Assembly: GCA_964344235.1 (NCBI GenBank)
Contig: CAYFMJ010000001.1
Coordinates: forward strand, 283,020-347,019
Length of the DNA stretch: 64,000 nt
Source: an uncultured Methanosarcinales archaeon
GTDB lineage: Archaea; Nanobdellota; Nanobdellia; Woesearchaeales; GW2011-AR9
Reading direction: 5' to 3'
Shown here: positions 1-64,000 of the stretch, in pieces
How positions within the stretch are numbered: the first letter of the stretch is position 1
How the letters are laid out: every line of letters starts with the position of its first letter
The notes under the pieces: generated by a model
Told to the model about the DNA's origin: nothing
What the model saw: the letters and a program-made list of their open reading frames with translations, nothing else
The model's database searches: none
Made by a program: the position numbers and the translations under genes

Positions 1-878
1 GCGTTATTTTTTGCTTCTGCACTTTCTTTCTCATCTCCTGCTTTCGCGCCAGCATGACCAAACTGCACCTGCCAGGGGAATAACGAGGCAGAGGTTCCAG
101 AGACCCACATGACGAGTGGTTTAGTTATTTTTCCCTGCCGCTTAGCTTCTGCGATTTCATACTCAGCAGTACCGCCGATCTCTCCGAGTGCTATGATAAG
201 TTTAATGTTGGGATTGGCTTCGTAGCGGAGGATATGTTGAAGAAGCGTTGACCCGGGAAATTGGTCACCACCAATAGCAACACCTTCGTAAATTCCATCC
301 GTTGCCCGAGAGATTATGTTGAAGAATTCATTCATCATGCCAGCAGAACGTGAAATTAGGCCAACACTTCCCGGTTTGTACAGATTAGCTCTAAGAATAT
401 TCTCGTTCATTCCACCAGCGTGTCCTATTCTGAATTGACCTGCGACAATCCCTCCAACTGTTGCGGGGCCGATAATTGTTTTGCTATGTTGACTTGCAAG
501 TGCAATCAGCTCTTTACTTTGCCTTTCAGGAATGCCTTCAGCGACAATTGTTATTGTTTGAATTGTTGGCACGAGAATTGCTTCCTTTGATGACTGGAAT
601 GAAGACCTGAATGAAGCGAAGTTAATGAATGATGTTGTGTTGGGGTGTTTTGTTGCGGCAGTTGTTATTGAAGAGTAAACGGGGATGAGGATCTCTTTCT
701 CACCAAAGAATGCTTTGTGATGACCAGTTCTTCCAGGATGAATAATTGCAGAGATGCTTGGGGTTTCTCGTTGTGACAGATAATCAAAATCTAACATTCG
801 CTGAATTGGCTTCGCTTTGAGGTTGTAGAAAAATGTGGTTGTTGTTCTATTGAATAATTCATATGGTTGTAACGTCAT
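1..878 (-). CDS. aclA: ATP-citrate lyase large (alpha) subunit, N-terminal CoA-binding/ligase portion; 5' partial gene that runs off the left edge of the window
   Basis: The minus-strand frame translates as MTLQPYELFNRTTTTFFYNLKAKPIQ...ITIVAEGIPERQSKELIALASQHSKTIIGPATVGG...HAGAKAGDEKESAE. This aligns from memory to the CoA-binding region of human ACLY (IAIIAEGIPE...IIGPATVGG...QFGHAGA). The start ATG (revcomp of 876-878) overlaps the stop of the upstream aclB as ATGA. The remainder lies beyond position 1. Confidence 0.8.
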   Translation of the reverse strand, partial: MTLQPYELFNRTTTTFFYNLKAKPIQRMLDFDYLSQRETPSISAIIHPGRTGHHKAFFGEKEILIPVYSSITTAATKHPNTTSFINFASFRSSFQSSKEAILVPTIQTITIVAEGIPERQSKELIALASQHSKTIIGPATVGGIVAGQFRIGHAGGMNENILRANLYKPGSVGLISRSAGMMNEFFNIISRATDGIYEGVAIGGDQFPGSTLLQHILRYEANPNIKLIIALGEIGGTAEYEIAEAKRQGKITKPLVMWVSGTSASLFPWQVQFGHAGAKAGDEKESAEAKNN

Positions 879-2104
879 GAGAGATCACTCTCCGCTATTT
901 GAATGATTTTGGGCATTGATGTTTCTGGGCCATGCACTTCTATAGGGATCTGTAGGTTTGTGACAGTTTCTTTGATCTGGCGTAAGCCTTGTTCGTAATT
1001 TGGGCCACCTCTTCTGACGAAAATTTTGATATTTTGTTCTTTAAGTTGTTGTGCGTGCTCTTCAATGGCTTGGATAAACCCTTTAAACGTGTCTTTAACA
1101 TCAGTGAAGTTAGCGATACCACCAACGATGAAGAGAATTTTTCCATTATTCTTTAGCATCATGGAAATAATGGATTTTGCATATTCGTATGACTCCTGTG
1201 TTGAGGGGTTACCGCTGGATTCTCCATAATTAGCGATTTGATCCCCCTTGCCAAGATTAGCAATCATATCAAGATAGATAATACTTGCTCCGCCACCTCC
1301 AAGGACGTTCCAAATCGTTCCCTGTTGGTTGAGGACGCTTAGCTTTAACGATGCCCCACTATTTCTATCGAGGTTTTCAATGTATTCTTCTTCTGGAAAT
1401 GGTTGTTTGCCAAACTCTTTTGGAAGTTCGGGGGAGATGTGGTTCTTGAATAATGAACAGCTGTCAATCTCTGCGACAGTGTCAAGTAAGTAAATGGTGT
1501 TTGTTGCTTCTTGTATGGTGAATGGGTTAAATTCAAGATAAGTAAAGTCAAGCGTGCGGAATTGTGAGAGGGCCTCTTTAATGAATGATTGAATTGTTGG
1601 GTTTGTCGTGAGTTGTGATAGGTTGTCTGTTGTTAGTTCAGAGAGTGTTGGTACATAGACCGTTTTCACAGCATCCCAGTTTTCTTCAATATTAATTCCT
1701 CCCGTTTCTGAGAAATGAATTGTGTCGTGATCCCGTTCTGATTTTATTGCAAGATAATATTCTTTGTCATGTGGGATGAATGGTTCGATAATGAAATGGG
1801 TTAATGTGTCGGTTGCTTTATCGATAGTAACTTGTTTGTGTTGGTGTTCTGTGATGAATTGTTTCACTTCTTCGAATGACTTGTTTGCTAGTACAAGTCC
1901 ATATTTGCCTCTCTTGCCAAATAATTGGTCTGGTTTTACAACGAGGTTTGTGCTAAGAAGCCAGGGATGTTGCTCTGGAAGTGAGGCGAGGTTGGTTTCG
2001 GGAGTAATGGCAACTAGTTTAATGGCTAATGTGAAGCAGTTTTGTAGTATGTTTTGGAGAATAATCTGCTTTGCATCGTACTCCCTAATTTTCTTCCTAG
2101 CCAT
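875..2104 (-). CDS. aclB: ATP-citrate lyase small (beta) subunit, ATP-grasp/citryl-CoA synthetase domain
   Basis: 409 aa. It aligns collinearly with the N-terminal ~420 aa of ACLY: VVKPDQLFGKRGKYGLV, FIIEPFIPH, FTYLEFNPF, GASLKLSVLNQQGTIWNVLGGGGASIIY, ANYGESSGNPS, GIANFTDVKDTFKGF and IFVRRGGPNYEQGL are all conserved blocks. Confidence 0.85.
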   Translation of the reverse strand: MARKKIREYDAKQIILQNILQNCFTLAIKLVAITPETNLASLPEQHPWLLSTNLVVKPDQLFGKRGKYGLVLANKSFEEVKQFITEHQHKQVTIDKATDTLTHFIIEPFIPHDKEYYLAIKSERDHDTIHFSETGGINIEENWDAVKTVYVPTLSELTTDNLSQLTTNPTIQSFIKEALSQFRTLDFTYLEFNPFTIQEATNTIYLLDTVAEIDSCSLFKNHISPELPKEFGKQPFPEEEYIENLDRNSGASLKLSVLNQQGTIWNVLGGGGASIIYLDMIANLGKGDQIANYGESSGNPSTQESYEYAKSIISMMLKNNGKILFIVGGIANFTDVKDTFKGFIQAIEEHAQQLKEQNIKIFVRRGGPNYEQGLRQIKETVTNLQIPIEVHGPETSMPKIIQIAESDLS

Positions 2105-2118
2105 AGAGGATTTTTTAG

Positions 2119-2427
2119 ATGGCGTATTTAAATAGATTCTGGAAGAATGTTATGGATTCAGAAAATATTAAAAGAGAAGGGAGTTTGGGCAGTAGAATGG
2201 TTTCAGATATTGAGGCAACAATGGAGATGGTTCTGCCAGTCCTTGTAACAGATGTAATGCAAGCTCTTGAAGAGCAAGGAAAGCATCCAGAAGCGGACTT
2301 TACACAGCGGTTACGGGTGGCGTTGTTACGGGTTGTGCCTAAATATCCAGAGATTGAACAGGACGTTTGGGAACCAGGGAAGAAGCAGGCACTGATTAGT
2401 GAGTTGTGTGAGCTGATTGAATTATAA
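2119..2427 (+). CDS. small hypothetical protein; the true start is probably the second Met at 2152
   Basis: The ORF has a charged, protein-like composition. It ends 11 nt into uppP, suggesting co-transcription. A TATTTAAATA box lies at 2125-2134, downstream of the first ATG but ~22 nt upstream of the Met at 2152. The antisense ORF 2115..2450 is Ser/Cys-rich and looks spurious. Confidence 0.45.
   Translation: MAYLNRFWKNVMDSENIKREGSLGSRMVSDIEATMEMVLPVLVTDVMQALEEQGKHPEADFTQRLRVALLRVVPKYPEIEQDVWEPGKKQALISELCELIEL
2125..2134 (+). promoter_or_regulatory. TATA-box-like element (TATTTAAATA) for the small ORF/uppP transcript
   Basis: It matches the archaeal TATA consensus TTTAWATA. Its spacing to the Met codon at 2152 matches the other promoters in this window. 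Confidence 0.4.
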
Positions 2428-3187
2428 GATGGTTTCGATATTGGAAGCAATCATTTTGGGAATTGTGCAGGGAATAACAGAATGGGTGCCGATAAGTTCT
2501 AGTGGCCATTTGGTGTTGTTTGAAACGTTATTTGGTGTACAGCAACCAATTATTTTTGATGCGGTATTACATCTAGGAAGTTTAGTAGCGGTATTATTTG
2601 TCTTCTGGAAAGATATTATGCGTTTGATTCGAGGTTTTTTCCGATGGGAGAAGTTTTATGTGCGATATGTGTTGTGGTTAGCAATAGCTTCAGTACCGAT
2701 TGCAGTTGTTGGTTTATTGTTTAATACACAGATTAAAGCAGCGTTTCATAACTTAACTGTTGTAGGAATTTCATTTCTGTTTACAGCGTTAGTGTTGTTT
2801 TTATCCCGGTTTGCGCGAAGTAGTGGAAGAAAGTTGGGTTGGCGTTCTGTGATTATGATGGGAATTATGCAAGCATTTGCGTTGCTGCCAGGGGTGTCCC
2901 GTTCAGGAATGACGATTGCGACAGGGTTACGACATGGCGTAAAACAGCAGGACGTGGCTCGGTTTTCGTTTTTATTGTTTATCCCAGCGGTTGTTGGCGC
3001 AACGGTTTTGGAGATTGGGAGTATTGGCGAGGTGACAAACGTCGTTGCATTGGGTGTTGGTACGTTGGTTACAGTTATTGTGGGAATTATCACGTTACAG
3101 TTATTGTTGAACATTATTAAGAATCAGAAATTTCATTATTTTGGTTGGTATTGTTTGGTTTTAGGAATTATAGTGTTGGTTTTGTAA
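2417..3187 (+). CDS. uppP: undecaprenyl/dolichyl-diphosphatase (UppP/BacA family)
   Basis: 256 aa polytopic membrane protein with the family signature GITEWVPISSSGHL near the N-terminus and a second conserved block PGVSRSGMTIATG. Confidence 0.85.
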   Translation: MNYKMVSILEAIILGIVQGITEWVPISSSGHLVLFETLFGVQQPIIFDAVLHLGSLVAVLFVFWKDIMRLIRGFFRWEKFYVRYVLWLAIASVPIAVVGLLFNTQIKAAFHNLTVVGISFLFTALVLFLSRFARSSGRKLGWRSVIMMGIMQAFALLPGVSRSGMTIATGLRHGVKQQDVARFSFLLFIPAVVGATVLEIGSIGEVTNVVALGVGTLVTVIVGIITLQLLLNIIKNQKFHYFGWYCLVLGIIVLVL

Positions 3188-3215
3188 TTGGGCATCTTAC
3201 CTCTCGTGCGCAATC

Positions 3216-3223
3216 TTTAAATA
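3216..3223 (+). promoter_or_regulatory. TATA box (TTTAAATA) for the 3245 gene/aglB operon
   Basis: Its centre lies ~25 nt upstream of the ATG at 3245, giving leaderless-type spacing. Confidence 0.45.
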
Positions 3224-3244
3224 GCAGGGTTTTCTCTTTGTTGT

Positions 3245-3838
3245 ATGGGCAGGAAGAAGCGATTTAAAGTTGATTCTAAGAAGGCTATGGCGTGGTTTGT
3301 CATTTTCATCATGGCTTTTGGGGTTCTCGGTTTAGTTGGCGGGGGACTTGTCGGCTTAGGCAATGGTCAGGATTCTGCATATGGTGTGGAGGAGTATAAC
3401 GGTTTTACGTTTACAAGAGATTATAATCATCAATGGATTGTGGAAGTCAATGGACAGAATTTTGGGTTTAGCTATTTCCCAACAGAATTAGAAAATATTA
3501 TTTTGCCCGAGACAATGTCTGGTGTACTGGGTGCTGAGAAAGTGTATCTTGGTTTTATGCCAGAGGATGAAATCGATGTGACATTGTATCGAAATGTGTT
3601 GCGGTCAGTGCTGGCGTTACGGGGCAAATTTGCTCCCGATGCGTGTATGGTAGATGAGGGGTGTGGTGATCTTCCGCTGCTGGATTGTGAAGTAAGCGAA
3701 GGGATTGTGTTACAGCATAGTGAGGATGTCGTGTTGAGTTCTGAGGGCAAATGCGTGGTTGTTGAAGCACCAAATGCATTTGAGTTGCAGAAAATAACAG
3801 AAAGGATTATATATACGTTTCTTGGTGTGATGAATTAG
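3245..3838 (+). CDS. hypothetical N-terminally membrane-anchored protein immediately upstream of aglB
   Basis: 197 aa. It has a basic N-terminus followed by a single hydrophobic helix (AWFVIFIMAFGVLGLVGGGLVGLG). The rest is acidic/soluble with several Cys. It ends 12 nt before aglB. Confidence 0.5.
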   Translation: MGRKKRFKVDSKKAMAWFVIFIMAFGVLGLVGGGLVGLGNGQDSAYGVEEYNGFTFTRDYNHQWIVEVNGQNFGFSYFPTELENIILPETMSGVLGAEKVYLGFMPEDEIDVTLYRNVLRSVLALRGKFAPDACMVDEGCGDLPLLDCEVSEGIVLQHSEDVVLSSEGKCVVVEAPNAFELQKITERIIYTFLGVMN

Positions 3839-3849
3839 GGTGGTTTTAC

Positions 3850-6624
3850 GTGGATGATTCTGAAATCCGTGAAAAGAGAGAGAAATTAGTACAAAATTTT
3901 AAAGGTTTCTTTAGTTCTGCCAGTGAGAATGAAGCTGATCTTAAAGAACAACGGGAAAAAGTTATAGGTACTCTAAAACAGAAAACACATTGGCTGATTG
4001 GTTTAGTATTGGTAGGAATTATCTGGTTTACTTCAAAGTTGCGATTACAAAACTTACCTCTTCTGAAAGATATTACAACGGGAAAAGAAGTGCCACTGGC
4101 GCTGGATCCACATCTATTTTTGAAATACGCACGGCAAATTGTTGAGAATGGAGCGATGGTTGCACATGATGCTGCACGGTTTGTTCCAGTAGGGACGTCC
4201 ACAGTGAATTATGTGTTTATGAGTTCATTTATTGCGTATTTGTATAAATTTATTCATTTCTTTTTCCCGTCTGTGACGTTGGAATATGTTACAGTTATTT
4301 ATCCTGTTATCTGTTTTGCAATAGCGTTGGGCTTCTTCTTTTTACTTGTGAGAAGATTATTTGATTGGAAAGTGGGTTTGCTAGCAACTCTATTCTTAGG
4401 GGTTGTACCTGCGTTTTTACACAGAACGATGGCTGGTTTCTCTGACCACGAGGCGTTAGGTGTTATGCTGATGTTTATGGCGATGTATTTCTATGTGTTG
4501 GGTTGGCAGGCAAAAGGTATGAAGAAGACACTTGGGTGGGGTGTTTTAGCTGGATTGTTTACAGGTTTCATGGGTCTAACGTGGGGTGGTTGGAAGTTCT
4601 TAATCTTGATCATTAGTATCTTTGTGTTGATTGAATTTTTCTTCGATAAGATTGGGAAAAAAGATGTATATCAATATGTGGCGTGGGTTGTTGCTCTTGT
4701 TCTTGTGACAACAGTGTGGATCCCAATGTTTAGTATTAGTTTATTGTTGAGTTCGTTTACTACGGGGATTGCGTTTTTGGTATTATTTATGTTGTTAGTT
4801 CATTTGGCTATTGTGAAGTATAATGTGTTAAGGATTAAGCAAAAGGTTGCAGGGAAAATGCCATTAAGTGTGGCGACGTTTGTGATTAGTTTTGTGTTGG
4901 GAATTCTGTTACTTGGAGTGATTGTAGGACCAAGTGCGCTTTCTCATAAAGTAGAAGAGATTAGTGACAATTTATTACATCCATTAGGAAATGATCGATG
5001 GCAATTAACGGTAGCGGAACAACACCAACCATATTTCGTTGATTGGGTAGCACAGTTTGGCCCGAACTGGTTCTCTGTGCCGTTGTTCTTAACATTGTTT
5101 ATTGTTGGGTCAGTTATTTTATTTCATGCAATGGTGCGGCGTAATAAGAATAGTTCTTTGTTAACGGGCGCGTATGTGTTATTTATCTTAGCATTTATCT
5201 TAAGTAGACACTCTGCAGGTAGCATATTTAATGGGGAAAGTACGATTTCAAAAGTTGTATACTTAGGAAGTTTAGCTGTGTTTGCATTGCTGGCAGTGAT
5301 ATTTTACTTTAAGTCGTTCTATAAAAACCAAGAAGAGTACGAAAAGATTTTAGCATGGGAGAAGAAGTTTATTTTTGTATTAGTGTGGTTCTTAATTATG
5401 GTAATTGCAGCTCGTGGAGCTGTTCGGTTGTTGTTTATTTTCGCCCCAATTACAGCATTAATGGCGGCGTATGCAGTTGTACGTTTAGGGGAGATGGCGT
5501 GGAATGTTAAGACGCAGGTGTGGAAGTATGTTGCGTTGACCGTTTTAGTGTTGGTTGTATTTAGTCCGTTTGCATTTCCTGCACAGGGAATTGTTCCGCA
5601 ATTTACTGAAACGACGTCATCACAAGCAAAGTTTTCCGGTCCATCGTATAACCAACAGTGGCAGGTAACTGGAAGTTGGGTACGAGAGAATGTTCCTGAA
5701 GATGCGGTGTTTGGTCATTGGTGGGATTATGGGTATTGGGTGCAGAATGGTTTTGGAAAAGCTACAGTATTAGATGGAGCGAATAAAATTAAATATTGGA
5801 ATTATTTGATGGGAAGACATGTTTTAACAGCACAAACACAGGAAGAAGCTCTTGAATTTTTGAAAGTACATGACACGACACACTACTTGATTGTTTCTGA
5901 CGAGATTGGGAAATATACAGCGTACTCAAGCATTGGTTCTGACGAGAATTTTGACCGGTTTAGTTGGATTAATGTCTTTGGGTTGAATCCACAGGGAACG
6001 CAGGAGACTCGTGATAAAACAATTCTCATGTACCAAGGGGGTTATGCTCTTGATGATGATTTTGTCTGGGAGGGAAAAGTATATCCTCGCCAAGGTGCAG
6101 GAATTGGAGCAGTGTTCTTACCGATGCAGCAGGTTGAACAGGTTGTTAATGGTGAAGCCGTTCTTACGGGGACGTTTGAGCAGCCAATGATTGCATTGGT
6201 TCATGGGAATGAAAGAGTTGATTTACCTCTAGAATGTATTTATGTTAATGGGCAGATGATCTACTTTGAGCAGCCAGGATATAACGGTTGTTTCAGACTC
6301 ATGCCAACTTTAGCAGGTGATGGGAGTGTGGAGAATCCAATTGGCGCAGGTTTATTTGTTTCTGAGGAAGGTGTTAAAGCACTGTGGACGAATTTGTATA
6401 TTTTCGAAGGAAATAACCCTCGCTACGATACGTCAGCATTTGAGTTGATATATGGGGAAGATGGAGTTTATGCACCTTTGTCGTTGTATCAGAGTAGGAT
6501 TGTTGGACCTCAGAAGATTTGGCAAATTAATTATCCTGCAGGGTTTACGGTTGATGAAGAGACAACTGCGAAGTATCTTGGTGGGAATGAATTATTGCCA
6601 GGTTATTTCTATGATGTTAATTAG
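3850..6624 (+). CDS. aglB: archaeal oligosaccharyltransferase AglB (STT3 family, GT-C)
   Basis: 924 aa. A polytopic N-terminal half is followed by a soluble C-terminal domain. It carries the hallmark WWDYG motif (GHWWDYGYW) and an archaeal-type DK motif ~60 aa downstream (IVSDEIGKYTAY). Confidence 0.9.
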   Translation: MDDSEIREKREKLVQNFKGFFSSASENEADLKEQREKVIGTLKQKTHWLIGLVLVGIIWFTSKLRLQNLPLLKDITTGKEVPLALDPHLFLKYARQIVENGAMVAHDAARFVPVGTSTVNYVFMSSFIAYLYKFIHFFFPSVTLEYVTVIYPVICFAIALGFFFLLVRRLFDWKVGLLATLFLGVVPAFLHRTMAGFSDHEALGVMLMFMAMYFYVLGWQAKGMKKTLGWGVLAGLFTGFMGLTWGGWKFLILIISIFVLIEFFFDKIGKKDVYQYVAWVVALVLVTTVWIPMFSISLLLSSFTTGIAFLVLFMLLVHLAIVKYNVLRIKQKVAGKMPLSVATFVISFVLGILLLGVIVGPSALSHKVEEISDNLLHPLGNDRWQLTVAEQHQPYFVDWVAQFGPNWFSVPLFLTLFIVGSVILFHAMVRRNKNSSLLTGAYVLFILAFILSRHSAGSIFNGESTISKVVYLGSLAVFALLAVIFYFKSFYKNQEEYEKILAWEKKFIFVLVWFLIMVIAARGAVRLLFIFAPITALMAAYAVVRLGEMAWNVKTQVWKYVALTVLVLVVFSPFAFPAQGIVPQFTETTSSQAKFSGPSYNQQWQVTGSWVRENVPEDAVFGHWWDYGYWVQNGFGKATVLDGANKIKYWNYLMGRHVLTAQTQEEALEFLKVHDTTHYLIVSDEIGKYTAYSSIGSDENFDRFSWINVFGLNPQGTQETRDKTILMYQGGYALDDDFVWEGKVYPRQGAGIGAVFLPMQQVEQVVNGEAVLTGTFEQPMIALVHGNERVDLPLECIYVNGQMIYFEQPGYNGCFRLMPTLAGDGSVENPIGAGLFVSEEGVKALWTNLYIFEGNNPRYDTSAFELIYGEDGVYAPLSLYQSRIVGPQKIWQINYPAGFTVDEETTAKYLGGNELLPGYFYDVN

Positions 6625-6639
6625 AGTTTATTGAGAGAA

Positions 6640-7347
6640 TTATGTTGTTTTCTTCTTCCCTACCACAATTACGTTAAAACACCAGTTGGGGAAGACTTGA
6701 AATGGTTTGAGAAGAAAGTATAGCCATCCGGTGTACTGGGGAAAGAGTTGTGTGAGTTGGAACAAAACAGGTATGGTTGCTGAGAGTCCGTGTTTCGCTT
6801 CGATTGTTTGATGCTTTTCCAGCATTCTATAATATTCCCAAATCGGCCTATCGCCGGGATGGTAGGAAACTTTGGCAGTGCGTAATAATCTCCCGAGAAA
6901 CATGAATGAAAATCGTGATGACAAATGGGCAAGATTAGGAATACTCCAAATCATTTTTCCAGATGGTCTAAGGATACGTGTCAGTTCTTTGACAAGTGTT
7001 TCTTGTTGGTCTAATTGGAAATGTTCTATTACATCCAGGCATAGGATTATATCGAAGCTGTTATCTTCAAAGGAATTGTTGAGGATATCATCTTGCTTCA
7101 CGTATTCTGAGCCATAAAATGCGTCAATACCAATTATGTCGTAGCCTTTGTCTTTGAAGTGTTGAACGAGTAACCCCTGACCGCAACCAGCGTCAAGAAT
7201 TTTTGTGTCTTTTGGCAGTGTGTTAAGAAATGATGTGATGTATTTCATCTTCGCGACGAATGTGTGGCGGTAAGACCATTTCTTGAACGTCCATTGTGGG
7301 TTGATTTTCTTGAGGTGTTCCCCCGAGTAAAGTTTTTCGTAGTTCAT
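6640..7347 (-). CDS. class I SAM-dependent methyltransferase
   Basis: 235 aa. Motif I is ILDAGCGQGLL and the post-I acidic residue is IIGIDAF. It sits 20 nt downstream of the B12-rSAM gene on the same strand. Confidence 0.75.
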   Translation of the reverse strand: MNYEKLYSGEHLKKINPQWTFKKWSYRHTFVAKMKYITSFLNTLPKDTKILDAGCGQGLLVQHFKDKGYDIIGIDAFYGSEYVKQDDILNNSFEDNSFDIILCLDVIEHFQLDQQETLVKELTRILRPSGKMIWSIPNLAHLSSRFSFMFLGRLLRTAKVSYHPGDRPIWEYYRMLEKHQTIEAKHGLSATIPVLFQLTQLFPQYTGWLYFLLKPFQVFPNWCFNVIVVGKKKTT

Positions 7348-7366
7348 TGTGTTTGTAGAATAAAAT

Positions 7367-9079
7367 TCACTTCTCCTCGCTTAATACGTTAATTTGCGTG
7401 CCGGGAAGAACACCTTTGTTTTGTTTGTGGATGGAGTAGTTTTTTCGAAGAAAGTTGTATATGTGCTTTCCGAGACGCGTTCCCATAGCGATACCTCGTA
7501 ATTTTATGTACCGATCGTTATCTCGGGCAATCCAGTAGATTAGGGTGCCCAGTTTCTTGCCAAACCGATATTGTAAAAATGATTTGTTGAACACTGCACG
7601 GCCTTTCTTTAATGCTTTCACCCGCTCTTTGAAACGGAATTCTCGTGTTTCATAGACTGGCTGGCCGATTTTTGTGGTGGTGTCTTTCAGGTACTCCTCT
7701 GGTTGCCGTAAGAAGCGGGCGCGTCCAGTTTTTTCTTGTTCTCGAATCCATTTATACACATCTGTTCCAGGATAGGGGATCATGTTTGAGAACATTGCAT
7801 AGTCGCAGGTTTTGAGGATTTTCTTCGCAAATTTCACGGAATCGAGCGCTCGTTCATAGGTTTCTTCAGGATGGCCAACAATAAAGTTAACAGCATGTTT
7901 CAAGCCAACTTTCTTTGTTAGGGCAGATGTTTCTTCAATTTTTTTGAGTGTGGTTGCTTTCTTAATTGTTTTAAGAATGTAGGGGTTACCTGTCTCTAAC
8001 CCATAGGAAACGAAGACGCAACCCGCTTGTTTCATTAATGTAAGGAGTTCTTCATCAACCCTGTCTGCTCGAATGCCGTTTGCACAGTTCCAGTCAAACC
8101 TCATGCCGCTATCGATAATCATGCGGCAGACTTGTTTTGCTCGCTTAATGTCCATGGTAAAGACATCATCAACGAATTCAAAGAACCTGTATCCTTTATC
8201 GTACCAATGCTTGATCTCCGCTAAAATGTGGTCTGGTCCTCGTGGCCGGAAGGCTTGTCCCATACTTACTTTTACGTCGCAAAATGTACAACTATACGGA
8301 CAACCCCGTGAAGTTTCGATCGGGAGCCGCTTATCTACGTAGTGAATATACTTTGGAAGTTCAAATTTCTCATACGCAGGGTAGGGAAGTTCGTCCAGTT
8401 GCCAGTTTAATTTTCTAATTTGGTTTTCAATAATTTGCCCTTTGCCATCTCTCCAAATTAGACTTTTAATTTTGCCTAGTGGCCAGCCTGCACAAAGTTG
8501 GAAGAGAGGGATTTCTCCATCTCTTGTGATGCCGAAGTCAGCATTGGTTTTTTCCAGTGCTTCTCCTTTAACTGTTGAGATGTGGGCTCCACCAAGAATT
8601 AATGGGAGTTTGGTTCTTGTTTTAATTTCATTAATGACTTTATAGGTTCGCACGAAGTCGAAGCTAAACATTGTTACGCCAATAAGATCGGCTTTGAACT
8701 CTTCAGCTTTCTTTACAATGTCATCGATGTTGTAGCCAAGTTGTTGATCGATGACTGCGGTTTCAAAACCTTCGCGATCAAGATAGGCCATTAACATTGC
8801 TATCCCTAAATGGGGATTGAGTGCTTTTCCATACGCGGCAGAAACGTTAGTAACAACGAAGAGAATCCTGTTAAAACGGCGTTTGTACTCCGGACGTTTA
8901 ACATCTTCTTCGTTCTGTGGAACGTATTGTGATTTGATTTTTTCTTGCGCTGCTTTGATTTTCTCAAGAATTGCTTCTTTTTCAGAATCTGGTTTGTTTG
9001 AACTAGGGATTCCGGTGAGGTTTTCTGTAGAAGAATCTTGTGGTACAGTTGCTGTTTCTGGAGGAGTCATGAGAATCAC
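7367..9079 (-). CDS. B12-binding (cobalamin) radical SAM enzyme, class B
   Basis: 570 aa. The N-terminal B12-binding Rossmann-like region reads ILFVVTNVSAAYG...GIAMLMAYLDREGF. The radical SAM cysteine triad is CPYSCTFC. Confidence 0.8.
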   Translation of the reverse strand: MILMTPPETATVPQDSSTENLTGIPSSNKPDSEKEAILEKIKAAQEKIKSQYVPQNEEDVKRPEYKRRFNRILFVVTNVSAAYGKALNPHLGIAMLMAYLDREGFETAVIDQQLGYNIDDIVKKAEEFKADLIGVTMFSFDFVRTYKVINEIKTRTKLPLILGGAHISTVKGEALEKTNADFGITRDGEIPLFQLCAGWPLGKIKSLIWRDGKGQIIENQIRKLNWQLDELPYPAYEKFELPKYIHYVDKRLPIETSRGCPYSCTFCDVKVSMGQAFRPRGPDHILAEIKHWYDKGYRFFEFVDDVFTMDIKRAKQVCRMIIDSGMRFDWNCANGIRADRVDEELLTLMKQAGCVFVSYGLETGNPYILKTIKKATTLKKIEETSALTKKVGLKHAVNFIVGHPEETYERALDSVKFAKKILKTCDYAMFSNMIPYPGTDVYKWIREQEKTGRARFLRQPEEYLKDTTTKIGQPVYETREFRFKERVKALKKGRAVFNKSFLQYRFGKKLGTLIYWIARDNDRYIKLRGIAMGTRLGKHIYNFLRKNYSIHKQNKGVLPGTQINVLSEEK

Positions 9080-9146
9080 ACCTATTGATTACGAATTATG
9101 GTTTAACCCACCTATTTTGTTGTGTGGAAGCTCGGTGTTTAGACCG

Positions 9147-9154
9147 TTTAAATA
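9147..9154 (+). promoter_or_regulatory. TATA box (TTTAAATA) for the ferredoxin gene
   Basis: Its centre lies ~23 nt upstream of the ATG at 9174. Confidence 0.4.
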
Positions 9155-9173
9155 GTTTACGGATGTTTTTTTA

Positions 9174-9470
9174 ATGAAATGTGTTTTTGTGTGCAGAATG
9201 GAGAAGAAATATCGGCTTGTATATCGGAAGAGTGAATGTATTGGAGCAGGAGCGTGTGAAGCAGCGTACCCCGAAGCGTGGTTTTTTGATAAAGAAACAA
9301 GTATTGCGACATTGAAGTCGGAGAAGACGATAAGAACCGATGAGCGAGAGGAGTTGGAGTTTGGCCAGGAAGAGTTTGATAAATTCTTAGAATCAGCACA
9401 AGTGTGTCCTGTAATGATTATTGAGGTGTTTGATCAGGAGACGGGGAAGCGGGTTTTTCCTGAGGAGTAA
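9174..9470 (+). CDS. small single-cluster ferredoxin (Pyrococcus Fd-like fold)
   Basis: 98 aa. The motifs ECIGAGACEAAYPEAWFF ... AQVCPVMIIEV follow the C-x2-G/D-x2-C ... CP spacing of archaeal 7-8 kDa ferredoxins. The gene is convergent with the flippase gene and overlaps its 3' end by ~50 nt. It has its own TATA box. Confidence 0.55.
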   Translation: MKCVFVCRMEKKYRLVYRKSECIGAGACEAAYPEAWFFDKETSIATLKSEKTIRTDEREELEFGQEEFDKFLESAQVCPVMIIEVFDQETGKRVFPEE

Positions 9471-10722
9471 CTGGTGGGTTGTTGTTTTGTATTCGTAATT
9501 TCTTAATTCCATAAATGTTTAGTGCGATTTTTATGATAATAGTGATCGCTGTAGCGATTGGAGCTCCAATGATGCCCCATGCTGAAATGAGTAAGACGTT
9601 GAGTAATGTGTTGATAATCAGTGAGATTGCGAAGTCTGCTACGAGAATTTTCATGTACAGTGGAGAGTATTCGTTTTCTCCCACAAAAATAGAGTTGAAG
9701 TAGGAGTAAAGAACAAGAAGTGTTGAGGAAATAACTAGCGCAATTGGTAAGTATGTTGCGGAGTAGCCTGCACCATATAAAATCGGAACGAGGATGTAGC
9801 TTCCTGCCAAAACGAGAAGTGCGAATGGGATAAGTAATTTGAAGATTCTTTTAAGAGATTGTTTTAACCTATAATGATGAATTGCAGCCATCGGCACAAC
9901 GACCATCGGAAAGACATAGCCCAGTAATCGGATGGTGTTAGTGATAGAACCGTATGCTGAATACAAACCAAGACTGGTGAAATCAACGAGGTATTTAATC
10001 GTGATGGCGTCAGCAAAGCGAAGTGAGTAGAAGCTTACCTGCATTAGGAATAATGAGAGGGCGAGGATGAAGAATTTCTTGAAAGGTGTTGATTGTTGTA
10101 ATTGTGGTTTGGGAAAATGTTTGAGAATTTGTGGAATGCTGGCAACGGTTGCAATGAGGAGTGCTATGGAAAAGCTGATGAGAACATAGGTGAATGGGAA
10201 AAGATACAATGCAAGTAAGACGATGAATAGTATGACAAATATCCTGTTGAGTAATGAGTACATGGAAGCACTGACAAATTTCTGCCAACCACGTAGTATG
10301 TTGTAGGAGATGTAATGGAGTGTGTAGAACACTATGTAGAGAGTAAATGCGAGGTTGAAATATGGAAGTTGTGGGTTAAGATGGGTATATGTAGTGATGG
10401 TTATGGTGATCAGGATGAAGAAAATCGTAAATGGAGTTAAGAGGGTGAGTGCGTGTCTCAGTGAATTTCGTAATCGATGTGGGTTTTTGATAATAATTTG
10501 AGTGATTGCATCAGGAATACCAAAGGAGGTGAATAAAAACACGAGGCTCACAAGGCTGAAGAAGTATGTGAAAATTCCTAATTCTTCTTGTCCGTAGAGG
10601 CGGGCAATAAGAATTTTTATGAAGATGATGGTTAAGGCAATAAACCCATAGATGAAGAATGTTTTGAATAAATGGGCGCGTGTTTCGCCACCAAGAGTGA
10701 GTTTTTTAATTTTTTGAATCAT
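9418..10722 (-). CDS. Wzx-like oligosaccharide flippase (MOP/polysaccharide biosynthesis protein family)
   Basis: 434 aa with ~12 predicted TM helices throughout. The C-terminal tail is low-complexity and Pro/Ser/Thr-rich. Confidence 0.65.
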   Translation of the reverse strand: MIQKIKKLTLGGETRAHLFKTFFIYGFIALTIIFIKILIARLYGQEELGIFTYFFSLVSLVFLFTSFGIPDAITQIIIKNPHRLRNSLRHALTLLTPFTIFFILITITITTYTHLNPQLPYFNLAFTLYIVFYTLHYISYNILRGWQKFVSASMYSLLNRIFVILFIVLLALYLFPFTYVLISFSIALLIATVASIPQILKHFPKPQLQQSTPFKKFFILALSLFLMQVSFYSLRFADAITIKYLVDFTSLGLYSAYGSITNTIRLLGYVFPMVVVPMAAIHHYRLKQSLKRIFKLLIPFALLVLAGSYILVPILYGAGYSATYLPIALVISSTLLVLYSYFNSIFVGENEYSPLYMKILVADFAISLIINTLLNVLLISAWGIIGAPIATAITIIIKIALNIYGIKKLRIQNNNPPVTPQEKPASPSPDQTPQ

Positions 10723-10736
10723 CTGTTGTTATTCTG

Positions 10737-11264
10737 TTATTCTCTTTTTGTTTTTCTAGTTTTTGTTTTTGCAAGGAATGAATGGATTTCTTCATGAATA
10801 GTGTGGGGTGTGGGCGAGTATGAGGCAAAGTTGTGTGTCTCGGCTTTCTGAATACACTCAGCGAGTTGTTGTGGTGTGTCACAATATAGTAGGCCGTCTG
10901 TTTCTTGTGCAATGGCTTGCAGAAACTCTACTTGGTGGCGCGGATCAGTTCTGTTTCTGTTGGGGATACCAATTAATTTCTTTCCCATTTTGAGAATTTC
11001 AAAGATACAACCGGGTCCACCGTGACTGATGATTACGTCTGCTTGCTGTTCATACTTTGTTAATGGTGCTTCAAACGTAAACCAGTTGCAATGTTGTGGT
11101 TTGTATTCTCCATGGCCGAGTTGGATAAGAACGTCGTCTTTGATAACTCCCGTGGATTTTAATCTATCAATCTCTTTGACGAGTTCTTCAAATTTTCCGT
11201 TTCCTACTGTGACGAAGAGCATTGTGTTGAATGTCTGATGGGGATTATGACAACCTCCCTGCAT
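10737..11264 (-). CDS. Alg13-like UDP-GlcNAc transferase catalytic subunit (GT28 C-terminal domain)
   Basis: 175 aa. MLFVTVGNGKFEEL...VISHGGPGCIFEIL is Glyco_tran_28_C-like. It is adjacent to and overlaps the Alg14-like gene. Confidence 0.75.
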   Translation of the reverse strand: MQGGCHNPHQTFNTMLFVTVGNGKFEELVKEIDRLKSTGVIKDDVLIQLGHGEYKPQHCNWFTFEAPLTKYEQQADVIISHGGPGCIFEILKMGKKLIGIPNRNRTDPRHQVEFLQAIAQETDGLLYCDTPQQLAECIQKAETHNFASYSPTPHTIHEEIHSFLAKTKTRKTKRE

Positions 11265-11769
11265 GTTTGGCTTTTGGATAGACTTTTTTCATACTTTCCC
11301 ATTGAACGAGGAAGAGATCAGATACAGGGTAGACGAGTTTTCCAGTTTGTGATTTATGGTGGACCCGCACCCATGACTCAATAAAGATTGTTTTGATACC
11401 CATAACTTTAGCAATCCAGAATAATGGGATGGCAGCGGAAGGGCCGGCACTAATAAACACATCTGGTTTTGCTTTTCGTAAGATATTGAAGCCTTGAATA
11501 GTTGTGGGGAACATGTTGAGGACGACTCTAAAGAGGGATTTATCTTTCATTAACCGTGGATTTTTAATGGTGTGAACTTTCCCGGGATGGTGGATTTTCT
11601 TTGCAGATGTTTGGTCATCATGGCCTACGAGGTATTGAAATTGGTGAGTTGGATCGAGATTTTTTGTTAGTTCCAGTATTTGTGAAGTGTGGCCGCCCAT
11701 CCCTAGGTGAATAAGGAGGTTTTTACTGCTGTTTAGCGTGGTACTCATAAAATGGTCTCGGTTCGACAA
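11245..11769 (-). CDS. Alg14-like membrane-anchoring subunit of a bipartite UDP-GlcNAc transferase
   Basis: 174 aa. HLGMGGHTSQILEL ... FISAGPSAAIPLFWIAKVMGIKTIFIESWVRV are conserved Alg14 blocks. Confidence 0.75.
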   Translation of the reverse strand: MSNRDHFMSTTLNSSKNLLIHLGMGGHTSQILELTKNLDPTHQFQYLVGHDDQTSAKKIHHPGKVHTIKNPRLMKDKSLFRVVLNMFPTTIQGFNILRKAKPDVFISAGPSAAIPLFWIAKVMGIKTIFIESWVRVHHKSQTGKLVYPVSDLFLVQWESMKKVYPKAKHAGRLS

Positions 11770-11812
11770 GATTTATAAAGATTTGGAAAAAGATTTTGGA
11801 AATGGTGGTTCT

Positions 11813-13564
11813 ATGTTGAGGGCGGCAAGGAAAACTCCGTTGGAAGAAGGAGAGTGTAGGACGATTAGCGCTACTTCTGGGAACGTTACTGAGAATGGAT
11901 CCTTAACAGAGACACAGACCGTTTTTGGAGCTACAAGTGAACTTGAGGATGTTACGAAAGAAACCCCTCCCCTGGAAACACAAAGAATAAAAGAGCATAA
12001 ATTTAATTTTCCTAAAGGAAAGACAATTGATTTTTTAAAGGATAAGTATCACCTTATTCTGGTAGCAGTTTTAGTTTTGGTTCTGCTCACACGCTTGAAA
12101 TATATTGGTCAAGAAAGTCTATGGAATGATGCAGCTGTTCACTTGTGGTACGTTATAAAAGTTACTAAAGAACCACTGTTTATACTTAGTCATGAATATC
12201 TGCTTGGAGATTATGCAATCCCACAAACAATTATGACTCTTTTTTACTTTGTTGTTAAAGATGCTCTCACTGCGGGGAAGATTGTTGCAGTTTTATATTC
12301 TTTAGTGGGAGTTGTCTTAATTTACCTTTTAGGCTCAGAACTTAAAAGTAAATTCGTTGGGGTCATGGCGGCTATCCTTTTAGCTTTTAATCATATCTTT
12401 TGGTTTTACAGCGTAAGGCCTTTGGGAGATTCACCGCTAATGGTTAGTACTATTTTTATCTTCTATTGCATGGTTCGGTTAGAAAAAGAAAAAACAATGA
12501 TCTGGGGTTTTCTCACGGGGACCGCCTTCGTTCTCGCACTTTTCCATAAGGTCCAATCCTCTATTTTTATCCTTGGTCTTGTTCTTTACTATATTCTTTT
12601 TAAGCGTAAAGAAATGATTAGAAACAAGCCAACGCTTGTTTCTTGGTTGATACCCGTAGGGACAATTGTGGTGGGGCACCTTGTCGCTCAGATCTTTTAC
12701 GGCCGAGATTTGCTTGGAAGATTATTCGGCTTAATGATTTATTTAAGAGGAATGCCTTTTGGATTTGAGGCTGCTGGTATGCTGGAATGGGTCTTTTCTT
12801 GGTATTTAATCCCGTTTGTTTTCTTGGGGGCTTTGTTCGTTGTTTTTTATAAATATAAGAGATTTTATCCGCTACTTGTTTTAGGGCTTTATTACTGGTT
12901 TTACTTTGAGGTTAATGTTGATAATACGCAAGACAGATATGTTTTACCTCTCCTTCCTATAGCAATATTGTTAGCAGTATTCGCGATAGAAGAGATCGCA
13001 TCATACCTCTCGATGGTCTTCCCGAAGAAAGTGAAATCTATCCTAAAGCATGTGATTGTTATTGCTGTTGTTTTGCTCTTAGCTTTGAATTATTATCAAG
13101 TTGGTGATCCTTTGATTTATAATAAATCGTTTAGTTACACTGGCCATGCAGAAGCAGGTCAGTGGATGAAAGAGAATATTCCTGAGGAGACCCCGATTTT
13201 TGCTGGTTCGTATCGTTTTGTTCGTTTGTTTACTGAGCGTGAGTTTGGTGGGCCGGCGGAAGAATCTTTTGGAGGATCAATTTGGAACCTACGGGCAGAA
13301 AAAGTATATGCATCAAATCGGACTGCCTTTGAGGAGGATCTTTTGCGTCTTTCTCAAGAGAGCGATGTCTATTTGGAAATTGACCACATTGAATACACTC
13401 AACCAAGTTGGTATTATCCATTGACTGAAGATAGCGTTAGCTACTTCGCTTCTCTTGGTTTTAACTTAGTGCATGTTGTCAATGGAAAAGTGCTGACGAA
13501 CGAGGGGGTTATGGAAACACCGATGATTTTTATCTTTAAAAAAGATAAAGTAGAGTTAGAATGA
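11813..13564 (+). CDS. GT-C fold membrane glycosyltransferase (ArnT/PMT-like, GT39/GT83-type)
   Basis: The ORF is open from 11738, but that would overlap the divergent Alg14 gene; the Met at 11813 is preceded by GGTGG. About 11 TM helices are followed by a ~200-aa soluble C-terminal domain. The stop overlaps the start of the CE4 gene. Confidence 0.6.
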   Translation: MLRAARKTPLEEGECRTISATSGNVTENGSLTETQTVFGATSELEDVTKETPPLETQRIKEHKFNFPKGKTIDFLKDKYHLILVAVLVLVLLTRLKYIGQESLWNDAAVHLWYVIKVTKEPLFILSHEYLLGDYAIPQTIMTLFYFVVKDALTAGKIVAVLYSLVGVVLIYLLGSELKSKFVGVMAAILLAFNHIFWFYSVRPLGDSPLMVSTIFIFYCMVRLEKEKTMIWGFLTGTAFVLALFHKVQSSIFILGLVLYYILFKRKEMIRNKPTLVSWLIPVGTIVVGHLVAQIFYGRDLLGRLFGLMIYLRGMPFGFEAAGMLEWVFSWYLIPFVFLGALFVVFYKYKRFYPLLVLGLYYWFYFEVNVDNTQDRYVLPLLPIAILLAVFAIEEIASYLSMVFPKKVKSILKHVIVIAVVLLLALNYYQVGDPLIYNKSFSYTGHAEAGQWMKENIPEETPIFAGSYRFVRLFTEREFGGPAEESFGGSIWNLRAEKVYASNRTAFEEDLLRLSQESDVYLEIDHIEYTQPSWYYPLTEDSVSYFASLGFNLVHVVNGKVLTNEGVMETPMIFIFKKDKVELE

Positions 13565-14496
13565 ATCCCAGAAAGTATGCGACAATTCAAGTAGATTTAG
13601 ATGGCTTATGGACAAATTTAGCGTATTATGGTTATGACCACCCTGTGGAAGATGACCCTGTATTTGCCAGTTCAGTACCTCGTTTTATTGAATTGTTCAA
13701 AGAATTTGATGTTAAAGCAACATTTTTCTTGATAGGCAGGGATGGAGAGGTGCCTTGGAAAGCAGAATTGGTAAAAAAATTGGTCGAGGCAGGGCATGAA
13801 GTTGCTAACCATACTTACAATCACCCTTTTGGTTTACGAAAGTTGCCTCAACAAGAGCAAGTTACAGAGATTGAACGAGGAGAAGAAGTAATCAAAAAGA
13901 TTACTGGGAAAAAACCTCGTGGATTTAAAGCTCCAGGGTATGACATGGACGCAGGAGTTTTGCGGTTATTAGCAGAGAAGGGGTATAGGTACGATTCTTC
14001 AATGATTCCAACGTTTGTATACCCGATGATTATGAAGATGATGCAACTCATTTCGGGTGGGGCAAAACGGACGCACGGGCCAAAGTGGAGTTGGGCGTTT
14101 GCTCCGAATACTGTCTATCGGCCGTCAGGTCATAAAGAGTCAAGACGAGGAAAGATGCCCCTGGTAGAGTTGCCGTGCACAGTTGTCCCGGGGTTGCGGT
14201 TACCGTACCATGCAACGTTTGCATTGCGGTTAGGTATGCCTTACTTTTCACCAGCATATGGGCTTACAAAGATGACTCGCGGGACGTTGAATTATGAATT
14301 TCACGCTGTTGATTTAGCAGATGATATTACTGATGATAGATTGACACACGTCAAGGGAATACCTCTTAGTAAAAGGATTGAACGTTGTCGAGCGATCGTC
14401 AAAAAGATGGTAACTCACTATGATGTTGTTGTGTCTGAGGATTTAGTGCAGGAGGTTCAGCAAGGAAATGGTTTGCTCTCTACTCGCAAAAGATGA
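13561..14496 (+). CDS. polysaccharide deacetylase (CE4/NodB homology; ArnD-like)
   Basis: 311 aa. FFLIGRDGEV...GHEVANHTYNHP is a NodB-type motif. Confidence 0.75.
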   Translation: MNPRKYATIQVDLDGLWTNLAYYGYDHPVEDDPVFASSVPRFIELFKEFDVKATFFLIGRDGEVPWKAELVKKLVEAGHEVANHTYNHPFGLRKLPQQEQVTEIERGEEVIKKITGKKPRGFKAPGYDMDAGVLRLLAEKGYRYDSSMIPTFVYPMIMKMMQLISGGAKRTHGPKWSWAFAPNTVYRPSGHKESRRGKMPLVELPCTVVPGLRLPYHATFALRLGMPYFSPAYGLTKMTRGTLNYEFHAVDLADDITDDRLTHVKGIPLSKRIERCRAIVKKMVTHYDVVVSEDLVQEVQQGNGLLSTRKR

Positions 14497-15523
14497 TGAG
14501 GAACAGTACGACCGGTATGTTAGTAATGTTTCCAACGCTGGTTTTGAATATACTTTGCGTTGGCGCGATATTCTTCAACGTCATTTTGGTTTTCGCTCGC
14601 GATGTATCATCGCTAAGGACGAAGAAGGTAAGATTGTAGGGGTTCTGCCATTATTCCAAGCTCGAGGCATATTTGGTAAGAAGCTCGTTTCTTCTCCATA
14701 CGCGATTTATACGGGCATGTTGGCAGATAATGGAGTGGCGAGAGAAGAGATGATGCATTTTGCAAAACAGTTGTCGATTCAGGAACGTGTAAAATTTTGT
14801 GAGGTTCGTGAACAGTTTCAAGATGATTCCTATATTAAAAGAGGGTTTAGGGAAAACAGTACTGTGTTCAATTTCTCGCTTGCCTTATCTTCTGATGTCG
14901 ATGCCGTCTGGAAGAAATTGCCTAAAGGGAGCGTGCGTTGGGGGGTCAAGAAAGCCCAAAAGAGTGGCTTGCAGTGGCGTTGTGGTATTAGTGAGCGGGA
15001 GCTGCAAGGTTTTTATGCTTTGTTTCTTCAGACACGCAAACTGCGGGGTGTTCCGGGATATCCTTATGCCTATTTCAAAGAAATTCTCTCGACATTTGGG
15101 GAGAATGCGAGAATTTACGTTACTTCATACGAGAATAAACCTGTTGCTACAATCTTCTTGATATATCACAAGAATGAAGTGCGATATGCTTTTGCAGGAG
15201 CAGTTCACGATAAAACAATCATGCAATTGCAACCGTACCATCTTATAATGTGGGAAGCAATTAAAGATGCGTGTAACAGAGGGTATACAACGTTTAACTT
15301 TGGTGGTGCTACACTGCAAACAAATGATGGCGGGTTGTATAATTTTAAGAAGAGATGGGCAGATACGGTTGGGAAAGCGTATTCGTATTATTTCCTTCAT
15401 ACAATGAAAGAAGTTCCCTCAAGCGACACTGCATTTTTTGCTTTGGCCACGAAACTATGGAGGAAGCTGCCTCTGTCGGTTGTTGATACGTTAAGTCCTT
15501 TTGTGATACGGCAATTTGTTTAA
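14468..15523 (+). CDS. FemAB-like / Acetyltransf_6 (GNAT-fold) family protein, paralogue 1
   Basis: 351 aa. Conserved with 15553..16602 and 60917..61942 in the blocks LPLFQ, KLPKGSVRWGVKKAQKSGL, TRKLRGVPGYPYAYF, RYAFAGA, TFNFGGA and FKKRWA. Length and spacing are typical of FemAB/BioF2-like tandem GNAT proteins. Confidence 0.55.
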   Translation: MVCSLLAKDDEEQYDRYVSNVSNAGFEYTLRWRDILQRHFGFRSRCIIAKDEEGKIVGVLPLFQARGIFGKKLVSSPYAIYTGMLADNGVAREEMMHFAKQLSIQERVKFCEVREQFQDDSYIKRGFRENSTVFNFSLALSSDVDAVWKKLPKGSVRWGVKKAQKSGLQWRCGISERELQGFYALFLQTRKLRGVPGYPYAYFKEILSTFGENARIYVTSYENKPVATIFLIYHKNEVRYAFAGAVHDKTIMQLQPYHLIMWEAIKDACNRGYTTFNFGGATLQTNDGGLYNFKKRWADTVGKAYSYYFLHTMKEVPSSDTAFFALATKLWRKLPLSVVDTLSPFVIRQFV

Positions 15524-15552
15524 GAGGAATATTTGGCGGATGATAAAGTCTA

Positions 15553-16602
15553 ATGAAATATACAATAACAATGTTAAGTGAGGAGGATCACGAGCTGTAT
15601 GCGCAGTTTGTTAGTAGCTGCCCTGATGCCCTTTATGAACATTCTTTAGCTGTGAAAGATTTGGTTCAAAGATATTTTAAGTTTGAACCGAGATATATTG
15701 TGGCGAAGAATTCAGTTGGACAAATTGTTGGGGCTTTGCCGTTGTTTAAAGCGAAGAGTTTTGTGGAAGGAACACGCCTCGTTTCTATCCCATTTTTTCC
15801 ATATGGCGGCGTGATTGGGGAGAGTGATGAATGTAAACGTTTGCTGTTAGAGGAAGCCAAGAAGTTGTCAAGTACAAGTAAGTTCTTGGAAATGCGTCAA
15901 CATGGTGAACTCTCGGCGGAAGTTGCTCGAGGTTTTGTAAGACAAGCCCCGATTATTAATTTTTATCTTGACTTGAAAGAGTCCGAGGAGGAGATGTTAC
16001 AATCGTTACATAAAAGTGTGCGATATGATATTCGAAAAGCACAGAAAAATAATTTGCAATTTTCTATGGGGGATACAACCAAGTTGCTCAATGATTTTTA
16101 TGATGTGTATCTGAACACGCGGAAGAGAAGAGGTGTACCGGCGTGGCCAATGGGGCTCTTTAAAGAGGCATTGAAAACATGTGATACAAAAGTTGCGGTG
16201 ACATACCATGAAGGAAAACCAATTGCTGGTTGCTTTTTATTTTTTGATAAAAAGACAATTGAATATGCTTTTGCGGGGACTGACTATCGGCACTCTGCGC
16301 TTTGTCCATATTATCTCTTACTGTGGGAGATTATTTGTTATGGAATCAAGCAAGGTTACACTGTTTTAGAGTTGGGTGGAACGACTAAAGTTATGAATGA
16401 GGGGAATATGTATTCTTTCAAGAAACGGTGGAGTACGAAAACTGAAGAGATCCCTTACTACTTTTATGCACGTGAGGAGAAAAATATTCCTGTGTTACAG
16501 AATTCATTTAAAGTGTATACTCTCTATGGTAAAGTTTGGAGTTTACTGCCGAAGTGGTTGATAAAAAAAATAAGTCCGCCAATTATACGGCAATTTAGTT
16601 GA
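15553..16602 (+). CDS. FemAB-like / Acetyltransf_6 family protein, paralogue 2
   Basis: 349 aa. Tandem duplicate of the upstream gene. Shared blocks: LPLFKA, HKSVRYDIRKAQKNNL, TRKRRGVPAWPMGLF, EYAFAGT, LELGGTT and FKKRWS. Confidence 0.55.
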   Translation: MKYTITMLSEEDHELYAQFVSSCPDALYEHSLAVKDLVQRYFKFEPRYIVAKNSVGQIVGALPLFKAKSFVEGTRLVSIPFFPYGGVIGESDECKRLLLEEAKKLSSTSKFLEMRQHGELSAEVARGFVRQAPIINFYLDLKESEEEMLQSLHKSVRYDIRKAQKNNLQFSMGDTTKLLNDFYDVYLNTRKRRGVPAWPMGLFKEALKTCDTKVAVTYHEGKPIAGCFLFFDKKTIEYAFAGTDYRHSALCPYYLLLWEIICYGIKQGYTVLELGGTTKVMNEGNMYSFKKRWSTKTEEIPYYFYAREEKNIPVLQNSFKVYTLYGKVWSLLPKWLIKKISPPIIRQFS

Positions 16603-16625
16603 TGATGTGGGGAGTGAAGGTATAA

Positions 16626-17630
16626 ATGGTTTCCGTCAAACAAAAATTACAACAAACGTTATGTTCGTATCTTGGTGTTCGTCATGCAGTGCTATTTAGT
16701 TCTTGCAGGAATGCGTTGCATACATTATTAGTTTCATTACAGTTGGGGGGGGGAGAGGTTATCGTGCAGGATTTTATTTGTGATAGCTTAAATCAAGCGA
16801 TTGAGAACGCAGACGGCACAGTTGTCGGTGTTCCGGTGGACGAAAAAACGTTTAACCTTTCTGCAGAAACGGTTGAACAATATATTACGCCAAAAACGAA
16901 GGCAGTTCTCTTCGTTCATACGTACGGGAATCCAACGGGTATTGCTGAGGTTGCAACACTTTGTCAAGATAAGGGTATTGTTTTGGTTGAGGATATTGCC
17001 CATGCTTTGGGCGCTGTTTGTCAGGGGAAAAAAGCAGGGACGTTTGGACAATATGCAGTGTATAGTTTTACAAAACAATTAGTTAGTGGTGGTGGTGGAG
17101 CAGTACTTACGAATGAAGATACGACAGCACTAGTTAAAGAACGTGATCGACATTCAACGAGTGCGCCCATTCTGGGTTACGTGAAACGCGTGATGGCTTC
17201 TCTCTATGAGACAAGAGCGTTTTTTCTTTCAAAGATTCTGATTGATGTCGCTCGAAAGAAAGCGGATTTGAAAATGACGAATGCTCTTGATAGACATTAT
17301 AGTTGTTCTTCGATTGAAGCATGGATGATTCTGCGGCAATTGAATGGCTTGGAGAGGTTGGTGGAGAAGAGACAGCGAAATTATCGTTATTGGTCAACAC
17401 TTGTGAAGACACAAGCGGTTATGAATGGTTGTGAATCTAGTTGCAATTATTTAACAATTATTTTTTCCAGCCGTAAAAATCGAGATAAGGCTGTGGCTCA
17501 AAGTCGTTTTTTACTTCCCCCCTGGCCTGGTTCAAATGTTTCTGAAAAGATTGCTTTTGTGCCTAATAATCCTGCTTTTACACAGAAAAAGTTACGAATA
17601 ATCGCTGGAGCGAGTACAAAAGATTTATAA
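16626..17630 (+). CDS. DegT/DnrJ/EryC1/StrS-family PLP enzyme (short aminotransferase-like)
   Basis: 334 aa. VLVEDIAHALGAV...GQYAVYSFTKQLVSGGGGAV contains the conserved PLP-lysine context. It is shorter than canonical DegT enzymes. Confidence 0.65.
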   Translation: MVSVKQKLQQTLCSYLGVRHAVLFSSCRNALHTLLVSLQLGGGEVIVQDFICDSLNQAIENADGTVVGVPVDEKTFNLSAETVEQYITPKTKAVLFVHTYGNPTGIAEVATLCQDKGIVLVEDIAHALGAVCQGKKAGTFGQYAVYSFTKQLVSGGGGAVLTNEDTTALVKERDRHSTSAPILGYVKRVMASLYETRAFFLSKILIDVARKKADLKMTNALDRHYSCSSIEAWMILRQLNGLERLVEKRQRNYRYWSTLVKTQAVMNGCESSCNYLTIIFSSRKNRDKAVAQSRFLLPPWPGSNVSEKIAFVPNNPAFTQKKLRIIAGASTKDL

Positions 17631-17638
17631 GGAACTCT

Positions 17639-18010
17639 TTGCGGATGAGAATTGAGATGAAAGATAATACAAAAGCGGTGCTTCTGGCTTTAGTTGTAAC
17701 AGTTATTGTCTCTGTGTCTCAGATTCTCTTGAAATTTGGTAGTGAACAGTTTGAATTTTCATTGAATCAAATTACAAATTATCCTCTTATTGTTGGAGGG
17801 GTGTTGTATGTTTTAGGAGCTTTTGTGTTGATTAAGGCGTTTCGTCTCGGTGAACTTTCTGTTGTGTATCCTGTTATGGCATCAAGTTATATTTTAGTGA
17901 CACTGTTATCTGTGCGTTATCTTGGTGAGATTATTACAACACAGAAGTGGGTTGGATTAGCTTTAATTACAATCGGAGTTGTATTTATTGGTAGGGGGGG
18001 TTCACAATGA
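17639..18010 (+). CDS. small DMT/SMR-like 4-TM transporter subunit (ArnE/ArnF-like)
   Basis: 123 aa. QILLKFGS ... ELSVVYPVMASSYILVTLLS ... WVGLALITIGVV are EamA/ArnE-type blocks. Its stop overlaps the start of the next small TM gene. Confidence 0.6.
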   Translation: MRMRIEMKDNTKAVLLALVVTVIVSVSQILLKFGSEQFEFSLNQITNYPLIVGGVLYVLGAFVLIKAFRLGELSVVYPVMASSYILVTLLSVRYLGEIITTQKWVGLALITIGVVFIGRGGSQ

Positions 18011-18339
18011 GTTTAGTTACCGGGCTGTTCTTTTTGCTGATTTCTTCAATAATTGGCGCGTTTAGTACGCTTCTTTTTAAGACTGGGTCTCGGTTTAAAA
18101 TTAGCATTCGAAATAATCACCTCATTGGGGCAGTTGTCCTTGCGGCTTTTTCGTTTGTGTTTTACATTCTTGCGTTACAACAAGCGCCGTTGACGTTCAT
18201 TTATCTGACTGCTTCTATTAGTTATATTTGGGCGATAATCCTGGCTAAAAGTATTTTGAAAGAAAAGATTAACAGAAATAAAATCATTGGAGTATCCCTT
18301 ATTATCATCGGTATTGTTGTTCTTAATTTCCCATTCTAA
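18007..18339 (+). CDS. small DMT/SMR-like 4-TM transporter subunit (second subunit of pair)
   Basis: 110 aa, four hydrophobic helices. Paired, translationally coupled with the preceding gene like ArnE/ArnF heterodimers. Confidence 0.55.
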   Translation: MSLVTGLFFLLISSIIGAFSTLLFKTGSRFKISIRNNHLIGAVVLAAFSFVFYILALQQAPLTFIYLTASISYIWAIILAKSILKEKINRNKIIGVSLIIIGIVVLNFPF

Positions 18340-18388
18340 TGGTGTCCTGTTAAGGAAAATTTATAAATCACGTCTCAGAGAGGCAGAT

Positions 18389-19117
18389 ATGAAATTATCG
18401 ATTGTTGTTCCGTGCTATAATGAGGAGGAAGGTGTTGAAAACCTCTCACAGAAGCTTGAACCGATTCTCCAGGAATTGCAAAAGGAGTGGCAGTTAGAAC
18501 TTATTTTTGTTGATGATGGAAGCAAAGATAGAACGTACGACTTATTGCAGCAGTATTTTGGTGAGAAAGAGTATGTCAAAATTGTGAAGCATGAAGTCAA
18601 TAAGAATATTGGTGCTGCGATGCGAACGGGGTTTTCACATTCAACGGGAGATGTTATTGTGACTATGGATAGTGATTGCACGTACGATCCGCAAGAAATC
18701 TTTGCGATGCTGGGCCTTATGAAGGATGGTGCTTCAATTGTTACGGCTTCACCATATCACCCTCAAGGGGGTGTGAGGAATGTTCCTCTTTACAGAATTT
18801 TTCTGAGTAAAGCTATCACTCAAATTTATAGAACACTTACTGGCTCGAAGATTTACACGTTTACTGCTCTCTTTCGAGCCCATACTCGTGATGTTGTAGA
18901 TACGGTTGCTTTCCAAGCTGATGATTTCCTCGCTACTGCAGAAATGTTAATCAAAGCGTCAATAGCAGGTCATAAAATTCAAGAGCATCCCAGTGTTCTC
19001 AATGTAAGAGAATATGGTGTTTCTAAAATGAGATTGTTACAAGTGATTGGGAATCATGCAAAGTTTGTGGGAAAAGTTGCATCGCTGCGCTTCCGTGGTA
19101 GTTTTAGAAAAAAGTAG
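18389..19117 (+). CDS. GT2 polyprenyl-phosphate sugar synthase (Dpm1/ArnC/GtrB-like)
   Basis: The ORF is open from 18287, but the Met at 18389 (MKLSIVVPCYNEEEG) is the canonical GT2 N-terminus. Also present: IFVDDGSKDRT ... TMDSDCTY. Confidence 0.8.
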   Translation: MKLSIVVPCYNEEEGVENLSQKLEPILQELQKEWQLELIFVDDGSKDRTYDLLQQYFGEKEYVKIVKHEVNKNIGAAMRTGFSHSTGDVIVTMDSDCTYDPQEIFAMLGLMKDGASIVTASPYHPQGGVRNVPLYRIFLSKAITQIYRTLTGSKIYTFTALFRAHTRDVVDTVAFQADDFLATAEMLIKASIAGHKIQEHPSVLNVREYGVSKMRLLQVIGNHAKFVGKVASLRFRGSFRKK

Positions 19118-19130
19118 AAGGTTTGGAGTT

Positions 19131-20231
19131 ATGAAAATAATTACGATTCTAGGAACAAGGCCAGAAATCACGAAACTTTCTCCCGTCTTACCGCTGCTTG
19201 ATGAAGCATTTGATCATAAAGTCATCCATACTGGCCAGCATTATGACTATAAAATGGATGAGATTTTTTTTGAGGAATTGCAATTGCGGAAACCAGATTA
19301 TATGTTGCATGTGGGGAGTGGGAGTCATGCTGAAATGACTGCAAAGATGTTAATTGAGATTGAAAAAATTCTTGTTGCAGAGAAGCCAGATTGGGTGATT
19401 GTGTTTGCCGATCCTAACACTCCGCTTGCAGGGGCGTTAGCAGCAGTGAAGTTACACATTCCTGTGATTCACATGGAAGCAGGGTGTCGTTCTTTTAACA
19501 AAAAGATGCCGGAAGAGATTAATCGAATTGTGTGTGACCATTGTGCAGACTTGTTGCTAGCTCCAGATGAAGTGGCTAGGGGCAACTTGTTACGAGAGGG
19601 TTTGCCTGAAGAGAAGATTGAGGTTGTTGGCAGTACAGCACTTGAAGCGGCGTTGCGGAATGTGGTAATTGCGCGTGAGAAGTCGAAGATTTTGGAAGAG
19701 CTGGGGCTGGTTGATGGCAAATATGCCCTTCTAACAATTCATCGAGCAGAGAATACTGATAATGCAGAAGTGTTGTGTGGTTTAGTGGGTGCAATGAATA
19801 AAATTGCTGAAAAAATTCCGATTGTATTTCCAATGCATCCCCGTTTTGTCAAAGCGTTGCAGCGTGAAGGGTTGCAGTTATCAGAGAAGATTCACGCGAT
19901 TGAGGCAGTTGGTTATGTAGACATGTTGATGTTGTTGGATAATGCATTATTTGTGATGACTGGGTCTGGCGGGTTACAGGAAGAAGCAGCAGCGTTAGAT
20001 ACGCCTTGTCTTGTGATTCGGAATGAAACAGAGTGGACGTATTTAACTGATGCAGGGAAAAATTTGTTGGTTAGTAATGATGGTGGTAAAATAGTGAATG
20101 TGGTCACTGACCTGCTTGACCACCCTGAAAAGCTTACTAATATGAAGAATGTTCAATTAACTTTAAATACGGATGTTTCCCGAAATGTAGTTGATGCAAT
20201 CAAAAGAAATTGTTCAACGAAAGACGCTTAA
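19131..20231 (+). CDS. wecB: UDP-N-acetylglucosamine 2-epimerase (non-hydrolysing, WecB/WbpI-like)
   Basis: The Met at 19131 (MKIITILGTRPEITKLSPV) is 14 nt after the GT2 stop. Conserved blocks: HTGQHYDYKMDEIFF ... HMEAGCRSFN ... PEEINR ... LMTGSGGLQEEA. The ORF track starts earlier, at 19047. Confidence 0.85.
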   Translation: MKIITILGTRPEITKLSPVLPLLDEAFDHKVIHTGQHYDYKMDEIFFEELQLRKPDYMLHVGSGSHAEMTAKMLIEIEKILVAEKPDWVIVFADPNTPLAGALAAVKLHIPVIHMEAGCRSFNKKMPEEINRIVCDHCADLLLAPDEVARGNLLREGLPEEKIEVVGSTALEAALRNVVIAREKSKILEELGLVDGKYALLTIHRAENTDNAEVLCGLVGAMNKIAEKIPIVFPMHPRFVKALQREGLQLSEKIHAIEAVGYVDMLMLLDNALFVMTGSGGLQEEAAALDTPCLVIRNETEWTYLTDAGKNLLVSNDGGKIVNVVTDLLDHPEKLTNMKNVQLTLNTDVSRNVVDAIKRNCSTKDA

Positions 20232-21186
20232 AGGTAAGAACGTTTTAGTGACTGGTGGTGCTGGCTTTGTTGGTGGGCATTTAGTTGATAGGCTCATTGA
20301 GGAAGAACCAGCTTCTATTGTTGTTGCGTCTAATTTCTTTTTAGGAAGCATTTCAAATTTAGATGATGCGCTGAAACGGTTTCCCGTTAAAATTGTACGG
20401 TGTGATGTTGCTGATTTTGAAGAGATTAAAGACGCAATCGTTGATAATGATATTGAAGTTGTGTTTAATTTAGCAGTCATACCTCTGCCAACCTCGCTTG
20501 TAAAACCGGAATGGACTATTCGAAAAAATATTGAGATGACAATTAATATTTGCCAGTTGTTGCGGGAAAAGAAGTTTAAGACGTTAATTCAATACTCCTC
20601 TTCCGAAGCATTTGGTTCAGCACAATACGTGCCGATGGACGGGAAACATCCACTTGACCCTGAAACGCCGTATGCAGCTTCCAAAGCAGCAACAGATCAT
20701 ATTGCGTTATCCTATCATCACACGTTTGGCTGTGACGTTGCTGTGGTGAGGCCGTTTAACCAATATGGGCCGCGGCAGAATGTTAAGAAGTATGCAGGAA
20801 TAATTCCATTAATGGTTGGCAAGATGGTGCGAGGCGAGGATGTGACGATTTTTGGTGATGGGGAACAAACGAGAGATTTTATGTACGTGGGAGATACAGC
20901 AGATTTAACCATTGAAGTTTACAAAAACCCTGCAAGTCGAGGAAGAGTTATTAATGCAGGTAGTGGCCGGGAAGTTTCAATCAAAACTGTTTTAACAAAG
21001 ATGGCAGATATTTTAGAGTATACAAAACCGTTTGTGCATCTCGATGCACGACCCGGTGATGTGAGGAGACACTGTTCTGATATTTCTGAAGTTAGGGAAG
21101 TGCTAGGATGGGAGCCGAAAACTTCGTTTGAGGAAGGGCTTCGTAAAACGGTTGAATGGTACCGTGATCATCCTGAGGTTTTTTGA
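20191..21186 (+). CDS. NAD-dependent epimerase/dehydratase (extended SDR; UXS/ArnA-C-terminal-like)
   Basis: 331 aa. VLVTGGAGFVGGHLVDRL is the Rossmann GxxGxxG motif. YAASKAATDHI is the YxxxK motif. Confidence 0.8.
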   Translation: MMQSKEIVQRKTLKGKNVLVTGGAGFVGGHLVDRLIEEEPASIVVASNFFLGSISNLDDALKRFPVKIVRCDVADFEEIKDAIVDNDIEVVFNLAVIPLPTSLVKPEWTIRKNIEMTINICQLLREKKFKTLIQYSSSEAFGSAQYVPMDGKHPLDPETPYAASKAATDHIALSYHHTFGCDVAVVRPFNQYGPRQNVKKYAGIIPLMVGKMVRGEDVTIFGDGEQTRDFMYVGDTADLTIEVYKNPASRGRVINAGSGREVSIKTVLTKMADILEYTKPFVHLDARPGDVRRHCSDISEVREVLGWEPKTSFEEGLRKTVEWYRDHPEVF

Positions 21187-21731
21187 TGATTCATTCGACA
21201 GCAGATGTTTCTCCAGAAGCAGTGTTGGGGAAGAATGTAAAAGTGTGGCACCAATCGCAGGTACGGGAGAAAGTGATTATCGGTGATAATTGTATTTTAG
21301 CAAAGAATGTGTATGTTGATAAAGATGTAGTTATTGGCAAGAATTGTAAAATTCAAAATAATAGCTCTCTGTACCATGGGGCGTTGTTAGGAGATGGCGT
21401 ATTTATTGGCCCACATTGTGTTTTGACAAATGACAGATATCCTCGCGCTGTTACAGTTGATGGGGATTTGAAACAGGATACTGATTGGGAAGAAGGAAAA
21501 GTTGTGATTAAAGGGGGGGCGTCCTTGGGTGCGGGGGTTATTGTGTTGCCGGGAGTTACAATTGGAAAGTATGCACTCGTGGGAGCAGGGAGTGTTGTTG
21601 CGAAAGACGTTCCTGATTTTGGGTTAGTGTATGGTAACAGAGCGGAGTTACGGGGATTTGTGTGTAAGTGTGGGAAGAAGCTAGCTGTTGGTAAGATTGG
21701 CGGGGAGATGTGTGAGGAATGTTTAGAATAG
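21183..21731 (+). CDS. left-handed beta-helix (hexapeptide) sugar N-acetyltransferase with C-terminal CxxC...CxxC tail
   Basis: 182 aa. Repeated [LIV]-G-x4 hexapeptides (IGDNCILAKNVYV, IGKNCKIQNNSSL, IGPHCVLTNDRYP). The C-terminus FVCKCGKKLAVGKIGGEMCEEC resembles a zinc ribbon. Confidence 0.7.
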   Translation: MMIHSTADVSPEAVLGKNVKVWHQSQVREKVIIGDNCILAKNVYVDKDVVIGKNCKIQNNSSLYHGALLGDGVFIGPHCVLTNDRYPRAVTVDGDLKQDTDWEEGKVVIKGGASLGAGVIVLPGVTIGKYALVGAGSVVAKDVPDFGLVYGNRAELRGFVCKCGKKLAVGKIGGEMCEECLE

Positions 21732-21736
21732 TTGTG

Positions 21737-22669
21737 TTATATTCTCTCTAATTCTGGGATCATTTCTGTTGGATCAACCCCATAGCTTTCTGCCATGCAG
21801 ATGAATGTTGGAGAAACGGTGGCAGGGAATCTTGTGTGGTTATCAAGTAGATGTGCTATGCCTGCTGCATCTGCTGTTACCGAAGCACCTTGGGAATATT
21901 TCCCCGAGTGTATCCCCTGGCGCATTTGTTCTGCAGTAACGTCAATTTCTGCATAAGTCGTACGCGTAATATCTAAGTCGTGAATTGAACGAATAATGGC
22001 AGTAACTCTAACATCTTGTACTCTCGCACTTAAACTTGCCACTCCTGGAAACTCTAGGGAAAGCATTCTTTTAACATGGTCTTCGAATGTAGAGCTATCG
22101 GCTGTCACTTCATCAACGAAGAGAGAAGGGTCGCCGCTGATTCGTCCACCACTTGGGAAAGACCAACTGTTTGTGTAGCAATCAACGTTGTTGGTTCTCA
22201 CTCCGTATAAGAACTGCCTATCACTTGTTCTGATAAGTGTGCTCACTGCAAAAGCGGTTGCTAGCTCATTGCCATTTGGAACTATTGCTCGTAGCGCTCT
22301 ATCCGAGACTTTTCGATATCTGTAAGGGCGATGTTGCGCAGTCCATGTATCATCAATCCCATTCACGGGAGTCGTTCCATGGTGTTGTCTGTAGTCTGTC
22401 TTTCCAAGCCGTATTGCTGTTGTGTCGCTTTCTGGTTGGATTCCATTGAAATATACTAATGGGCCATTGAACAACGTTTTCCTTGCAACTTCTGCTTCTG
22501 CCTTTTTCTCTTTCCACACTCGCTCTATCCTCTTTTTTACTGCTGGTGTTGGGGTAAAATCTTCTCCTCGTTCAAATACTAGGTTTTCACCTAAGGTAAG
22601 GTCACTTGCGTCAAGTTCGGTGATCCAAGAACGTGAGCGATCTCGGGAGTCAAGATGGTATAGGGGCAT
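21737..22669 (-). CDS. hypothetical protein with no catalytic motif I can recognise
   Basis: 310 aa, single long ORF on the opposite strand to the flanking operons. It appears somewhat GC-richer than its neighbours by eye. It may be an internally duplicated alpha/beta fold. Confidence 0.45.
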   Translation of the reverse strand: MPLYHLDSRDRSRSWITELDASDLTLGENLVFERGEDFTPTPAVKKRIERVWKEKKAEAEVARKTLFNGPLVYFNGIQPESDTTAIRLGKTDYRQHHGTTPVNGIDDTWTAQHRPYRYRKVSDRALRAIVPNGNELATAFAVSTLIRTSDRQFLYGVRTNNVDCYTNSWSFPSGGRISGDPSLFVDEVTADSSTFEDHVKRMLSLEFPGVASLSARVQDVRVTAIIRSIHDLDITRTTYAEIDVTAEQMRQGIHSGKYSQGASVTADAAGIAHLLDNHTRFPATVSPTFICMAESYGVDPTEMIPELERI

Positions 22670-22742
22670 TTTTGCTATTTTTTTGTAAATAGAATAAAAA
22701 TCTTATGTATTAATTCCTCTTTCATTAAAAGTTGCATAAGTT

Positions 22743-22750
22743 ATTTAAAC
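22743..22750 (+). promoter_or_regulatory. TATA-like box (ATTTAAAC) for the 22772 gene
   Basis: Its centre lies ~25 nt upstream of the ATG at 22772. Confidence 0.35.
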
Positions 22751-22771
22751 TGATTTGTTCTCGGAGTTGCT

Positions 22772-23170
22772 ATGTCAACGTGGCGTGAGGATTTCGATGC
22801 GTGGAAGGCGTTTGCGGACGCTTATGGTTTACATTCTTTAGATGATCTCTCTGATAGATTTGGCATACCGATTCCAGAAAGTCCAAGTTTCTCTTTTGAA
22901 ACCATTCCTGTGCCACTTTCTCCTGAAAATCAAGATACTCTCGCCGAAGAAGTTCAAAAGCTTTGGGATGTCGAATTTGCTCCTAATGGCTATGAGAATT
23001 CACCTCGTTATGGCGTTTTTGGCATTGATGATAACTTGTGGCTAATTACTGATGGGCTTAGATTTGAGGCATGGGCAACCGACTATGCAACATCTCGCTT
23101 TGCAAATAGAGATGACAAAGAAGTACTTTGGGCTACATTGAATGAGAATCAAAGAAGTTATTTAGAATGA
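22772..23170 (+). CDS. hypothetical acidic protein
   Basis: 132 aa ORF with its own TATA box. It is Asp/Glu/Trp-rich and I recognise no family. Confidence 0.45.
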   Translation: MSTWREDFDAWKAFADAYGLHSLDDLSDRFGIPIPESPSFSFETIPVPLSPENQDTLAEEVQKLWDVEFAPNGYENSPRYGVFGIDDNLWLITDGLRFEAWATDYATSRFANRDDKEVLWATLNENQRSYLE

Positions 23171-23176
23171 TTAAAG

Positions 23177-23638
23177 TTGCCAGGCATTATTGTAGTAACG
23201 AAAATCGCTGGTTCTGGGGGGCGAGATGATAAGTATTTACTCTCTTCACGAAAAGATGTTCGTGATGGTGTGGCTCGGAGGAGGGACCAATCTTTAGAAT
23301 CACCACAAGGATTAATCCCATTGGGAGATTATGCAAACCCTGTCCACACACATGCTCTTAATTTATTGTGTGATGAAGCGGAGATTAGTGAAGGAATGGT
23401 TGAAGGGTTATACTTTAATGGCCTTGTTGAGTCACCTGCGTATGGTGATTTTGCTTTAGTGTTCACTGCAGAAGTTGACCCCGCAGCGCACGTTGTTGCT
23501 GCAACAGAGGAAGCGACTGATTTACATTATAATCGTCAATGGTTCTCGGCAGATGAAATCAATGAGATGCAACCAAATGTAATTAATCCTGCAGTCTATA
23601 ATGCGTTGAAAGTAGCGGGTGTTGTGCGGGAAGATTAA
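23177..23638 (+). CDS. hypothetical protein
   Basis: 153 aa ORF, 6 nt after the previous one. It has no motif I recognise. Confidence 0.45.
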   Translation: MPGIIVVTKIAGSGGRDDKYLLSSRKDVRDGVARRRDQSLESPQGLIPLGDYANPVHTHALNLLCDEAEISEGMVEGLYFNGLVESPAYGDFALVFTAEVDPAAHVVAATEEATDLHYNRQWFSADEINEMQPNVINPAVYNALKVAGVVRED

Positions 23639-23656
23639 AATTACTGTTCCCTAACT

Positions 23657-23664
23657 TTTATAAA
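23657..23664 (+). promoter_or_regulatory. TATA box (TTTATAAA) for the aminotransferase operon
   Basis: Its centre lies ~27 nt upstream of the ATG at 23688. Confidence 0.45.
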
Positions 23665-23687
23665 CGAATTTCTTGCTTTTTTAGGTA

Positions 23688-24755
23688 ATGATTCCAATGG
23701 CGAAGCCTCTCTTAGGTGAAGAGGAAAAGGCGGCAGTTTTGAGGGTATTAGAGTCTGGACAACTTGCGCAAGGTAGTGTTGTTAAAGAATTTGAAGAAGC
23801 GTTTGCAGCGTTTATTGGTGTGAAACATGCTATTGCTACAGGCAATGGTACAGCGGCACTACATACAGCATTAATGGCGCATGATATCAGTCCGGGAGAT
23901 GAGGTAATTACGACGCCGTTTACGTTTATTGCAACTGCCAATGCTATCAAAATGGTTGGTGCGACCCCTGTGTTTGTTGATATTGAAGAAGACTCATTTA
24001 ATCTTAATCCGGAGCTTGTTGCTGGTGCGATTACGGAAAGAACTAAAGCGGTGCTTGCTGTTCATTTATTTGGAAAAGCTGCAAGAGTTGACCGTTTACG
24101 TGAAGTGTGTAGGGAGAATGGTTTGGTATTGCTAGAAGATGCGTGCCAGGCGCACGGGGCGACACATAATGGCGCGAACGTGGGTTCATTTGGTACAAGC
24201 TGTTTTTCATTTTATCCCACAAAAAATATGACTACTGGAGAAGGTGGCATGGTTACAACGAATAATGACGTTGTAGCAGAGAAAGCACGGTGGTTAATTG
24301 ATCATGGGGCTGTAGAAAAGTATACTCATCCAATGTTTGGTTATAATTATCGTATGACGAATATTGCAGCAGCGATTGGCATTGAACAGTTAAAGAAGTT
24401 GCATGAATTTAATGCAGCACGGCGTGGGAATGCGCTGCGGCTGAATGAAGGTCTTGCTGGAGTCCCTGGTCTTGTGTTACCAGTAGTTGAAGAGGGACAT
24501 GTGTTCCACCAATATACTGTACGAGTTAACGATAGAGATGCTGTTGCAGAGTTGCTTAAAGAGAAAGGTGTTGGCTCGGCTGTGTATTATCCTATTCCAA
24601 TTCATAAACAGGGTGCGTATGCAGTCTGGAACAATGTTTCGTTCCCGGCTGCGGAGAAAGCAGCAGCAGAGGTGTTATCTTTGCCCGTTCATCCAAGTGT
24701 GACCCGGGGGGAGATTGACAGAGTTATTTTAGCGATGCGTGAGGTATTGCGATGA
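23688..24755 (+). CDS. DegT-family UDP-keto-sugar aminotransferase (WbpE/PglE/ArnB-like)
   Basis: 355 aa. Present: MAKPLLGEEEK, DEVITTPFTFIATANAI and FSFYPTKNMTTGEGGMV (PLP-lysine block). Confidence 0.85.
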   Translation: MIPMAKPLLGEEEKAAVLRVLESGQLAQGSVVKEFEEAFAAFIGVKHAIATGNGTAALHTALMAHDISPGDEVITTPFTFIATANAIKMVGATPVFVDIEEDSFNLNPELVAGAITERTKAVLAVHLFGKAARVDRLREVCRENGLVLLEDACQAHGATHNGANVGSFGTSCFSFYPTKNMTTGEGGMVTTNNDVVAEKARWLIDHGAVEKYTHPMFGYNYRMTNIAAAIGIEQLKKLHEFNAARRGNALRLNEGLAGVPGLVLPVVEEGHVFHQYTVRVNDRDAVAELLKEKGVGSAVYYPIPIHKQGAYAVWNNVSFPAAEKAAAEVLSLPVHPSVTRGEIDRVILAMREVLR

Positions 24756-25732
24756 TTGAGAAGAAAAGAATAGCAGTAATTGGTCTAGGGAATATGGGGA
24801 AGCATCATGCTCGGAACTATACGCTTGTTCATGGTGTTGAGTTAGTAGCGGTTTGTGACCTTAATAGAACATTAGCTGATACAACAGCAGCGAAGTTTGG
24901 CTGTAAAGCATATTACGATTATAGGCAGATGTTAGACCTGGAGACGATTGATGCAGTCAGTATTGTTGTGCCAACGTTATTTCATAAAGAAGTTGCATTG
25001 TACTGTTTAGAGAAAGGGATTGATATTTTAGTAGAGAAGCCGATAGCGGCTACTGTAGAGGATGCACAAGAAATTATTGCTAAAGCACAGGAGAATGGGC
25101 GGATTTTACAAGTGGGTCATGTGGAGCGATTTAATCCTGCCGTGCAGAAGCTGAAGCAGGTTATTGAAAGTGGCAAGTTGGGAGAAGTAACGTCGGTCAT
25201 TGCTCGGCGGGTGGGGGCAGTTCCGGTACAAGTGAGGGATGCTAACGTTGTTATTGATTTAGCGGTTCATGATATTGATGTGATTAATTACATTTATGGG
25301 GGCTTTCCAGAGAATATTTTGGGGAATATGGGAAAAGCAATGGTTGAGCAGCGAGAGGATTATGCAGAAATCTTCTTAAAGTACGGAAATCGATCTGGCT
25401 ATATTCAGGTGAATTGGATAACTCCTGTTAAGATTCGGAATCTCACCGTAACTGGGAGTCGAGGTTATGCAGAGCTGAACTATATTACGCAGGAACTTAT
25501 CGTGCATGAAAGTAATTATACTAAAGAAGTTGTTGATGAGTATGGCGATTATGTCGTAAAGTTTGGTGTGCCAGATAAAACACATATCGGTGTTGAAGTT
25601 GCAGAACCTCTCCTTTTAGAGTTAGACCACTTTGTTAGCTGTGTGCGGGATCGAAAAGAGCCTCTTGTTACAGGAGAGATGGGATTGCAGGCGCTACGGG
25701 TGGCTCTTGAGGTTATGAAGAATAATGGATAA
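24752..25732 (+). CDS. Gfo/Idh/MocA-family NAD-dependent sugar-nucleotide dehydrogenase (WbpB/WlbA-like UDP-GlcNAcA 3-dehydrogenase candidate)
   Basis: 326 aa. IAVIGLGNMGKHHARNY is an N-terminal Rossmann motif. The EKP motif is LVEKPIAAT. Its start overlaps the aminotransferase stop. Confidence 0.75.
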   Translation: MIEKKRIAVIGLGNMGKHHARNYTLVHGVELVAVCDLNRTLADTTAAKFGCKAYYDYRQMLDLETIDAVSIVVPTLFHKEVALYCLEKGIDILVEKPIAATVEDAQEIIAKAQENGRILQVGHVERFNPAVQKLKQVIESGKLGEVTSVIARRVGAVPVQVRDANVVIDLAVHDIDVINYIYGGFPENILGNMGKAMVEQREDYAEIFLKYGNRSGYIQVNWITPVKIRNLTVTGSRGYAELNYITQELIVHESNYTKEVVDEYGDYVVKFGVPDKTHIGVEVAEPLLLELDHFVSCVRDRKEPLVTGEMGLQALRVALEVMKNNG

Positions 25733-27395
25733 AAAAATTATTTTTCTTGTAATCCTGGGAATTCTTGTGTTCGGTTTTAGGGCTGTTAATCTAAACGAAG
25801 CCATTTATGACGATGAAGCTAACTTTGCGTATTCCTTAACAGTAATGGATGAATGGGGGTTTAATCATGATTTTCCATCTCCACAGTTGTTTAATGTTTT
25901 GTATAAACCGTTTATCGCTTTGTTTGGGTTGCAGACGTGGGTGTTTCGTTTGTTGCCTTGGCTTTTTGGTATATTAAATACAGTTTTTGTATACTTTTTT
26001 GCCAGAAGAAATTGGGGCAAATCAGTTGCTTTTTGGTCGACACTTTTGATGTTAGTAAGTTTTTATCCAACCCTCGCATCCCTACAGTTTGATGTTGAAG
26101 GAAGTTTAGTAATGTCTGCTATTCTGTTATTATTCTTTTCGTATATCGAATCTGAAAGCGCTTATTGTGTGAGAAAAAAGCGATTTTGGCAAATTCTAGC
26201 AGGCGTGGGCCTGGGTATTGCTGTGATTTCAAAGTATAATTCTGTGTATATTGTTTTGCCTTTGTTCATATATGTTCTTATGCGGAACAAGTGGCGCCTT
26301 AAAAATACGTTTAAGTGTCTCTTTTTGGTATATTTCTCAGGTTTTATTCTCTTTGTTGCTCAACTCCTTTTTGCTATTATGATTGTGCCACAAGAGGCTG
26401 CGAATGCAATACCGTTTTTTTCTTGGTCAACTGGATTTGGTGCGGCATATCGTCCAGCTGGTGTCTCCTTTTTAGGGTTACTTATGTTTTCACTGTGGGG
26501 CACGTCGCTTTTGCTCGGCTTCTATCTACTTTCATTTTGGCAACGAAGAAAGAAAACATTATTCTTTTTTTTGTGGGTTACAGGAGCTCTCTTGTTTTAC
26601 ACATTGTTTTTAACGTATGGTTCAATGGATCGCTACTTTATGAACACAATTCCAGCAATGGCGATATTGGGTGGAATCTATATCTCGAGTCTCACCCTAA
26701 AACGAAAACACCTTTTCTTTGGAAGTGTCATCTGTTTCTTCTTTCTTATCATGCTCTTTTTGATAAACTCTTTTCCCATACACTATATTTCACGTTTTCC
26801 AAATCTCTATCTACAAGAACTTACGCTTTTTAACTTGAATTTTCTCTTTTCATACACCTCTGCGTCTGGGCCAACGTTTGGCGTTAATTTTGCAACAATT
26901 TTTCTTTCATTTGTGTTGGCGTTTTATTTTCTCGTGTTTTATTTATGGTATCGTCGAAAGAATAGGGCTCTTGCAAAATATTGCTTCACAGTATTTCTTT
27001 TTGTGTCTATTGCTTTTAATCTCTTTCTCGTCTCGGAATATTTATTTCACCCTACCGGTGTTGCAGTAAGTGATGCCAAAAAAGAAATGATCTCATATGC
27101 ACAACAGAATGAGCTGCCTTTTCCAATATATTCAAACGATGAGGGAATACAATGGTATTTTGATCATTACTATTGGCATAATAAAGAGAACGTTGTGAGT
27201 TTCCCCGACAATGAAATTGGAGATGACCCTCGGTCAGCTATCGAAAGCATCAAAGAAAGAGCTGGGACAATTCTTTTGCTGCATTGGCCACCACTCCATG
27301 AAAAAAGCCCTGCGTGGGCGGTTGTTTCGTTGTGCACACAGAAAGAGGAATTTTTTTCAAAAGGACGATTGATTGGAGAGGTTTACACCTGTTAA
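25725..27395 (+). CDS. second GT-C fold membrane glycosyltransferase (ArnT/PMT_2-like)
   Basis: 556 aa with ~12 TM helices. The N-terminal luminal loop carries acidic residues (YDDEANFAY). A soluble ~120 aa C-terminal domain follows. Confidence 0.6.
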   Translation: MDKKIIFLVILGILVFGFRAVNLNEAIYDDEANFAYSLTVMDEWGFNHDFPSPQLFNVLYKPFIALFGLQTWVFRLLPWLFGILNTVFVYFFARRNWGKSVAFWSTLLMLVSFYPTLASLQFDVEGSLVMSAILLLFFSYIESESAYCVRKKRFWQILAGVGLGIAVISKYNSVYIVLPLFIYVLMRNKWRLKNTFKCLFLVYFSGFILFVAQLLFAIMIVPQEAANAIPFFSWSTGFGAAYRPAGVSFLGLLMFSLWGTSLLLGFYLLSFWQRRKKTLFFFLWVTGALLFYTLFLTYGSMDRYFMNTIPAMAILGGIYISSLTLKRKHLFFGSVICFFFLIMLFLINSFPIHYISRFPNLYLQELTLFNLNFLFSYTSASGPTFGVNFATIFLSFVLAFYFLVFYLWYRRKNRALAKYCFTVFLFVSIAFNLFLVSEYLFHPTGVAVSDAKKEMISYAQQNELPFPIYSNDEGIQWYFDHYYWHNKENVVSFPDNEIGDDPRSAIESIKERAGTILLLHWPPLHEKSPAWAVVSLCTQKEEFFSKGRLIGEVYTC

Positions 27396-27443
27396 GGATT
27401 TTAATATTAAATTGGCGACTCAGAACTGGGAAACCAAATTCAT

Positions 27444-28361
27444 TTAAAATTTATTTTTTAAGAATTTTAGGTCAACTTCTTCACGCCAGAATAAATTTCT
27501 TGCTTTGGCAAATGTGTTAAGGTTCTGCAGGTATAGACTCTGTTTTTGTGGGTCTTTAAACTCGTTCTCTAAGTTTGCTATTTCTTCTAGTTCAACTTTA
27601 ATTGTATCTTTATAGTCTTGATTTGTAAGGTGTTTTAGCATTGACTTATATTGTTGCTTTTTTAGATTAATCCCATATGAAATATATTTTGCATTAAAGC
27701 TTGTTTTCATTCCAGCAATATTACTATCATATTGGCGATAATAAGTATAGCTATTTTTGAGGAGTTTTGCTTTATGACCCTGTGCTAAGAGAGAGGAAAA
27801 AATCCACCAATCAGTTACTACTAAGTTTGAAGTTATTGGAAATATTTTTTCAAGAAGATTAGCCCTTATTGCAGTGTTATTTAGGCCACAAAGGTTTTTT
27901 TTAATGTTATCCACAAATGAAATCGTATCTGACTTAAGTTTTTCTTGATACCAAGGTCCACTTTTTTGTTTTCCATTTTCATATGTTGGAATGAGATCAG
28001 TAAATACAATTTCATCTGTTTGGAGAGCTTCTCTTGTTTTAGCTACTCGGTCTTTGTCAAAATAATCATCAGTATCGGTGAAAATAATCACTTTAACATT
28101 TTCCTTTTTAACTTTCTCTTGGAGTGAAGGGATAATGTATTGCCAAAGAGTGGGACCTTTCGCTCCCGGGTTTGGAACTGGAAGAATTTGAACTTTTATT
28201 TTAGAGTTTATTCGTGCAGTGACCTCTTCTGTGTTAGGATAATTATTGTCAAAAAGCCAAAGTTCGAAGTTAGTATCGGTTTGGTCATTAATGGCTTTTC
28301 TGTATTGGGGCCAAAATGGGCGCATTATGGGATACAGAACGCCAACAACTATTAATTTCAT
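27444..28361 (-). CDS. putative glycosyltransferase (GT-A-like, DxD motif)
   Basis: 305 aa. IIFTDTDDYF is a DxD-type motif. The gene is AT-rich. I cannot assign a family with confidence. Confidence 0.4.
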   Translation of the reverse strand: MKLIVVGVLYPIMRPFWPQYRKAINDQTDTNFELWLFDNNYPNTEEVTARINSKIKVQILPVPNPGAKGPTLWQYIIPSLQEKVKKENVKVIIFTDTDDYFDKDRVAKTREALQTDEIVFTDLIPTYENGKQKSGPWYQEKLKSDTISFVDNIKKNLCGLNNTAIRANLLEKIFPITSNLVVTDWWIFSSLLAQGHKAKLLKNSYTYYRQYDSNIAGMKTSFNAKYISYGINLKKQQYKSMLKHLTNQDYKDTIKVELEEIANLENEFKDPQKQSLYLQNLNTFAKARNLFWREEVDLKFLKNKF

Positions 28362-29053
28362 TTTCTCTTTCTCTCGTCTTTAAAATTGACTGGCTTTTGA
28401 TAACGAAATAATCTAGCATTGGGCATTACCATTACAGAGTTATCTTCAACGTCGGTTTGAATAATTGCTCCCGCTCCCGTTAGAACATTGTTCCCAATCT
28501 TTCTTTTTTCGATAATGCGAGTGCCCATACCAAAGAAGTTATAGTTACCAATAGTAACATTTCCACCAATGATTACACTCGTACAGAAATTACAGAAACT
28601 TCCAATATACGTGTCGTGTCCAATGACACAATAGCGGTTGAAGTAGTTAAAATCTCCAATTTCAATATCTGTTGTAAGGTTCGTTCCAACATTTATAATA
28701 TTTCCCTCTCCGAACTTTACTCCTTCGGCGTCATACAAAACTGAGGGATGAATTAAGTTTGGAAATGTAATGGAACACTGATTATACTGTTTAATCTTTT
28801 GTACAATTGTGGCCGTGGTTCGAGGTGTTCCGTTGGCGACGGCGATACAAATCTCGCTTTTACCCCGGAGGGCAGCATCGAGTGATGGAAATACTGGTAA
28901 GCCGTACACTTTTCTTCCTTTAAATTTCTTAGAGTTGTCAACAAATCCTAAGAGGTTGTAACCACCAATCTGTTTAATAAGCCAGGCAATGTGACGCCCT
29001 TGGCCTCCTGCACAGTAAACGATAATATCTAATGGGGGAACGGTCTCGACCAT
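28358..29053 (-). CDS. NeuD/PglD/PglB-family sugar acyltransferase (N-terminal Rossmann-like + LbH domain)
   Basis: 231 aa. N-terminal IIVYCAGGQGRHIAWLI...LGFVDN, then hexapeptide repeats (IGDFNYFNRYCVIGHDTYIGSFCNFCTSVIIGGNVTIGNYNFFGMGTRII). Confidence 0.75.
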   Translation of the reverse strand: MVETVPPLDIIVYCAGGQGRHIAWLIKQIGGYNLLGFVDNSKKFKGRKVYGLPVFPSLDAALRGKSEICIAVANGTPRTTATIVQKIKQYNQCSITFPNLIHPSVLYDAEGVKFGEGNIINVGTNLTTDIEIGDFNYFNRYCVIGHDTYIGSFCNFCTSVIIGGNVTIGNYNFFGMGTRIIEKRKIGNNVLTGAGAIIQTDVEDNSVMVMPNARLFRYQKPVNFKDERKRK

Positions 29054-29147
29054 GTGCTAGTTGAGGATATTCTCTTTTTAATTCTTATGAAAAATATGTT
29101 GTTTATTTCTACACAACCTTCTATGGAGTTGCTATCTTCTTAGAAAA

Positions 29148-29426
29148 TTAGACTTTTTTTGTAAGAATAAAGAGGTTATCTTTGATAGGCCTGAAGCCTT
29201 TTTGCTTTAAGAAAATGATAATTGATTTAATTGAAGTTAGTCTCGAGACTTCTGCTGGCGGAATGTTTTCTTGTAAGATCTTTTCAAGGCTGGTAATAAT
29301 ATCAAAGTGAGCAATGGAGTCCCATTGAGTATGAGTATCGCATGACGTCTCTATGGTGATCTGGCTAGAAGTAAGGTGTAACACTTTCTGAAATAACTGT
29401 TTTAAATTAATCGAGCTTATTACCAT
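29148..29426 (-). CDS. acyl/peptidyl carrier protein-like (4-helix, phosphopantetheine-attachment Ser)
   Basis: The Met at 29426 gives a ~92-aa protein. WDSIAHFDIITSLEKIL matches the ACP DSL...L serine motif. It overlaps the 3' end of the ligase gene by ~20 nt. The ORF track entry begins earlier, at 29501. Confidence 0.55.
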   Translation of the reverse strand: MVISSINLKQLFQKVLHLTSSQITIETSCDTHTQWDSIAHFDIITSLEKILQENIPPAEVSRLTSIKSIIIFLKQKGFRPIKDNLFILTKKV

Positions 29427-30939
29427 TGTATTCACCTGCAAGAAACAGTTCACGTACTTTGTTTCGTAAAATCTTCCCCCCTCCCCCGAGAGGGAAATCA
29501 TCGATGCTATATATCTCCTCTGGACATTTGTAACTGGCTAAACTATTATGACAAAATTGAACTACACTTTGAGGCTGCCCCTGCTTGCTCGATTCTTTAA
29601 TTTTAACAAGCCCGATTATTTTTTGATTTCTTATCGGATCTGGGATGGCAATGGTCACTGCATTCTCAACTGTGGGGTATGCATAAAGACATTCATCGAC
29701 CTCTCTAAGGGAAACGTTTTTTCCCCCGACAATTGCAATGTCCTTCTTTCTTCCTTTTAAAAAAAGGAATTCTTCCTCATCTACATAACCTAAATCTCCC
29801 GTGTCAAACCAGCTATCTTTGATGACTCTGTTAGTGTTTTCTATATCATCAAGGTACCCTGGCATTAAGCCTTCACAGCGCACCCAAATTTCACCTTCTT
29901 GTTTGGGTTGTGTAATGACATTTCCTTGCGTGTCTCGTATTTGATATTCCGTCATAACCGGTTTGCCGACAGACCCTTTCTTACGCTTCTTTCGCCCATT
30001 AACAAACAGCTGACCAGCGGTCTCACTCATCCCGAGAGAGTCAATCATTGGAAGGTAATAAATTGCTTCAAACTTTTCTTGTACTGAAGCAGGCAGAGGC
30101 GCAGAAGATGTACGAACGAAATCCATGGAGGATATATCAAACTCTTCTTTTTGTATTTCTGAGGCGACAATGATAGAATAATGTGTTGGGGTAGCGTTCA
30201 TCCATGTAGTTTTATATTGGTCCATTAAGTTGAACGTAGTAAAAGGAGTGAACATGCCTTGTTGGTAAACTGCACTACCACCTGTTCTTATAACAGACCA
30301 GATTGTAAAGATTTGTCCATTTGTACCAGAAAAAGGAGTTAGTGCGAGCAAACGATCTTTTGGTTTTAGTTCTAAAGAAATTTCCAAAGATTTTGCTCCC
30401 CAAAGAACATTTTTATGGGTTGATATGATCCCCTTCGGGCTTCCAGTACTTCCAGAAGTATAAAGACAAATGGCGGGGTCATCTTCCTCTATAACTCGAT
30501 CGCTCTTTGATGTAATACCAGATGAAATGGCTTTATCAATGGGGGCGATAAGCACCTGTGTCATTGAGTTCTTAACTTTTTGGGCGAATGAAATATGTTT
30601 GGGGTGAACAAGCAAGCAGTCTGCTCGGTATTTTTTGATTAGTTCTTCTTTTTCATCGTCAAGTAATTTTTCATCAGCCCATAGAACTAATGAACCGTGT
30701 GTGATCGCTCCAAAGTAAGCTAAGTAACCAGCTTTAGAGCGCGGTGATAGAATTAAAAGACGACTCTTTTTTGGAATATTGTTTCTGTCTAAATAGTTTG
30801 CTATAACATTAGATTTCTCAAAGAGCTCTCTATAACTAATTTCTTCGTTATCTTCTGGAAAAATCGCACAAATTTTATTTTGATACTTTTGGGCTTGTAT
30901 CTTCACTAATGCAGGGAGTGAGCGAATTGACATAATCAT
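29407..30939 (-). CDS. AMP-dependent synthetase/ligase (adenylate-forming enzyme; acyl- or aminoacyl-carrier protein ligase)
   Basis: 510 aa. Present: YTSGSTGSPKGI (A3/P-loop), WFDTGDLGY (A7), GRKKDIAIVGGKNVSLREVD (A8). Confidence 0.85.
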   Translation of the reverse strand: MIMSIRSLPALVKIQAQKYQNKICAIFPEDNEEISYRELFEKSNVIANYLDRNNIPKKSRLLILSPRSKAGYLAYFGAITHGSLVLWADEKLLDDEKEELIKKYRADCLLVHPKHISFAQKVKNSMTQVLIAPIDKAISSGITSKSDRVIEEDDPAICLYTSGSTGSPKGIISTHKNVLWGAKSLEISLELKPKDRLLALTPFSGTNGQIFTIWSVIRTGGSAVYQQGMFTPFTTFNLMDQYKTTWMNATPTHYSIIVASEIQKEEFDISSMDFVRTSSAPLPASVQEKFEAIYYLPMIDSLGMSETAGQLFVNGRKKRKKGSVGKPVMTEYQIRDTQGNVITQPKQEGEIWVRCEGLMPGYLDDIENTNRVIKDSWFDTGDLGYVDEEEFLFLKGRKKDIAIVGGKNVSLREVDECLYAYPTVENAVTIAIPDPIRNQKIIGLVKIKESSKQGQPQSVVQFCHNSLASYKCPEEIYSIDDFPLGGGGKILRNKVRELFLAGEYNGNKLD

Positions 30940-31021
30940 TTGAAAAGTTTAGTTTTTTTAAATCTTTAGAAACTCTTTTTGTGAAGACGAGTCTTTATTG
31001 GGCACCTTGTTTTAAGATCTT

Positions 31022-31405
31022 TTACTTTCTTACGTACTTCTTGGAAACTATTGCAAATGCAAGCGCATATTCTGGAGTATGTGATAAAGAGACCTTTACC
31101 TGAAAACGATTTTGTATTTCGGGATAATGGATGAATACATTTGGTGAGCCATCTTCTTTTTTTTTTACTTCAATACATTTGAGGTCACCTTTAAAATCAA
31201 TCTTTAGAACAAGGCCCATCAAAGCTTTAAAAACTGCTTCTTTGGTTGCAAAACGGGCTGCTAGATGTTGAGCTGGGTCTGTTTTTGAAAAGCAATAATC
31301 AAGCTCAGCCTGCCAGAATATTTTTGTGAGAAAGTTTTTATTTGATAATTTCTCTTTAAATCTGGAGATTGCACAAATATCTGTTCCAATAGCGAGGACT
31401 TCCAT
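31022..31405 (-). CDS. acpS: holo-[acyl-carrier-protein] synthase (AcpS-type 4'-phosphopantetheinyl transferase)
   Basis: 127 aa. AIGTDICAISRF, LAARFATKEAVFKALMG, IEVKKKEDGSPNV and VSLSHTPEYALAFAIV align block-for-block with bacterial AcpS. Confidence 0.8.
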   Translation of the reverse strand: MEVLAIGTDICAISRFKEKLSNKNFLTKIFWQAELDYCFSKTDPAQHLAARFATKEAVFKALMGLVLKIDFKGDLKCIEVKKKEDGSPNVFIHYPEIQNRFQVKVSLSHTPEYALAFAIVSKKYVRK

Positions 31406-31431
31406 ATTTCATGTTTTTTTAAGACAAATTT

Positions 31432-31449
31432 ATGTAACTTATGTAACTT
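31432..31449. repeat. tandem 9-mer ATGTAACTT x2 abutting an ATATAAATT element in the acpS/hydrolase divergent intergenic region
   Basis: Read directly from the sequence: ttATGTAACTTATGTAACTTatataaatt, 27-44 nt upstream of the acpS start on the minus strand. Confidence 0.5.
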
Positions 31450-31631
31450 ATATAAATTCTATTTTACTAAAATTATATGTTGTTTTTATTGTTGACCTAG
31501 AATGTTTCACAACGCTTAAATATAAATGTGTTGGGTAATCTCAAGACACGTATTGTATTATTATAGTGGGTTGTTAAGGGAAGTTTTTGCTGTGTTTGTG
31601 TGGATAGTAATAAAGCTTGTAGCAATAAAAA

Positions 31632-32414
31632 ATGGAACAAGAAATCTATTTTCCAACATCAACATCCGATTTGTTATTTGGAAAGCTTCAATGTCCAGAA
31701 GTTGGTGATTTTGGGCCAAAAAGGCGAAAGCTTGTTATTCTATCTCACGGTTATGGTTCGCATTTAGATGCTCGGACAACGCAAATTGGTGTCGTTGGTG
31801 CTCTCTATAAGCGGGGAATTGATACTTTTAGATTTTCGTTCTGGGGAAGCAGCCATTCTGCAGGCAATTTTGAGAAGAATACCCTTACGCAATATATCTC
31901 TGACCTTGAGGCTGCAGTGCGTTATGCGCGAGAAGTTCTGGGATATCACCACATAAGTTTGTATGGCTTTAGTTGTGGAGGTACTATTTCGCTCCATGTT
32001 GCAGCCAAAGATCCTACTATCGAAAAGGTTGCAGTTGTCGCTCCAGTTCTTGATTATCCTGCACAAAGAAGACGTAGACTTGGTGATCTTGTAATGAAGC
32101 ACTGGGAGGAGAGTGGAAAGTTAGAGTTTCCCAATTATGGTGAGGAAAAACATGTTCATTATTACTTCATAGAAGATGCTTACCAGCATATTCTCTTAGA
32201 TGAAGAAGCGACGGTTAATAGGTTGTTAGAAATCTCCCAACCAGTATTACTTCTCCATGGGACGGCGGATTCAGAAGTCCCCTTTTCGCAAAGTCTTCGT
32301 GCTCACGAATCCTTGCCTTCTTCGGAAGTTAGATTATTTGAGGACGATGATCATTGGCTTAGAGCGAATCGTCAGGAGGTTGATGGGTACATTGCAGAAT
32401 GGTTGTCTCAGTGA
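31632..32414 (+). CDS. alpha/beta-fold serine hydrolase
   Basis: 260 aa. The nucleophile elbow is YGFSCGG (GxSxG). A His is present near the C-terminus (DDDHW). Confidence 0.65.
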   Translation: MEQEIYFPTSTSDLLFGKLQCPEVGDFGPKRRKLVILSHGYGSHLDARTTQIGVVGALYKRGIDTFRFSFWGSSHSAGNFEKNTLTQYISDLEAAVRYAREVLGYHHISLYGFSCGGTISLHVAAKDPTIEKVAVVAPVLDYPAQRRRRLGDLVMKHWEESGKLEFPNYGEEKHVHYYFIEDAYQHILLDEEATVNRLLEISQPVLLLHGTADSEVPFSQSLRAHESLPSSEVRLFEDDDHWLRANRQEVDGYIAEWLSQ

Positions 32415-32417
32415 ACC

Positions 32418-32978
32418 TTATCCTTGTTTCTTAATCTTTCTAATATCTATATAATCTATCCCTAAATTCTTAGCAGCATTCTCATCAGATGTTGAATTTC
32501 CGATAAAAAGAATTTTTGGGATTGCAGTGTCGAAATATCTTCTAATTATCAAAAACCCTTCTGAGTTTGGTTTTGTAAAATTAACTTGGTCTTTACCAAC
32601 AATTAATCCAATTCTTTTTCCAATGGCGAATTTTTGCAAGACTTCTCTGATAACTGAAGACTGATTTGATGACCAGACCACCTGTGGCCCAAGGAATTCT
32701 TTCATGATACTCTTGCACTTCTCATTTTCTTTAAAACCATTAACTCCTTGCGATTCGAACTGGTAGGCGATTTCATTAAACTCTTTCTTCCCTACTTCTC
32801 CTAATCTTTCATACACAGTGCTTGCACCACCCGAGTAACTCGTGAAATCAATATCCATGTTGTGTTTCTCTAAGAAATGGTTATGTAATGCCGACCGAAG
32901 AGCGGCCCAATCAACATCTAATTTTCCGATTGTGCCATCAAAGTCCAAGATCAGCAAGTCATATCGTTGGAAATCCAT
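32418..32978 (-). CDS. HAD-superfamily phosphatase
   Basis: 186 aa. Motif I is LILDFDGTIG (DxDGT). Motif III is a K upstream of GNSTSDENAA. Confidence 0.7.
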   Translation of the reverse strand: MDFQRYDLLILDFDGTIGKLDVDWAALRSALHNHFLEKHNMDIDFTSYSGGASTVYERLGEVGKKEFNEIAYQFESQGVNGFKENEKCKSIMKEFLGPQVVWSSNQSSVIREVLQKFAIGKRIGLIVGKDQVNFTKPNSEGFLIIRRYFDTAIPKILFIGNSTSDENAAKNLGIDYIDIRKIKKQG

Positions 32979-33990
32979 TTTCTTGGTATGTTTTTATTGC
33001 GTTCTTTAAATGTGTTATCTTTCGTTGCAATCCAGGAAGCAATTCATCAATAAAATCACTATTGAGCGAATAGTTTAATAAATCTTCCACCCATATACGG
33101 ATTGCGACAATGGGGATACATTCTTTTTCTTGTGCTGTTAAAGGTAATTCTTGGTTGTATGTTTCAATGTAGTGGGTTGCTCTTTCTTGATTAAATGGTA
33201 TGATGTTGCCTTCTGCGTTCCTCGTTGAGAAACACCACATCGCGTAAACTACATCTCTGATATGAGGAATATACATCATCTCGTCTGGGTCAAGCAGTGC
33301 ACTTACCTCGCCTTTTTGATAAATAACGTTTCCTGGCCAGATGTCTTTATGCGCAACGATTTTTGGTAAAGCAGGGTATTGTTTTTTATCAACCAATGCT
33401 ATTTGTTGCTCAACAAGCGGGAGCACTTCTTGTACTCGCTGACGAAACATGCTTGCTGTAGCGCTTTTTGCTTTCTTGCGTACTTCTTGTAACGTTACCT
33501 GTAACCGTTCCCGGCGGAGGAAAATGCTTCTTGTCTCTTTTATGTGCATAACATTGGTGGGTGCCATCGTAGTGAGTGTGCGGTTTAGTGTTGCATGGAA
33601 CTTTGCCATGCTTTGGACTTCAGGTATTATGCTTTGAAATGAACTGCCTTCAATAAAAGGGTAGAGAACGTAATAGTTCTCATTATACTTGACATAGATA
33701 GTATTTTCATTTGTTGTTAGATAGCTGACGAGTGGAATATTCTCGTTCATTACATGCTGCATGAAATGTTGCAAGCCTTTAAAGTAGTGTTCTGGAGTGC
33801 ATAATGCAAAATATTCTTTAGGGATTTCTTTCAGCACGAATTTTGTTGTTCCCTCTGTTAAAAGATGAAGCGAACTTTTTGCATTAAATTTTATGTGAGT
33901 TGATGAACTAAGATTTTTTAGGTTTTTAGAATATGATCTGTTGATGTTTTGTAGCAAATTTTGGGATATCATTGTTTTTGATTTATACAA
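32959..33990 (-). CDS. APH/ChoK-fold small-molecule kinase (aminoglycoside phosphotransferase-like)
   Basis: 343 aa. The catalytic loop is HKDIWPGNVIY (HxDxxxxN). A DPDEM block (DxD-like) follows. Confidence 0.6.
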   Translation of the reverse strand: MYKSKTMISQNLLQNINRSYSKNLKNLSSSTHIKFNAKSSLHLLTEGTTKFVLKEIPKEYFALCTPEHYFKGLQHFMQHVMNENIPLVSYLTTNENTIYVKYNENYYVLYPFIEGSSFQSIIPEVQSMAKFHATLNRTLTTMAPTNVMHIKETRSIFLRRERLQVTLQEVRKKAKSATASMFRQRVQEVLPLVEQQIALVDKKQYPALPKIVAHKDIWPGNVIYQKGEVSALLDPDEMMYIPHIRDVVYAMWCFSTRNAEGNIIPFNQERATHYIETYNQELPLTAQEKECIPIVAIRIWVEDLLNYSLNSDFIDELLPGLQRKITHLKNAIKTYQENGFPTI

Positions 33991-34045
33991 TAATTACACT
34001 TTTAAATAATTCTTTCCCTGTTTCTTGACTTTCTTTTCATAATCT

Positions 34046-34053
34046 ATTTAAAC
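34046..34053 (+). promoter_or_regulatory. TATA box (TATTTAAA) for neuB-like gene
   Basis: Its centre lies ~26 nt upstream of the ATG at 34076. Confidence 0.45.
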
Positions 34054-34075
34054 CGTTCTTTCTCGTTTTTGCAGA

Positions 34076-35122
34076 ATGGACTCAGAGATATATCAGCGGT
34101 TGACAAATGAGACGAAACCTTTTGTTCTGGCGGAAATTGGTTCAAATCACATGGCCAGTATGGAGACTGCTAAAGAGCTTATTGATGCAGCGGTTGAAGC
34201 TGGCTGTGATGGTGTTAAGTTTCAATCACTTGGTTGGAATGATTGGAATTCGAAAACGGTTTTTCAAAAAAGACGTAACTATACTGCTCCTGGCTTGCTA
34301 GTGGTTGGGCTAGAGGCCACTAATAAGTTACTTGAACTCTCAAAAGAGCAACATCACGAATTAAAAAGGTATTGTGATGAGAAAGGCATTCTTTTTTCTT
34401 CAACTCCCGCAACTAACGCCCAAATAGATATGCTTGTTGATGAGCTGAAAGTTCCATTCTTAAAAATTGCTTCAATGGATTTAACAAACCACGATTTCCT
34501 ACGCTATGCTGCATCGAAGGGCGTTCCGATTGTTCTTTCAACGGGGATGGCACTACTTCATGAAATTGCCGAGGCTGTTGAAGTAATTAAGGGAACCGGT
34601 AATGATCAATTGATTCTTCTACATTGTGTGGCAACATATCCTACCCCTCACGATTGGGTTGATCTCCAAAACATCTCCATGTTAAAAGATACTTTTGGTT
34701 TTCCAATTGGCTTTTCAGATCACACTTTGACAGCGGATATCCCAATTGCATCAGTGGCGTTGGGTGCTTGTTTTATTGAGAAACATTTTATGTTAGAAGG
34801 GCAGGAGTGTCGTGAAAAGAAAGTATCCATTACTCCCTCACAAATGAAGCGATTGGTAGAAGGGGCACATAATGTTGGTATGGCAATGGGAACGTATCAT
34901 AGACGCTTAACTGAGCAGGAAGTAATACGAAGAGGATGGATGCGTCGAGGGATTTTGGTTCGAAAAGATTTACCTGCAGGACATATTCTTACGAGGGAAG
35001 ATTTAGTCTTTAAGAGACCAAGTGGTAAGATCCCCGCCAAGGATTGGAAGTATGTTGTTGGGAGAAAGCTTAAGGAGGCAAGGGAAGCAGATGATGTTCT
35101 TGGTTTAGAGGATTTTGAGTGA
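34076..35122 (+). CDS. neuB: nonulosonic acid (sialic/pseudaminic/legionaminic acid) synthase, NeuB family with C-terminal SAF domain
   Basis: 348 aa. VLAEIGSNHMASMETAKELIDAAVEAGCDGVKFQS matches the NeuB N-terminal block (EIGxNHNGS...KFQ). The C-terminal ~60 aa form an antifreeze-like/SAF domain. Confidence 0.85.
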   Translation: MDSEIYQRLTNETKPFVLAEIGSNHMASMETAKELIDAAVEAGCDGVKFQSLGWNDWNSKTVFQKRRNYTAPGLLVVGLEATNKLLELSKEQHHELKRYCDEKGILFSSTPATNAQIDMLVDELKVPFLKIASMDLTNHDFLRYAASKGVPIVLSTGMALLHEIAEAVEVIKGTGNDQLILLHCVATYPTPHDWVDLQNISMLKDTFGFPIGFSDHTLTADIPIASVALGACFIEKHFMLEGQECREKKVSITPSQMKRLVEGAHNVGMAMGTYHRRLTEQEVIRRGWMRRGILVRKDLPAGHILTREDLVFKRPSGKIPAKDWKYVVGRKLKEAREADDVLGLEDFE

Positions 35123-35260
35123 GAAAGGTAAGAATTATCCTTAAGACATTGCCCAACAATCTCTATGTTCTGTGACAAGTCTCTAAAAAATCCCGAGTGA
35201 TGTTACGTTGTTCTATAGTTCCACAACGCTTATTAGTTTTCCTTTATCAGGTGGCAGATT

Positions 35261-36367
35261 ATGAATATACTTGTTACTGGAACGCACAGAGAAGCGACAA
35301 ACACCCTCACTCCTGTTGTAAAAGAATTGGTGCGAAGGGGTCATGATGTGACGGTTTATGCAACAGGGAATGAGCGGGAAGCGGCAGGATTTAATGGACT
35401 TGAATATGAACAGCAGATCCCTACTTCTGATCAATACATAGTGTTAGTTCAAGGTTATGATCTTGTTGTCGCAGGCGTGTCAGGGCCACAAACTCCAGAT
35501 GGATATGTCATTCGCGCCGCAAGGGATAGAGGAATACCTGTTGTTGGTGTTGTTGGGCAGAATCGAGTGTTTAATGTTCGTTTTGGTACTGTTGATGATT
35601 TACCTGATCATATTACTGTTCCAGGGGAAGATTCATACGATTTAGTGAGGGAAGCTGTCGGTGAATGTCTGGCAACGGAAATAATCCGAAGAGCGGTTCC
35701 GGTTGGCTTTCCAGCGTTTGATCATTACGCAGCAACGCGTGAGCGTTTTACTTCTAAACGGCGAGAAGCATTTGTTGCTGAACTTGAATTGGAAGGGCCG
35801 TTTGTTTTTTACCCCTCTGCAAATTTAGACCCAAACACCGACTACATGCGGAGATCGACACGAGATCCTGTTGACAAACGGCAACGGTTTGAGTATGCTC
35901 TACGGCTTACTGAAGAAACATTTAGAGTGGCGTCAGACTTAGGTTTGCATATGGTTGTAAAGCCTCATCCTGGTGAGCAGACAAGACCCAGACACACTTT
36001 AGGGCTTGCGGAACGATTTGGCGTTACATATTTGAGCTACGATCGGTGTGGGACCCAGGATTTACTCCTTGCATCTGCTGTAGTAGTTGCAGGAGAGAGC
36101 GGCTGTTTAAATGAAGGGTGCCTCTTTGATAGAAATACAGGGGCGTTGTTTCCTGGATTGGATGAGGATGTTGTACCCCAATTCTCTGCGACGAAAACGG
36201 GAGCGATTCCTTACACTTTCGAATGGGAGGGTATTGGAAGGATCCTTACTGAGCTTACTTCCTCAGATGAAGATGTACAACGGAGACTTGCTGATCAAAG
36301 AAAAAGGTTTTCTGTTGATGGAAAAGGCGCACAGCGTGTTGCAGATTTAGTTGAGAGAGTGCTCTGA
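35261..36367 (+). CDS. GT-B-fold protein with HP motif (PseG/TagF/KpsS-like glycosyl- or glycerophospho-transferase/UDP-sugar hydrolase candidate)
   Basis: 368 aa. The N-terminal Rossmann-like block is MNILVTGTHREA...GHDVTVYATG. The C-terminal half carries VVKPHPGE. It looks GC-richer than the flanks by eye. Confidence 0.4.
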   Translation: MNILVTGTHREATNTLTPVVKELVRRGHDVTVYATGNEREAAGFNGLEYEQQIPTSDQYIVLVQGYDLVVAGVSGPQTPDGYVIRAARDRGIPVVGVVGQNRVFNVRFGTVDDLPDHITVPGEDSYDLVREAVGECLATEIIRRAVPVGFPAFDHYAATRERFTSKRREAFVAELELEGPFVFYPSANLDPNTDYMRRSTRDPVDKRQRFEYALRLTEETFRVASDLGLHMVVKPHPGEQTRPRHTLGLAERFGVTYLSYDRCGTQDLLLASAVVVAGESGCLNEGCLFDRNTGALFPGLDEDVVPQFSATKTGAIPYTFEWEGIGRILTELTSSDEDVQRRLADQRKRFSVDGKGAQRVADLVERVL

Positions 36368-36395
36368 GCAAGTTGAGTATTCCTTGGGGTGTTCT

Positions 36396-37469
36396 TTAGG
36401 GGCGAGTTGGTATTACTGGTTGCCCTGTTTTTGATCTGAAAATATCTGTATGCCCAACATAGTCTATCTTTCCTGTCTTTATCATTTGGAAAGCAAGATC
36501 TTTGAATCTAGCACTCCACTCTCTACGAAATCCTTCTGCTCCATAGTAGTTCGCAGCAGAGCCTACGGTGTGAGCTACACGTAAAAGAAGTTCTAATTGC
36601 TGTGTTAGCGGACCTTCATGGTTGTACGTTCCTCCCTCACTTTGATGGCCCCTTCGTAACGCTTCTTGTCCAGCAATCAATGTTTCATTGTCAAAATAGC
36701 TAGTGAACAGTGAATGGACGAGGTACATTTCTTGTTCCACCGGTCCTGCTTGACTCCATTCAACATCGGGAAAACTGGGATTACCTGCACTGTCAACGAG
36801 AATATTTCTTGGATGTAAATCAGCTATTGTGAACACGGGGGTGATATGGCTTTCAACTTCTACTATACTCGCAAGGCTTCTCTCGAGAAAACGATTTACT
36901 TCTTCTACTTCCCTTTCAGTGTATGCTGGGGATTGTGTCAATCTGGCTAATCGATAAACAATAAATTGTTTTGCTCTTGCTGTGAACTGTGGGGGGCCTT
37001 GCACACCTTCGGGATTGATGTCACCAAATTTTTCGTATGTTTTGCGGTGGGCTTTTGCTAATTCCATCCCTAGTCTTTCTAAAGAGGCAAGAAAAACGCC
37101 TAATGAATAATCGTGTTCTCTCAAATATTGATCCCATGTCTTTCCAGTGAGTTTTTCTGCAACAAGGAATCGTTCATCGTCAACTTTGAAAGGACCTCTC
37201 ATTTTTGGAGTACGAATCCCTAATTCATTCCTGAGAAAGTTACACAGATAGCCTTCTCTCTCTAGGGAAATTACTCCCCCGTAATGTGAATCTCTTTTCA
37301 CCCTGTGCTTGTCTAATTTTGTAGCTCTTTCAAATCGTACGACAACTTCTTCACCGGAATCTAACGTTACCTCAAAGTTATCATGAGATCGACCTTCAGA
37401 AATTGCGGTAATGGTGTCAACAGAATGTCCTGCTTGTTCAAGTAGTCTCTGAGCACGTTGTTGGTCCAT
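36396..37469 (-). CDS. APH-fold kinase (phosphotransferase enzyme family)
   Basis: 357 aa. IADLHPRNILVDSAGNPSFPDVEWS is the HxxxxN catalytic loop followed by a DVE(W) metal-binding block. The gene is translationally coupled to the upstream cytidylyltransferase gene. Confidence 0.6.
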   Translation of the reverse strand: MDQQRAQRLLEQAGHSVDTITAISEGRSHDNFEVTLDSGEEVVVRFERATKLDKHRVKRDSHYGGVISLEREGYLCNFLRNELGIRTPKMRGPFKVDDERFLVAEKLTGKTWDQYLREHDYSLGVFLASLERLGMELAKAHRKTYEKFGDINPEGVQGPPQFTARAKQFIVYRLARLTQSPAYTEREVEEVNRFLERSLASIVEVESHITPVFTIADLHPRNILVDSAGNPSFPDVEWSQAGPVEQEMYLVHSLFTSYFDNETLIAGQEALRRGHQSEGGTYNHEGPLTQQLELLLRVAHTVGSAANYYGAEGFRREWSARFKDLAFQMIKTGKIDYVGHTDIFRSKTGQPVIPTRP

Positions 37470-38161
37470 TATCCTCTTTTCCGCATTAAGAATTCTGTTA
37501 TGTCAAAGTCGTGTTGTGTATCAATGTCGGTTGAATGCTCAACCGGCATAATATAAGGGTACGTTTTATCCGGGTACTCTCCACTTTCATCAAAAAGAAC
37601 AGATGGTTTGAACACAAACATATTCCCATTGTGAAGGTACACTTTGTCGTTGTCTTGTCGGTTCCCGAAGACTCCCTTTCTGTTGCTCCTAGGTCTTATA
37701 GTTCCATCGTCTTGAATTATCTTAATTCTGTTAGGGTGGACATCAGTTTCACACACTCCTATGACAGCATTTGCATTGTTTTTGAGAAAAATCTCAATGG
37801 CATTGTCAATATCCTGGGCTGTCCGCAAGGGTGAAGTTGGCTGTAAAATAACAACAATGTCTGGGTTGTACCCTGTCTCTTTCTGTAATCGGTCAATTGT
37901 GTAACGGTAGGCATCTGTTGCATCTGCATCATCTGTTGCTAATTCAGCTGGCCGCATAAATGGAATTTCGATGTCATAATGAGAACAAACTTGAGAGATC
38001 TCATTACTGTCAGTTGATAAAACCAGTTTGTTGATAAACTTTGATTTATTCGCTGCTTCAATAGAATAGGCAACCAGCGGTTTGCCATTTAGGGGCTTAA
38101 TGTTCTTTCCAGGAAGGCCTTTTGATCCTCCGCGAGCTGGAATAATTGCTAAAATATTCAT
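37469..38161 (-). CDS. neuA: N-acylneuraminate (CMP-nonulosonate) cytidylyltransferase, NeuA/KdsB family
   Basis: 230 aa. NILAIIPARGGSKGLPGKNIKPLNGKPL is the NeuA-type N-terminal signature. Confidence 0.85.
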   Translation of the reverse strand: MNILAIIPARGGSKGLPGKNIKPLNGKPLVAYSIEAANKSKFINKLVLSTDSNEISQVCSHYDIEIPFMRPAELATDDADATDAYRYTIDRLQKETGYNPDIVVILQPTSPLRTAQDIDNAIEIFLKNNANAVIGVCETDVHPNRIKIIQDDGTIRPRSNRKGVFGNRQDNDKVYLHNGNMFVFKPSVLFDESGEYPDKTYPYIMPVEHSTDIDTQHDFDITEFLMRKRG

Positions 38162-38258
38162 TCTGTTATCACTATTTATGTTTATTATAAAGCTTTTGGA
38201 AGATTAATTCTTTCTATATTACAACTCCATAATTCTTATAAATTAATCCTTAACCACA

Positions 38259-40439
38259 ATGATTAAAAAGATGGATAAACCAGCAATCATAGGTGGAAGA
38301 AAAGAGTTTGAAGAGTTTTTACCGATAGTAAGACCTTCTTTACCAACACTCTCTCAGATAAGCGTTCAAGTAGAAGAAGTTCTGGCGAGCGGCATGGTGA
38401 CGAATTTTTCGAAGTATACTCAACAGCTGGAACGTGAGTGTGGAAATTATCTAAACGTTAATTTTAGTCTTTCTCAACCAAACGCCACCACTGGATTACT
38501 GTTACTCTGTAAAGTGTTAGGTCTTACGGGAGAAGTTATTGTACCAAGTTTTACTTTCTCAGCGACTGTTCATGCACTGATTTGGAATGGCCTTACACCA
38601 GTTTTTGTTGATATTGACCCTGAAACGTTTAACATTGATCCAAAACTCGTGGAAGAAAAGATAACAGACAAGACCTCTGCCATTTTAGGAGTACACATTT
38701 TTGGTAATCCCTGTGACGTTAAGGAATTAGAAGAAATAGCGAGGAAACATGATTTAAAATTACTCTTCGATGCTGCTCATGCCTTTGGTTCGGAGTATCA
38801 AGGAAAGAAAATCGGAGGCTGTGGTGATGCAGAAGTTTTTAGTATGAGCGGAACTAAATTATTAGTGACTGGAGAGGGAGGTTTAATTACCACTACAGAT
38901 AAAGATTTGTCTGACAAGCTTAGGTTAGCAAGGAACTATGGGGATCCGGGAAATTATAATTGTGTTTTTGTTGGTTTTAATGGAAAAATGTCTGAGTTTT
39001 CAGCGATTATTGGCTTGCAGTCTCTGAAAGATATTTCTGGTCAAGTTAGGAATAGAAATATTATTAGAAATATTTTCGAACAAGAGTTACGAAGTGTTCC
39101 GGGAATTAGTTTTCAGAAGATAAGAGAAGGAAATATCACATCAGTGAAAGACTTTTCAATTATAGTTGATAAGAATGAATTTGGCATCAGTAGAGATCAA
39201 TTGGCTAAGTGTTTAGCAGCGGAGAACATTCATTCCAAAAAATATTTTTATCCTCCAATTCATTTTATGGATGCTTATAGAGAGTTTCATGAACAGTATT
39301 ATGGGAAACTACCACACACGGAAAAAGTCTCCTGGAACATTCTTTGTTTGCCGATCCATAGTACTATGTCGGAAGAGCAGGTAAAGAAGATATGCAATGC
39401 AATTAGGAGAATTCAGCATTTTCATCAAGAAATTGTTCAGGAAGCGGAAGATATTAGTTCAGTGTTGATAACAGGGGGCGCAGGGTATGTGGGAGTTGTC
39501 TTAGCAAGGCAGTTGTTAGAGCAAGGGTATAAAGTTAAAATTCTGGACCAGCTTATTTTTGGTAAAGAGCCTTTACAAGAGATTGAAGGACATCCAAACT
39601 TTAGCTTGGAAGTTGGTGTGGTTGAGGATAAATATGTGGTAGAAAAGAGTTTAGAGGGGATTGATGCAGTTATTCATTTGTCTGGTTTATCCAATGATCC
39701 TTCTTGTGAGTTAAACTCTGATTTGACGAAGAAATCAAATATAGATGCAACGAAAGTTCTTTTACAGTTTGCAAAAGCAAAAGGCGTAAAGAGATTTATC
39801 AATGCTTCTTCATGTAGTGTGTATGGTTTTACAAATGGTGTTTTGGTGGATGAACAAAGTCCGCCAAACCCTCTGACTGCTTATGCAAAATCGAAAGTAA
39901 AAAGTGAGGAGTTAGTTCTCGCTGAGTCAGAGGAAGATTTTGTGACAGTTTGTTTACGAAAATCAACGATTTATGGCCCTTCACCAAGAATGAGGTTTGA
40001 TCTTGTTATTAACACAATGACGGGAATGGGAATGAGTGAGGGCAAGATTGTTATCAATGGTGGTGAACAATGGCGCCCTTTCTTGCATGTTGAAGATGCA
40101 GCGAGTGCGTATCTGTTTATGTTACAAGCACCTAAAGAACAAATCAATGGGCAAGTGTTCAACGTAGGGAGTAACTACCAAAACATTAAAATTATAGATT
40201 TGGCGCATAGAATTGCTGCTGTTCTTCCTGGCGTAAAGGTTGAGCAGAGTCACTCTCCCGATAAAAGGAGTTATTTAGTTAGTTTTGATAAAATCAGTGC
40301 ACTTGGCTGGAAAGCTACATTTGATATCGAAGATGGAGTTCATGGTGTGAAAAAACTATTTGATGAAGGAAAAGTGAAGAATTTTCGCGATTTAAATTAT
40401 TTTAACATAAAGAGAATGATTTCCTATTTGAATGTTTAG
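38259..40439 (+). CDS. bifunctional fusion: N-terminal DegT-family aminotransferase + C-terminal NAD-dependent sugar-nucleotide dehydratase/epimerase (PseC/LegC-PseB/LegB-like)
   Basis: 726 aa. Residues ~1-380 carry the DegT blocks (VIVPSFTFSATVHAL, FSMSGTKLLVTGEGG). Residues ~395-726 carry VLITGGAGYVGVVLARQL (GxxGxxG) and YAKSKVKSE (YxxxK). Confidence 0.8.
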   Translation: MIKKMDKPAIIGGRKEFEEFLPIVRPSLPTLSQISVQVEEVLASGMVTNFSKYTQQLERECGNYLNVNFSLSQPNATTGLLLLCKVLGLTGEVIVPSFTFSATVHALIWNGLTPVFVDIDPETFNIDPKLVEEKITDKTSAILGVHIFGNPCDVKELEEIARKHDLKLLFDAAHAFGSEYQGKKIGGCGDAEVFSMSGTKLLVTGEGGLITTTDKDLSDKLRLARNYGDPGNYNCVFVGFNGKMSEFSAIIGLQSLKDISGQVRNRNIIRNIFEQELRSVPGISFQKIREGNITSVKDFSIIVDKNEFGISRDQLAKCLAAENIHSKKYFYPPIHFMDAYREFHEQYYGKLPHTEKVSWNILCLPIHSTMSEEQVKKICNAIRRIQHFHQEIVQEAEDISSVLITGGAGYVGVVLARQLLEQGYKVKILDQLIFGKEPLQEIEGHPNFSLEVGVVEDKYVVEKSLEGIDAVIHLSGLSNDPSCELNSDLTKKSNIDATKVLLQFAKAKGVKRFINASSCSVYGFTNGVLVDEQSPPNPLTAYAKSKVKSEELVLAESEEDFVTVCLRKSTIYGPSPRMRFDLVINTMTGMGMSEGKIVINGGEQWRPFLHVEDAASAYLFMLQAPKEQINGQVFNVGSNYQNIKIIDLAHRIAAVLPGVKVEQSHSPDKRSYLVSFDKISALGWKATFDIEDGVHGVKKLFDEGKVKNFRDLNYFNIKRMISYLNV

Positions 40440-41071
40440 AATTTCTTTGCAACCACTAAGATGTCTGATGCTGCTAGTTTAAAAATGTTCCATTCAGGAA
40501 GTAATAGCCCTAATGAAACAATTTCAGGACTCCGTTTTTCAAAATGAGTAACATTGAATGAAGCTCTCTTCAGCAAATTGCAAATCTCTTGCGTACCAAA
40601 GCCAAGACAATGTTCTGGTCTTTCTGCTTTCACGTACTTCTTTTCATTAATAATCGAAGCAAAATTTTTGACAATATTTTCAGAATTGGGTACAATGATG
40701 ATTGCCCCTCCATCTTCTTTAAGCACTCGGCCTATCTCCTGCAAGGCTAGCATGGGGGTATCAAGGTGCTCTAAGACCATTGAAAAAATAACTTTGTTGA
40801 AAAAGCCGTCCGGGAATGGTAGCTTTTCTCTCGTAATATCAACAACAATGGTTTGTGGTGTAAATTTATTGATGTCAATTGGGTAGTACTGCTTAGGATC
40901 GTTTAGTGTAAGATATTGTAACTGTAGATTGGTGCAAGCACCGATATCAAGAACGTTGTCAGTTGGTTTAATAAAAGTAGCGATATATTGCCTTCTTCTC
41001 ACTGCCGATTTTCTTTGTTTTTTCTGTACATTAGCGTGTTGATATGAGTGAAACCTATTGTGTTTTTTCAT
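40436..41071 (-). CDS. class I SAM-dependent methyltransferase
   Basis: 211 aa. Motif I variant VLDIGACTN. The fold-typical acidic residue is at YYPIDIN. Confidence 0.55.
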   Translation of the reverse strand: MKKHNRFHSYQHANVQKKQRKSAVRRRQYIATFIKPTDNVLDIGACTNLQLQYLTLNDPKQYYPIDINKFTPQTIVVDITREKLPFPDGFFNKVIFSMVLEHLDTPMLALQEIGRVLKEDGGAIIIVPNSENIVKNFASIINEKKYVKAERPEHCLGFGTQEICNLLKRASFNVTHFEKRSPEIVSLGLLLPEWNIFKLAASDILVVAKKF

Positions 41072-41204
41072 TTATTCTTGTGTAAGCTCGTCCTTTTTTT
41101 AAGTTTGTGGAAGTTAGCTGGAAAGAATAGAATCTTTAATTAAATGAAAAGTTACACATAAACTTAATATAGTGGGCGTAACTACAGAGAAAGAGTAAAA
41201 GGAA

Positions 41205-42131
41205 ATGACAAAAACAATGAGAGACCAACTTCGTGCTGATGGTGAATTGGCGTTGGCAGGCCTTGTTCATCCAGAGATTATTCGTGGTGACCCTGCGTCT
41301 TGTACAGCAGAATTTAGCAAATTAATTGTTAATCTTTGCCTCCGTGTGGAAGATGATGATTATGTACGACGTATTACAGAAGACGATGTTGATCGAGTGA
41401 TGCTTCATGCAGATTCCCAGATTGGAAGACCAGAAGCCCACCGTTCTCACATTATCACAACAGGGTATTTGTTCCAAAGTCTCACAGCAGCTCTTCTTGA
41501 TACACATCCAGACTTAGATTTACCCCATCCGGATATTGCGCGTGCTATGGGTTGGCTACACGATCTTAATATGATGTTTAGTAGTTATCAACGAGGAGGT
41601 CAATTGTCGAAGGAATTAGATTTGTTTTTCTTAGGTGCTATGAATGGCTGGACACGGATAGCAGATCATATGGCGATGCATAGTGCTTATTTTGAGATTG
41701 GACAGCTTCTTACTGGGGAGTATCAATTTCCAGAAAAAAATGAAGCGTATGAAGGTATGCGGGAAGTTCTAAGGGGAGGGGGCCCATTATCACTTACTGC
41801 TATCACAGAGCGGTTTAGAGGATATCATCGAGGTACTGATAACATGCCGCTACTCGCCTTAACAGTGGTTGATTATATGGAACGTGGTTTAAGAACCTTT
41901 GATCCTACGAAGATAGAAGCGGACTTTGCTGCACGATCGGAGGATGTTCTTTGGCGCTACCATGGGAAACATGTAGAAGCAGAAATGGCGCCACCGCCTC
42001 TTGGCGTTGCGTTAATGTCGGGGGGATTAACGAGAATAAAAGGGTACAAAGACATAGTTAGAAAACTTCTTTCTGATGATATTGAAGCAATTGATAGGTT
42101 ACGAGAAACAACTCATCTGTTTAAGAAATGA
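41205..42131 (+). CDS. hypothetical protein, possibly HD-domain-like
   Basis: 308 aa. His/Asp residues (HRSH, WLHDL, DHMAMH) are spaced roughly like an HD metal-binding scaffold. It is the first gene of the phosphonate-like operon. Low certainty. Confidence 0.35.
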   Translation: MTKTMRDQLRADGELALAGLVHPEIIRGDPASCTAEFSKLIVNLCLRVEDDDYVRRITEDDVDRVMLHADSQIGRPEAHRSHIITTGYLFQSLTAALLDTHPDLDLPHPDIARAMGWLHDLNMMFSSYQRGGQLSKELDLFFLGAMNGWTRIADHMAMHSAYFEIGQLLTGEYQFPEKNEAYEGMREVLRGGGPLSLTAITERFRGYHRGTDNMPLLALTVVDYMERGLRTFDPTKIEADFAARSEDVLWRYHGKHVEAEMAPPPLGVALMSGGLTRIKGYKDIVRKLLSDDIEAIDRLRETTHLFKK

Positions 42132-42236
42132 TCTTCTGTTCAATAGAATTCCTGAATTTTTGTTACTTTTAAACAATAATCCATAAACTTAATAAAGAAA
42201 TTTGGTGCTTTTGATTGAGTCAAGGTGGAATGATAT

Positions 42237-43538
42237 ATGAAAAAAGTATATGTCGCAATGAGTGCAGACTTCTTACACGAAGGTCATATGAACATCCTAG
42301 ACGAAGCTCGGAAATTAGGAGAAGTAACAATAGGATTATTGACAGATGAGGCTGTAGCTACATATAAAAGAATGCCCCTTTTGAGTTATGAACAACGGAA
42401 GAGAATTTTTCGAAATATTGTTGGCGTTTGTGATGTTATACCACAGCATACTTTAGATTATGAAGAAAATATTCGTCAGTTGAAGCCAGACTTTGTTGTT
42501 CATAGTGATGATTGGAAAACGGGAATACAGAAGCCGATCCGGGAAAAGGTAGTTGCCACTTTACAAGAATGGGGAGGAATACTGATTGAACCAAGATATA
42601 CTGAAGGGATTTCCTCTTCGAAAATGGTTGGTCAAATTCGGGAGAGGGGCACTACTCCTGATGTACGAAGAAATATGCTGCGTCGATTGTTAGCAGCAAA
42701 ACCATTAGTAAGAGTTCTAGAAGCTCATAATGGTCTCACTGGGTTGATTGTTGAAAAAACAAAAATACAGAATCACTTAGGACATATTAAAGATTTTGAC
42801 GGAATGTGGTTAAGCAGTTTGACGCATTCTACCTCTAAGGGAAAACCAGATATTCAATACGTTGATATTACATCCACTGGTCAGACCATTAGTGAAATTT
42901 TTGAAGTTTCTACCAAACCACTAATTGTTGATGCGGATAATGGTGGGCTTATCGAACATTTTCGTTTTACTGTGAGAACGCTGGAAAGGCTTGGTGTATC
43001 TGCAGTTATTATTGAAGATAAAGTGGGAGCAAAACGGAACTCGTTATTTGGAACTGATGTTAAGCAGACACAAGATAGTATTAAAGGCTTTTCAGAAAAG
43101 ATTTCGGAGGGTAAGAAATCTCTAGTTTCTGATGATTTTATGATTATTGCTAGGATTGAAAGTTTCATTTTGAAGAAGGGTCTGGAGGACGCTCTAACCC
43201 GGGCAAGAGCGTACATAGAAGCAGGAGCAGATGCTATTATGATTCATAGTAAAGAGAATTCACCGTCGGAGATTCTTTCTTTCTGTGAAGAGTATAAAAG
43301 GTTTAGCACGAGAGTTCCATTGGTTGCTGTCCCATCTTCGTATAGTGAGATTACTGAGGAGCAATTAATAGAAGCAGGGGTGAATGTTGTGATCTATGCA
43401 AATCACTTACTAAGAAGTGCGTATCCAGCAATGGTTAGGGCGGCGGAGTCTATATTACAACATGGGCGCTGTCATGAAGCGAGCAAGAACTGTATGGAAA
43501 TTAAAGAAATTCTCAAATTGATACCTAATGGAGAGTAG
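42237..43538 (+). CDS. ppm: bifunctional cytidylyltransferase / phosphoenolpyruvate phosphomutase (Fom1-like CyTase-PEPM fusion)
   Basis: 433 aa. The N-terminal ~130 aa are a cytidylyltransferase-like HxGH domain (YVAMSADFLHEGHMNIL). The C-terminal ICL/PEPM domain has EAHNGLTG and the PEP-mutase-specific signature EDKVGAKRNS (EDKX5NS), plus a VDADNGG metal site. Confidence 0.85.
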   Translation: MKKVYVAMSADFLHEGHMNILDEARKLGEVTIGLLTDEAVATYKRMPLLSYEQRKRIFRNIVGVCDVIPQHTLDYEENIRQLKPDFVVHSDDWKTGIQKPIREKVVATLQEWGGILIEPRYTEGISSSKMVGQIRERGTTPDVRRNMLRRLLAAKPLVRVLEAHNGLTGLIVEKTKIQNHLGHIKDFDGMWLSSLTHSTSKGKPDIQYVDITSTGQTISEIFEVSTKPLIVDADNGGLIEHFRFTVRTLERLGVSAVIIEDKVGAKRNSLFGTDVKQTQDSIKGFSEKISEGKKSLVSDDFMIIARIESFILKKGLEDALTRARAYIEAGADAIMIHSKENSPSEILSFCEEYKRFSTRVPLVAVPSSYSEITEEQLIEAGVNVVIYANHLLRSAYPAMVRAAESILQHGRCHEASKNCMEIKEILKLIPNGE

Positions 43539-43635
43539 AGTACCAATATAGTGGACTAATTTAGAGTTCAAAGGTGGCCTTTGAAACAATCACTTTTACA
43601 TATGATTTATAAAGAGGAATACGTGTCGAACCATT

Positions 43636-44775
43636 ATGCAACAAGAATATTTTGGTATGGGAAGTATTACGTTTTTGAAGGAAATATTAGAGCGAGAAAA
43701 CCCGAGTAAAATATTTTTAGTGCGGGGGAAACAGGCGTATGTTTCTTCAGGTGTGCAAAAAAAATTGGAACCCTTTCTTTTTGATTATGAGGTGGTTCAC
43801 TTCTCAGATTTCTCTGTGAACCCAAGAATTGAAGATGTGGAGAAAGGAATAGAACTTTATAAAAAAGAAAAGTGCGATTTTGTCATTGCTGTTGGCGGAG
43901 GAAGTGTTATTGATATGGCGAAGTCAATAAACGTACTTTCTGTGCAACCAGAGGAACCTCCAAAATATATCCTTAAGGAGTTGCCAATAGAGATGAAAGG
44001 AAACCCATTAATTGCTATTCCTACAACATCAGGGACTGGAACTGAAGCAACTCAGTTTGCTGTTGTATATATTGGCAAAAAGAAATATTCACTCGCCCAT
44101 AAAGAAATCCTTCTACCAAGTTATGTGATTCTGGATCCATCATTAACCTCTTCTCTGCCGGCTAAGGTGACAGCTTCAACAGCCATGGATGCATTGGCTC
44201 AAGCTATTGAAGCACACTGGTCAGTTCATTCTACCAGAGAATCAAAGATATTTTCGCGAGGCGCTATTTCACTTATTTTAGATAATGTTCACGCTGCTGT
44301 TAATAGTCCAACAGAAGAAGCGAGAATAGCGATGATGAAAGGTTCAAATTTAGCGGGAAAAGCCATAAATATCGCCAAAACAACAGCATGCCATGCTGTT
44401 TCTTACCCAATCACCTCTTACTTTAATATTCCACATGGCCATGCAGTTGCGTTGACTTTGGGCGAGATGTTTGTATTCAATGCACAAATAGTAGAAGACC
44501 AATGCTCTGACAAAAGGGGAGTGGGTTATGTTAAAGATACAATGTATGAACTGATTCAACTTTTCAAAGTGGAAACTGCTCAAGAAGTTCGTATTAGAAT
44601 AGAACAATTAATGGATTCTATACAACTGGAACGGAATTTGTCAAAGTTACATATTACAACAGAAGATCACTTTAATCTCATCATTCAAAATGGATTTAAT
44701 CCGGAAAGGGTTAAAAATAATCCTCGGCTCTTAACAGAACAGAATTTAAGAAGCATGTTAACACGCATAAAGTAA
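43636..44775 (+). CDS. group III iron-containing alcohol dehydrogenase (phosphonoacetaldehyde reductase candidate, FomC/PhpC/Pdh-like)
   Basis: 379 aa. AVGGGSVIDMAK is the NAD-binding GGGS motif. The His-rich metal site is HGHAVALT. Confidence 0.75.
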   Translation: MQQEYFGMGSITFLKEILERENPSKIFLVRGKQAYVSSGVQKKLEPFLFDYEVVHFSDFSVNPRIEDVEKGIELYKKEKCDFVIAVGGGSVIDMAKSINVLSVQPEEPPKYILKELPIEMKGNPLIAIPTTSGTGTEATQFAVVYIGKKKYSLAHKEILLPSYVILDPSLTSSLPAKVTASTAMDALAQAIEAHWSVHSTRESKIFSRGAISLILDNVHAAVNSPTEEARIAMMKGSNLAGKAINIAKTTACHAVSYPITSYFNIPHGHAVALTLGEMFVFNAQIVEDQCSDKRGVGYVKDTMYELIQLFKVETAQEVRIRIEQLMDSIQLERNLSKLHITTEDHFNLIIQNGFNPERVKNNPRLLTEQNLRSMLTRIK

Positions 44776-44836
44776 TATCGAGTTGTCCATAAGATTATTC
44801 CATAAGTCTTAAGAAGGAGATTTTGACCATGCGAGT

Positions 44837-46324
44837 ATGGTTAATTATGGTTCAAAGCTTCTAAAAGGGGCCGGTATTATTTTCTTTATGAGTTTACTGA
44901 GTGCTGGTTTGGGGTATGGAATACGAATTATTCTTGCTAAGAATTTAAGTACTGCAGATTTTGGCCTTTTTTTTGCTGTTTATAACATAGTGTTGATGCT
45001 TGGTTGGATGAAAGGGTTTAGTTTTACGTCTGTTGTTCAAAAGTTTATACCTGGGTTTAAAGCTAAAGGAGATTATACGAAAATAAAATCAATGTTTATA
45101 TTTGTCCTTATCTTTACTTCATTAACGAGCTTACTGCTTGTCATCTTAATTTACTTATTCCCGGAACACCTTATTAACAGCTACTTTAAGAGTAATGTAG
45201 CAAAGTCATTGCTTTGGATAATTACTCTTTTTTATATTATTGATGACTTCTCAAAGCTTGTTGCGGGATACTTCCTTTCTGTACATTTGCCGTTTCTTTA
45301 CTCCCTGCGGGATTTATTAGTCCGATTATCCCTTTTTCTGCTTTTGTTTGTTGTTACTATTAATACTTTTTCTGTGGCCTGGCTCTATGTTGTAGCAGCA
45401 GCACTCGCACTTGTTGTTAATCTGTTACTTTTTATACGATATTTTCCTTTTCAGTATAAAACTTCAATCACAAAAGATCTAGTGCGGAAATTATTTAGCT
45501 TTAGCACTCCTCTTATTATACGGGATTTTTTTGGCGTCTTTTTGAGTAGGGTGGACAACCTTTTTCTTGTCTATTTCAGGCCTTTGACAGAAGTTGCTAT
45601 CTATAACACTATTTTGCCAACGGCAGAGCTCTTATTGTTTATTTCTCGACCTTTTGCAAAGGTCTTGTTTCCCCTGTCCTCAGAATTGTGGTTTATGCAA
45701 GATAAAAGAAGGCTGAGGAGTCTTCTAGGTATAACCCACAAATATTTGCTGTTACTTTTAATTCCACTCGCACTCTTTGTTGGTTATCTATCAACTTTTA
45801 TTTTAAGTCAATTTTTTGGCTCAGTGTATGTAGAAGGATCTTTTGGATTAAGGATATTAATTGTTGGAATCCTATTTTCTAGCTTGAATCTTGTGGGTTA
45901 TGCTGTTCTAAAAGGCATCGGAAAGACCAAAGAAGTGGCAGTAATTCATATATTTATAAATAGTCTTAATGTTATTCTTAATATAATCTTAATACCCTTA
46001 TTTGGATCATTGAATCAAGGTTATTTTGGGGCTATAATTGCAACAACATGCAGTTTCTTTGTTGCCTTTTTACTTTTGACATACTTCTTACATAAATTTT
46101 TGCACTATAGACTTTCTCTAGCTATCCTTTTATTTATCGTTACAAGTGGTTTTGCTTCTTTGCTTATTATGCATGTCATTGTAACACCGATTTCATCTTT
46201 GTATGTGCAATTAGCTGTTTTTATTGTTGGTTTCTCCCTGCTGTATCTCGTATTTATCTTTGTGTTGAAAATCACTTCAAAGCAAGAGATTGTTACTTTA
46301 TTGAAGATGTTGAGGTCATCTTAG
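44837..46324 (+). CDS. Wzx-like flippase (MOP superfamily polysaccharide biosynthesis protein), second copy
   Basis: 495 aa with ~14 TM helices. The gene is AT-rich. Confidence 0.65.
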   Translation: MVNYGSKLLKGAGIIFFMSLLSAGLGYGIRIILAKNLSTADFGLFFAVYNIVLMLGWMKGFSFTSVVQKFIPGFKAKGDYTKIKSMFIFVLIFTSLTSLLLVILIYLFPEHLINSYFKSNVAKSLLWIITLFYIIDDFSKLVAGYFLSVHLPFLYSLRDLLVRLSLFLLLFVVTINTFSVAWLYVVAAALALVVNLLLFIRYFPFQYKTSITKDLVRKLFSFSTPLIIRDFFGVFLSRVDNLFLVYFRPLTEVAIYNTILPTAELLLFISRPFAKVLFPLSSELWFMQDKRRLRSLLGITHKYLLLLLIPLALFVGYLSTFILSQFFGSVYVEGSFGLRILIVGILFSSLNLVGYAVLKGIGKTKEVAVIHIFINSLNVILNIILIPLFGSLNQGYFGAIIATTCSFFVAFLLLTYFLHKFLHYRLSLAILLFIVTSGFASLLIMHVIVTPISSLYVQLAVFIVGFSLLYLVFIFVLKITSKQEIVTLLKMLRSS

Positions 46325-46364
46325 TTTCTTAATATTTATAAATAGCTGACATTTTTTTTGGAGG

Positions 46365-47780
46365 ATGAAAAAGAACACATTAAATGGTCGAAAGTTTGTT
46401 TTTTTCTCTGGGTCGTCGGGGCGTGACAAGATGATGATAAAAATAGCGAAACAGCTTGCTTCACGAAATGGTGTGAAAACTCACTTCCTGACGTTTACAC
46501 CTGGCCAAACAGTTGATTATTTTGTTTCAGAGGGAATTAAGAGCGATTGTGTTACATCTGTTCTTCACCTCCCTAATCCTGCTGTGAAGCCAGACATGGC
46601 TTTCTTGAAGTCTAAGGAGATAGAATATGGGGTTCAGTTCTTTGACATCTGGCAAATTGCTGCGGCTAGAAGCAAAAAACGCCATAACATAAAGTCCACT
46701 AAGGTGCTGGCCCAAATGGAATTCTTTGTTCGAGAGCTTGAACACTTTATTAAAAAGGTTAAGCCCGATTATCTTGTTGTTTCTGGGGTTTCATCGTATG
46801 TTACCCTCCTTGCATACAAAATTTTTATGAAGAAGGGACTTCCTGTATTAGAGATAACAAACCCACGTATTCCTAATCGGTTTGCAATTGATGATAAACT
46901 GAAATCCGAGTGGCCCTTGCTTGTGAAGAAATACGAAGAAATAAAAAACACCTCTTTGAAGCCGCGGCAGAGGAAAGAAGCGCTGGACTTCATGCAGTCT
47001 TTCTATGTGAAACCTTTAAAGTCAGATAACCAGACTACAGAGAACCAGGACTTCTCACAAAGATTTGCGAGATACTTTAGACACATAAAAACATTGTATT
47101 ATAGACGCCGCCTTCCAGCATTAAGGGTTTTTTGGACTCCTATTAAAGATTTTTTCTTAAAGAATTCTTCACGGTTTGAACTTCCAGTAGATGGAGAAAA
47201 ATTTGTCTTTCACCCTTTACAAATCCAACCAGAGGTTTCTACTCTCCTTAAGGGCAAGTGGTATGTTAATCAAGTAGCCTTGATTGAAAATATCGCCAAA
47301 AGCCTTCCTTGCGATTACAAGCTTTATGTTAAAGAACATGTTAAAAATTATTCCCAGCGCCCCCCAAACTTTCATCGTGATATTAAGCGATTCCCTAATG
47401 TTCGTTTGATTGCCCCTTCCGCTGACACTATTTGGTTAGCCAAAAAATGTTCGCTGGTTACGACGATTACTGGAACGATTGGTTGGGAAGCAATCTTGTT
47501 ACGCAAGCCGGTTTTAACGTTTGGACAGGTCTTTTATAACCAGTTTGAAGAAGTCGTGTCTGTTGTGGATATTAAACAGCTTCCCAACATTATAAAAAGC
47601 AAACTTGATACTGTTGTTGATCTTGAGAAAACACTGCAATTTGTTAGTGCAGTACAACAGTCAACGTTTCCGGGAATAAGAGCTCTTCCAACTGACTGTC
47701 GAGATCGCTCATTAAAAGATGAGAATATCTTAGCGCTCACTCAAGGGTTAGAACAATATATTTATGCAATGAACCTTTGA
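46365..47780 (+). CDS. capsule-polysaccharide-biosynthesis family protein (KpsS/KpsC-like, possible beta-Kdo/nonulosonate transferase)
   Basis: 471 aa, soluble. The C-terminal half (FVFHPLQIQPE ... TITGTIGWEAILLRKPVLTFGQ) resembles the Capsule_synth fold with its HP motif. Assigned by pattern memory only. Confidence 0.35.
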   Translation: MKKNTLNGRKFVFFSGSSGRDKMMIKIAKQLASRNGVKTHFLTFTPGQTVDYFVSEGIKSDCVTSVLHLPNPAVKPDMAFLKSKEIEYGVQFFDIWQIAAARSKKRHNIKSTKVLAQMEFFVRELEHFIKKVKPDYLVVSGVSSYVTLLAYKIFMKKGLPVLEITNPRIPNRFAIDDKLKSEWPLLVKKYEEIKNTSLKPRQRKEALDFMQSFYVKPLKSDNQTTENQDFSQRFARYFRHIKTLYYRRRLPALRVFWTPIKDFFLKNSSRFELPVDGEKFVFHPLQIQPEVSTLLKGKWYVNQVALIENIAKSLPCDYKLYVKEHVKNYSQRPPNFHRDIKRFPNVRLIAPSADTIWLAKKCSLVTTITGTIGWEAILLRKPVLTFGQVFYNQFEEVVSVVDIKQLPNIIKSKLDTVVDLEKTLQFVSAVQQSTFPGIRALPTDCRDRSLKDENILALTQGLEQYIYAMNL

Positions 47781-47818
47781 TAGTGATTTGTATCGCTCTG
47801 TAGTTCTGTTGGTGATTT

Positions 47819-49525
47819 CTAGTCTTTGCCAAGTGTTTGGCGTAAATAACTTTTTGTTTCAATCAACAGCTTCTTTGGGTCTTTTAAGTAATGGGTCTTT
47901 TTAGCGTAGATTAAAGAGAGACCTTTGAGAAACCAGCCAGGAGGTTTTTTTATGAACGTTAGATTATAGTCTAAATAGGTAGTTGTTGTTGATGTAAGCT
48001 TACTTGCGATCTTCATGAGATCTCTCCTCCCTGCACCAAAAGGGTTATCTAAGGGAATCATTGTGAGATCATACGGTTTATTGCAAAGTTGAGAACAGTT
48101 TTTCATGAAATCATCAAAATGGATGGTGGTGAAGTGGATGTCCACTTGGTCCGTAGATCGGCCAACATCTTGATGTTCAAACGCCCATTTTTTGGAGAAG
48201 GAACTCTCTCGAACGTTAACGTTATAGTGCGTTATCTTTCCTTTTGGCTCAAACCCCCCGTATGTGGTTTTATAGTTGTTCATTATCTTCTTATTAATCA
48301 CCACATCTAACTCATAGTGTGAAAAAGTAGCATCGAGTGCTTTGATTACCATGGAAATAAAAGTGCTATTCGCAGAGCCTAATAACAATATTCGCTTAAT
48401 ATTTTGAATTTTCTTTATTGAGAAATGCTTCGCAATTTCTCGCTGAAACTTATTTGTTAGGTATGTTGTGTGGTATGTAACGAGGTCCTTTTCCTGCTGC
48501 TGCAATTCTTTTCGGAAAAAATCCAGTTCTACGGCATGCTCTGGCGAGGCAATGAGGTTGGTTTGCTCGTCGGGATCACGAGAAAGATCATAGAATTCTT
48601 CACTCTGCTCGTCAAATCGAAAAATATATTTATACTTCTCTGTCTGCAAGGCTGTAGCCCGTTCTTTCTGGAAAATATATCGTATGTCGCTGCGGAATAG
48701 TTTTTTTGTATAAGGAGCATCATGTTCAATAAGTGGCAGTAAACTCATCCCTCGAAATCCAAATTCACTGTGAGGAATATTTACAATATCTAGAATAGTT
48801 GGTGTTATGTCAAGGGGACTCACTAGGGTTTTTATTCTCTTTCTCGGACAAGAAGGATATTTCAAAAAAAGGTGTTGTAAAATATTTGAATTGGTAAGAA
48901 TAAGGTCATGGCGCTTCATGATTTTTTTTCGCTCATTGTCATTCCAACCATGGTCTGGGCAGAATAAAAAAAGACAATCATCATACAACCCTTCTTTCTT
49001 TAACCTCTCAATCAGAAGTCGTACGTATTTTGCAGTATTCTCTTGGTTGTTGTAGTTTAGAAGGAGAAAGAACGGTTCTTGTAGCTTTCTTTCTAACAGG
49101 TGATCCAACAGTTTGTTGATGTCCTGGCTTTTCCAATTATCATCATTTCTGATTCCATCGGGCAGCTCCTTTTGGTCTAGTGAAAGAACCGCTTGTTTTA
49201 ATCTCTTCCGAACTTCAGCGGAGTGTGTTGTTGCATATACTGTGTAACCATTTTTTTTAAGAATTCTACTAATGGAAGGAAAGTAATCATGGTCAAAGCT
49301 AAAATCCGCGTTAGTTCTACTGAGATGGATACCAGGCTGGCTAGTCATTAACGAGCTTTGTGACATCAAAGTGCTTGCAGTTGTGTCTACGACGTTTTCA
49401 AAGTACACTCCCTCTGAAGAGATTTCATCAATAATTTTATATTTCCCAAAACGATCCTTTCCAGGATAGTTGCGTATTGCTTCTCCAAGAATCCAGATTA
49501 CATTTAGCTTTTTTTTAGAAGACAT
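47819..49525 (-). CDS. sulfatase-fold (alkaline phosphatase superfamily) phospho-group transferase-like protein (EptA/LtaS catalytic-domain-like, no TM anchor) with extra C-terminal domain
   Basis: 568 aa. Present: NVIWILGEAIRN (cf. EptA VIVGESAR), the Thr/Ser nucleophile region DTTASTLMSQSSLMTS, and the metal site FLFCPDHGW. The last ~220 aa are unassigned. Confidence 0.55.
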   Translation of the reverse strand: MSSKKKLNVIWILGEAIRNYPGKDRFGKYKIIDEISSEGVYFENVVDTTASTLMSQSSLMTSQPGIHLSRTNADFSFDHDYFPSISRILKKNGYTVYATTHSAEVRKRLKQAVLSLDQKELPDGIRNDDNWKSQDINKLLDHLLERKLQEPFFLLLNYNNQENTAKYVRLLIERLKKEGLYDDCLFLFCPDHGWNDNERKKIMKRHDLILTNSNILQHLFLKYPSCPRKRIKTLVSPLDITPTILDIVNIPHSEFGFRGMSLLPLIEHDAPYTKKLFRSDIRYIFQKERATALQTEKYKYIFRFDEQSEEFYDLSRDPDEQTNLIASPEHAVELDFFRKELQQQEKDLVTYHTTYLTNKFQREIAKHFSIKKIQNIKRILLLGSANSTFISMVIKALDATFSHYELDVVINKKIMNNYKTTYGGFEPKGKITHYNVNVRESSFSKKWAFEHQDVGRSTDQVDIHFTTIHFDDFMKNCSQLCNKPYDLTMIPLDNPFGAGRRDLMKIASKLTSTTTTYLDYNLTFIKKPPGWFLKGLSLIYAKKTHYLKDPKKLLIETKSYLRQTLGKD

Positions 49526-49593
49526 GTTTACCTTATCTTTTCATTTTTCTGTTTTGCTTGCGTTTATAAGTTTTATTAAGTTACATACCAGTG

Positions 49594-51075
49594 TTACTGT
49601 TGCTTTTTCAGCGACTCACTTGTACTATACTCTTTTCCTCCATCTTCTTTCACACCATACTTTTTCAGAAGGTAATTATAGAGGAAATAAATAGTGGCGT
49701 CTTGGTCCTCGATCGGAAAGCTTGAAATGACCATTCCCTGTAATCGATGATTACCACATCGTTCTGCATGCCTCTGTGTTGGGGTGAAGATTTCCTTTGT
49801 TTTTAGTAGTGAAGAAGGCCAAAAGCGAAAATCGGTGTCATAGAATAGTAAGTCCGGTGCTTGGTCTAAGTGTTTACCTCTGTATACTTCCTCTTTTTTC
49901 TTTACTTCATGTTTGAAGCACCATCCCTGTTCGCGCTGTAACACTTCATATACTTTGTTCCTTACTCTCTCAAAATCTTCCTTAGCAACACTTCCTGCTT
50001 TGAAATCACTTGTATTGATATAAACGCCATTTTCCATTGCAAAAGCAACAGTATTCTCCCAGTCAATGAGTTTTTTGTTAACAGCATCGTTCCATTGCAA
50101 CGCACCCACTTCGGAGGGAATCAGTCTTGATACATTAGTGCCTTTCAGCAACGCATATGCTAACTTTTTGATTTTGAATTTCATGAGTAAGGTATCAATT
50201 TTGTTGGAATCTAACTTTAGTGTGCTTAAGACAGAAGAGATAAACGTGCTATTTTTTTTCAACTTGAGAAAGTCATTTCTCACTAACCATTCGTTAAGGT
50301 GGAATTTCCCATGCAACGCACCACCGCCGTGGTCGCTTAAGATGATGATTTCGCCATCATGGCCTGTGACGAGTTTTCCAACTTCATGATCGACGAGTTC
50401 ATAATAGTCATAAAATGCTTTTTCATATTCTTCATTCTCTTCATAGATTGGGCTATCGTGGTAGACATACCTGGCCATAAGGTGTTGTACGGCGTCAGTG
50501 CCGTTTTCAACAACAACAACAACGTCTGGTTTTAGTTCTTTGAGTAACTTTTTCACAACTTTAAAACGAACTTCTGTTGCGCTTCTGATTTGCTGTATTA
50601 ACTCATTCATGCTATTCCAGTTGTAGGTAAGTTGGTACTTAGGTAATTCCTCTTTAATCATCTCACGAATCTCTTTTGGGTAGATGAAGGAATCACTGTC
50701 CATGGAAGGTGTGTATACACCCGTTAGAATAAAGCCGTTAAAAGGGCGCGCAGGATATGTTCCTGGAACGTTTATAATTCCGCAACGGGCATCTACTTTC
50801 TCCCAAAAAGGAACAAAATTGTAATGTTTAACAGGGACTTTCGCGTAATCTTTTACTGTATGACAACCAAATAAACCAATCTCTCCTGGATTACTGCCGC
50901 TGACAATGCAAGACCACGCAGGAACAGAATTCGGTGGAATGACGCTTTTTACTTCTTTCAAAGAACCTGCTTTTATTATTTTTTCAATGTTAGGAATTTT
51001 CTTTTTTTTAATAAGTGCTTCAATTAAATTTTTACTTACTCCATCTAATCCAATGACAATTGTCTGTTTATTCAT
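49594..51075 (-). CDS. type I phosphodiesterase/nucleotide pyrophosphatase-family (NPP-like alkaline phosphatase superfamily) enzyme
   Basis: 493 aa. IVIGLDGVS is the N-terminal metal-site Asp. PPNSVPAWSCIVSGSNPGEIG is the NPP nucleophile region. The second metal site is ILSDHGG. Confidence 0.55.
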   Translation of the reverse strand: MNKQTIVIGLDGVSKNLIEALIKKKKIPNIEKIIKAGSLKEVKSVIPPNSVPAWSCIVSGSNPGEIGLFGCHTVKDYAKVPVKHYNFVPFWEKVDARCGIINVPGTYPARPFNGFILTGVYTPSMDSDSFIYPKEIREMIKEELPKYQLTYNWNSMNELIQQIRSATEVRFKVVKKLLKELKPDVVVVVENGTDAVQHLMARYVYHDSPIYEENEEYEKAFYDYYELVDHEVGKLVTGHDGEIIILSDHGGGALHGKFHLNEWLVRNDFLKLKKNSTFISSVLSTLKLDSNKIDTLLMKFKIKKLAYALLKGTNVSRLIPSEVGALQWNDAVNKKLIDWENTVAFAMENGVYINTSDFKAGSVAKEDFERVRNKVYEVLQREQGWCFKHEVKKKEEVYRGKHLDQAPDLLFYDTDFRFWPSSLLKTKEIFTPTQRHAERCGNHRLQGMVISSFPIEDQDATIYFLYNYLLKKYGVKEDGGKEYSTSESLKKQQ

Positions 51076-51188
51076 CTCTGCCGGGCTTTGAATTTTGTTT
51101 ATAAAGATTATGAATAAAGAATGAAAAAAAGAAAGATTTATATACGAAATGTCTCAGAAATAATAAATTAGTAAAACGAGAGGTATCA

Positions 51189-52898
51189 ATGGTTGAAAGT
51201 CAAAATGAGGAAATGTTAGGGACAGTGAAAACTTCTGGTTCGACGCCGAGCGGTGATAGTAGCCCTACAGTTCCTACAGTAAATGTTGCAGTGAACGCCC
51301 CTACAATTGATGGTGGCGTTCAAACACCCATTGCTCCTGCGGCGTCAAACGGAACTTCATTTGCAAATAATAGTGCTTCTGCAACAACTGAGAATGAAAA
51401 ATTTAGAGTGCTCTTAATCCACGCAAATTCTTCTATGGATACCTTAATTCCACCCAACTTGGCAACTCTATCTGCTTATTTGAAACAAGCGGGGAATGAA
51501 GTGAAACTATTTGATACAACGTTTTACAATACCCGTGGATTTACCGGTGATGATTCTCGAGTTAGAACCCTGCAGGTCAAAGAAACTAAGTTTGCTGATT
51601 TAGGAATTCACTTTGAGACGACGGATATGGTGGAAGATTTCATAAAAATAGTTGAGGAATACCAACCTAATCTTGTTGGATTATCTGCCGTTGAGTTGAC
51701 ATTCCAAATGGGGATGAATTTGATCAACGCTATGAAAGAGATCAGACCAGATATCCCGGTTATTGTAGGAGGCTCACATGCTATTACATCGCCTGAGGCA
51801 GTTGCTGCGGAGAAAAATGTTGATCTTATTTCAATCGGAGAAGCTGAAAAATCCTTTGTAGAGTTATGCACTAAATTACAGAACGGCGAAGATTATACTC
51901 AAATTCTGAACATGTGGGTTAAAAAGGATGGCCAAATTTACAAAAATAAGTTGGGAAATCTGATTGCAATGGATGATCTTCCTCGCCAAGATTGGGAAAT
52001 TTTTGATAAACGAAGAATCTACAAACCAATGTCGGGGACTATTGGCAGAACTGGTTGTTTTGAGCTTACGCGCGGCTGTGTTTTCTCTTGCACTTTTTGT
52101 ATCAATGAATTCTTAAATAAGACGCACAAACATCGAAGTTATCGAGAGAAAAGTATCCCTAAATTTATCGAGGAAGTGCAATATTTCAAAGAGAAATATG
52201 GGATTGAATATGTTTATATTCTCGCAGAGATGTTTCTTCCAACTTCTAAAGAGAGAGTACGAGAGTTTTCCCGCCTGTGGAAAGAGAAGGTTGGTCTTCC
52301 ATTTTGGTGTCAGGTAAGGGTTGAGGGCGTTGATGAGGAAAATGCTAGACTGCTTGAAGAAGCGGGTTGTGTATCAATCTCGGCTGGTATTGAGAGCGGT
52401 AATGAAGAATTTAGAAGAAATGTTATTCATAGAATGATGAGTAATGAAAAAATAATTGAAGCGTTTAGAATTCTCAAGAGCACAAAAATGCAAATTTCGG
52501 GCAATAGCATCATTGGGTTCCCTGGAGAAACTCGCGAACAAATATTTGATACTATTGAGCTTAATAGAAAATTAGATTTGGATAATATTATGATTCATGT
52601 CTTTAATCCTTATCGAGGTACAACTTTGTATGATGTTAGCGTTGAAAGAGGGTACATTACTCCCAACCACATGGCGGGTGATTACAGGGCAGATTTTACA
52701 TTAAACATGCCACACATTACAAAGGAAGAAATCCTTGGACTACAAAGAACTTTTAACATGTACGTCAAATTTCCAAGAGAAATGTGGCCCGAAATAAAAA
52801 TTGCGGAAAGGATGGATGAAGAAGGGAACAAGAAATTTGCAGAACTGAGTAAAAAGTTTAAAGAAGAATTCTTTGCAAAACCATTAATGATGCATTAA
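51189..52898 (+). CDS. B12-binding radical SAM enzyme, class B (Fom3/PhpK/GenK-like methyltransferase candidate)
   Basis: 569 aa. The N-terminal ~60 aa are low-complexity Ser/Thr/Pro-rich. The B12-binding domain is FRVLLIHAN...LSAYLKQAGNEVKLFD. The radical SAM motif is TRGCVFSCTFCINEF. Paralogous to 7367..9079. Confidence 0.8.
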   Translation: MVESQNEEMLGTVKTSGSTPSGDSSPTVPTVNVAVNAPTIDGGVQTPIAPAASNGTSFANNSASATTENEKFRVLLIHANSSMDTLIPPNLATLSAYLKQAGNEVKLFDTTFYNTRGFTGDDSRVRTLQVKETKFADLGIHFETTDMVEDFIKIVEEYQPNLVGLSAVELTFQMGMNLINAMKEIRPDIPVIVGGSHAITSPEAVAAEKNVDLISIGEAEKSFVELCTKLQNGEDYTQILNMWVKKDGQIYKNKLGNLIAMDDLPRQDWEIFDKRRIYKPMSGTIGRTGCFELTRGCVFSCTFCINEFLNKTHKHRSYREKSIPKFIEEVQYFKEKYGIEYVYILAEMFLPTSKERVREFSRLWKEKVGLPFWCQVRVEGVDEENARLLEEAGCVSISAGIESGNEEFRRNVIHRMMSNEKIIEAFRILKSTKMQISGNSIIGFPGETREQIFDTIELNRKLDLDNIMIHVFNPYRGTTLYDVSVERGYITPNHMAGDYRADFTLNMPHITKEEILGLQRTFNMYVKFPREMWPEIKIAERMDEEGNKKFAELSKKFKEEFFAKPLMMH

Positions 52899-53548
52899 TA
52901 GGCTGGGCTGAAATCAAGTTCGTCATCCTGGATATAGGCAATCTTTTTTTGCAGTGCAATATATGCTTTCTGCAGCTCCCGACCTAGATAGGCGGCGTGG
53001 TCATATCGAGAAAGAAGGTTTTCTTTAATGGCAGTTTGGTAAATCTCAAGTGGTTTCGTGCCAATGATTTTCACACTGACTTTGTTGACTGTAGGACAAA
53101 ACCCCACATGAATCTCCTTCTTCTGATGATCTACTTTGATTAAAAAATAGCCTTTTTGATCCATCATAAATTCTTTGCGATCATCATATTGAGCGTGGAT
53201 TACTCTTAATGCGGTGGTATCAACCTCTGTTTTCACAACTTTTGTATTATCCTCTTTGTTGATTACCTGGATGGCATTTACGGGACAAGCCTCAGCAGCG
53301 GCAATAAGCTTTTGGGCCTCTTGGGGTGTACAGACAAGACTTCTAACACTATTCTGGTTTTCCTGATGACCTTTGACAAGTTCTGCCGTGTTTTCTTTTA
53401 TGAAAAAATTATTTGGGTCAATCCGTTGACAAACCCCGTTAGCAACACATTTTTTCTGATCTAATAGTACTTGAAAGGATTTAGCTTTTTCTTCTGAGGT
53501 TTGATGTTTATTCTGTTCTGTTGATTGTTGTTCTGTCATGTAAAACAC
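52895..53548 (-). CDS. ferredoxin-domain protein (N-terminal single-cluster Fd paralogous to 9174..9470) fused to an uncharacterised C-terminal domain
   Basis: 217 aa. KKCVANGVCQRIDPNNFF ... LVCTPQE ... AEACPVNAIQV has the same Cys spacing as the 9174 ferredoxin. The C-terminal ~110 aa are unassigned. Its stop overlaps the rSAM stop in a convergent arrangement. Confidence 0.55.
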   Translation of the reverse strand: MFYMTEQQSTEQNKHQTSEEKAKSFQVLLDQKKCVANGVCQRIDPNNFFIKENTAELVKGHQENQNSVRSLVCTPQEAQKLIAAAEACPVNAIQVINKEDNTKVVKTEVDTTALRVIHAQYDDRKEFMMDQKGYFLIKVDHQKKEIHVGFCPTVNKVSVKIIGTKPLEIYQTAIKENLLSRYDHAAYLGRELQKAYIALQKKIAYIQDDELDFSPAY

Positions 53549-53666
53549 GGAAGCTACTTTCTTTATAAATATTCTGAATATCTTGGTTGGAGGCGTGTTC
53601 CGACAGTGGCCTTAATATCTTCCTTCACTAATCGAAGCCCTACAATAGATCATGAGAACTTAGTTA

Positions 53667-53702
53667 CGCCGGGTCATGTAGTACTCTGTACTACAGTGGC
53701 AC
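53667..53702. repeat. perfect palindrome TGTAGTAC-TCT-GTACTACA followed by tandem 11-mer ACTACARTGGC x2, within a 344-bp non-coding gap
   Basis: Read directly. Positions 53667-53685 form an 8-bp stem with a 3-nt loop. Positions 53680-53701 are ACTACAGTGGC ACTACAATGGC. A related CGACAGTGGCC lies at 53613-53623. Confidence 0.6.
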
Positions 53703-53892
53703 TACAATGGCACATAACAGAAATGGGATATTTTTGGAATGTTCCGATAACCATTGATTTTTGTTAGAGATGATTATTTAGCACTCAGCCAGGTGTTCCA
53801 CAATATTTATAAGACCAATTATTTTTTTGAGCGTAAAATGAGCTTGGTGCTCTTTTGGTTGGAGAAAGCTATGTGTTGGTGGTTAATGTATT

Positions 53893-54657
53893 ATGAAAGC
53901 TCTTATCTTAAATTCAGGAGTGGGCAATAGAATTGCTGATGTGGTTAGTGGTAAGCCTAAGTGTTTGATTGAAATTGGCCCCGGAACAACGATCCTGAGT
54001 CAGCAGATCCAGCATCTTCTTGATGCAAACATTAATGAATGTATCGTGACTACAGGTCCTTTTGTTGAAGATATCAAGAATCATATCCGACAGAAATTCC
54101 CTCAGATGAATGTCCAATATGTACATAACCCCCTTTACAGAACGACTAATTATATTTATTCGTTGTACTTAGCTCGAAAGTTTATTGATGACGATATTCT
54201 ATTGCTCCACGGGGATTTAGTATTCGAACCAGAGGTTCTTACACGATTACTTCAGGATTCTGCTCCTAATGCCATCCCTGTTGACACATCTGTGCCGCCG
54301 CCGGAGAAAGATTTCAAAGGCCGAATTGAGCAAGGGTGCATCAAAGAGGTAGGAGTTAATACATCTGGGTCGGATTGCTATTTTGTTGCACCTCTCTATA
54401 AGTTTTCTCAACAATCTTTCCTTGATTGGCTGGTACAGATCGAGCAATTCATTTTTGAGGGCGAGCATACCGTTCATGCCGAGAATGCGCTGAACCAAAT
54501 TATGGATGCACTCCAGGTTAAGGCTGTGCCTATTAATGGAATATTTTGTTCTGAGATTGATACAAAAGAAGATATGGATTCTGTGTGCACGTATTGGCGG
54601 AGGAGGAGCAAGAGAAACGATTATTCTCTTTTGGGTGAGAGCTTAACAAGCACCTAA
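53893..54657 (+). CDS. sugar-phosphate/phospho-alcohol nucleotidyltransferase (LicC/PntC-like cytidylyltransferase candidate)
   Basis: 254 aa. The N-terminal KALILNSGVGNRIADVVSGKPKCL is the GxGxR NTP-transferase signature. Confidence 0.65.
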   Translation: MKALILNSGVGNRIADVVSGKPKCLIEIGPGTTILSQQIQHLLDANINECIVTTGPFVEDIKNHIRQKFPQMNVQYVHNPLYRTTNYIYSLYLARKFIDDDILLLHGDLVFEPEVLTRLLQDSAPNAIPVDTSVPPPEKDFKGRIEQGCIKEVGVNTSGSDCYFVAPLYKFSQQSFLDWLVQIEQFIFEGEHTVHAENALNQIMDALQVKAVPINGIFCSEIDTKEDMDSVCTYWRRRSKRNDYSLLGESLTST

Positions 54658-55757
54658 TTTAGCTGATATTGTTTAACGATTTCTTTACCGAGGTTATGTT
54701 GAATAAATCCTATGGCATGAGAATTACCTTCTTCTGCGACTCTTTGTTGTAACTTTTTGTTGGATAATAGTAATAAGATCTTAGTAGATAGGTCTCTGTG
54801 ACTCCTATTCTTAAAAATAATGCAGTGTCCCCCTGCGGCTTCTCTGAGAGCCCCCCCGCTAGAAACGACTAAAGGAAGTCTCGAGAGTTGTCCCTCAACA
54901 ACAACGTTTCCAAACCCTTCGTCTTTGGAAGGAACAACCATGATTTCTGAGGAGGCTAGAAGGTCCCATTTATCTTGTCCGGTCTTCCGGCCATGGAATG
55001 TGACAGTGTTTTTCAAGTTTAGCGTTTTTGTTATGCTCTGCATTTTTTGTAGGTAATCCTTTGAGCCAGAACCAATAATGTGGAGAGAGACGTTAGGATA
55101 ATCTTTTTTTACTAAGTAAATTGCGTTAAGTAATATATCGACGCCTTTCTGAGAACTGATGCGACCGAGAAAAACGATTGAATCTTTTATTTTCTCGCGC
55201 TTCGTTTTATGAATTGGGGTAAAATTGTTGTAGAGTGTAACTTTCTTTCTCTTAAGGATTATTGAGAACGAAGCTTTGTTTTTGAGATAATCTGAAATGA
55301 AAAATACTTTGTTGAAGAATGGTAAAAACGGTTGCATAAATATCAGGTAGAAAGTGCCCAGGATTTTTGCAACAGGTGGCCCTTCCAGGAATGTATTGTG
55401 GAACGTTACGTATGTTGGTATTTTTCTGTGCTTCCCAATAAGTAATGTTAGTTCTGGGAGCAATGAAGAGTAATGGTGGCTATGAAAAACGTCTGCGTCA
55501 ATGAGACGCAATTCTTTGATAAAACCACGTAAGATGCGGGATGTATTATTTATTCCCCATAGTGTTGGCAATTCGATGACTTTAATACCCCGCCAATGAT
55601 ATTCAACACGATTTTTCTGTTCTCCTCCGCAGATGAGGGTTACTTCGTGCCCTAGCTCTGCTTGTGCTACCAAACCCCAGCGGTTGGCGAAACATTCTAC
55701 CTCTGGTTTGTCTCGCTGAATATACATGTTGTTAATATACGTGTGGACGATTTTCAT
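54654..55757 (-). CDS. GT4 (GT-B, group 1) glycosyltransferase
   Basis: 367 aa. VVPSKDEGFGNVVVEGQLSRLPLVVSSGG is the EX7E motif region. Confidence 0.8.
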   Translation of the reverse strand: MKIVHTYINNMYIQRDKPEVECFANRWGLVAQAELGHEVTLICGGEQKNRVEYHWRGIKVIELPTLWGINNTSRILRGFIKELRLIDADVFHSHHYSSLLPELTLLIGKHRKIPTYVTFHNTFLEGPPVAKILGTFYLIFMQPFLPFFNKVFFISDYLKNKASFSIILKRKKVTLYNNFTPIHKTKREKIKDSIVFLGRISSQKGVDILLNAIYLVKKDYPNVSLHIIGSGSKDYLQKMQSITKTLNLKNTVTFHGRKTGQDKWDLLASSEIMVVPSKDEGFGNVVVEGQLSRLPLVVSSGGALREAAGGHCIIFKNRSHRDLSTKILLLLSNKKLQQRVAEEGNSHAIGFIQHNLGKEIVKQYQLN

Positions 55758-56812
55758 TTTGCTGTTATTGTATGAATGAGTTCTGCTACTTTTGCCCCTA
55801 ATACTTTTGAGTGGAACTGTTGATTGTAGGTTTTCCGAGCCTGCCGTTCAATTGTTTTGAGGAGGGGTTTATTTTCTTTTAGCAACTCTATTTTCTCTGC
55901 AAGTTCCTTCCCGTCGGAAAAATTACAGAAGATAATATCTTTCTTATCAGTAAGAAATTCTTTACAGGCTTTTGCTTCGCCAGTGATAACTGCTTTCGCC
56001 ATTGCTAAACCCTCTATGACTTTGAACGCGACAACTCTCTGCATTTTAGCAACGGCACCGTCGAATTGACCTAATAAAACATCTGCATTCTTTATTTTTT
56101 GAGGGATCATTTGGTAAGTACAGGGACCTTCAAACACTACGTTGTTTAAATCGTTCTGTTCTTTTAGCTGCTGAGCTGGTTTCAATAATGGCCCGGTTCC
56201 GACAAACCGGAATTCAATATCTTTCTTTTCTTTGAGAATTTTTGCAGCGTCTAGAATGTATTGTATACCATGCCCAGCAATGAATGAACCATGGAATAGC
56301 ACTCTGAATTTTTCTTTTTCTTTTTGACCTCTCTGGTCTCTCTCTTGCGGGAAAAAGAGGGTATCGTCAGCCCCCAAAGGAACGCACGTAAACTTATTCG
56401 TAGGAATATTGAATGTTTCTGAAAAGTACTTTCCATGTTCTTCCGTATCAATGATTGTCCTACTTGAGAATTTGCAGGGGATTTTGTCAGTGAACCATAA
56501 CAATTTTGCTCGTAATGATTTCTTTGGCACACATTTTTTCGATTCTACGAGAGCTTCATAATTGGAGATAAAGCAGTCGTGAATGATGGGTTTAAAACAG
56601 AAAAGCCTTGCGAGAAACCAGACAATAATACCTTTTGTGATAAGAGCGTCGTAATCGTTTTTAAGAATGCGCCAACAGAGTTTAATATATTTTAATGAAC
56701 TTGAAGGGGTGTAAAGGATGACGTTTACGCTGTTAGCTTTCAACCCTTCGTATAGGGATTGCCCACGACCGTAATTAGAAAAGTCATGGTCGGCAACTAT
56801 TAGGACTTTCAT
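55754..56812 (-). CDS. GT-B fold glycosyltransferase (GT4-like)
   Basis: 352 aa. The C-terminal Rossmann domain has FRVLFHGSFIAGHGIQYIL ... FKVIEGLAMAKAVITGE. Translationally coupled with the downstream GT4 gene. Confidence 0.6.
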   Translation of the reverse strand: MKVLIVADHDFSNYGRGQSLYEGLKANSVNVILYTPSSSLKYIKLCWRILKNDYDALITKGIIVWFLARLFCFKPIIHDCFISNYEALVESKKCVPKKSLRAKLLWFTDKIPCKFSSRTIIDTEEHGKYFSETFNIPTNKFTCVPLGADDTLFFPQERDQRGQKEKEKFRVLFHGSFIAGHGIQYILDAAKILKEKKDIEFRFVGTGPLLKPAQQLKEQNDLNNVVFEGPCTYQMIPQKIKNADVLLGQFDGAVAKMQRVVAFKVIEGLAMAKAVITGEAKACKEFLTDKKDIIFCNFSDGKELAEKIELLKENKPLLKTIERQARKTYNQQFHSKVLGAKVAELIHTITAK

Positions 56813-56845
56813 TTGTTTGTGCTAACCCCGCTTATTGCAGAGAAA

Positions 56846-57847
56846 TTAAGTCTCATGATTTGGACGGAACTTATTCGCTTGAAGCATTTCTTTGTAGTCG
56901 TCAATAATCTCTTGTACAATTTCTCTAAAACTGTACTCTGGTTGCCAATTGACATGTGACTGAATCTTTGAAATGTCTGGAATTTTGTTCCAAGCTTCTT
57001 CGTAGTCTTTCCCATAAATTTCTTTCGGGTCAACTTGGACGATTTCAGATGATGATCCTGTCATTTCTTTTACGATTTGGGCAACTTCAAGAATTGAATG
57101 TTCATTGTCGGGGTTACCAATGTTATACACTTCTCCTGAAACATCAGAGTTCATGACTGCAACAAAACCATTCACAATGTCTTTTACATGAGTAAATGTT
57201 CGGCGTTGTTGCCCACCGCTGAAGACTGTGATTGGTTTGTTTGTTAATGCTGCGTACACAAAGCGAGGTAATACAAAACCAGCTTTTGCACTTTGCCCAA
57301 CGCCAACGATATTGAATGGCCTAATAACAGTATAATTTAAATCGTTAGCTTTTGCAAAATTGTGTAAACAAATTTCTGTTAATAGCTTACTAACGCCATA
57401 TTCTAACCGAGTTGTTATCTTAGAAGGAACGACACTGTGAAGGTCTTCTCGTTGTGCTGTATTCCCTGGATCTTTTCCATAAACTTCAGAAGTGGAAATG
57501 AAAATAACTTTACAGCCAGTTCTGGAAGCGTGCTTAGCGATTTTAAGAGTTTCATTTAAGATGATTGAACCCATCTTACCTGCATATTTTAGGACCCCTG
57601 CCGGGCCAACGGGACTTGCTAAGTGGTAAATTTCATCATATTTCTTTGAGAGGGGAAATTCTTCAACAGAACAAATATGAATTTCATTAATTTTGGGTGA
57701 TTTAAGGTCTTCTGGTGTTAAGGAGTTGTTAGAAAGGTTGTCAACGATTTCAATACTGCAATCTTCATGTTGTATTAGGTGCTCAATCAAATGAGAACCA
57801 ATAAACCCTAAGCCTCCTGTGATAAGAATTTTTTTCATAGCAAACAC
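56846..57847 (-). CDS. NAD-dependent sugar-nucleotide epimerase/dehydratase (GalE/WbpP-like)
   Basis: 333 aa. KKILITGGLGFIGSHLIEHL is the Rossmann motif. YGVSKLLTE is the YxxxK motif. Confidence 0.8.
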   Translation of the reverse strand: MFAMKKILITGGLGFIGSHLIEHLIQHEDCSIEIVDNLSNNSLTPEDLKSPKINEIHICSVEEFPLSKKYDEIYHLASPVGPAGVLKYAGKMGSIILNETLKIAKHASRTGCKVIFISTSEVYGKDPGNTAQREDLHSVVPSKITTRLEYGVSKLLTEICLHNFAKANDLNYTVIRPFNIVGVGQSAKAGFVLPRFVYAALTNKPITVFSGGQQRRTFTHVKDIVNGFVAVMNSDVSGEVYNIGNPDNEHSILEVAQIVKEMTGSSSEIVQVDPKEIYGKDYEEAWNKIPDISKIQSHVNWQPEYSFREIVQEIIDDYKEMLQANKFRPNHET

Positions 57848-57955
57848 CGAATAGTAGCTGCTTTTTGAATTTGGCTCATATATAAAGGTTGCTAAGGAGT
57901 GTTCACAATTATTTGGGTTGAGCTTCTAATTGCATAAAGCTGTCAAGAGATCTCA

Positions 57956-58630
57956 TTAAACTTCTTCACTAGAGAGATCTTTCACACACAAGATTTGCGA
58001 AGCTGCGTGGGGTTTATGTTTTGTGAACTTTTGTGTGATATCTGAAATAAGTAACCAAAAGTATTGTGGTTTGAAGCGGATATTTGCTCTTTCTCCACGG
58101 AGAGATTTTAGACCGTGGATGCCAGTAACTTGGAAACCTAAATTCTTCATTTCTTCTACTTCCCACCCTGATTTATGTTCTTGCCAAGGGTTTCCTTCAC
58201 AGGCTTCCTGTGGCATGAAACCATTGGGTGTAAAGATGATTACTTTTTTCCGTGCTATTTTCTCCATCATTTTTATGAGTTGTAAGCCTTCTTCTTTCTC
58301 AAAGTGTTCGATGACGTCAGATGCCAAAACGCAGTCAAATGAGTTTTCAGGAAAGTGTTCGCCGATATCCATGATGTTAATTTTCACGTATTTGTCGTGG
58401 ATGTTATTGGCTTTACTTTTATCAATACTAGGTTGGAAGAGGTCGACCCCAACACACTCTAGATTATTTGAGAAGTTTCTAATAGGGGAGTTTGAACCAC
58501 AACCAACATCAAGTAAACTCTTACTTTTCCCCACACTAGCTTCTAGCTCTTTCCGGTAGTCTGGGAACACCTTTACGTATACTTTGTCGTACACCCATTT
58601 TGCGATTTTGTATGGTTTCACGGATATCAA
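57956..58630 (-). CDS. class I SAM-dependent methyltransferase
   Basis: 224 aa. Motif I is LLDVGCGSNSPIRNF. The acidic residue is at CVGVDLF. The motif IV region is LASDVIEHF. Confidence 0.75.
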   Translation of the reverse strand: MISVKPYKIAKWVYDKVYVKVFPDYRKELEASVGKSKSLLDVGCGSNSPIRNFSNNLECVGVDLFQPSIDKSKANNIHDKYVKINIMDIGEHFPENSFDCVLASDVIEHFEKEEGLQLIKMMEKIARKKVIIFTPNGFMPQEACEGNPWQEHKSGWEVEEMKNLGFQVTGIHGLKSLRGERANIRFKPQYFWLLISDITQKFTKHKPHAASQILCVKDLSSEEV

Positions 58631-58676
58631 AATAAAGGGTTATCTATTTAAGCTTTTGGCAATACTGGTTGTGATA

Positions 58677-59864
58677 TTATGCCGTATCAATTGTGTTTTG
58701 GTATAAGTTTTTGTATAATGCAGCAACCCTATCCCAAGTAAATTGTTTGATCTTTTCTTTACCATTCCATTGTTGGGTAGAGTGGAGAATGGTTTTTGTT
58801 GCGTTGTAATAGCCCTCGGTGTCGTACATCTCTACTAAGATGCCCTCTTTACCCTTTTCTATTAAATCGGGTGTGCAGCCTTCGTTCGTTGCTACAACTG
58901 GGATGCCGGTAGCCATTGCTTCCATGACAACACCGGGAAGGCCTTCCCCTTCTGAAGGAAGAATGAGGAGAGTAGCAAGCTGCATGAAATCAGCGAAGTC
59001 AGTTCTGCCACCAGTGAGGATTATTTTGTCTCTAAATTGTTCTGGGACAAGTTGTTTGAATGTATTCTGTCCATGAGCATCTCCTACAAGAAGGACTTTG
59101 ATTTTTTCTTTTTCTTCAAGTAAGCGTTGTCCTACGTCAATCACTGTTTTAATGCCTTTTCTTTCAGTGAGCATGCCAACGTAGAGAATAATTTTTTCAT
59201 TTGTTATATTAAATTCTTGCTTGAGTTTTTGTAGTGTTTCTTCAGAAGCGTTTCCTAATCTTGACGCGTGGATGCCCGTTGGTAGGACATGAAGTTTTTT
59301 TCCAGAGAAACCAACTTGCTTGCCGAAGGGAACCATGGCATGTCCATATGTCGTGAGCTTGTGCGGAATTTTGAAGAGGAAGCGAGCGATAAGTTGTGAG
59401 TAAAGTTTAAACCCTGGAACAAGCCACCATGGTTCTTTCGGTTTGTAGGAATAGCCCACGAACCCGTCGGTAGTGAGAATGGTTTTGTTCTTTCTTGCTT
59501 TGTTGAACGATGCATGTAGTAAAGCTCTGACGCTTAATGGGTAGTAATATTCCCAAATGTGGATGATGTCGTTTTCCTGATAGATTTTTTTGATAGCTTT
59601 GTTGAGTTGTTGGAATTTGGGGAACGAATAACGAAGAGAAGGGATGTACGTTGAGTCAATTGGTATCGTTTTAATGTTGGGGTTGTTCTCAATGAGTTTG
59701 TTGGCACGCCAGTTCTTTGTGTGTTCCCCATGACTTTTGGGATAGAGGATTGTGATGCTGTGGCCCTGTTTTGAGAGAAGTGTGGCTAGCTCAGCGATAG
59801 GCCTGCGCATATTGTCGGTTGGGTTAATGTAGCAAATATTCATTGATACACCTCTTTTTAACAA
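58677..59864 (-). CDS. GT4 (GT-B, group 1) glycosyltransferase
   Basis: 395 aa. ILPSEGEGLPGVVMEAMATGIPVVATNEG is the EX7E motif. Confidence 0.8.
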   Translation of the reverse strand: MLKRGVSMNICYINPTDNMRRPIAELATLLSKQGHSITILYPKSHGEHTKNWRANKLIENNPNIKTIPIDSTYIPSLRYSFPKFQQLNKAIKKIYQENDIIHIWEYYYPLSVRALLHASFNKARKNKTILTTDGFVGYSYKPKEPWWLVPGFKLYSQLIARFLFKIPHKLTTYGHAMVPFGKQVGFSGKKLHVLPTGIHASRLGNASEETLQKLKQEFNITNEKIILYVGMLTERKGIKTVIDVGQRLLEEKEKIKVLLVGDAHGQNTFKQLVPEQFRDKIILTGGRTDFADFMQLATLLILPSEGEGLPGVVMEAMATGIPVVATNEGCTPDLIEKGKEGILVEMYDTEGYYNATKTILHSTQQWNGKEKIKQFTWDRVAALYKNLYQNTIDTA

Positions 59865-59880
59865 CTTATTTAAATAAACT

Positions 59881-60927
59881 GTGGAACGAGTTAATATGTT
59901 ATTGAGTCAGCAAAGAATTGCGGCGAGAATTAGTGATTTGTTTACATTTTCTTCTACTGAATCAGTGCTTAATGGGTATGTAGCTCATAAAAATAGGTAT
60001 TGGGTTGGCTCGGCACGGGAAGGATTGCGGCAAGTATTGTTAGGGATTCGCGGGAAGCGGGTAGGCATACCAGCGTATACGTGCCATGTTGTTCTTGATG
60101 CGGTTAGGAGAGCTGGTTGTGAGCCGGTGTTTTATGATTCTGGTGTTATTGTTTCTGTTGAGGATATTGCTACGGTTATTAAAGACGTTGATGTGCTTGT
60201 GGTGTGTTATAATTTTGGATTTGTTTCAGATGTTGATAAGATTGTAGAGTTATGTCGGGAGCATGATGTGGTAGTGGTAGAAGATTGTGCGCAAGCATTC
60301 GGTGTACATGTTGGGGGTTTTGGAGAGTATGCAGTGTATTCGTTTGGGTTAAGTAAGAATATTGGTTTCTGTGGGGGAATGGTTGCGAGTAAGGGGGGGA
60401 TGGGTGAGATACATTTACCAAAGTATCCTTTGGGAAAGTTGTTATCCGTTATTGGGAAGGTTGCTGCGGCGCCGTTGTTATTTAACAAATACGTGTATCC
60501 ACTGATAAGAAGATTTTTGCAGAGAGAGTTGCATAAAGGTCAGGAATCGTTGTCGTATGCGTGTTCTCCATATGCGAAGAACGTCGTGTTGAAGCAGATG
60601 GGGCGGTATAAAGAAGTTATGGCGTTGCGGCGGAGTAACTTTGAGCATTGTGTAAAAGAATTGCAGGGTGTTGTTGATTTCGTTTCTGCTCCCAGTTCTG
60701 GGTTATATTTTGTGTTGTTGGTTGATAATAGTGTGGAGTTGAAGAGGAAGTTGCTCGCTCGAGGAGTTGAGGTTGGTGAGATGTATACATTCCAATGTTT
60801 TGATACAAATAAGAAGAAAGCAGCTGCTGCAGAAAAGCAAGTATTAACGTTTGCATTATATCGGCCACTTGTGGAAGTTCAGGCGATAATTGGCGCGATT
60901 AAAGGAGTTTGTGCTGATGGAAATTAG
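59881..60927 (+). CDS. DegT-family PLP enzyme (short form), paralogue of 16626..17630
   Basis: 348 aa. Present: IPAYTCHVVLDAVRRAGCEPVF, VVVEDCAQAFGVHVGG and EYAVYSFGLSKNIGFCGGMV (PLP-Lys context). Confidence 0.65.
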   Translation: MERVNMLLSQQRIAARISDLFTFSSTESVLNGYVAHKNRYWVGSAREGLRQVLLGIRGKRVGIPAYTCHVVLDAVRRAGCEPVFYDSGVIVSVEDIATVIKDVDVLVVCYNFGFVSDVDKIVELCREHDVVVVEDCAQAFGVHVGGFGEYAVYSFGLSKNIGFCGGMVASKGGMGEIHLPKYPLGKLLSVIGKVAAAPLLFNKYVYPLIRRFLQRELHKGQESLSYACSPYAKNVVLKQMGRYKEVMALRRSNFEHCVKELQGVVDFVSAPSSGLYFVLLVDNSVELKRKLLARGVEVGEMYTFQCFDTNKKKAAAAEKQVLTFALYRPLVEVQAIIGAIKGVCADGN

Positions 60928-61942
60928 AGAGATTAGTGTTGAGACGGAAGAGTATCGTGATTTTTTGAAAAGGTATGATCATTGGTTATTTCACACATTT
61001 CATTTTAAGAAGTTTATTGAAACCGCGTTTGGTTGTGTGTATCGGTTTATTGCAGCAGTTGAGGGGGATGCTGTGAAAACAGTGTTGCCGATTGTTGAAG
61101 TAAAGAGTAGATTGTTTGGGAATAAAGTTATTTCAACAGCGTATATTGAGTATGGTGGTTTTGCAGGAGATGAAGATTTTGTTAAAGACATTTTGAAATA
61201 TTTGCAGATGAACTATAAAAAAAATAATCAGTACCTGGAGATAAGAGGGAGTGCGGCATTTGATGAAATTTTGTCAAAGAAGTTGCAGAAAGCGGATTTG
61301 TATAAGCGATTTGTGTTGAAGTTAGGTGGGGTTGAAGATGTATGGAACGGTATTCAGAAGTCTAAGAGGAAAGCGATTAAGAAATCGTTGAAGGGTGTTG
61401 AAGTTAAAGAGTTGTCGGCTTCTGATGTCGGTGATTTTTACCAGTTGTATCTACGAAATATGCGAAGGTTTGGTAGTCCGCCGTATTCTAAGAACTATTT
61501 TGAAACTTTTTTTGAAGGTATTGTGGAACATAACTTGGGAAGAATATATGGGGCGTATTGCAATGGAACACTCGCTGCAGCGTTACTTGGGTTTCATTAT
61601 GGTGATCGAGTACATATTTTAATTGCAGTGTCTGATCCAACATATCAGGAACATAGGCCAAATGACGCAGTGCATTGGAAGTTTATTGAATGGGCGTGTG
61701 AGAGTGGTTACACGTGGTTTGATTTTGGGAGAGTTAGAGAAGAGTCAGGACAGTTTGAATACAAACGGAAATGGGGGGGAGAATTGTTAGAGTTACCATC
61801 ATACTTTGCGTTGTGGAATACGAAAAAGATTCCAATTGTTGATCCAAAGAAACATGGAATGTTAACTGAGGCGTGGAAGAAAATGCCTTTGTGGTTGACT
61901 CGGTTGATTGGTATGAAATTGAGGAAAGGACTGGGTATTTAG
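60917..61942 (+). CDS. FemAB-like / Acetyltransf_6 family protein, paralogue 3
   Basis: The ORF is open from 60890. The Met at 60917 reduces the overlap with the DegT-like gene to 11 nt. It shares the YAFAG-type core (ILIAVSD), FDFGRV and the C-terminal YKRKWGGEL block (cf. FKKRWA/FKKRWS in paralogues 1 and 2). Confidence 0.5.
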   Translation: MEIREISVETEEYRDFLKRYDHWLFHTFHFKKFIETAFGCVYRFIAAVEGDAVKTVLPIVEVKSRLFGNKVISTAYIEYGGFAGDEDFVKDILKYLQMNYKKNNQYLEIRGSAAFDEILSKKLQKADLYKRFVLKLGGVEDVWNGIQKSKRKAIKKSLKGVEVKELSASDVGDFYQLYLRNMRRFGSPPYSKNYFETFFEGIVEHNLGRIYGAYCNGTLAAALLGFHYGDRVHILIAVSDPTYQEHRPNDAVHWKFIEWACESGYTWFDFGRVREESGQFEYKRKWGGELLELPSYFALWNTKKIPIVDPKKHGMLTEAWKKMPLWLTRLIGMKLRKGLGI

Positions 61943-61945
61943 TTT

Positions 61946-62683
61946 CTAATCCTTACTTCTTTTAATCCACTCTTCACAGCTAACCCATTGACAGTTAGAG
62001 CGTTTGATATAATTCTCAAAGATGCTCCATGCTTTGGTTCCGGTGTTTCTGTGAAGTGCTTTGCTAATAAGTGTGTTTGCTGCTGAGAGTTCTGTTTTTT
62101 CTAAGAATTCCCAAGGGTGGAGGTAGAACATATAGGGTTTAGGGAATAATTTGGAAACGGGATGAAATAATTTGAGGTAGGATAAACCAGAATTTATTGT
62201 TGGGGGGATGAATGTCGTCATTGGAAATTGATATACGTTATTTTTCACAAATGGTTGCTTTGGAAGATTTTTATTTCTATACCGTTTGGGGAAATAACGC
62301 GCAAGAGAGGCATCATACTGATAACCGTGTTGTGCTAAGAGTTCATGATGATTCTTGGTTGTAATAAATCTTGGAGCACGGAAGCCTTTACACTCAATGC
62401 CATGTTGAGCGAATGCTTCTTTGGATGTTTTGATTTCAGATAATGCATTCTCCTCGGTTAACGAGGCATGAGTATGGGAATGTGATGCGATTTCATGTTT
62501 CTTAGCAATTTCTTTGATTTCTTTTGAGTATCTTTCCAATAAACTTGATACCACAAAGAACGTTGCTTTAATGTTATATTTATCAAAGAGTTGGAGAAGT
62601 TTTGGCACGATGGTTGTCATGCTTTTACATTCATTACTGCCTAAATCTGGTTCCAAATCCACTGTCATGATGCGTGTTCTCAT
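61946..62683 (-). CDS. polysaccharide deacetylase (CE4/NodB), second copy
   Basis: 245 aa. TFFVVSSLLERYSKEIKEIAKKHEIASHSHTHASL is a NodB motif (HE..SH..H). Confidence 0.75.
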   Translation of the reverse strand: MRTRIMTVDLEPDLGSNECKSMTTIVPKLLQLFDKYNIKATFFVVSSLLERYSKEIKEIAKKHEIASHSHTHASLTEENALSEIKTSKEAFAQHGIECKGFRAPRFITTKNHHELLAQHGYQYDASLARYFPKRYRNKNLPKQPFVKNNVYQFPMTTFIPPTINSGLSYLKLFHPVSKLFPKPYMFYLHPWEFLEKTELSAANTLISKALHRNTGTKAWSIFENYIKRSNCQWVSCEEWIKRSKD

Positions 62684-64000
62684 AGTAGCTCGTTAAGTTT
62701 GATATTTTTCTGTGGTAGATCTTCAGCGTCAATGAACATCCTATGCCATAGTTCAAAATTGATAAATGTGAATAGCTGTTTGCCGTATAAAAGTTTTGAG
62801 GAATTGTAATTCTGCCAGATTTTTTGAATGTGGTGATAATTGAAATAGCCACGTTTCTTTACGGATGAAAGGGTAAAGAGCTGTTCAGTGAGGTCTTTCA
62901 ATTCTTCTTTATACCATCTATCAAGTGGCATGAGGAATGGATGTTTTTTGTTATTGTTTTTTGGAAGAAGTTTACTCATCGCTTGTTTTAGGATGATTTT
63001 ATCTTTCTTGAACTTTGGATCGAGCGTTGTTGCGTGTTCAACTATATTGTGGTCCAAAAATGGCACACGACCTTCAATAGAGTGAGACATAGTCATTCTA
63101 TCATTAATGTGAAGCACATAATTTGGTAACCATGTTTTGGAGTCGTAATAGAGCATACGGTTAATAATGGGTTTGCGACTTTTTTGCCAATGTTGTTGTA
63201 GTTGTTTGTTTTCAAGTTTTTGAAGATGTAACTGCTTCTGGTCATTATTACTGAGAATGGAAGTAAATTGTTGATATTGTTGAAGTTCTGTTTGTTTTTT
63301 TGCAAATAAATCAATGAATTTCTCTTTGCCTTTTTCTCCAATTGAGGAGGGATAGTTGAAGAGTTTGTCTAAGACCGGGATGGGAATTGCTTTTGCAAGT
63401 GGTTGGGGAATAAATTTGAGTTTCTGTGCTTGCAACATTTTTTGGTATTGTACGTAACCGCCATAGATTTCATCAGCTCCCTCCCCGGAGAGAACAACTT
63501 TGACTTTTTTGGATGCTAATTCTGAGAGTTTGAATTGTGGAATCACAACAGGATCACCATGGGGCATGTCTAAGTGCCAGAGGATTGTTGGCAGAAGTTC
63601 TGAGATGTTGTTGTTGTTGTTGATTTCATGATGGTCTGTGTTGAAGTGGTCTGCGATAACTCTTGCTTTATGCAGTTCATCAGCTTCGCTGTTCTCAAAT
63701 CCTACCGAGAACGTTTTGACGGGTTCTTGTTTAATCTGAGAAGCAAGTGCAGTAATGGCAGAGGAATCTAAACCGCCAGAGAGGTATACACCAACGGGAA
63801 CATCTGCTACAAGACGTTTCTTGACAGATTCGTGTAGTAAGTCATGGACTTCCTTGGTGGCGTTATTGTTTTGTTTGATGTTTGGGAGAGGAATGTTCCA
63901 GAACTGACTGATTGTTAATCGGTTTTCTTTAAGAATCATATAATGGCCTGGGAGCAGCTTCTTGATGTTTTGGAATAATGTTTCTTCCCCTGGAATGTAA
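62680..64000 (-). CDS. asparagine synthetase (glutamine-hydrolysing)-like amidotransferase; N-terminus lies outside the window
   Basis: VPVGVYLSGGLDSSAITALAS is the AsnB PP-loop (SGGLDSS). The reading frame stays open upstream of the listed Met to the window edge, reading ...YIPGEETLFQNIKKLLPGHY, which is a typical AsnB glutaminase/synthetase junction. Confidence 0.75.
   Translation of the reverse strand, partial: YIPGEETLFQNIKKLLPGHYMILKENRLTISQFWNIPLPNIKQNNNATKEVHDLLHESVKKRLVADVPVGVYLSGGLDSSAITALASQIKQEPVKTFSVGFENSEADELHKARVIADHFNTDHHEINNNNNISELLPTILWHLDMPHGDPVVIPQFKLSELASKKVKVVLSGEGADEIYGGYVQYQKMLQAQKLKFIPQPLAKAIPIPVLDKLFNYPSSIGEKGKEKFIDLFAKKQTELQQYQQFTSILSNNDQKQLHLQKLENKQLQQHWQKSRKPIINRMLYYDSKTWLPNYVLHINDRMTMSHSIEGRVPFLDHNIVEHATTLDPKFKKDKIILKQAMSKLLPKNNNKKHPFLMPLDRWYKEELKDLTEQLFTLSSVKKRGYFNYHHIQKIWQNYNSSKLLYGKQLFTFINFELWHRMFIDAEDLPQKNIKLNELL

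Follow-up and report, generated by a model that had tools for sequence, protein, structure and literature searches.

A predicted phosphonyl-tailoring gene cluster with a B12 radical SAM enzyme and no adjacent phosphonopyruvate decarboxylase in an archaeal surface-glycan island

The window analyzed here, a 64,000-nucleotide stretch of DNA from an uncultured Methanosarcinales archaeon, carries a ten-gene cluster between positions 41205 and 54657, all ORFs of which are intact (Table 1). Glycosyltransferases, a flippase, and nonulosonate genes surround it, which points to a product that decorates the cell surface and not to an antibiotic for secretion. The initial annotation had placed the cluster in an archaeal N-glycosylation island. 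The setting is a surface-glycan island with an STT3 (PF02516, E 1.8e-17) of putative archaeal type; the sole NCBIfam match of this STT3, archaeo_STT3, falls under its cut-off (103 versus 450). The 64-kb window contains neither rRNA nor tRNA genes. The cluster genes are closest to those of MAGs labelled DPANN or Methanosarcinales.

Table 1. Genes of the cluster, numbered from the first nucleotide of the window
Coordinates	Strand	Predicted product	Basis
41205..42131	+	HD-superfamily accessory protein, 308 aa	H...HD...H...D motif, predicted fold
42237..43538	+	Fom1-type bifunctional cytidylyltransferase (CyTase)-PEP mutase (Ppm), 433 aa	HxGH CyTase ~42237-42640, PEP mutase ~42678-43538
43636..44775	+	Group III Fe-ADH, predicted phosphonoacetaldehyde reductase (PhpC/FomC type)	Pfam, orthology
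44837..46324	+	Polysaccharide (Wzx/MATE-like) flippase	Pfam Polysacc_synt; ~12 hydrophobic segments (hydropathy)
46365..47780	+	KpsC/KpsS-like (Capsule_synth) protein	Pfam PF05159, E 2e-10
47819..49525	-	Alkaline-phosphatase-superfamily "sulfatase" protein	Pfam Sulfatase and SGSH_C
49594..51075	-	Type I phosphodiesterase/NPP-family protein (alkaline-phosphatase superfamily)	Pfam Phosphodiest, E 6.2e-27
51189..52898	+	Class B (B12-binding) radical SAM protein (rSAM), phosphonate-cluster-associated clade	Pfam, context of homologues
52895..53548	-	4Fe-4S ferredoxin domain and PterinBD-DUF4346 protein	Pfam
53893..54657	+	PntC/LicC-type (MobA-like) nucleotidyltransferase, second cytidylyl-activating enzyme	Pfam NTP_transf_3 PF12804, E 8.8e-10

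The fusion protein joins a CTP_transf_like domain (residues 11 to 130, E 1.9e-13) to a PEP_mutase domain (PF13714, residues 148 to 407, E 2.5e-54), and the mutase domain scores above the NCBIfam TIGR02320 PEP_mutase equivalog cut-off (391.1 versus 319.55 bits). Its N-terminal domain, with the motifs HEGH (residues 14 to 17) and RYTEGISS (120 to 127), matches the crystal structure of the Fom1 cytidylyltransferase (5x3d; E 2.9e-50) at 57% identity over 133 residues. The mutase domain contains DADNG (232 to 236) and EDKVGAKRNS (260 to 269; nucleotides 43014 to 43043). Its alignment with Mytilus Ppm (1m1b, E 1.4e-39) spans the whole domain and shows conservation of the Asp that pairs with the Asp of the Mytilus "vrDsn", the DxD motif, EDK...NS, the Arg of "ARIES", and the His of "IHSK". 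The Fom1 architecture and the EDKX5NS signature read from the sequence at the outset are thus both borne out. The mutase departs from its family at 6 of the 150 columns conserved at 95% or more (family median 2, maximum 10), a count inside the family range, and so looks intact. Homologues of the fusion at 59 to 72% identity occur in many bacterial and archaeal phyla. PF01467-Ppm fusions make up 23.6% of Ppm enzymes (Rice 2019, PMC6697681), and an inventory of gene neighborhoods of the 2-hydroxyethylphosphonate (HEP) type has already been published (PMC8942020). By itself, a Fom1-type fusion with an Fe-ADH is nothing out of the ordinary in this field.

The Fe-ADH gene (Fe-ADH E 1.7e-40; ADH_Fe_C E 8.2e-32) lies directly 3' of ppm and has an AT-rich promoter-like region of its own. 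Its product scores under every NCBIfam cut-off, including that of TIGR03405 Phn_Fe-ADH (PsrA; 168 versus 423.7 bits); the ErcA and lactaldehyde reductase models slightly outscore the PsrA model, and the library output held no FomC- or PhpC-specific model. The protein is 48 to 55% identical to the ADHs of Ppm-Ppd-ADH loci and retains 34 of the 35 columns that show at least 90% conservation. Orthology with ADHs that come after the phosphonopyruvate decarboxylase (Ppd) in relatives makes the earlier PhpC/FomC-type assignment look right. Judged from their sequences, both the mutase and the ADH look to be under selection.

Unusually, the cluster lacks Ppd, whose gene adjoins that of the mutase in nearly all relatives. 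Ppd lies immediately 3' of Ppm in 75 of 80 related loci and an Fe-ADH homologue is present in 52; this makes an HEP-forming cassette the usual arrangement in this Ppm clade. The absence of a TPP-dependent decarboxylase from the window, already noted in the initial annotation, held up: a Pfam scan of every ORF of 120 aa or longer retrieved no TPP enzyme, and tblastn with two Ppd queries found no match in the 64 kb. Neither was a Ppd present in the ~10 kb further left of the window, and none of the best 120 Ppd homologues of the closest cassette maps to the contig of 412,874 bp on which the window's proteins are encoded. The missing Ppd is no assembly artefact, because the Ppm-to-ADH junction is also seen in an independent ENA assembly. 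Methylphosphonate synthase requires HEP, yet the locus with the closest Ppm relative (L001) encodes an MpnS homologue and has neither Ppd nor ADH within 10 kb. Therefore, unlinked early genes occur in this lineage.

The radical SAM protein combines a B12-binding domain (PF02310, E 5.4e-16) with a radical SAM domain (PF04055, E 1.7e-21) and a CxxxCxxC core, CVFSCTFC, at residues 297 to 304; its conserved part begins at ~51390, after a low-complexity extension of 70 aa. Its link to phosphonate genes is well attested in relatives: homologues of at least 53% identity adjoin CyTase(-Ppm) in all readable contexts (L007, L068, L093, L095, L096, L101, L102, L104, L106, and L107), and two proteins (P0091 and P0093) fuse the rSAM to Ppd. 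The clade shows occasional Ppd fusion and often a ferredoxin/DUF4346 partner, whose gene adjoins the rSAM in L007, L099, L104, and L107. In the window, this neighbor, which has NCBIfam matches to MtrA and the C-terminal region of a DHPS-like protein, is the probable redox partner of the rSAM. The PhpK-type P-methyltransferase, one of two types suggested at first, finds no support: scores fall far under the cut-offs of both family models (TIGR04479, 100.8 versus 600 bits; NF038361, 88.1 versus 575 bits), and the HpnJ (140) and BchE (113.6) models rank higher. The initial Fom3-type assignment was likewise too firm; no match named Fom3 appears among the 120 best-scoring homologues. In three loci of the clade (L007, L102, and L107), the gene after Ppm or Ppd encodes an aminotransferase instead of an ADH, so CMP-HEP, a substrate named initially, cannot be its sole substrate context.

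The remaining genes bear on activation, transfer, and export. The putative PntC/LicC-type nucleotidyltransferase finds its best PDB match in PntC Tde1415 (6pd1, E 8.8e-13), followed by LicC (1jyk), and is 41 to 46% identical to the products of genes after ADH in Ppm-Ppd-ADH-NTP cassettes. The sulfatase-like protein, whose nucleophile position aligns as Thr/Ser, is a candidate phospho(no)transferase or esterase with homologues kept in L007, L068, L093, L095, L096, and L104 to L107; those of the NPP-family protein occur in L007, L071, L093, L095, L096, and L105. KpsC-type enzymes take a CMP-sugar donor, which makes the KpsC-like protein (weak match to KpsC in the PDB, E 1.4e-4) a candidate transferase for a CMP-linked donor; it has no homologue in the related loci, and its place in the phosphonate module is therefore uncertain. 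Searches by tblastn with the relatives' copies detected no LicD or CDP-alcohol phosphotransferase in the window, and the transfer step is consequently a predicted one. Homologues of the flippase border the cassette in L001, L006, L007, L096, and L104.

With a probability of roughly 60%, we read the region as a phosphonyl-tailoring cluster of the HEP branch that lies within an extensive surface-glycan island and relies on a decarboxylase from elsewhere. PEP would be converted to phosphonopyruvate by the C-terminal half of the fusion protein, as family membership and catalytic motifs suggest. Phosphonoacetaldehyde would then arise through a decarboxylase acting in trans and encoded outside the cluster; candidates are a Ppd at an unlinked site or, should the host be a methanogen, sulfopyruvate decarboxylase (ComDE), a homologue of Ppd. 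The orthologs and gene order of relatives point to the Fe-ADH for the reduction to HEP, which the N-terminal domain, given its identity to the characterized Fom1 domain, is predicted to turn into CMP-HEP with CTP. The rSAM and its ferredoxin/DUF4346 partner may alter a CMP-phosphonate, with Fom3-like C-methylation as the leading guess. The two alkaline-phosphatase-superfamily proteins, the KpsC-like protein, or both could put the phosphonyl group on a glycan or lipid-linked precursor, and the adjacent flippase would carry the product out; the HD-superfamily protein is a putative conserved accessory. Together with Ppd, the set of sulfatase-like protein, CyTase-Ppm, rSAM, and Fe-ADH recurs in L093, L095, L096, and L104, with an NPP-like protein added in the first three. 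Counting against this reading, the mutase equilibrium lies far towards PEP unless phosphonopyruvate is pulled off, and the cluster has no Ppd to do so.

Could the cluster itself supply the missing step? The initial annotation had raised the HD-like protein as a route around Ppd. It belongs to a rare HD-superfamily family of no known function, and its gene lies directly upstream of ppm both here and in L001, each without Ppd. The HD-like assignment stands, with conserved H82, H119-D120, H159, and D223 and an all-helical fold predicted to be of the HD type, from which phosphohydrolase or oxygenase chemistry would be expected. The three nearest homologues whose gene context could be read (P0003, P0004, and P0005; 41 to 44% identical), however, sit between CyTase-Ppm and a full-length Ppd, as do likely distant homologues in L093 and L095. 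The protein is thus an accessory rather than a Ppd substitute, and its service as a non-TPP decarboxylase is highly improbable. Direct use of phosphonopyruvate by a cluster enzyme, for instance reduction to phosphonolactate by the Fe-ADH, would fit the position of the ADH gene right after ppm with its own promoter-like region, as well as Ppd-less relatives in which a class V aminotransferase directly follows ppm. Parallels to such a route would be VlpB, from the valinophos pathway, or a direct transfer of an amino group, which is likely in L006, L102, and L107. We nonetheless consider it improbable: the window ADH is by identity and conserved columns an unremarkable ortholog of post-Ppd ADHs, and Fom1-type cytidylyltransferases are known for HEP. 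Pathways are known to branch at phosphonopyruvate by its direct reduction or transamination, but the known reductases are members of the 2-hydroxyacid dehydrogenase family and not Fe-ADHs (PMC8942020).

The cluster may instead be an eroding or dependent remnant that lost Ppd and has ceased to form C-P bonds de novo, the rest decaying or using phosphonoacetaldehyde or HEP from a partner or the environment. The contrast with the 75 Ppd-bearing relatives invites this view, as does L101, a close relative from the same rSAM clade in which Ppm and Ppd are gone and an in-frame CyTase::Fe-ADH fusion remains; loss of early genes therefore happens in this cassette. Moreover, many close relatives are labelled DPANN (Nanoarchaeota and Woesearchaeota), which are often host dependent. 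Against it, the mutase and ADH have no frameshifts and no excess of substitutions at conserved positions, every ORF of the cluster is intact, and the window encodes no phosphonate importer, whereas L001 and L009 carry PhnDCE. We regard erosion as unlikely, though less so than divergence at phosphonopyruvate, and favor decarboxylation in trans.

Among characterized systems, the Streptomyces fosfomycin pathway (Fom1/Fom2/FomC/Fom3) likewise places a bifunctional CyTase-Ppm, an Fe-ADH, and a B12 radical SAM enzyme in one cluster, and the window's relatives also carry the Fom2 equivalent Ppd. Unlike that pathway, the window has no Ppd, HppE/Fom4 epoxidase, FomD hydrolase, or FomA/B kinases. With Pnt clusters that contain nucleotidyltransferase-fused Ppm (PMC6697681), it shares the PF01467-Ppm fusion, a second LicC/PntC-type transferase nearby, and the logic of a CMP-phosphonate donor for the cell surface. 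Characterized PntC systems use AEP and LicD-type transferases, whereas the window has the ADH (HEP) branch and no LicD homologue was found in it; B12 rSAM, ferredoxin/DUF4346, and HD-like genes are its additions. The methylphosphonate cluster of Nitrosopumilus maritimus comprises Ppm, Ppd, Fe-ADH, and MpnS with sulfatase-like and transferase genes (PMC9381506). It resembles the window as an archaeal HEP-forming early pathway amid sulfatase-family and glycan genes, and through the MpnS homologue of L001. The window differs in lacking Ppd and in having the rSAM instead of MpnS; no MpnS/HEPD homologue was found in it. Finally, a fusion of PEP mutase and cytidylyltransferase has been noted in glycoconjugate regions of Methanoperedens Borgs (bioRxiv 10.1101/2024.11.05.622173), again an archaeal surface-decoration gene region; the preprint places the PEP mutase domain N-terminally, the reverse of the order found here, and gives no pathway analysis.

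The cluster is therefore of a known type, that of CMP-activated phosphonates for cell-surface glycans, in a little-described variant with a B12 radical SAM enzyme. Phosphonates are a sizeable part of marine organic phosphorus, and their catabolism yields methane. To our knowledge, their surface carriers and the steps beyond CMP activation are largely unknown. The locus and its relatives provide a conserved group of candidate late-step proteins (B12 rSAM, ferredoxin/DUF4346 protein, two alkaline-phosphatase-family proteins, and the HD-like protein) in archaea not known to have been examined for phosphonates. That Ppd was lost more than once in a single family of cassettes also raises the question of what drives the thermodynamically unfavorable mutase reaction there. 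Tentatively, and with more doubt than confidence, the B12 rSAM clade may represent an unrecognized, fairly widespread phosphonate branch that places C-methylated CMP-phosphonates onto surface glycans of some bacteria and of archaea of the DPANN/Methanosarcinales type. On this view, the first steps of fosfomycin synthesis (Fom1/2/C/3) would be a specialized offshoot of surface tailoring, and window-like members would borrow a decarboxylase such as ComDE. CMP-2-hydroxypropylphosphonate is one example of a product under such a scheme. The fusion of Ppd to rSAM offers a specific lead to the function of a large uncharacterized radical SAM clade.

This locus represents a known type of system, the tailoring of nucleotidyl-activated phosphonates along the hydroxyethylphosphonate (HEP) branch, and falls within a conserved variant equipped with a dedicated clade of B12-binding radical-SAM (rSAM) enzymes, which in two proteins is fused to phosphonopyruvate decarboxylase (Ppd). 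The initial annotation had read a fosfomycin-like early pathway here. Its observations are correct and its pathway reading finds partial support: the Fom1-type fusion, Fe-ADH and phosphonate-associated rSAM stand, but the suggested replacement of Ppd by an HD-like protein does not.

In the 433-aa fusion protein, Pfam recognizes a cytidylyltransferase (CyTase)-like domain at residues 11 to 130 (E 1.9e-13) and, C-terminal to it, a PEP_mutase domain at residues 148 to 407 (E 2.5e-54). Its mutase (Ppm) part scores 391.1 bits, passing the NCBI PEP mutase equivalog cut-off of 319.55, and the protein falls far under the NCBIfam cut-offs for phosphonopyruvate hydrolase, methylisocitrate lyase, and CPEP mutase. 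A check for the PEP mutase motif located EDKVGAKRNS at residues 260 to 269, along with DADNG at 232 to 236; the nucleotidyltransferase part carries HEGH (14 to 17) and RYTEGISS (120 to 127). The N-terminal domain is 57% identical to the Fom1 cytidylyltransferase crystal structure 5x3d (E 2.9e-50). The Fom1-type assignment is thus confirmed by Pfam, the equivalog cut-off, and the structural match. Scanning prokaryotes with a single genome for each species retrieved 173 relatives, and the best 80 of these, whose loci were compared, align over their full length at 59 to 72% identity; they derive from MAGs and isolates labeled Clostridium, Aminicenantes, Patescibacteria, Spirochaetota, Woese- and Nanoarchaeota, Lokiarchaeum, Methanosarcinales, and others. 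PF01467-Ppm fusions, for which Fom1 is cited as the exemplar, account for 23.6% of all motif-positive Ppm enzymes (Rice et al. 2019, PMC6697681). Together with our wide set of relatives, this survey marks the architecture as already known and widespread. In Borg elements, too, surface-decoration regions of archaeal type have been noted to carry fusions of PEP mutase with cytidylyltransferase (bioRxiv 10.1101/2024.11.05.622173).

Pfam confirmed the proposed group-III Fe-ADH. In an alignment of ADHs linked to Ppd, 35 columns reach a conservation of at least 90%, and the window's ADH matches 34 of these. Across the loci of the best 80 of the 173 relatives, Ppd starts between a few and a few hundred bases past the ppm stop codon in 75, and an Fe-ADH homologue is also present in 52, mostly next in line; these counts indicate that a Ppm-Ppd-ADH cassette, i.e., the HEP branch, is the norm for this Ppm clade. 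The window had been claimed to lack a TPP-dependent Ppd, and indeed no TPP-dependent enzyme was detected in its 64 kb, either by Pfam in all ORFs of at least 120 aa or by tblastn with two bona fide Ppd sequences. Ppd was likewise not found in the approximately 10 kb past the window's left end. When homologues were sought with the Ppd of the closest cassette as the seed, the 412,874-bp contig carrying the window's proteins was absent from the best 120 matches (at least 60% identity), a weak negative as regards more divergent copies.

Several explanations for the missing decarboxylase were weighed. A Ppd remnant between ppm and adh was rejected on account of the spacer itself, 97 nt of AT-rich, promoter-like DNA with no tblastn signal; the same junction recurs when the sample is assembled independently at ENA (ERZ930065, runs ERR2281800 and ERR2281801). 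A fused Ppd might also have left its trace in the rSAM, whose 70-residue N-terminal extension is absent from homologues. This extension is a low-complexity, S/T/P/A/N-rich segment without Ppd similarity, preceded by an intergenic region of only 113 nt, and this candidate was rejected as well; the segment resembles a disordered linker. The suggestion that the pathway diverges via the 308-aa HD-like protein encoded directly upstream of ppm is contradicted by the closest homologues with readable context (41 to 44% identity), which lie between CyTase-Ppm and Ppd (L081 to L086, L090, and L091) and so coexist with the enzyme to be replaced. Conserved-column comparison with relatives found no signs of decay in Ppm or ADH, the fusion differing at 6 of 150 near-invariant columns (family median 2, maximum 10). 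Judged by these alignments, both enzymes look functional, and for this reason we favor a decarboxylase that is encoded at another genomic site. One candidate is ComDE, the sulfopyruvate decarboxylase of methanogens and nearest homologue of Ppd, which could be a substitute if the host is a methanogen.

Scattered early genes have a precedent in the closest Ppm relative (72% identity), found at locus L001 in a MAG labeled Methanosarcinales. Methylphosphonate synthase requires HEP. A strong homologue of this enzyme is encoded at L001:16131-17510 (6b9s, E 8e-167), and neither Ppd nor ADH occurs within 10 kb, so this lineage does include cases of unlinked early genes. At the same locus, a PhnDCE phosphonate ABC transporter adjoins the HD-like-CyTase-Ppm genes (8925-14007), an arrangement resembled by PhnD and a cupin in the Woesearchaeota locus L009. 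The rSAM-bearing variant has further Ppd-less members beside the window, namely L102 and L107, and L101 is devoid of both Ppm and Ppd. Alongside the rSAM, the latter locus contains another rSAM, a HIT-domain gene, an NTP transferase, and a 512-aa protein (L101:5512-7050) in which a Fom1-type cytidylyltransferase domain is joined directly to Fe-ADH, as though an in-frame deletion had removed the mutase domain and Ppd.

The HD-like protein itself has zero sequence matches in Pfam, NCBIfam, and the PDB, and its family is small (36 clusters among 1.84 billion representative proteins). Among 30 aligned members, H82, D120, H159, and D223 never vary and H119 is almost as constant, and the family profile touches the SAMHD1 H...HD motif (E 0.028). 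The protein is a divergent member of the HD superfamily, and the earlier label is therefore borne out. In L001, a copy with 29% identity is encoded ahead of ppm; the 260-aa proteins located between CyTase-Ppm and Ppd in L093 and L095 are probably distantly related, and one member with 34% identity occurs in an unrelated context. Positions beside Ppd mark the protein as a phosphonate-cluster accessory rather than a stand-in for Ppd; its predicted chemistry could be that of a phosphohydrolase acting on CMP-phosphonate or PPi, or of an HD-type oxygenase.

Of the proposed class-B, Fom3/PhpK-type enzyme, the B12-binding radical-SAM identity holds but PhpK membership is rejected (100.8 against 600 bits); the protein falls under every curated NCBIfam cut-off, and the HpnJ and BchE models outscore PhpK. 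Homologues with 70 to 84% identity come from Nano- and Woesearchaeota-labeled MAGs and metagenome contigs. Two proteins, P0091 and P0093, consist of a full Ppd (TPP_enzyme_N and C) fused to an rSAM part sharing 53% identity, and the Ppd::rSAM fusion at L093:9001-11625 is flanked by CyTase-Ppm and Fe-ADH. Among loci with readable flanks and at least 53% identity, the rSAM adjoins a cytidylyltransferase in ten (L007, L068, L093, L095, L096, L101, L102, L104, L106, and L107), nine of which have the CyTase-Ppm fusion; homologues in unrelated contexts were seen in L094 (46% identity) and L108 (59%). L093 and L095, ordered sulfatase-like gene, 76-aa ORF, CyTase-Ppm, 260-aa protein, Ppd(::)rSAM, Fe-ADH, and NPP-like gene, hold most of the window's gene set plus Ppd. 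These contexts tie the rSAM clade strongly to phosphonate biosynthesis. Since it clusters with the CyTase type that makes Fom3's substrate, the most economical guess is Fom3-like C-methylation of a CMP-phosphonate. In 31P-NMR, 2-HEP gives its signal at 17 to 18 ppm and CMP conjugates at 14 to 15 ppm (PMC8158854). The same clade also occurs where an aminotransferase replaces ADH, after Ppd in L007 and directly after Ppm in L102 and L107/L006. Proteins resembling the window's ferredoxin/DUF4346 protein, probably the redox partner, adjoin the rSAM in L007, L099, L104, and L107. Approximately 33 kb away from the phosphonate genes, the window has another class-B radical-SAM gene, whose product shares 23% identity with the first and reaches 131 bits in the PhpK model. 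It adjoins a methyltransferase and STT3/AglB, and the ENA annotation places a small Fer4 ORF next to it. Some cassettes contain a conserved pair of a second B12-rSAM and a HIT-domain protein (L101:2755-4881 and L104:6126-8282).

Features of the phosphonate cluster and its surroundings (window coordinates)
Feature	Position	Remarks
Second class-B rSAM	7367-9079 (-)	
Three FemAB/GNAT-like (Acetyltransf_6) genes	14468-16602, 60890-61942	
AMP-binding enzyme, phosphopantetheinyl transferase	29407-31405	
NeuB-, PseF-type genes, DegT aminotransferase-dehydratase fusion	34076-40439	
HD-like protein	41205-42131	
CyTase-Ppm fusion	42237-43538	
Group-III Fe-ADH	43636-44775	
Flippase	44837-46324	
KpsC-like protein (weak)	46365-47780	No counterpart in relatives
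Alkaline-phosphatase superfamily, sulfatase-like	47819-49525	Homologues in related cassettes
Alkaline-phosphatase superfamily	49594-51075	Homologues in related cassettes
B12-binding rSAM	51189-52898	N-terminal extension, 51189-51389
Ferredoxin/DUF4346 protein	52895-53548	
MobA-like nucleotidyltransferase	53893-54657	Best solved relative AEP cytidylyltransferase PntC (6pd1, E 8.8e-13), then LicC

The MobA-like product is 41 to 46% identical to those of genes following ADH in related cassettes. The nucleophile position of the sulfatase-like protein is occupied by Thr/Ser in place of Cys, which fits phosphoryl-transfer enzymes over formylglycine sulfatases. The window contains no MpnS/HEPD, LicD, CDP-alcohol phosphotransferase, or stand-alone 180-aa CyTase, nor the 76-aa RHH-like ORF of relatives. 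That conserved ORF (76 to 81 aa, '...SSYVTYILRQVLS...LGYL'), possibly a ribbon-helix-helix regulator, adjoins the sulfatase-like gene in L007:4018-4263, L068:1623-1853, L093:6543-6773, and L096:8562-8801. Upstream in L096 (1-5392), the closest complete cassette, are LicD, an NTP transferase, a RuBisCO-large-subunit-like protein, and an APH-family kinase. The ENA assembly stops at approximately 46627, within the KpsC-like gene, where Logan contigs are just 3 to 6 kb; strain heterogeneity in the cluster's right half may underlie this break.

The wider window encodes an STT3/AglB homologue, many glycosyltransferases, sugar-modifying enzymes, and NeuB/PseF-type nonulosonate genes, which places the cluster inside a surface-glycan island. 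NeuB and PseF types lie just upstream of the phosphonate genes, and NeuB and CMP-sugar synthetase homologues also neighbor CyTase-Ppm in L001, L015, and L074, a hint that the glycan bearing the phosphonate may contain nonulosonate. The FemAB/GNAT-like genes, which adjoin polysaccharide deacetylases and DegT aminotransferases, together with the AMP-binding and phosphopantetheinyl transferase genes suggest that the island also specifies sugars carrying aminoacyl or acyl groups. On its flanks are genes resembling ATP-citrate lyase beta and alpha (window 875-2104, minus strand; L097:11227-13032), and the window has no tRNA or Rfam matches.

No description of the B12-rSAM-bearing variant was found in the literature searched. 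The locus is noteworthy for belonging to this conserved variant and for being one among several of its Ppd-less members.

Follow-up and report, generated by a model that had tools for sequence, protein, structure and literature searches.

Transferases of the alkaline phosphatase (AP) superfamily are known from two branches. EptA and LtaS, members of the PF00884 family, are phospho-alcohol transferases that act via a Thr intermediate, and the GPI ethanolamine-phosphate transferases, which carry PF01663-type domains, provide a second precedent. We neither know of nor found a characterized transferase of this superfamily that uses a soluble nucleotide donor. Cell-surface glycan phosphonates, marine methylphosphonate esters among them, form a large and poorly understood pool of the phosphorus cycle. 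The activation of phosphonates with CMP is already established: the fused cytidylyltransferase–PEP mutase (CyTase–Ppm) architecture of Fom1 yields CMP-phosphonates (PMC6697681, PMC9088020), and in the fosfomycin route, CMP is a transient handle that is cleaved off by hydrolysis (PMC9088020). Sulfatase-family genes have been noted beside ppm/mpnS (PMC9381506, PMC8942020). We found no characterized enzyme in the literature that transfers a phosphonate to a glycan; the genes proposed for this step are LicD-like and sulfatase-like (PMC6697681, PMC9381506).

Soluble AP-superfamily enzymes in a surface-glycan island

We analyzed a 64-kb stretch of DNA (hereafter, the window) that holds a large surface-glycan island with AglB, Alg13/14, PMT_2, Wzx, nonulosonate, and amino-sugar genes. 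The region described here is taken to be its cytoplasmic decoration module, and the host to be an uncultured, Nanoarchaeia-like archaeon that probably falls within DPANN. Four ORFs were recovered exactly where a prior sequence-only reading had placed them, and the motifs and domain assignments given there proved real, with PF00884, PF01663, and PF05159 all matched in the Pfam search. These ORFs encode the second Wzx/MOP-type flippase of the window (44837..46324, plus strand; Polysacc_synt 1e-21, MatE 1e-8; many hydrophobic windows); CapsSynth, a soluble and very basic KpsC-like protein of 471 aa (46365..47780, plus strand; net charge +30; Capsule_synth PF05159 2e-10); SulfLike, a soluble AP-superfamily protein of 568 aa (47819..49525, minus strand; Sulfatase PF00884 1.3e-13 and SGSH_C 7e-13); and NPP-like, a soluble protein of 493 aa (49594..51075, minus strand; Phosphodiest PF01663 6e-27). 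The minus-strand orientation of both AP-superfamily genes had not been mentioned previously. The two run in the same direction with a 68-bp gap, given which they are probably co-transcribed. The pair is convergent with the CapsSynth gene and divergent from a gene for a B12-binding radical SAM enzyme (B12-rSAM; 51189..52898, plus strand; Pfam B12-binding and Radical_SAM), which lies 113 bp from the NPP-like gene. The ppm gene of the window is 4 kb from SulfLike on the opposite strand.

Membrane segments were sought with a Kyte-Doolittle scan (19-residue windows, threshold of 1.6). No window reached the threshold in SulfLike, NPP-like, or CapsSynth, versus 138 windows in Wzx, so the proposed lack of a membrane anchor in 47819..49525 holds. 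SulfLike peaked at 1.59 and has no signal-like N-terminus. The absence of transmembrane helices and signal-like N-termini fits a nucleotide donor better than a lipid donor.

SulfLike has a sulfatase fold with a Thr-type active site

The catalytic domain of SulfLike (residues ~1–350) has the two-subdomain S1-sulfatase fold with an Asp/Asp...Asp-His/Asn metal site, and its key residues are Glu15, Ser51-Thr52, and Asp191-His192. The motifs previously cited as an EptA/LtaS-type core are present (ILGEAIR, residues 12–18; CPDHG, residues 189–193; a Thr/Ser nucleophile), and sequence alignment alone places a Thr/Ser nucleophile, Glu/Asp, and Asp-His metal site of the EptA/LtaS type in SulfLike. The N-terminal polytopic membrane domain and extracytoplasmic catalytic domain of EptA and LtaS do not occur in SulfLike, and these enzymes are not its closest structural or sequence neighbors. 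Following the catalytic domain is a family-specific alpha/beta domain (residues ~366–568); the C-terminal ~200–220 aa gave no Pfam match, in agreement with the unassigned ~220-aa domain described before.

The best sequence and structure matches of SulfLike are S1 sulfatases and phosphonate monoester hydrolases, and the SGSH_C subdomain is present, as would befit a protein that strips off sulfate or ester groups in the ordinary manner of a sulfatase or phosphonate monoester hydrolase. The active site renders this role extremely improbable. A Cys/Ser formylglycine signature, which the sequence-only reading had named as counterevidence to a transferase, is absent: the Cys and Arg positions of CxPxR are taken by Thr52 and Gln56, respectively, and the nearest relatives outside the family are also Thr-type. 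Across the family, C/S-x-P/A-x-R is absent in 17/17 members, all of which have S-[TS]-x-M at the nucleophile site; Thr/Ser stands in for the Cys and the Arg is missing, while Glu/Asp15 and Asp191-His192 are kept in all 17. Furthermore, the window encodes no sulfate-activation protein, FGE, or anSME, the protein is cytoplasmic, and its extra C-terminal domain is not known from sulfatases. Judged by sequence, SulfLike appears to be a rare sulfatase-shaped protein without sulfatase chemistry.

Genomic contexts of the SulfLike family

The SulfLike family is rare and recurs beside phosphonate-related genes, an argument of guilt by association drawn from about eight contexts. Firm phosphonate markers are found in three of them. 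The window itself has a canonical Ppm, one ortholog (L028, 41.5% identity) occurs with a PhnD-equivalog importer and a standalone cytidylyltransferase, and in L031 a fragment of phosphonopyruvate decarboxylase (Ppd; 204 aa, 232 bits against TIGR03297) is encoded 9 kb upstream of SulfLike. A softer link is the position of SulfLike 33 bp (L006) and 30 bp (L007/L010) downstream of CyTase–PEPM-like fusions. In neither L006 nor L007 do the PEPM-like domains carry the diagnostic EDKxxxxxNS motif, and phosphonates may therefore not be a product of these two clusters. Genes for head-group activation also appear, namely a kinase–methyltransferase fusion adjoining SulfLike in L018 and, near SulfLike in L004, an NTP transferase 32% identical to that of the window. 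Non-orthologous B12-rSAM genes adjoin SulfLike in L006, L007, and L018. Within the DNA at hand for L004, L018, and L009, no phosphonate gene was found near SulfLike. The earlier proposal that both AP enzymes attach phosphonate thus gains circumstantial support for SulfLike, whose family recurs beside such genes, but not for NPP-like, which has no conserved phosphonate link. We regard SulfLike as the best candidate for a phospho(no)-head-group transferase in the window; for the attachment of phosphonate to glycans, it is a reasonable, if unproven, candidate.

Phosphonate supply in the window

The fusion gene at 42237..43538 (plus strand; PF01467 and PF13714) has the Fom1-type architecture and is a bona fide PEP mutase fused to a cytidylyltransferase, with 391 bits against TIGR02320 (cutoff, 319) and the canonical EDKVGAKRNS motif of PEP mutase at residue 260. 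It is predicted to be the source of both the phosphonate and its CMP activation. An Fe-dependent alcohol dehydrogenase (Fe-ADH; 43636..44775, plus strand; 1.7e-40) matched the Phn_Fe-ADH model TIGR03405 at 168 bits, below the cutoff and below other ADH models; it is possibly a phosphonoacetaldehyde reductase in a FomC/PhpC-like role, a weak assignment. No Ppd, other TPP enzyme, or GDG...NN motif is encoded in the 64 kb. Hence, of the adjacent CMP-phosphonate pathway proposed from the sequence, the CyTase–Ppm fusion and Fe-ADH stand and the decarboxylase does not; for the same reason, the cassette that the second Wzx was said to complete is not self-contained. A gene for Ppd may be located in another part of the 412-kb contig, or the enzyme may have been replaced. 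Directly upstream of the fusion is an orphan ORF of 308 aa (41205..42131, plus strand) with no match in Pfam, NCBIfam, or the PDB. Its HRSH...WLHD motifs look HD-domain-like by eye, and we speculate that it supplies the missing step in place of Ppd.

The B12-rSAM enzyme, whose best NCBIfam matches all fell below the cutoff, is a possible Fom3-like methylase of CMP-phosphonate. A second route of head-group activation is possible through a LicC/IPCT-like NTP_transferase (53893..54657, plus strand; matched in Pfam and NCBIfam) and two APH/choline-kinase-like genes (32959–33990 and 36396–37469), which would give either AP enzyme more than one possible donor. In favor of SulfLike, the scanned ORFs of the window yielded no further transferase candidate, with neither LicD nor a CDP-alcohol phosphatidyltransferase among them.

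The trio of a CyTase–Ppm(-like) protein, a B12-radical SAM enzyme, and an AP enzyme, seen in the window, L006, and L007, parallels Fom1, Fom3, and FomD. One or both AP enzymes could accordingly be hydrolases, which would remove CMP from a CMP-(hydroxyalkyl)phosphonate in FomD-like fashion after B12-radical SAM methylation to give a free small-molecule phosphonate, or would trim or recycle head groups as phosphoesterases. The NPP family consists by default of nucleotide pyrophosphatases, most PF00884 and PF01663 members are hydrolases, as are the best solved folds for NPP-like (PhnA and the ENPPs), and a hydrolytic role fits the SulfLike fold equally well. We nonetheless judge hydrolysis unlikely, as every context is a glycan-assembly island (Wzx, GTs, PMT_2, AglB) and none is a natural-product cluster, nor did any epoxidase gene or other gene for late tailoring or export come to light. 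FomD is itself a DUF402 protein unrelated to either AP enzyme, and the cytoplasmic loss of an activated donor in a glycan cluster would be futile unless tightly coupled.

NPP-like belongs to a broader polysaccharide-associated family

NPP-like carries the motifs PPNSVPAWSCIVSG (residues 46–59) and LSDHGG (residues 246–251) and a complete two-metal AP/NPP site (Asp11, nucleophile Ser49, Asp194, His198, Asp248, His249, and His443). Apart from the nucleophile column, which holds Ser or Thr, these residues are invariant in 22 family sequences. PF01663 scored 95.5 bits (cutoff, 23), and the top Foldseek matches of the AlphaFold2 model (pLDDT 85) were the phosphonoacetate hydrolase PhnA followed by ENPP1-7 (E-values of 2.5e-11 to 1e-9). 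The only NCBIfam match, a weak one, was likewise PhnA. The NPP-type assignment made from motifs therefore holds. A phosphoglycerate mutase or phosphopentomutase, raised earlier as the archaeal-type alternative, found no support: there was no PF01676 match in Pfam, no mutase occurred among the best 50 Foldseek matches, and the best solved folds were PhnA and the ENPPs.

NPP-like is a member of a large "AlkP superfamily phosphohydrolase/phosphomutase" family, with hundreds of homologs in bacteria, whose members occur in general polysaccharide clusters, some of them beside sulfate activation. No conserved link to phosphonate genes emerged in the relatives' contexts examined. The closest homolog (L024, 62% identity) is on an 8-kb contig that has no ppm and that also encodes Wzx, a GT4, and another Phosphodiest protein. 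Among other relatives, P0066 is present as two paralogs in a bacterial EPS cluster, P0071 directly follows CysD/CysN-like sulfate-activation genes, and P0095 is fused to APS kinase. NPP-like might thus have nothing to do with phosphonate and belong to a polysaccharide-modifying AP family, partly APS/PAPS-linked (e.g., a sulfotransferase of unconventional type or a phosphodiesterase acting on PAP(S) or APS), that performs another glycan modification here. This is a possibility that we take seriously yet doubt. The window has no sulfate-activation gene, and NPP-like has there a probable co-transcription partner in SulfLike (68-bp gap) and the B12-rSAM gene at a distance of 113 bp. In the JGI 3300072015 locus, moreover, a 492-aa Phosphodiest gene follows ABC-transporter genes, of which BPD_transp_1 has 268 aa, the same as its counterpart in the L028 PhnD importer, a match of length alone.

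CapsSynth and its probable donor class

CapsSynth matched PF05159 at 41.1 bits (cutoff, 20). Matches to KpsC reached 1e-4, and the family profile gave 6e-13 against KpsC and 4e-5 against WbbB. It thus belongs to the KpsC/KpsS/WbbB superfamily, whose donors are CMP-activated. Motifs invariant in the family are PE (289–290), YVKEH (321–325), and GWEA (373–376), with His325 and Gly373/Glu375 invariant. Presumably, the invariant QPE motif with Glu290 is the counterpart of the KpsC catalytic-Asp motif. The KpsS/KpsC family assignment of the sequence-only reading stands, and the HP motif on which it drew is ambiguous: CapsSynth has KEH-V, without the Pro, where KpsC has VKxHP, and the HP at 283–284 is part of an FHPLQ motif.

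That reading also foresaw transfer of a Kdo/NulO-type sugar, where the family again fits and the nonulosonate link appears overstated. NeuB and CMP-NulO synthetase are encoded 8–12 kb upstream of CapsSynth in the window; within the DNA at hand, neither was found near CapsSynth orthologs in any of four other contexts, and the gene directly after NeuB (35261–36367) has a weak BFO_1060-GT match. CapsSynth orthologs (44–53% identity) neighbor Wzx and cytidylyltransferases. Wzx is a neighbor in most contexts (adjacent in L007, L030, and the JGI 3300072015 locus), three CyTase–PEPM-like genes adjoin orthologs in L007/L010, and in L028 the ortholog adjoins the PhnD importer and the standalone cytidylyltransferase, a protein of 132 aa. 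These neighbors, the four contexts in which NeuB was not found, and the gene that follows NeuB in the window would also suit a CapsSynth that itself transfers a phosphonate or CDP-alcohol head group with a CMP-binding GT-B-like fold, as TagF does with CDP-glycerol, leaving the AP enzymes to other tasks. Such a role seems quite improbable: every relative with a solved structure (KpsC, WbbB) is a beta-Kdo glycosyltransferase, phosphoryl transfer is without precedent in this fold family, and the CMP-nonulosonate made in the window needs a transferase. Co-occurrence is also imperfect, as L006 has a CyTase–PEPM-like gene and SulfLike without CapsSynth, and L030 and the JGI locus have CapsSynth with no PF01467 gene nearby.

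A working model for head-group transfer

Overall, the earlier observation is confirmed and its interpretation partly supported. The explanation that we favor, tentatively, is head-group transfer centered on SulfLike in a glycan decoration module. SulfLike would use a phospho(no) head group activated by a nucleotide; CMP-phosphonate is the likeliest donor, and the product of the kinases and NTP transferase is the alternative. It would form a covalent phosphonyl-Thr52 intermediate at a single metal site (Glu15, Thr52, Asp191, His192) with release of CMP. At the cytoplasmic face, the head group would then be accepted by a hydroxyl on a sugar of a lipid-linked glycan, with Wzx flipping the product afterwards. 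The ping-pong chemistry would be that of EptA/LtaS, carried out on an S1-sulfatase scaffold whose formylglycine machinery has been lost, and the donor would be soluble instead of being a lipid in the membrane. Donor or acceptor may be recognized by the unique C-terminal alpha/beta domain. NPP-like could act on a nucleotide-anhydride donor, either in a further transfer or hydrolytically, and CapsSynth would attach the nonulosonate that the window produces, as a CMP-activated sugar.

A bolder proposition, about which we are doubtful, is that SulfLike founds a new class of cytoplasmic, nucleotide-donor AP-superfamily transferases (S1-sulfatase scaffold, Thr chemistry, novel domain) that install phosphonate or phospho-alcohol groups on lipid-linked glycans and constitute the long-sought phosphonate-to-glycan transferase. 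In DPANN-type archaea, it would be fed by a Ppd-independent Ppm pathway, providing a CMP-activated and possibly radical-SAM-methylated phosphonate, and by PhnD-imported phosphonate activated by a standalone cytidylyltransferase. If true, SulfLike would exemplify the repurposing of a sulfatase scaffold. The locus suggests that ultrasmall DPANN archaea use phosphonate for decoration and possibly scavenge it as well; in these organisms, attachment to hosts probably depends on surface chemistry. SulfLike is a small, defined, and testable family with predicted catalytic residues (Thr52, Glu15, and Asp191/His192), and its conserved neighbors would make the glycan-attachment step directly assayable.

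Comparison with known systems

The window shares a CyTase–Ppm fusion, Fe-ADH, a B12-radical SAM enzyme, and CMP-phosphonate as the activated intermediate with the Fom1–Fom3–FomD logic and the PntC/LicD "phosphonyl tailoring" model (PMC6697681, PMC9088020), but differs in lacking Ppd, Fom4, FomD (DUF402), and LicD and in its archaeal glycan island setting. CapsSynth retains the nucleotide-binding half of the retaining beta-Kdo transferases KpsC/KpsS (GT107) and WbbB (GT99), including VKxH and G(F/W)EA, whereas only its C-terminal half aligns, the Pro of the HP motif is missing, no Kdo genes accompany it, and its orthologs showed no NeuB link within the DNA at hand for the four other contexts. 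Like the NPP/PhnA branch (ENPP1-7, Xac NPP, and PhnA), NPP-like pairs a complete two-metal site with a Ser/Thr nucleophile (TM-score of 0.58 to PhnA); it departs from that branch in its 11–14% identity, family-specific insertions (residues ~260–440), soluble cytoplasmic nature, and membership in a clade annotated merely as "predicted AlkP superfamily phosphohydrolase/phosphomutase".

SulfLike differs from the S1 sulfatases and phosphonate monoester hydrolases in having S-T-x-M-S in place of CxPxR, with the Arg not conserved, and in its cytoplasmic location and extra domain. Its nearest relatives outside the family are Thr-type "sulfatase-like hydrolase/transferase" proteins (DTLRA ... PxTxPSH; many with TPR repeats; E-values of 1e-15 to 1e-7), which likewise place Thr at the formylglycine position but have T-x-P-S-H rather than S-T-x-M-S and no SulfLike C-terminal domain. 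Although SulfLike has no membrane domain and its nearest neighbors are not LtaS/EptA, it shares with LtaS, EptA (MCR-1), BcsG, and GacH a Thr/Ser nucleophile at the sulfatase formylglycine position, an acidic residue and Asp-His metal site accompanying that Thr, a glycan-decoration context, and, as its proposed chemistry, ping-pong transfer.

Soluble alkaline phosphatase-superfamily enzymes in a surface-glycan island

The entire 64-kb window is a single surface-glycan island. Pfam annotation places in it AglB/STT3, a split Alg13/Alg14, three PMT_2 proteins, and two Wzx flippases. It also carries GT2/GT4 enzymes, FemAB-like proteins, deacetylases, two APH/choline-kinase-like kinases with an NTP transferase, and two B12-radical-SAM enzymes. 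NeuB, CMP-NulO synthetase, and aminotransferase/dehydratase make up a nonulosonate pathway, and no tRNA genes were found in the window. The gene order of positions 7367-18339 is common to contigs from uncultured archaea (L004, L006, L028, and L030), one of them from a MAG named Candidatus Nanoarchaeia, with a conserved core of B12-radical-SAM, Wzx, Alg13, Alg14, PMT_2, deacetylase, two FemAB, DegT, and two EamA genes. This shared gene order points to an archaeal host, probably a member of DPANN.

The four ORFs described by the sequence-only reading were found at precisely the coordinates it claimed, every one of its domain claims was confirmed by Pfam, and all peptide motifs it quoted occur in the proteins. 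These ORFs encode a Wzx flippase (44837-46324; Polysacc_synt/MatE), the KpsC-like protein CapsSynth (46365-47780; Capsule_synth, E 2e-10), the sulfatase-like protein SulfLike (47819-49525, minus strand; Sulfatase and SGSH_C), and the NPP-like protein (49594-51075, minus strand; Phosphodiest, E 6e-27). The last two belong to the alkaline phosphatase (AP) superfamily, and their genes, separated by 68 bp, converge on the CapsSynth gene at one end and diverge from a B12-radical-SAM gene (51189) at the other. Because SulfLike, NPP-like, and CapsSynth all lack a hydrophobic segment or signal-like N-terminus, it is fair to describe them as cytoplasmic.

Several further genes of the island merit mention. 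An AMP-binding (acyl-adenylate) enzyme is encoded alongside a small PP-binding-like ORF and a 4'-phosphopantetheinyl transferase (29148-31405, minus strand), a gene set that hints at acyl groups being attached to a sugar or head group. A gene beside the B12-radical-SAM gene encodes a fusion of a ferredoxin-like 4Fe-4S domain with PterinBD-DUF4346 (52895-53548, minus strand); the product may be a reductant or methyl-transfer partner of the B12-radical-SAM enzyme. At the island edge lies an ATP-citrate-lyase-type gene (875-2104, minus strand; Citrate_synth_N and Citrate_bind), which seems unusual if the host belongs to DPANN.

SulfLike combines a sulfatase fold with a threonine active site

The catalytic domain of SulfLike groups with S1 sulfatases in both sequence and structure searches (phmmer E 1e-13; family profile E 4e-26; Foldseek E about 1e-19). 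The family profile also matched LtaS (E 1.3e-10), and EptA was absent among the best 60 sequence matches by phmmer or family profile. Aligned to sulfatases, Thr52 occupies the position of the formylglycine Cys, Gln56 that of the signature Arg, and Glu15 that of the first metal Asp. Across the 17 family members, Asp191-His192 is invariant, position 52 is Thr except for Ser in two members, and position 15 is Glu or Asp. An HMM alignment of 63 homologs ranked uncharacterized Thr-type sulfatase-like proteins as the closest relatives outside the family, followed by FGly-type sulfatases. The CxPxR motif is missing throughout the family and the nearest outgroup is Thr-type; assignment as a true sulfatase, the identity that would speak against a transferase, was therefore rejected. 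The EptA/LtaS-type core proposed from sequence holds for the catalytic residues but not for the scaffold. Given the structure ranking and the missing membrane domain, we rejected EptA/LtaS as a family assignment and retain the likeness as a mechanistic analogy only.

SulfLike gave a confident AF2 model (pLDDT 86), and its C-terminal ~200 residues form a Rossmann-like alpha/beta domain with no relative in Pfam or the PDB. Only 10 relatives of this domain were retrieved from 1.84 billion representative proteins, nearly all from the same family. Amphipathic-helix analysis of the C-terminus gave nothing remarkable; the net charge of +8 over the last 45 residues was not counted as evidence.

The NPP-like protein, also modeled confidently (pLDDT 85), has a complete two-metal AP/NPP site with invariant Asp11, Ser/Thr nucleophile, Asp194, His198, Asp248, His249, and His443; in the window protein, the nucleophile is Ser49, within PPNSVPAW. 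Among solved structures, its fold comes closest to phosphonoacetate hydrolase and the ENPPs and not to mutases, and both Pfam and the structure search reject a phosphoglycerate mutase or phosphopentomutase, the identities that the sequence-only reading had set against its own proposal. The family is large and uncharacterized, annotated as "predicted AlkP superfamily phosphohydrolase/phosphomutase." Relatives occur in general polysaccharide clusters (L024 and L025) and directly 3' of CysD/CysN-like sulfate-activation genes (L026:5649-9266), and one family member (P0095) is a fusion with APS kinase, hinting that part of the family has a sulfate-related role. The contexts of these relatives showed no conserved link to phosphonate genes.

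Genomic neighborhoods of the SulfLike family

The SulfLike family is rare, with about 17 homologs in 5.8 billion clusters, and is apparently restricted to DPANN-like archaea. Locus retrieval gave one true relative among GTDB species representatives and three loci in JGI metagenomes, the latter representing two distinct contexts (8-sequence query), numbers too small for statistics. All contexts are archaeal-type glycan clusters. In the contigs that share the conserved core, insertions between Alg14 and PMT_2 are hypervariable, and the SulfLike module sits at this point; in the window, it lies ~35 kb away.

Two contexts place the SulfLike gene 33 bp (L006) or 30 bp (L007 and L010) downstream of fusions of a cytidylyltransferase (CyTase) to a PEP-mutase-like domain, with B12-radical-SAM genes adjoining. 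In L031, the SulfLike member is preceded at a distance of 9 kb by a fragment of phosphonopyruvate decarboxylase (Ppd; TIGR03297, 232 bits over 204 aa). A SulfLike ortholog (41.5% identical) in L028 shares its cluster with a CapsSynth ortholog (53%), behind which come an ABC importer that includes a PhnD equivalog (281 bits, over the cut-off) and a standalone 132-aa CyTase (10001-14568 and 19080-21419); it is 8 kb away from these genes, with ATP-sulfurylase/APS-kinase close by. This arrangement suggests that scavenged phosphonate is used in glycan decoration. Elsewhere, SulfLike adjoins a kinase-methyltransferase fusion (L018), neighbors an NTP transferase, a 2-hydroxyacid dehydrogenase, and a PEP-synthase-like fragment (L004), or lies in a nonulosonate cluster (L009). 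Across these contexts, the family thus keeps company with genes for head-group activation. Firm phosphonate markers are present in three of the eight distinct clusters and softer markers in two more. As a separate observation, an FGE-sulfatase/EgtB-like protein (L031:631-1605) adjoins the Ppd fragment, and the SulfLike member of that locus has no FGly motif.

The EDKxxxxxNS motif is missing from the PEP-mutase-like domains of L006 and L007, yet the L006 protein is 53% identical to the canonical enzyme of the window. In L006 (4823-6181), the motif position reads ISDEIDLNESS, and L007 (5166-9970) encodes three tandem paralogs, none with the motif and two with the loop deleted. Judged by this missing motif, these domains may not be PEP mutases, and the fusions beside SulfLike may have a different activity.

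Phosphonate and nonulosonate genes

The proposed CMP-phosphonate pathway was recovered in part. A CyTase-PEP mutase fusion (42237-43538) with the diagnostic EDKVGAKRNS motif scored above the TIGR02320 cut-off and is followed by an Fe-ADH gene. The fusion has the same architecture as Fom1, which leads to CMP-hydroxyethylphosphonate (PMC6697681, PMC9088020). Neither Ppd nor any TPP enzyme was detected in the window by Pfam across nearly all ORFs 100 aa or longer or by a six-frame TPP-motif scan. The window therefore combines a canonical PEP mutase (Ppm), Fe-ADH, and Fom1-like CyTase but lacks the enzyme that would give Ppm its thermodynamic pull. Directly upstream of ppm, a 308-aa ORF (41205-42131, plus strand) without Pfam, NCBIfam, or PDB matches contains HRSH...WLHD motifs that appear HD-domain-like by eye and is a candidate for the missing pathway step.

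CapsSynth had been read as a possible Kdo/NulO-type sugar transferase. Its family profile matches the CMP-Kdo transferases KpsC (E 6e-13) and WbbB (E 4e-5) over the nucleotide-binding half, where the YVKEH and GWEA motifs are invariant. NeuB was found in none of the DNA available around four other orthologs, and a different gene directly follows NeuB in the window. This 368-aa ORF (35261-36367, plus strand) has no Pfam match and a weak match to the BFO_1060-family glycosyltransferases (E 0.003), making it a candidate alternative nonulosonate transferase; it was rejected as a CapsSynth paralog (BLASTP E 0.03). A CapsSynth paralog or fragment (P0209) is encoded elsewhere on the contig. CapsSynth orthologs are mostly beside Wzx, and PF01467 CyTase genes adjoin them in two of the four other contexts (L007 and L028). 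Nonulosonate transfer by CapsSynth is plausible, not specifically supported, and the protein could conceivably act on CMP-phosphonate.

Proposed function and comparison with known systems

A mechanism can be proposed for SulfLike from the intact Ser/Thr-metal sites, the solubility of the proteins, the canonical Ppm-CyTase, and the recurring neighborhoods. Its substrate would be a nucleotide-activated phospho(no) donor; passing through a phosphonyl-Thr52 intermediate, the enzyme would move the head group onto a lipid-linked glycan, and Wzx would flip the product afterwards. The two APH/choline-kinase-like kinases (32959-33990 and 36396-37469, both minus strand), together with an NTP transferase and a HAD hydrolase (53893-54657, plus strand; 32418-32978, minus strand), could constitute a second, phospho-alcohol head-group activation route. 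Because the window also has this route, donors are not assignable between SulfLike and NPP-like. The main rival to head-group transfer is that one or both AP enzymes would hydrolyze the CMP handle, by analogy with FomD, which removes it by hydrolysis in fosfomycin biosynthesis (PMC9088020).

The proposal has published precedent in outline: sulfatase-family genes have already been described beside ppm/mpnS and suggested to make phosphonate esters (PMC9381506, PMC8942020). LicD-like enzymes are the customary proposal for phosphonate attachment (PMC6697681), and we found no literature report of a characterized phosphonate-to-glycan transferase. What is new relative to these systems is a small, distinctive family in which Thr chemistry on an S1 fold is paired with a novel C-terminal domain, along with the odd pathway features near it: no Ppd, PEP-mutase-like paralogs devoid of the motif, and a PhnD importer accompanied by a CyTase.

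What the first reader, a model, noticed from the sequence alone, without database searches (positions are those of the whole stretch)
52895..53548. Each B12-radical SAM gene has its own paralogous ferredoxin neighbour
The stand-alone ferredoxin at 9174..9470 and the N-terminal domain of 52895..53548 share the same Cys pattern: C-x2-G-x2-C-x3-P-x2-FF ... A-x-CPV. Each lies next to one of the two class-B rSAM genes, both convergently arranged with overlapping 3' ends. The second copy carries an extra ~110-aa C-terminal domain of unknown function. Duplicated Fd-rSAM pairing suggests dedicated electron-donor partners rather than use of the general ferredoxin pool.
Basis: seen in the sequence. Interest (0 to 1): 0.55.

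Follow-up and report, generated by a model that had tools for sequence, protein, structure and literature searches.

The report
Ferredoxin partners beside B12 radical-SAM genes
Two small iron-sulfur proteins each sit next to a vitamin-B12-dependent radical SAM enzyme gene in this archaeal window, and one belongs to a widespread, unstudied ferredoxin-plus-DUF4346 family that is repeatedly encoded beside such enzymes (once fused to one), which makes it a candidate for their missing natural helper.

Summary

- **The two proteins.** 9174..9470 (probable start 9198) and 52895..53539 both encode three-cysteine, single-cluster ferredoxin domains. Each is the immediate neighbour of one of the window's only two B12-binding radical SAM genes.
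Only the second pair is convergent with overlapping stops. The first pair is divergent. The motif was also slightly mis-transcribed.
- **The extra domain.** The "unknown" C-terminal domain is Pfam PF14251 (DUF4346).
- **Conservation elsewhere.** I examined 60 species-level genome loci of DPANN archaea (the small-genome group that includes Woesearchaeota and Nanoarchaeota) carrying a full Fd-DUF4346 gene. B12-rSAM genes fill 19% of the immediately adjacent gene slots, against 2% four or more genes away (p = 5.5e-10). This holds in all four orientations and across at least 12 rSAM subfamilies. One locus encodes a single Fd-DUF4346-B12-rSAM protein.
- **Not obligatory.** Several orthologous rSAM loci lack the ferredoxin nearby.
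- **DUF4346 in other contexts.** It is also fused to, or in operons with, MtrA-type corrinoid proteins and a BtuF-family binding protein. It also occurs fused to a pterin-binding domain, a cytidylyltransferase-like domain and NUDIX.
- **Best reading.** Fd-DUF4346 is a B12-rSAM-servicing redox partner. The mechanism is inferred, not shown.
- **Context.** The paired rSAM 51189..52898 sits in a phosphonate-glycan gene cluster.

The parts
52895..53539 (-). Fd-DUF4346 two-domain protein, 214 aa. The ORF extends to a GTG at 53548.
   Evidence: Pfam Fer4_13/Fer4_15 plus PF14251. The identical 214-aa protein is in public databases on a 412,874-bp contig. The AF2 model has pLDDT 93. At least 203 homologues share this architecture.
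53240..53470 (-). Single-cluster ferredoxin domain (aa about 24-100) with three invariant Cys (C31, C37, C85)
   Evidence: In the 54-sequence alignment, only C31, C37 and C85-P86 are invariant in this domain. The position of the second Cys of a CxxCxxC motif is N or A in 44 of 54 sequences and never C or D. Foldseek matches P. furiosus [3Fe-4S] Fd 1siz (TM 0.83 normalised by target) and P450-partner 3Fe-4S Fds.
52916..53203 (-). PF14251 (PterinBD-DUF4346) domain, the most conserved part of the protein (YDD..EF..D..GYFLI ... DHAAYLGRELQKA ... Y.QDDEL)
   Evidence: Pfam E=4e-20. NCBIfam matches the C-terminal ends of TIGR00284 and of a long MtrA variant, NF002128. Invariant columns are listed. 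The domain-only AF2 model has pLDDT 88, and there is no significant PDB fold match (best E=0.75).
51189..52898 (+). B12-binding radical SAM enzyme 'rSAM_B' (569 aa), convergent with the Fd-DUF4346 gene, 4-bp overlap
   Evidence: Pfam B12-binding 59 bits and Radical_SAM 77.5 bits. The CVFSCTFC motif is present. It reaches no NCBIfam equivalog cutoff. Orthologues at 72-84% identity are linked to PEP mutase clusters.
9198..9470 (+). Stand-alone single-cluster ferredoxin (90 aa from ATG 9198; the ORF opens at 9174)
   Evidence: Fer4_15 28.1 bits, above cutoff. Three Cys. Orthologues at 52-70% identity occupy the same syntenic slot in L096, L097, L098 and L100. A TTTAAATA box lies about 40 bp upstream of 9198 (read from the sequence).
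7367..9070 (-). B12-binding radical SAM enzyme 'rSAM_A' (567 aa from ATG 9070), divergent from the stand-alone Fd
   Evidence: Pfam B12-binding 57.4 bits and Radical_SAM 80.9 bits. The database protein is 567 aa. Conserved synteny runs PMT_2 - Alg14 - Alg13 - flippase - [Fd] - rSAM_A - class I methyltransferase - STT3.
9418..10722 (-). Polysaccharide flippase (Wzx-like). Its 3' end, not that of the rSAM, overlaps the 3' end of the stand-alone Fd.
   Evidence: Pfam Polysacc_synt. Coordinates.
42237..44775 (+). Phosphonate-forming context of rSAM_B: a cytidylyltransferase-PEP mutase fusion (42237..43538) and an Fe-alcohol dehydrogenase (43636..44775)
   Evidence: TIGR02320 PEP_mutase scores 391 bits against a cutoff of 319.6, with an N-terminal CTP_transf_like domain. 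The same genes flank rSAM_B orthologues in L081-L089 and L105.
53893..54657 (+). Nucleotidyltransferase (NTP_transf_3), divergent from the Fd-DUF4346 gene and part of the same cluster
   Evidence: Pfam result. A 67%-identical orthologue sits next to Ppd and PEP mutase in L105.

Best explanation
The window comes from a DPANN-type archaeon. It carries two three-cysteine, [3Fe-4S]-type single-cluster ferredoxin genes, and each is the direct neighbour of a class-B (cobalamin-binding) radical SAM gene inside cell-surface glycan clusters.

The second gene, 52895..53539, belongs to a large DPANN-wide family. In this family the ferredoxin is fused to the uncharacterised domain PF14251 (DUF4346).

I propose that Fd-DUF4346 is a class-dedicated servicing partner of B12-radical SAM enzymes. 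The DUF4346 module would dock on, or act on, the cobalamin-binding part of the enzyme. The Fe-S cluster would deliver the low-potential electron(s) these enzymes need each turnover. One electron reduces the radical-SAM [4Fe-4S] cluster. A second may return cob(II)alamin to cob(I)alamin.

The plain ferredoxin 9198..9470 would play the simpler electron-donor role for rSAM_A in the AglB/Alg13-14/flippase cluster.

rSAM_B itself most likely modifies (methylates) a nucleotide-activated phosphonate made by the neighbouring Fom1-like PEP mutase and FomC-like dehydrogenase.

Shown: domain identities, adjacency, its statistical conservation, the fusion, and the other DUF4346 contexts. Inferred: physical interaction, direction and target of electron transfer, and the rSAM substrate.
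For: 1. Domain identities.
2. Neighbourhood statistics over 60 species-level loci. rSAM fills 21 of 109 rank-1 slots against 11 of 514 at rank 4 or more (OR 10.9, Fisher p=5.5e-10). Rank-1 orientations are 6 downstream on the same strand, 5 upstream on the same strand, 5 convergent and 5 divergent.
3. Rosetta-stone fusion. L050 7683..9884 is one 733-aa ORF with Fer4_15 + PF14251 + B12-binding + Radical_SAM, and DUF4346 directly precedes the B12 domain.
4. Among close orthologues of this very pair, adjacency survives inversions. L105 is co-directional with a 77-bp gap (Fd-DUF4346 66%, rSAM 84% identity). The window is convergent. L052, L089 and L035 are divergent.
5. The adjacent rSAMs fall into at least 12 subfamilies. 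This argues for a role tied to the shared B12-rSAM scaffold rather than to one substrate.
6. Several genomes carry two Fd-DUF4346 paralogues (L009/L016, L020/L050).
7. DUF4346 recurs independently with corrinoid proteins.
   - MtrA-DUF4346 fusions: L069, P0433, P0445, P0447, P0451. The MtrA part matches PDB 5laa at E=5e-39.
   - A Peripla_BP_2 (BtuF-family)-DUF4346 fusion, P0361.
   - MtrA-MtrH-core MetE-DUF4346 operons in Thermoplasmata, L070-L080 and L104.
8. The stand-alone Fd is conserved at 52-70% identity in the same slot beside rSAM_A orthologues in 4 of 7 other contigs.
9. Established knowledge. Class-B rSAM methylases need a reductant for the [4Fe-4S] cluster and leave cob(II)alamin, which must be re-reduced. 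Their physiological reductants are largely unknown. This rests on my own knowledge and general reviews such as PMC9204698, which was listed but not read in detail.
Against: - No experiment and no docking model was possible.
- About half of the Fd-DUF4346 loci show no rSAM within the available flanks. Several sit instead beside GT2 / ADP-heptose genes (L014, L020, L021, L027, L048, L066).
- rSAM_B orthologues L082 and L088 lack the Fd within 6 kb on either side.
- There is no co-diversification signal after dereplication (Mantel r=-0.09, p=0.74).
- Three-Cys [3Fe-4S] clusters usually have potentials too high to reduce a radical-SAM cluster or cob(II)alamin efficiently (general knowledge).
- DUF4346 is also fused to non-corrinoid domains: CTP_transf_like, NUDIX and the DHPS-like Pterin_bind domain. 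It could therefore be a generic oligomerisation or scaffold module.
- Both gene types live in glycan islands, which inflates co-occurrence. The within-locus rank control addresses much of this.
Confidence: 0.5

Rival explanations
1. Cofactor-handling rival. DUF4346 binds or hands over the corrinoid itself, acting in loading, protection or repair of cobalamin in organisms that must scavenge B12. The ferredoxin domain only keeps the cofactor in the right oxidation state. The protein would then be a B12 chaperone rather than the catalytic-cycle reductant.
For: DUF4346 is fused to MtrA-type cobalamin-binding domains and to a BtuF-family Peripla_BP_2 domain. In the L050 fusion it sits directly N-terminal to the B12-binding domain. 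The highly conserved polar motif DHAAYLGRELQKA looks like a ligand or active site rather than a mere interface.
Against: The domain is only about 95 residues (three strands and two helices) and has no resemblance to any known cobalamin-binding fold. No binding data exist. Stand-alone DUF4346 genes in DPANN contigs L102 and L103 have no corrinoid protein nearby, although those contigs are short.
Confidence: 0.15
2. Coincidence or island effect. The ferredoxins are ordinary members of the cell's ferredoxin pool, or serve other enzymes of glycan biosynthesis. They lie near B12-rSAM genes only because both gene types accumulate in the large, frequently rearranged surface-glycan islands of DPANN genomes.
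For: Many Fd-DUF4346 loci have no adjacent rSAM but do have glycosyltransferases or heptose genes. The pairing is lost in several orthologous loci. There is no co-diversification.
Against: Within the same loci, rSAM density drops from 19% at rank 1 to 2-5% at ranks 2-9, which an island effect does not predict. Adjacency persists through inversions among close orthologues. The four-domain fusion in L050 also argues against it.
Confidence: 0.15
3. Scaffold or regulatory rival. DUF4346 is a promiscuous oligomerisation or docking module that assembles diverse enzymes (Fd, MtrA, DHPS-like, nucleotidyltransferase, NUDIX) into complexes. The Fd domain could be a redox sensor rather than an electron donor.
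For: The partner domains are very diverse. The domain is always C-terminal or stand-alone. Weak fold similarities are only to small alpha/beta dimerisation-type domains.
Against: Invariant charged and polar residues across very distant lineages suggest chemistry or ligand binding. The bias of partners toward corrinoid systems is hard to explain with a neutral scaffold.
Confidence: 0.1
4. Pterin rival. As the Pfam name hints, DUF4346 is a pterin-related module, and Fd-DUF4346 links a methyl-pterin donor or a pterin redox reaction to the rSAM.
For: It is fused to DHPS-like Pterin_bind proteins (TIGR00284 family; L074) and lies in operons with MtrH.
Against: The Fd-DUF4346 loci examined show no pterin-binding or pterin-biosynthesis genes among their recurrent neighbour clusters. 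Most DUF4346 contexts involve a corrinoid protein without any pterin protein, namely B12-rSAM, MtrA fusions and the BtuF-like fusion.
Confidence: 0.05

Closest known systems
Dedicated [3Fe-4S] ferredoxins encoded next to their cytochrome P450 (e.g. M. tuberculosis Fdx/FdxE-CYP143, PDB 8amp/8amq; R. palustris HaA2 Fd with CYP194A4, PDB 4id8)
   Same: The fold and the three-Cys Cx5C...CP cluster site match; these are among the top Foldseek hits. Both belong to the same Pfam families, Fer4_13/15. The genomic logic is also the same: a small Fd encoded beside the enzyme it reduces.
   Different: The partner here is a B12-radical SAM enzyme, not a P450. One copy carries an extra DUF4346 domain that no P450 ferredoxin has. 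The electrons needed are of much lower potential.
Reductive activators of corrinoid proteins (RACo of CoFeSP; RamA of methylamine methyltransferases) and flavodoxin-dependent reactivation of MetH
   Same: The concept matches: an Fe-S or flavin electron carrier that docks on a corrinoid protein to return Co(II) to Co(I). DUF4346 likewise co-occurs with corrinoid proteins (MtrA, B12-rSAM).
   Different: No ATPase (ASKHA) domain and no [2Fe-2S] or 2x[4Fe-4S] module was found. Pfam detects only Fer4_13/15 plus PF14251. There is no sequence or fold relationship. The activity is untested.
Fosfomycin-type phosphonate pathway: Fom1 (cytidylyltransferase-PEP mutase), FomC (Fe-ADH), Fom3 (B12-rSAM that methylates cytidylyl-2-hydroxyethylphosphonate; PMC8158854, PMC6697681)
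   Same: The window has the Fom1-like fusion, a FomC-like Fe-ADH and a B12-rSAM in one cluster. rSAM_B orthologues are consistently linked to these genes plus Ppd.
   Different: No Fom4 epoxidase was seen among the annotated ORFs, and no Ppd anywhere in the window. rSAM_B reaches no equivalog threshold, for example PhpK family 100.8 bits against 600. The cluster is embedded in glycan-assembly genes, so the product is probably a surface phosphonoglycan, not an antibiotic.
Other PF14251-containing proteins: TIGR00284 DHPS-like proteins (MJ0301 type), long MtrA variants (NF002128), stand-alone DUF4346
   Same: They share the same C-terminal domain with the invariant DHAAYLGRELQKA core.
   Different: The N-terminal partner here is a ferredoxin. 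The DPANN type has a Cys where the Thermoplasmata type has a Tyr plus a 10-residue insert.

Membership tests
Single-cluster ferredoxin (Pfam Fer4_13 / Fer4_15) | Profile score above the curated gathering threshold | tested here: met
   Fd 9174..9470: Fer4_15 28.1 bits against 22.4. Fd-DUF4346: Fer4_13 33.2 against 24.5 and Fer4_15 27.3 against 22.4.
Single-cluster ferredoxin (Pfam Fer4_13 / Fer4_15) | Cx5C ... CP cluster-binding cysteines, three ligands ([3Fe-4S] type) | tested here: met
   C31, C37 and C85-P86 are invariant in 54 homologues. The middle position is N or A, never C or D. The stand-alone Fd and its orthologues have CIGAGAC...CPV. The cluster type itself was not measured.
Single-cluster ferredoxin (Pfam Fer4_13 / Fer4_15) | Ferredoxin fold | tested here: met
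   The AF2 model (pLDDT 93) superposes on P. furiosus Fd 1siz with target-normalised TM 0.83 and rmsd 1.5 A.
PF14251 PterinBD-DUF4346 | Profile score above the gathering threshold and the conserved DHAAYLGRELQKA core | tested here: met
   72.7 bits against 29.6, covering the full profile 1-86. The core is invariant in alignments A1-A3.
Class B (cobalamin-binding) radical SAM enzymes | N-terminal B12-binding domain plus a Radical_SAM core with CxxxCxxC | tested here: met
   B12-binding scores 59.0 and 57.4 bits (cutoff 32.1). Radical_SAM scores 77.5 and 80.9 bits (cutoff 29.5). The motifs CVFSCTFC and CPYSCTFC are read.
Fom3 / PhpK-type phosphonate B12-rSAM methyltransferases | Equivalog- or subfamily-level sequence match | tested here: not met
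   The PhpK family TIGR04479 scores 100.8 bits (rSAM_B) and 131 bits (rSAM_A) against a cutoff of 600. No Fom3 model is in the library.
Fom3 / PhpK-type phosphonate B12-rSAM methyltransferases | Genomic linkage to PEP mutase and early phosphonate enzymes | tested here: met
   The window has PEP mutase (equivalog level) and Fe-ADH. Orthologous loci also have Ppd.
ATP-dependent reductive activators of corrinoid enzymes (RACo / RamA) | ASKHA-type ATPase domain joined to an Fe-S domain | tested here: not met
   Only Fer4_13/15 and PF14251 are detected in the 214-aa protein. Its length leaves no room for an ATPase.
Dedicated redox partner of the adjacent rSAM (functional class) | Conserved gene neighbourhood or fusion with the enzyme across genomes | tested here: met
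   Rank-1 enrichment has OR 10.9 and p=5.5e-10. One fusion exists. Adjacency is retained through inversions. It is not universal.
Dedicated redox partner of the adjacent rSAM (functional class) | Physical interaction and electron transfer to the enzyme | not testable with these tools
   No multimer prediction or experiment was available.

The most novel reading that the evidence does not exclude
DUF4346 is a previously unrecognised corrinoid-servicing module. It would act in reductive activation or cofactor handling, and is shared by B12-radical SAM enzymes, MtrA-type corrinoid proteins and corrinoid-dependent core methionine synthase systems. Fd-DUF4346 would then be the physiological, ATP-independent reductant or activator of archaeal class-B radical SAM enzymes.
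Probability: 0.25. Interest if true: 0.8.

Novelty: new variant of a known kind. Interest (0 to 1): 0.55.

Why it matters
Class-B radical SAM enzymes make antibiotics, cofactors, lipids and modified proteins. They are notoriously hard to activate in vitro, and their natural electron donors are mostly unknown, as is how cob(II)alamin is recycled. A conserved, genomically coupled Fd-DUF4346 partner would give a concrete protein to test. It would also give a first functional handle on a large domain of unknown function: at least 6,382 proteins at E ≤ 1e-5 among the 8,000 candidates scored, and no paper in the searched library names it. That same domain decorates MtrA-type corrinoid proteins and sits in MtrA-MtrH-core MetE operons. 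Separately, the data point to phosphonate-decorated surface glycans in DPANN archaea that involve a B12-rSAM tailoring step.

Tried and rejected
1. **Sequence search of the PDB with the whole protein.** Only weak polyferredoxin hits appeared, and nothing matched DUF4346.
3. **Literature search.** DUF4346, PF14251, IPR025595 and PterinBD returned zero papers. The MtrA structure paper and the core-MetE paper do not mention the domain.
4. **Co-diversification (Mantel) test of Fd-DUF4346 against the adjacent rSAM.** The initial result (r=0.61, p=2e-4) came from near-identical genome pairs. After dereplication r=-0.09 and p=0.74. I rejected it as evidence.
5. **The invariant Cys148 of DUF4346 as a fourth cluster ligand.** Stand-alone DPANN DUF4346 proteins without any Fd domain also have this Cys, and distant DUF4346 proteins have Tyr. 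Not supported.
6. **My first impression that PEP mutase is a frequent neighbour of Fd-DUF4346.** The 13 loci in cluster 6 were an artefact of single-linkage clustering through the cytidylyltransferase domain. Most members are ADP-heptose genes. The real PEP mutase link is with rSAM_B orthologues specifically.
7. **More fusions like L050.** None appeared among the 150 best 50%-identity cluster representatives, so the fusion is rare.
8. **DUF6513 (N-terminus of the DHPS-like proteins) as a hidden B12-binding domain.** No supporting Pfam hit.
9. **tRNA and Rfam scans of the window.** Nothing found.
Full report
**What is in the window**

ORF listing confirms a 98-aa ORF at 9174..9470(+) and a 217-aa ORF at 52895..53548(-).
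- The two proteins align with BLASTP E=3e-9, 26% identity over 88 residues.
- Both pass Pfam thresholds for the single-cluster ferredoxin families Fer4_15 and Fer4_13.
- Both have only three cluster cysteines, arranged Cx5C...CP (CIGAGAC...CPV and CVANGVC...CPV).
The shared string is C-x3-G-x-C-x4-P-x2/3-FF, and these features are generic for the family.
- Likely true starts are ATG 9198 and ATG 53539. Orthologues of the first begin M-x-KKY. The public protein for the second is 214 aa, on a 412,874-bp contig.
- The neighbours 7367..9079(-) and 51189..52898(+) both have B12-binding plus Radical_SAM domains with CxxxCxxC motifs.
- tblastn finds no further rSAM or Fd copy in the 64 kb.
- In a random order of the 62 genes, both Fds lying beside different rSAMs has p of about 0.002.

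**Geometry**

The first pair is not convergent. The rSAM is on the minus strand with its start at 9079/9070, and the Fd runs away from it on the plus strand, so they are divergent with a spacer of about 95-130 bp. The Fd's 3' end overlaps the Wzx-type flippase 9418..10722(-), not the rSAM.

**The extra domain**

The C-terminal ~110 residues are Pfam PF14251, "PterinBD-DUF4346" (E=4e-20, 72.7 bits against a cutoff of 29.6). NCBIfam aligns the region to the C-terminal ends of TIGR00284 (DHPS-like protein, MJ0301 type) and of a long MtrA variant, NF002128.

An alignment of 54 homologues shows this is the most conserved part of the protein (YDD..EF..D..GYFLI, DHAAYLGRELQKA, Y.QDDEL). In the Fd domain only the three Cys and the Pro are invariant. 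The position that would hold the fourth Cys is N or A in 44 of 54 sequences, so the site is of the [3Fe-4S] type.

AlphaFold2 gives a confident two-domain model with pLDDT 93. Foldseek matches the N-terminal domain to P. furiosus [3Fe-4S] ferredoxin and to P450-partner 3Fe-4S ferredoxins. The DUF4346 domain modelled alone (pLDDT 88: three strands, then two helices) has no significant match in the PDB (best E=0.75). No paper in the library mentions DUF4346 or PF14251.

**Is the pairing conserved? Fd-DUF4346**

The architecture is common: at least 203 homologues, in Woesearchaeota and Nanoarchaeota. A scan of one genome per GTDB species returned 80 loci. I called ORFs and labelled rSAM homologues by BLAST.

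Among the 60 loci with a complete Fd-DUF4346 ORF:
- B12-rSAM genes occupy 21 of 109 immediately adjacent gene slots (19%).
- At ranks 2-3 the figure is 4-5%, and at rank 4 or more it is 11 of 514 (2.1%). The odds ratio is 10.9 and Fisher p=5.5e-10.
- The 21 adjacent cases split evenly over all four orientation classes (6/5/5/5).
- The adjacent rSAMs belong to at least 12 different subfamilies at 35% identity.
- In L050 the four domains Fer4_15, PF14251, B12-binding and Radical_SAM form one 733-aa ORF. This fusion is rare; none appears among the 150 best cluster representatives.
- Two genomes carry two Fd-DUF4346 loci each.

**Orthologues of this window's second pair**

Thirteen loci carry rSAM_B orthologues at 72% identity or more. 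One search adds L105 at 84%.
- An Fd-DUF4346 gene lies within 2.5 kb in L105, L081, L086, L089, L052 and L035.
- Orientation differs between these loci. L105 is co-directional with a 77-bp gap. L052, L089 and L035 are divergent. The window is convergent.
- L082 and L088, with full 6-kb flanks, lack it.

**Orthologues of the first pair**

rSAM_A orthologues (51-79% identity) sit in a conserved block: PMT_2, Alg14, Alg13, flippase, [Fd], rSAM_A, class I methyltransferase, STT3/AglB. A Fd orthologue at 52-70% identity occupies the slot in L096, L097, L098 and L100. It is absent in L099, L101 and the P0132 contig.

**What else DUF4346 keeps company with**

The family is large. At least 6,382 proteins score E ≤ 1e-5 among the 8,000 candidates scored. 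At the 50%-identity cluster level there are 1,804 hits.

Besides stand-alone proteins of about 110 aa, the architectures found are:
- MtrA-DUF4346: L069, P0433, P0445, P0451, and P0447 with an intein. The MtrA part matches the cobalamin-binding MtrA structure 5laa at E=5e-39.
- Peripla_BP_2 (BtuF family)-DUF4346: P0361.
- DUF6513-Pterin_bind-DUF4346: L074.
- CTP_transf_like-DUF4346: P0362.
- A weak NUDIX-DUF4346.

In Thermoplasmata and Methanomassiliicoccales the stand-alone gene ends an operon MtrA, MtrH, Meth_synt_2 (core MetE), DUF4346. This is seen in most of the Thermoplasmata-type loci L070-L080, and again in L104. Core methionine synthases are thought to take methyl groups from corrinoid proteins (PMC7857596). 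The commonest denominator of these contexts is a corrinoid-dependent methyl-transfer system, but not every partner domain fits.

**Context of rSAM_B**

The surrounding genes are:
- 42237..43538, a cytidylyltransferase-PEP mutase fusion (TIGR02320, 391 bits against a cutoff of 319.6);
- 43636..44775, an Fe-alcohol dehydrogenase;
- then a flippase, a capsule-synthesis protein, a sulfatase-family protein and a phosphodiesterase-family protein;
- on the far side of the pair, a nucleotidyltransferase and glycosyltransferases.

This mirrors Fom1, FomC and Fom3 of fosfomycin biosynthesis, where the B12-rSAM Fom3 methylates cytidylyl-2-hydroxyethylphosphonate (PMC8158854). It also mirrors the nucleotidyl-activated phosphonate tailoring of cell surfaces (PMC6697681). 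rSAM_B orthologues are more constantly linked to PEP mutase, Ppd and Fe-ADH than to the ferredoxin. Neither rSAM reaches any NCBIfam equivalog cutoff, so the substrate is inferred from context only.

**Interpretation**

The best-supported reading is that Fd-DUF4346 is functionally coupled to B12-radical SAM enzymes as a class. I propose that the DUF4346 domain targets the cobalamin-binding part and the Fe-S cluster supplies electrons. The plain Fd would be a simpler neighbour-encoded donor for rSAM_A.

Points against:
- The association is incomplete.
- Many Fd-DUF4346 genes sit beside glycosyltransferase or heptose genes instead.
- There is no co-diversification after removing near-identical pairs.
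- [3Fe-4S] clusters generally have high potentials.
- DUF4346 has promiscuous fusion partners.

Rivals are a corrinoid chaperone role, a scaffold module, an island-effect coincidence, and a pterin-related role.

**Novelty**

Dedicated neighbour-encoded 3Fe-4S ferredoxins are well known for P450s. Fe-S reductive activators are known for corrinoid methyltransferases, but they have ATPase domains, which are absent here. A ferredoxin fused to DUF4346 and genomically coupled to, and once fused with, class-B rSAM enzymes appears undescribed in the searched literature. I rate it a new variant of a known kind, of moderate interest. The payoff would be higher if DUF4346 proves to be a general corrinoid-servicing module.

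Noticed in passing
window 42237..44775 (and the whole window): The Fom1-like cytidylyltransferase-PEP mutase fusion and the Fe-ADH are present, but no phosphonopyruvate decarboxylase is detectable anywhere in the 64 kb (tblastn with the L082 Ppd). Orthologous clusters L082, L086, L089 and L105 have a gene in that slot (L082 reads like a Ppd; L105 is a TPP enzyme by Pfam) between or beside these genes.
   Followed up: partly
L070-L080 and L104 (e.g. L070 7289..10104; L104 1584..4348): A conserved Thermoplasmata / Methanomassiliicoccales operon encodes an MtrA-like corrinoid protein, MtrH, a core MetE (Meth_synt_2) and a stand-alone DUF4346. It looks like a self-contained methyl-pterin to corrinoid to homocysteine methionine synthase system with an unexplained fourth component.
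   Followed up: partly
L050 7683..9884: A single 733-aa ORF fuses Fer4_15, DUF4346, B12-binding and Radical_SAM. The same MAG also has a separate unfused Fd-DUF4346 gene (L020).
   Followed up: yes
proteins P0361, P0362, P0447, L069 1..1188: Unusual DUF4346 fusions were found: with a BtuF-family periplasmic-binding-protein domain, with a cytidylyltransferase-like domain, with an MtrA domain interrupted by an intein, and as MtrA-DUF4346-NUDIX.
   Followed up: partly
L083, L086, L087, L090, L092-L095: rSAM_B orthologues frequently have a second, distantly related (about 25-30% identity) B12-rSAM gene directly next to them. This is not the case in the window.
   Followed up: no
L002, L017, L064: In three genomes a stand-alone Fd related to 9174..9470 (35-42% identity), an Fd-DUF4346 gene and a B12-rSAM gene all lie in or around one short cluster. 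Both Fd types may therefore serve the same enzyme there.
   Followed up: no
window 875..2104: An ATP-citrate lyase-type protein (Citrate_synth_N ATP-grasp plus Citrate_bind domains; E about 1e-67) is encoded on a DPANN-type contig.
   Followed up: no
window 38259..40439: A 726-aa fusion joins a DegT/DesI-type sugar aminotransferase with an NAD-dependent epimerase/dehydratase domain.
   Followed up: no
window 1..64000: GC skew is positive in almost every 2-kb bin, and the cumulative skew rises nearly monotonically across the whole window although genes lie on both strands.
   Followed up: no
window 3850..6624, 10737..11769, 11738..13564: rSAM_A and its Fd are embedded in an N-glycosylation-type block (AglB/STT3, split Alg13/Alg14, PMT_2, flippase, class I methyltransferase 6640..7347). 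This block is syntenic across Woesearchaeota contigs. The rSAM may therefore modify a lipid-linked glycan.
   Followed up: partly
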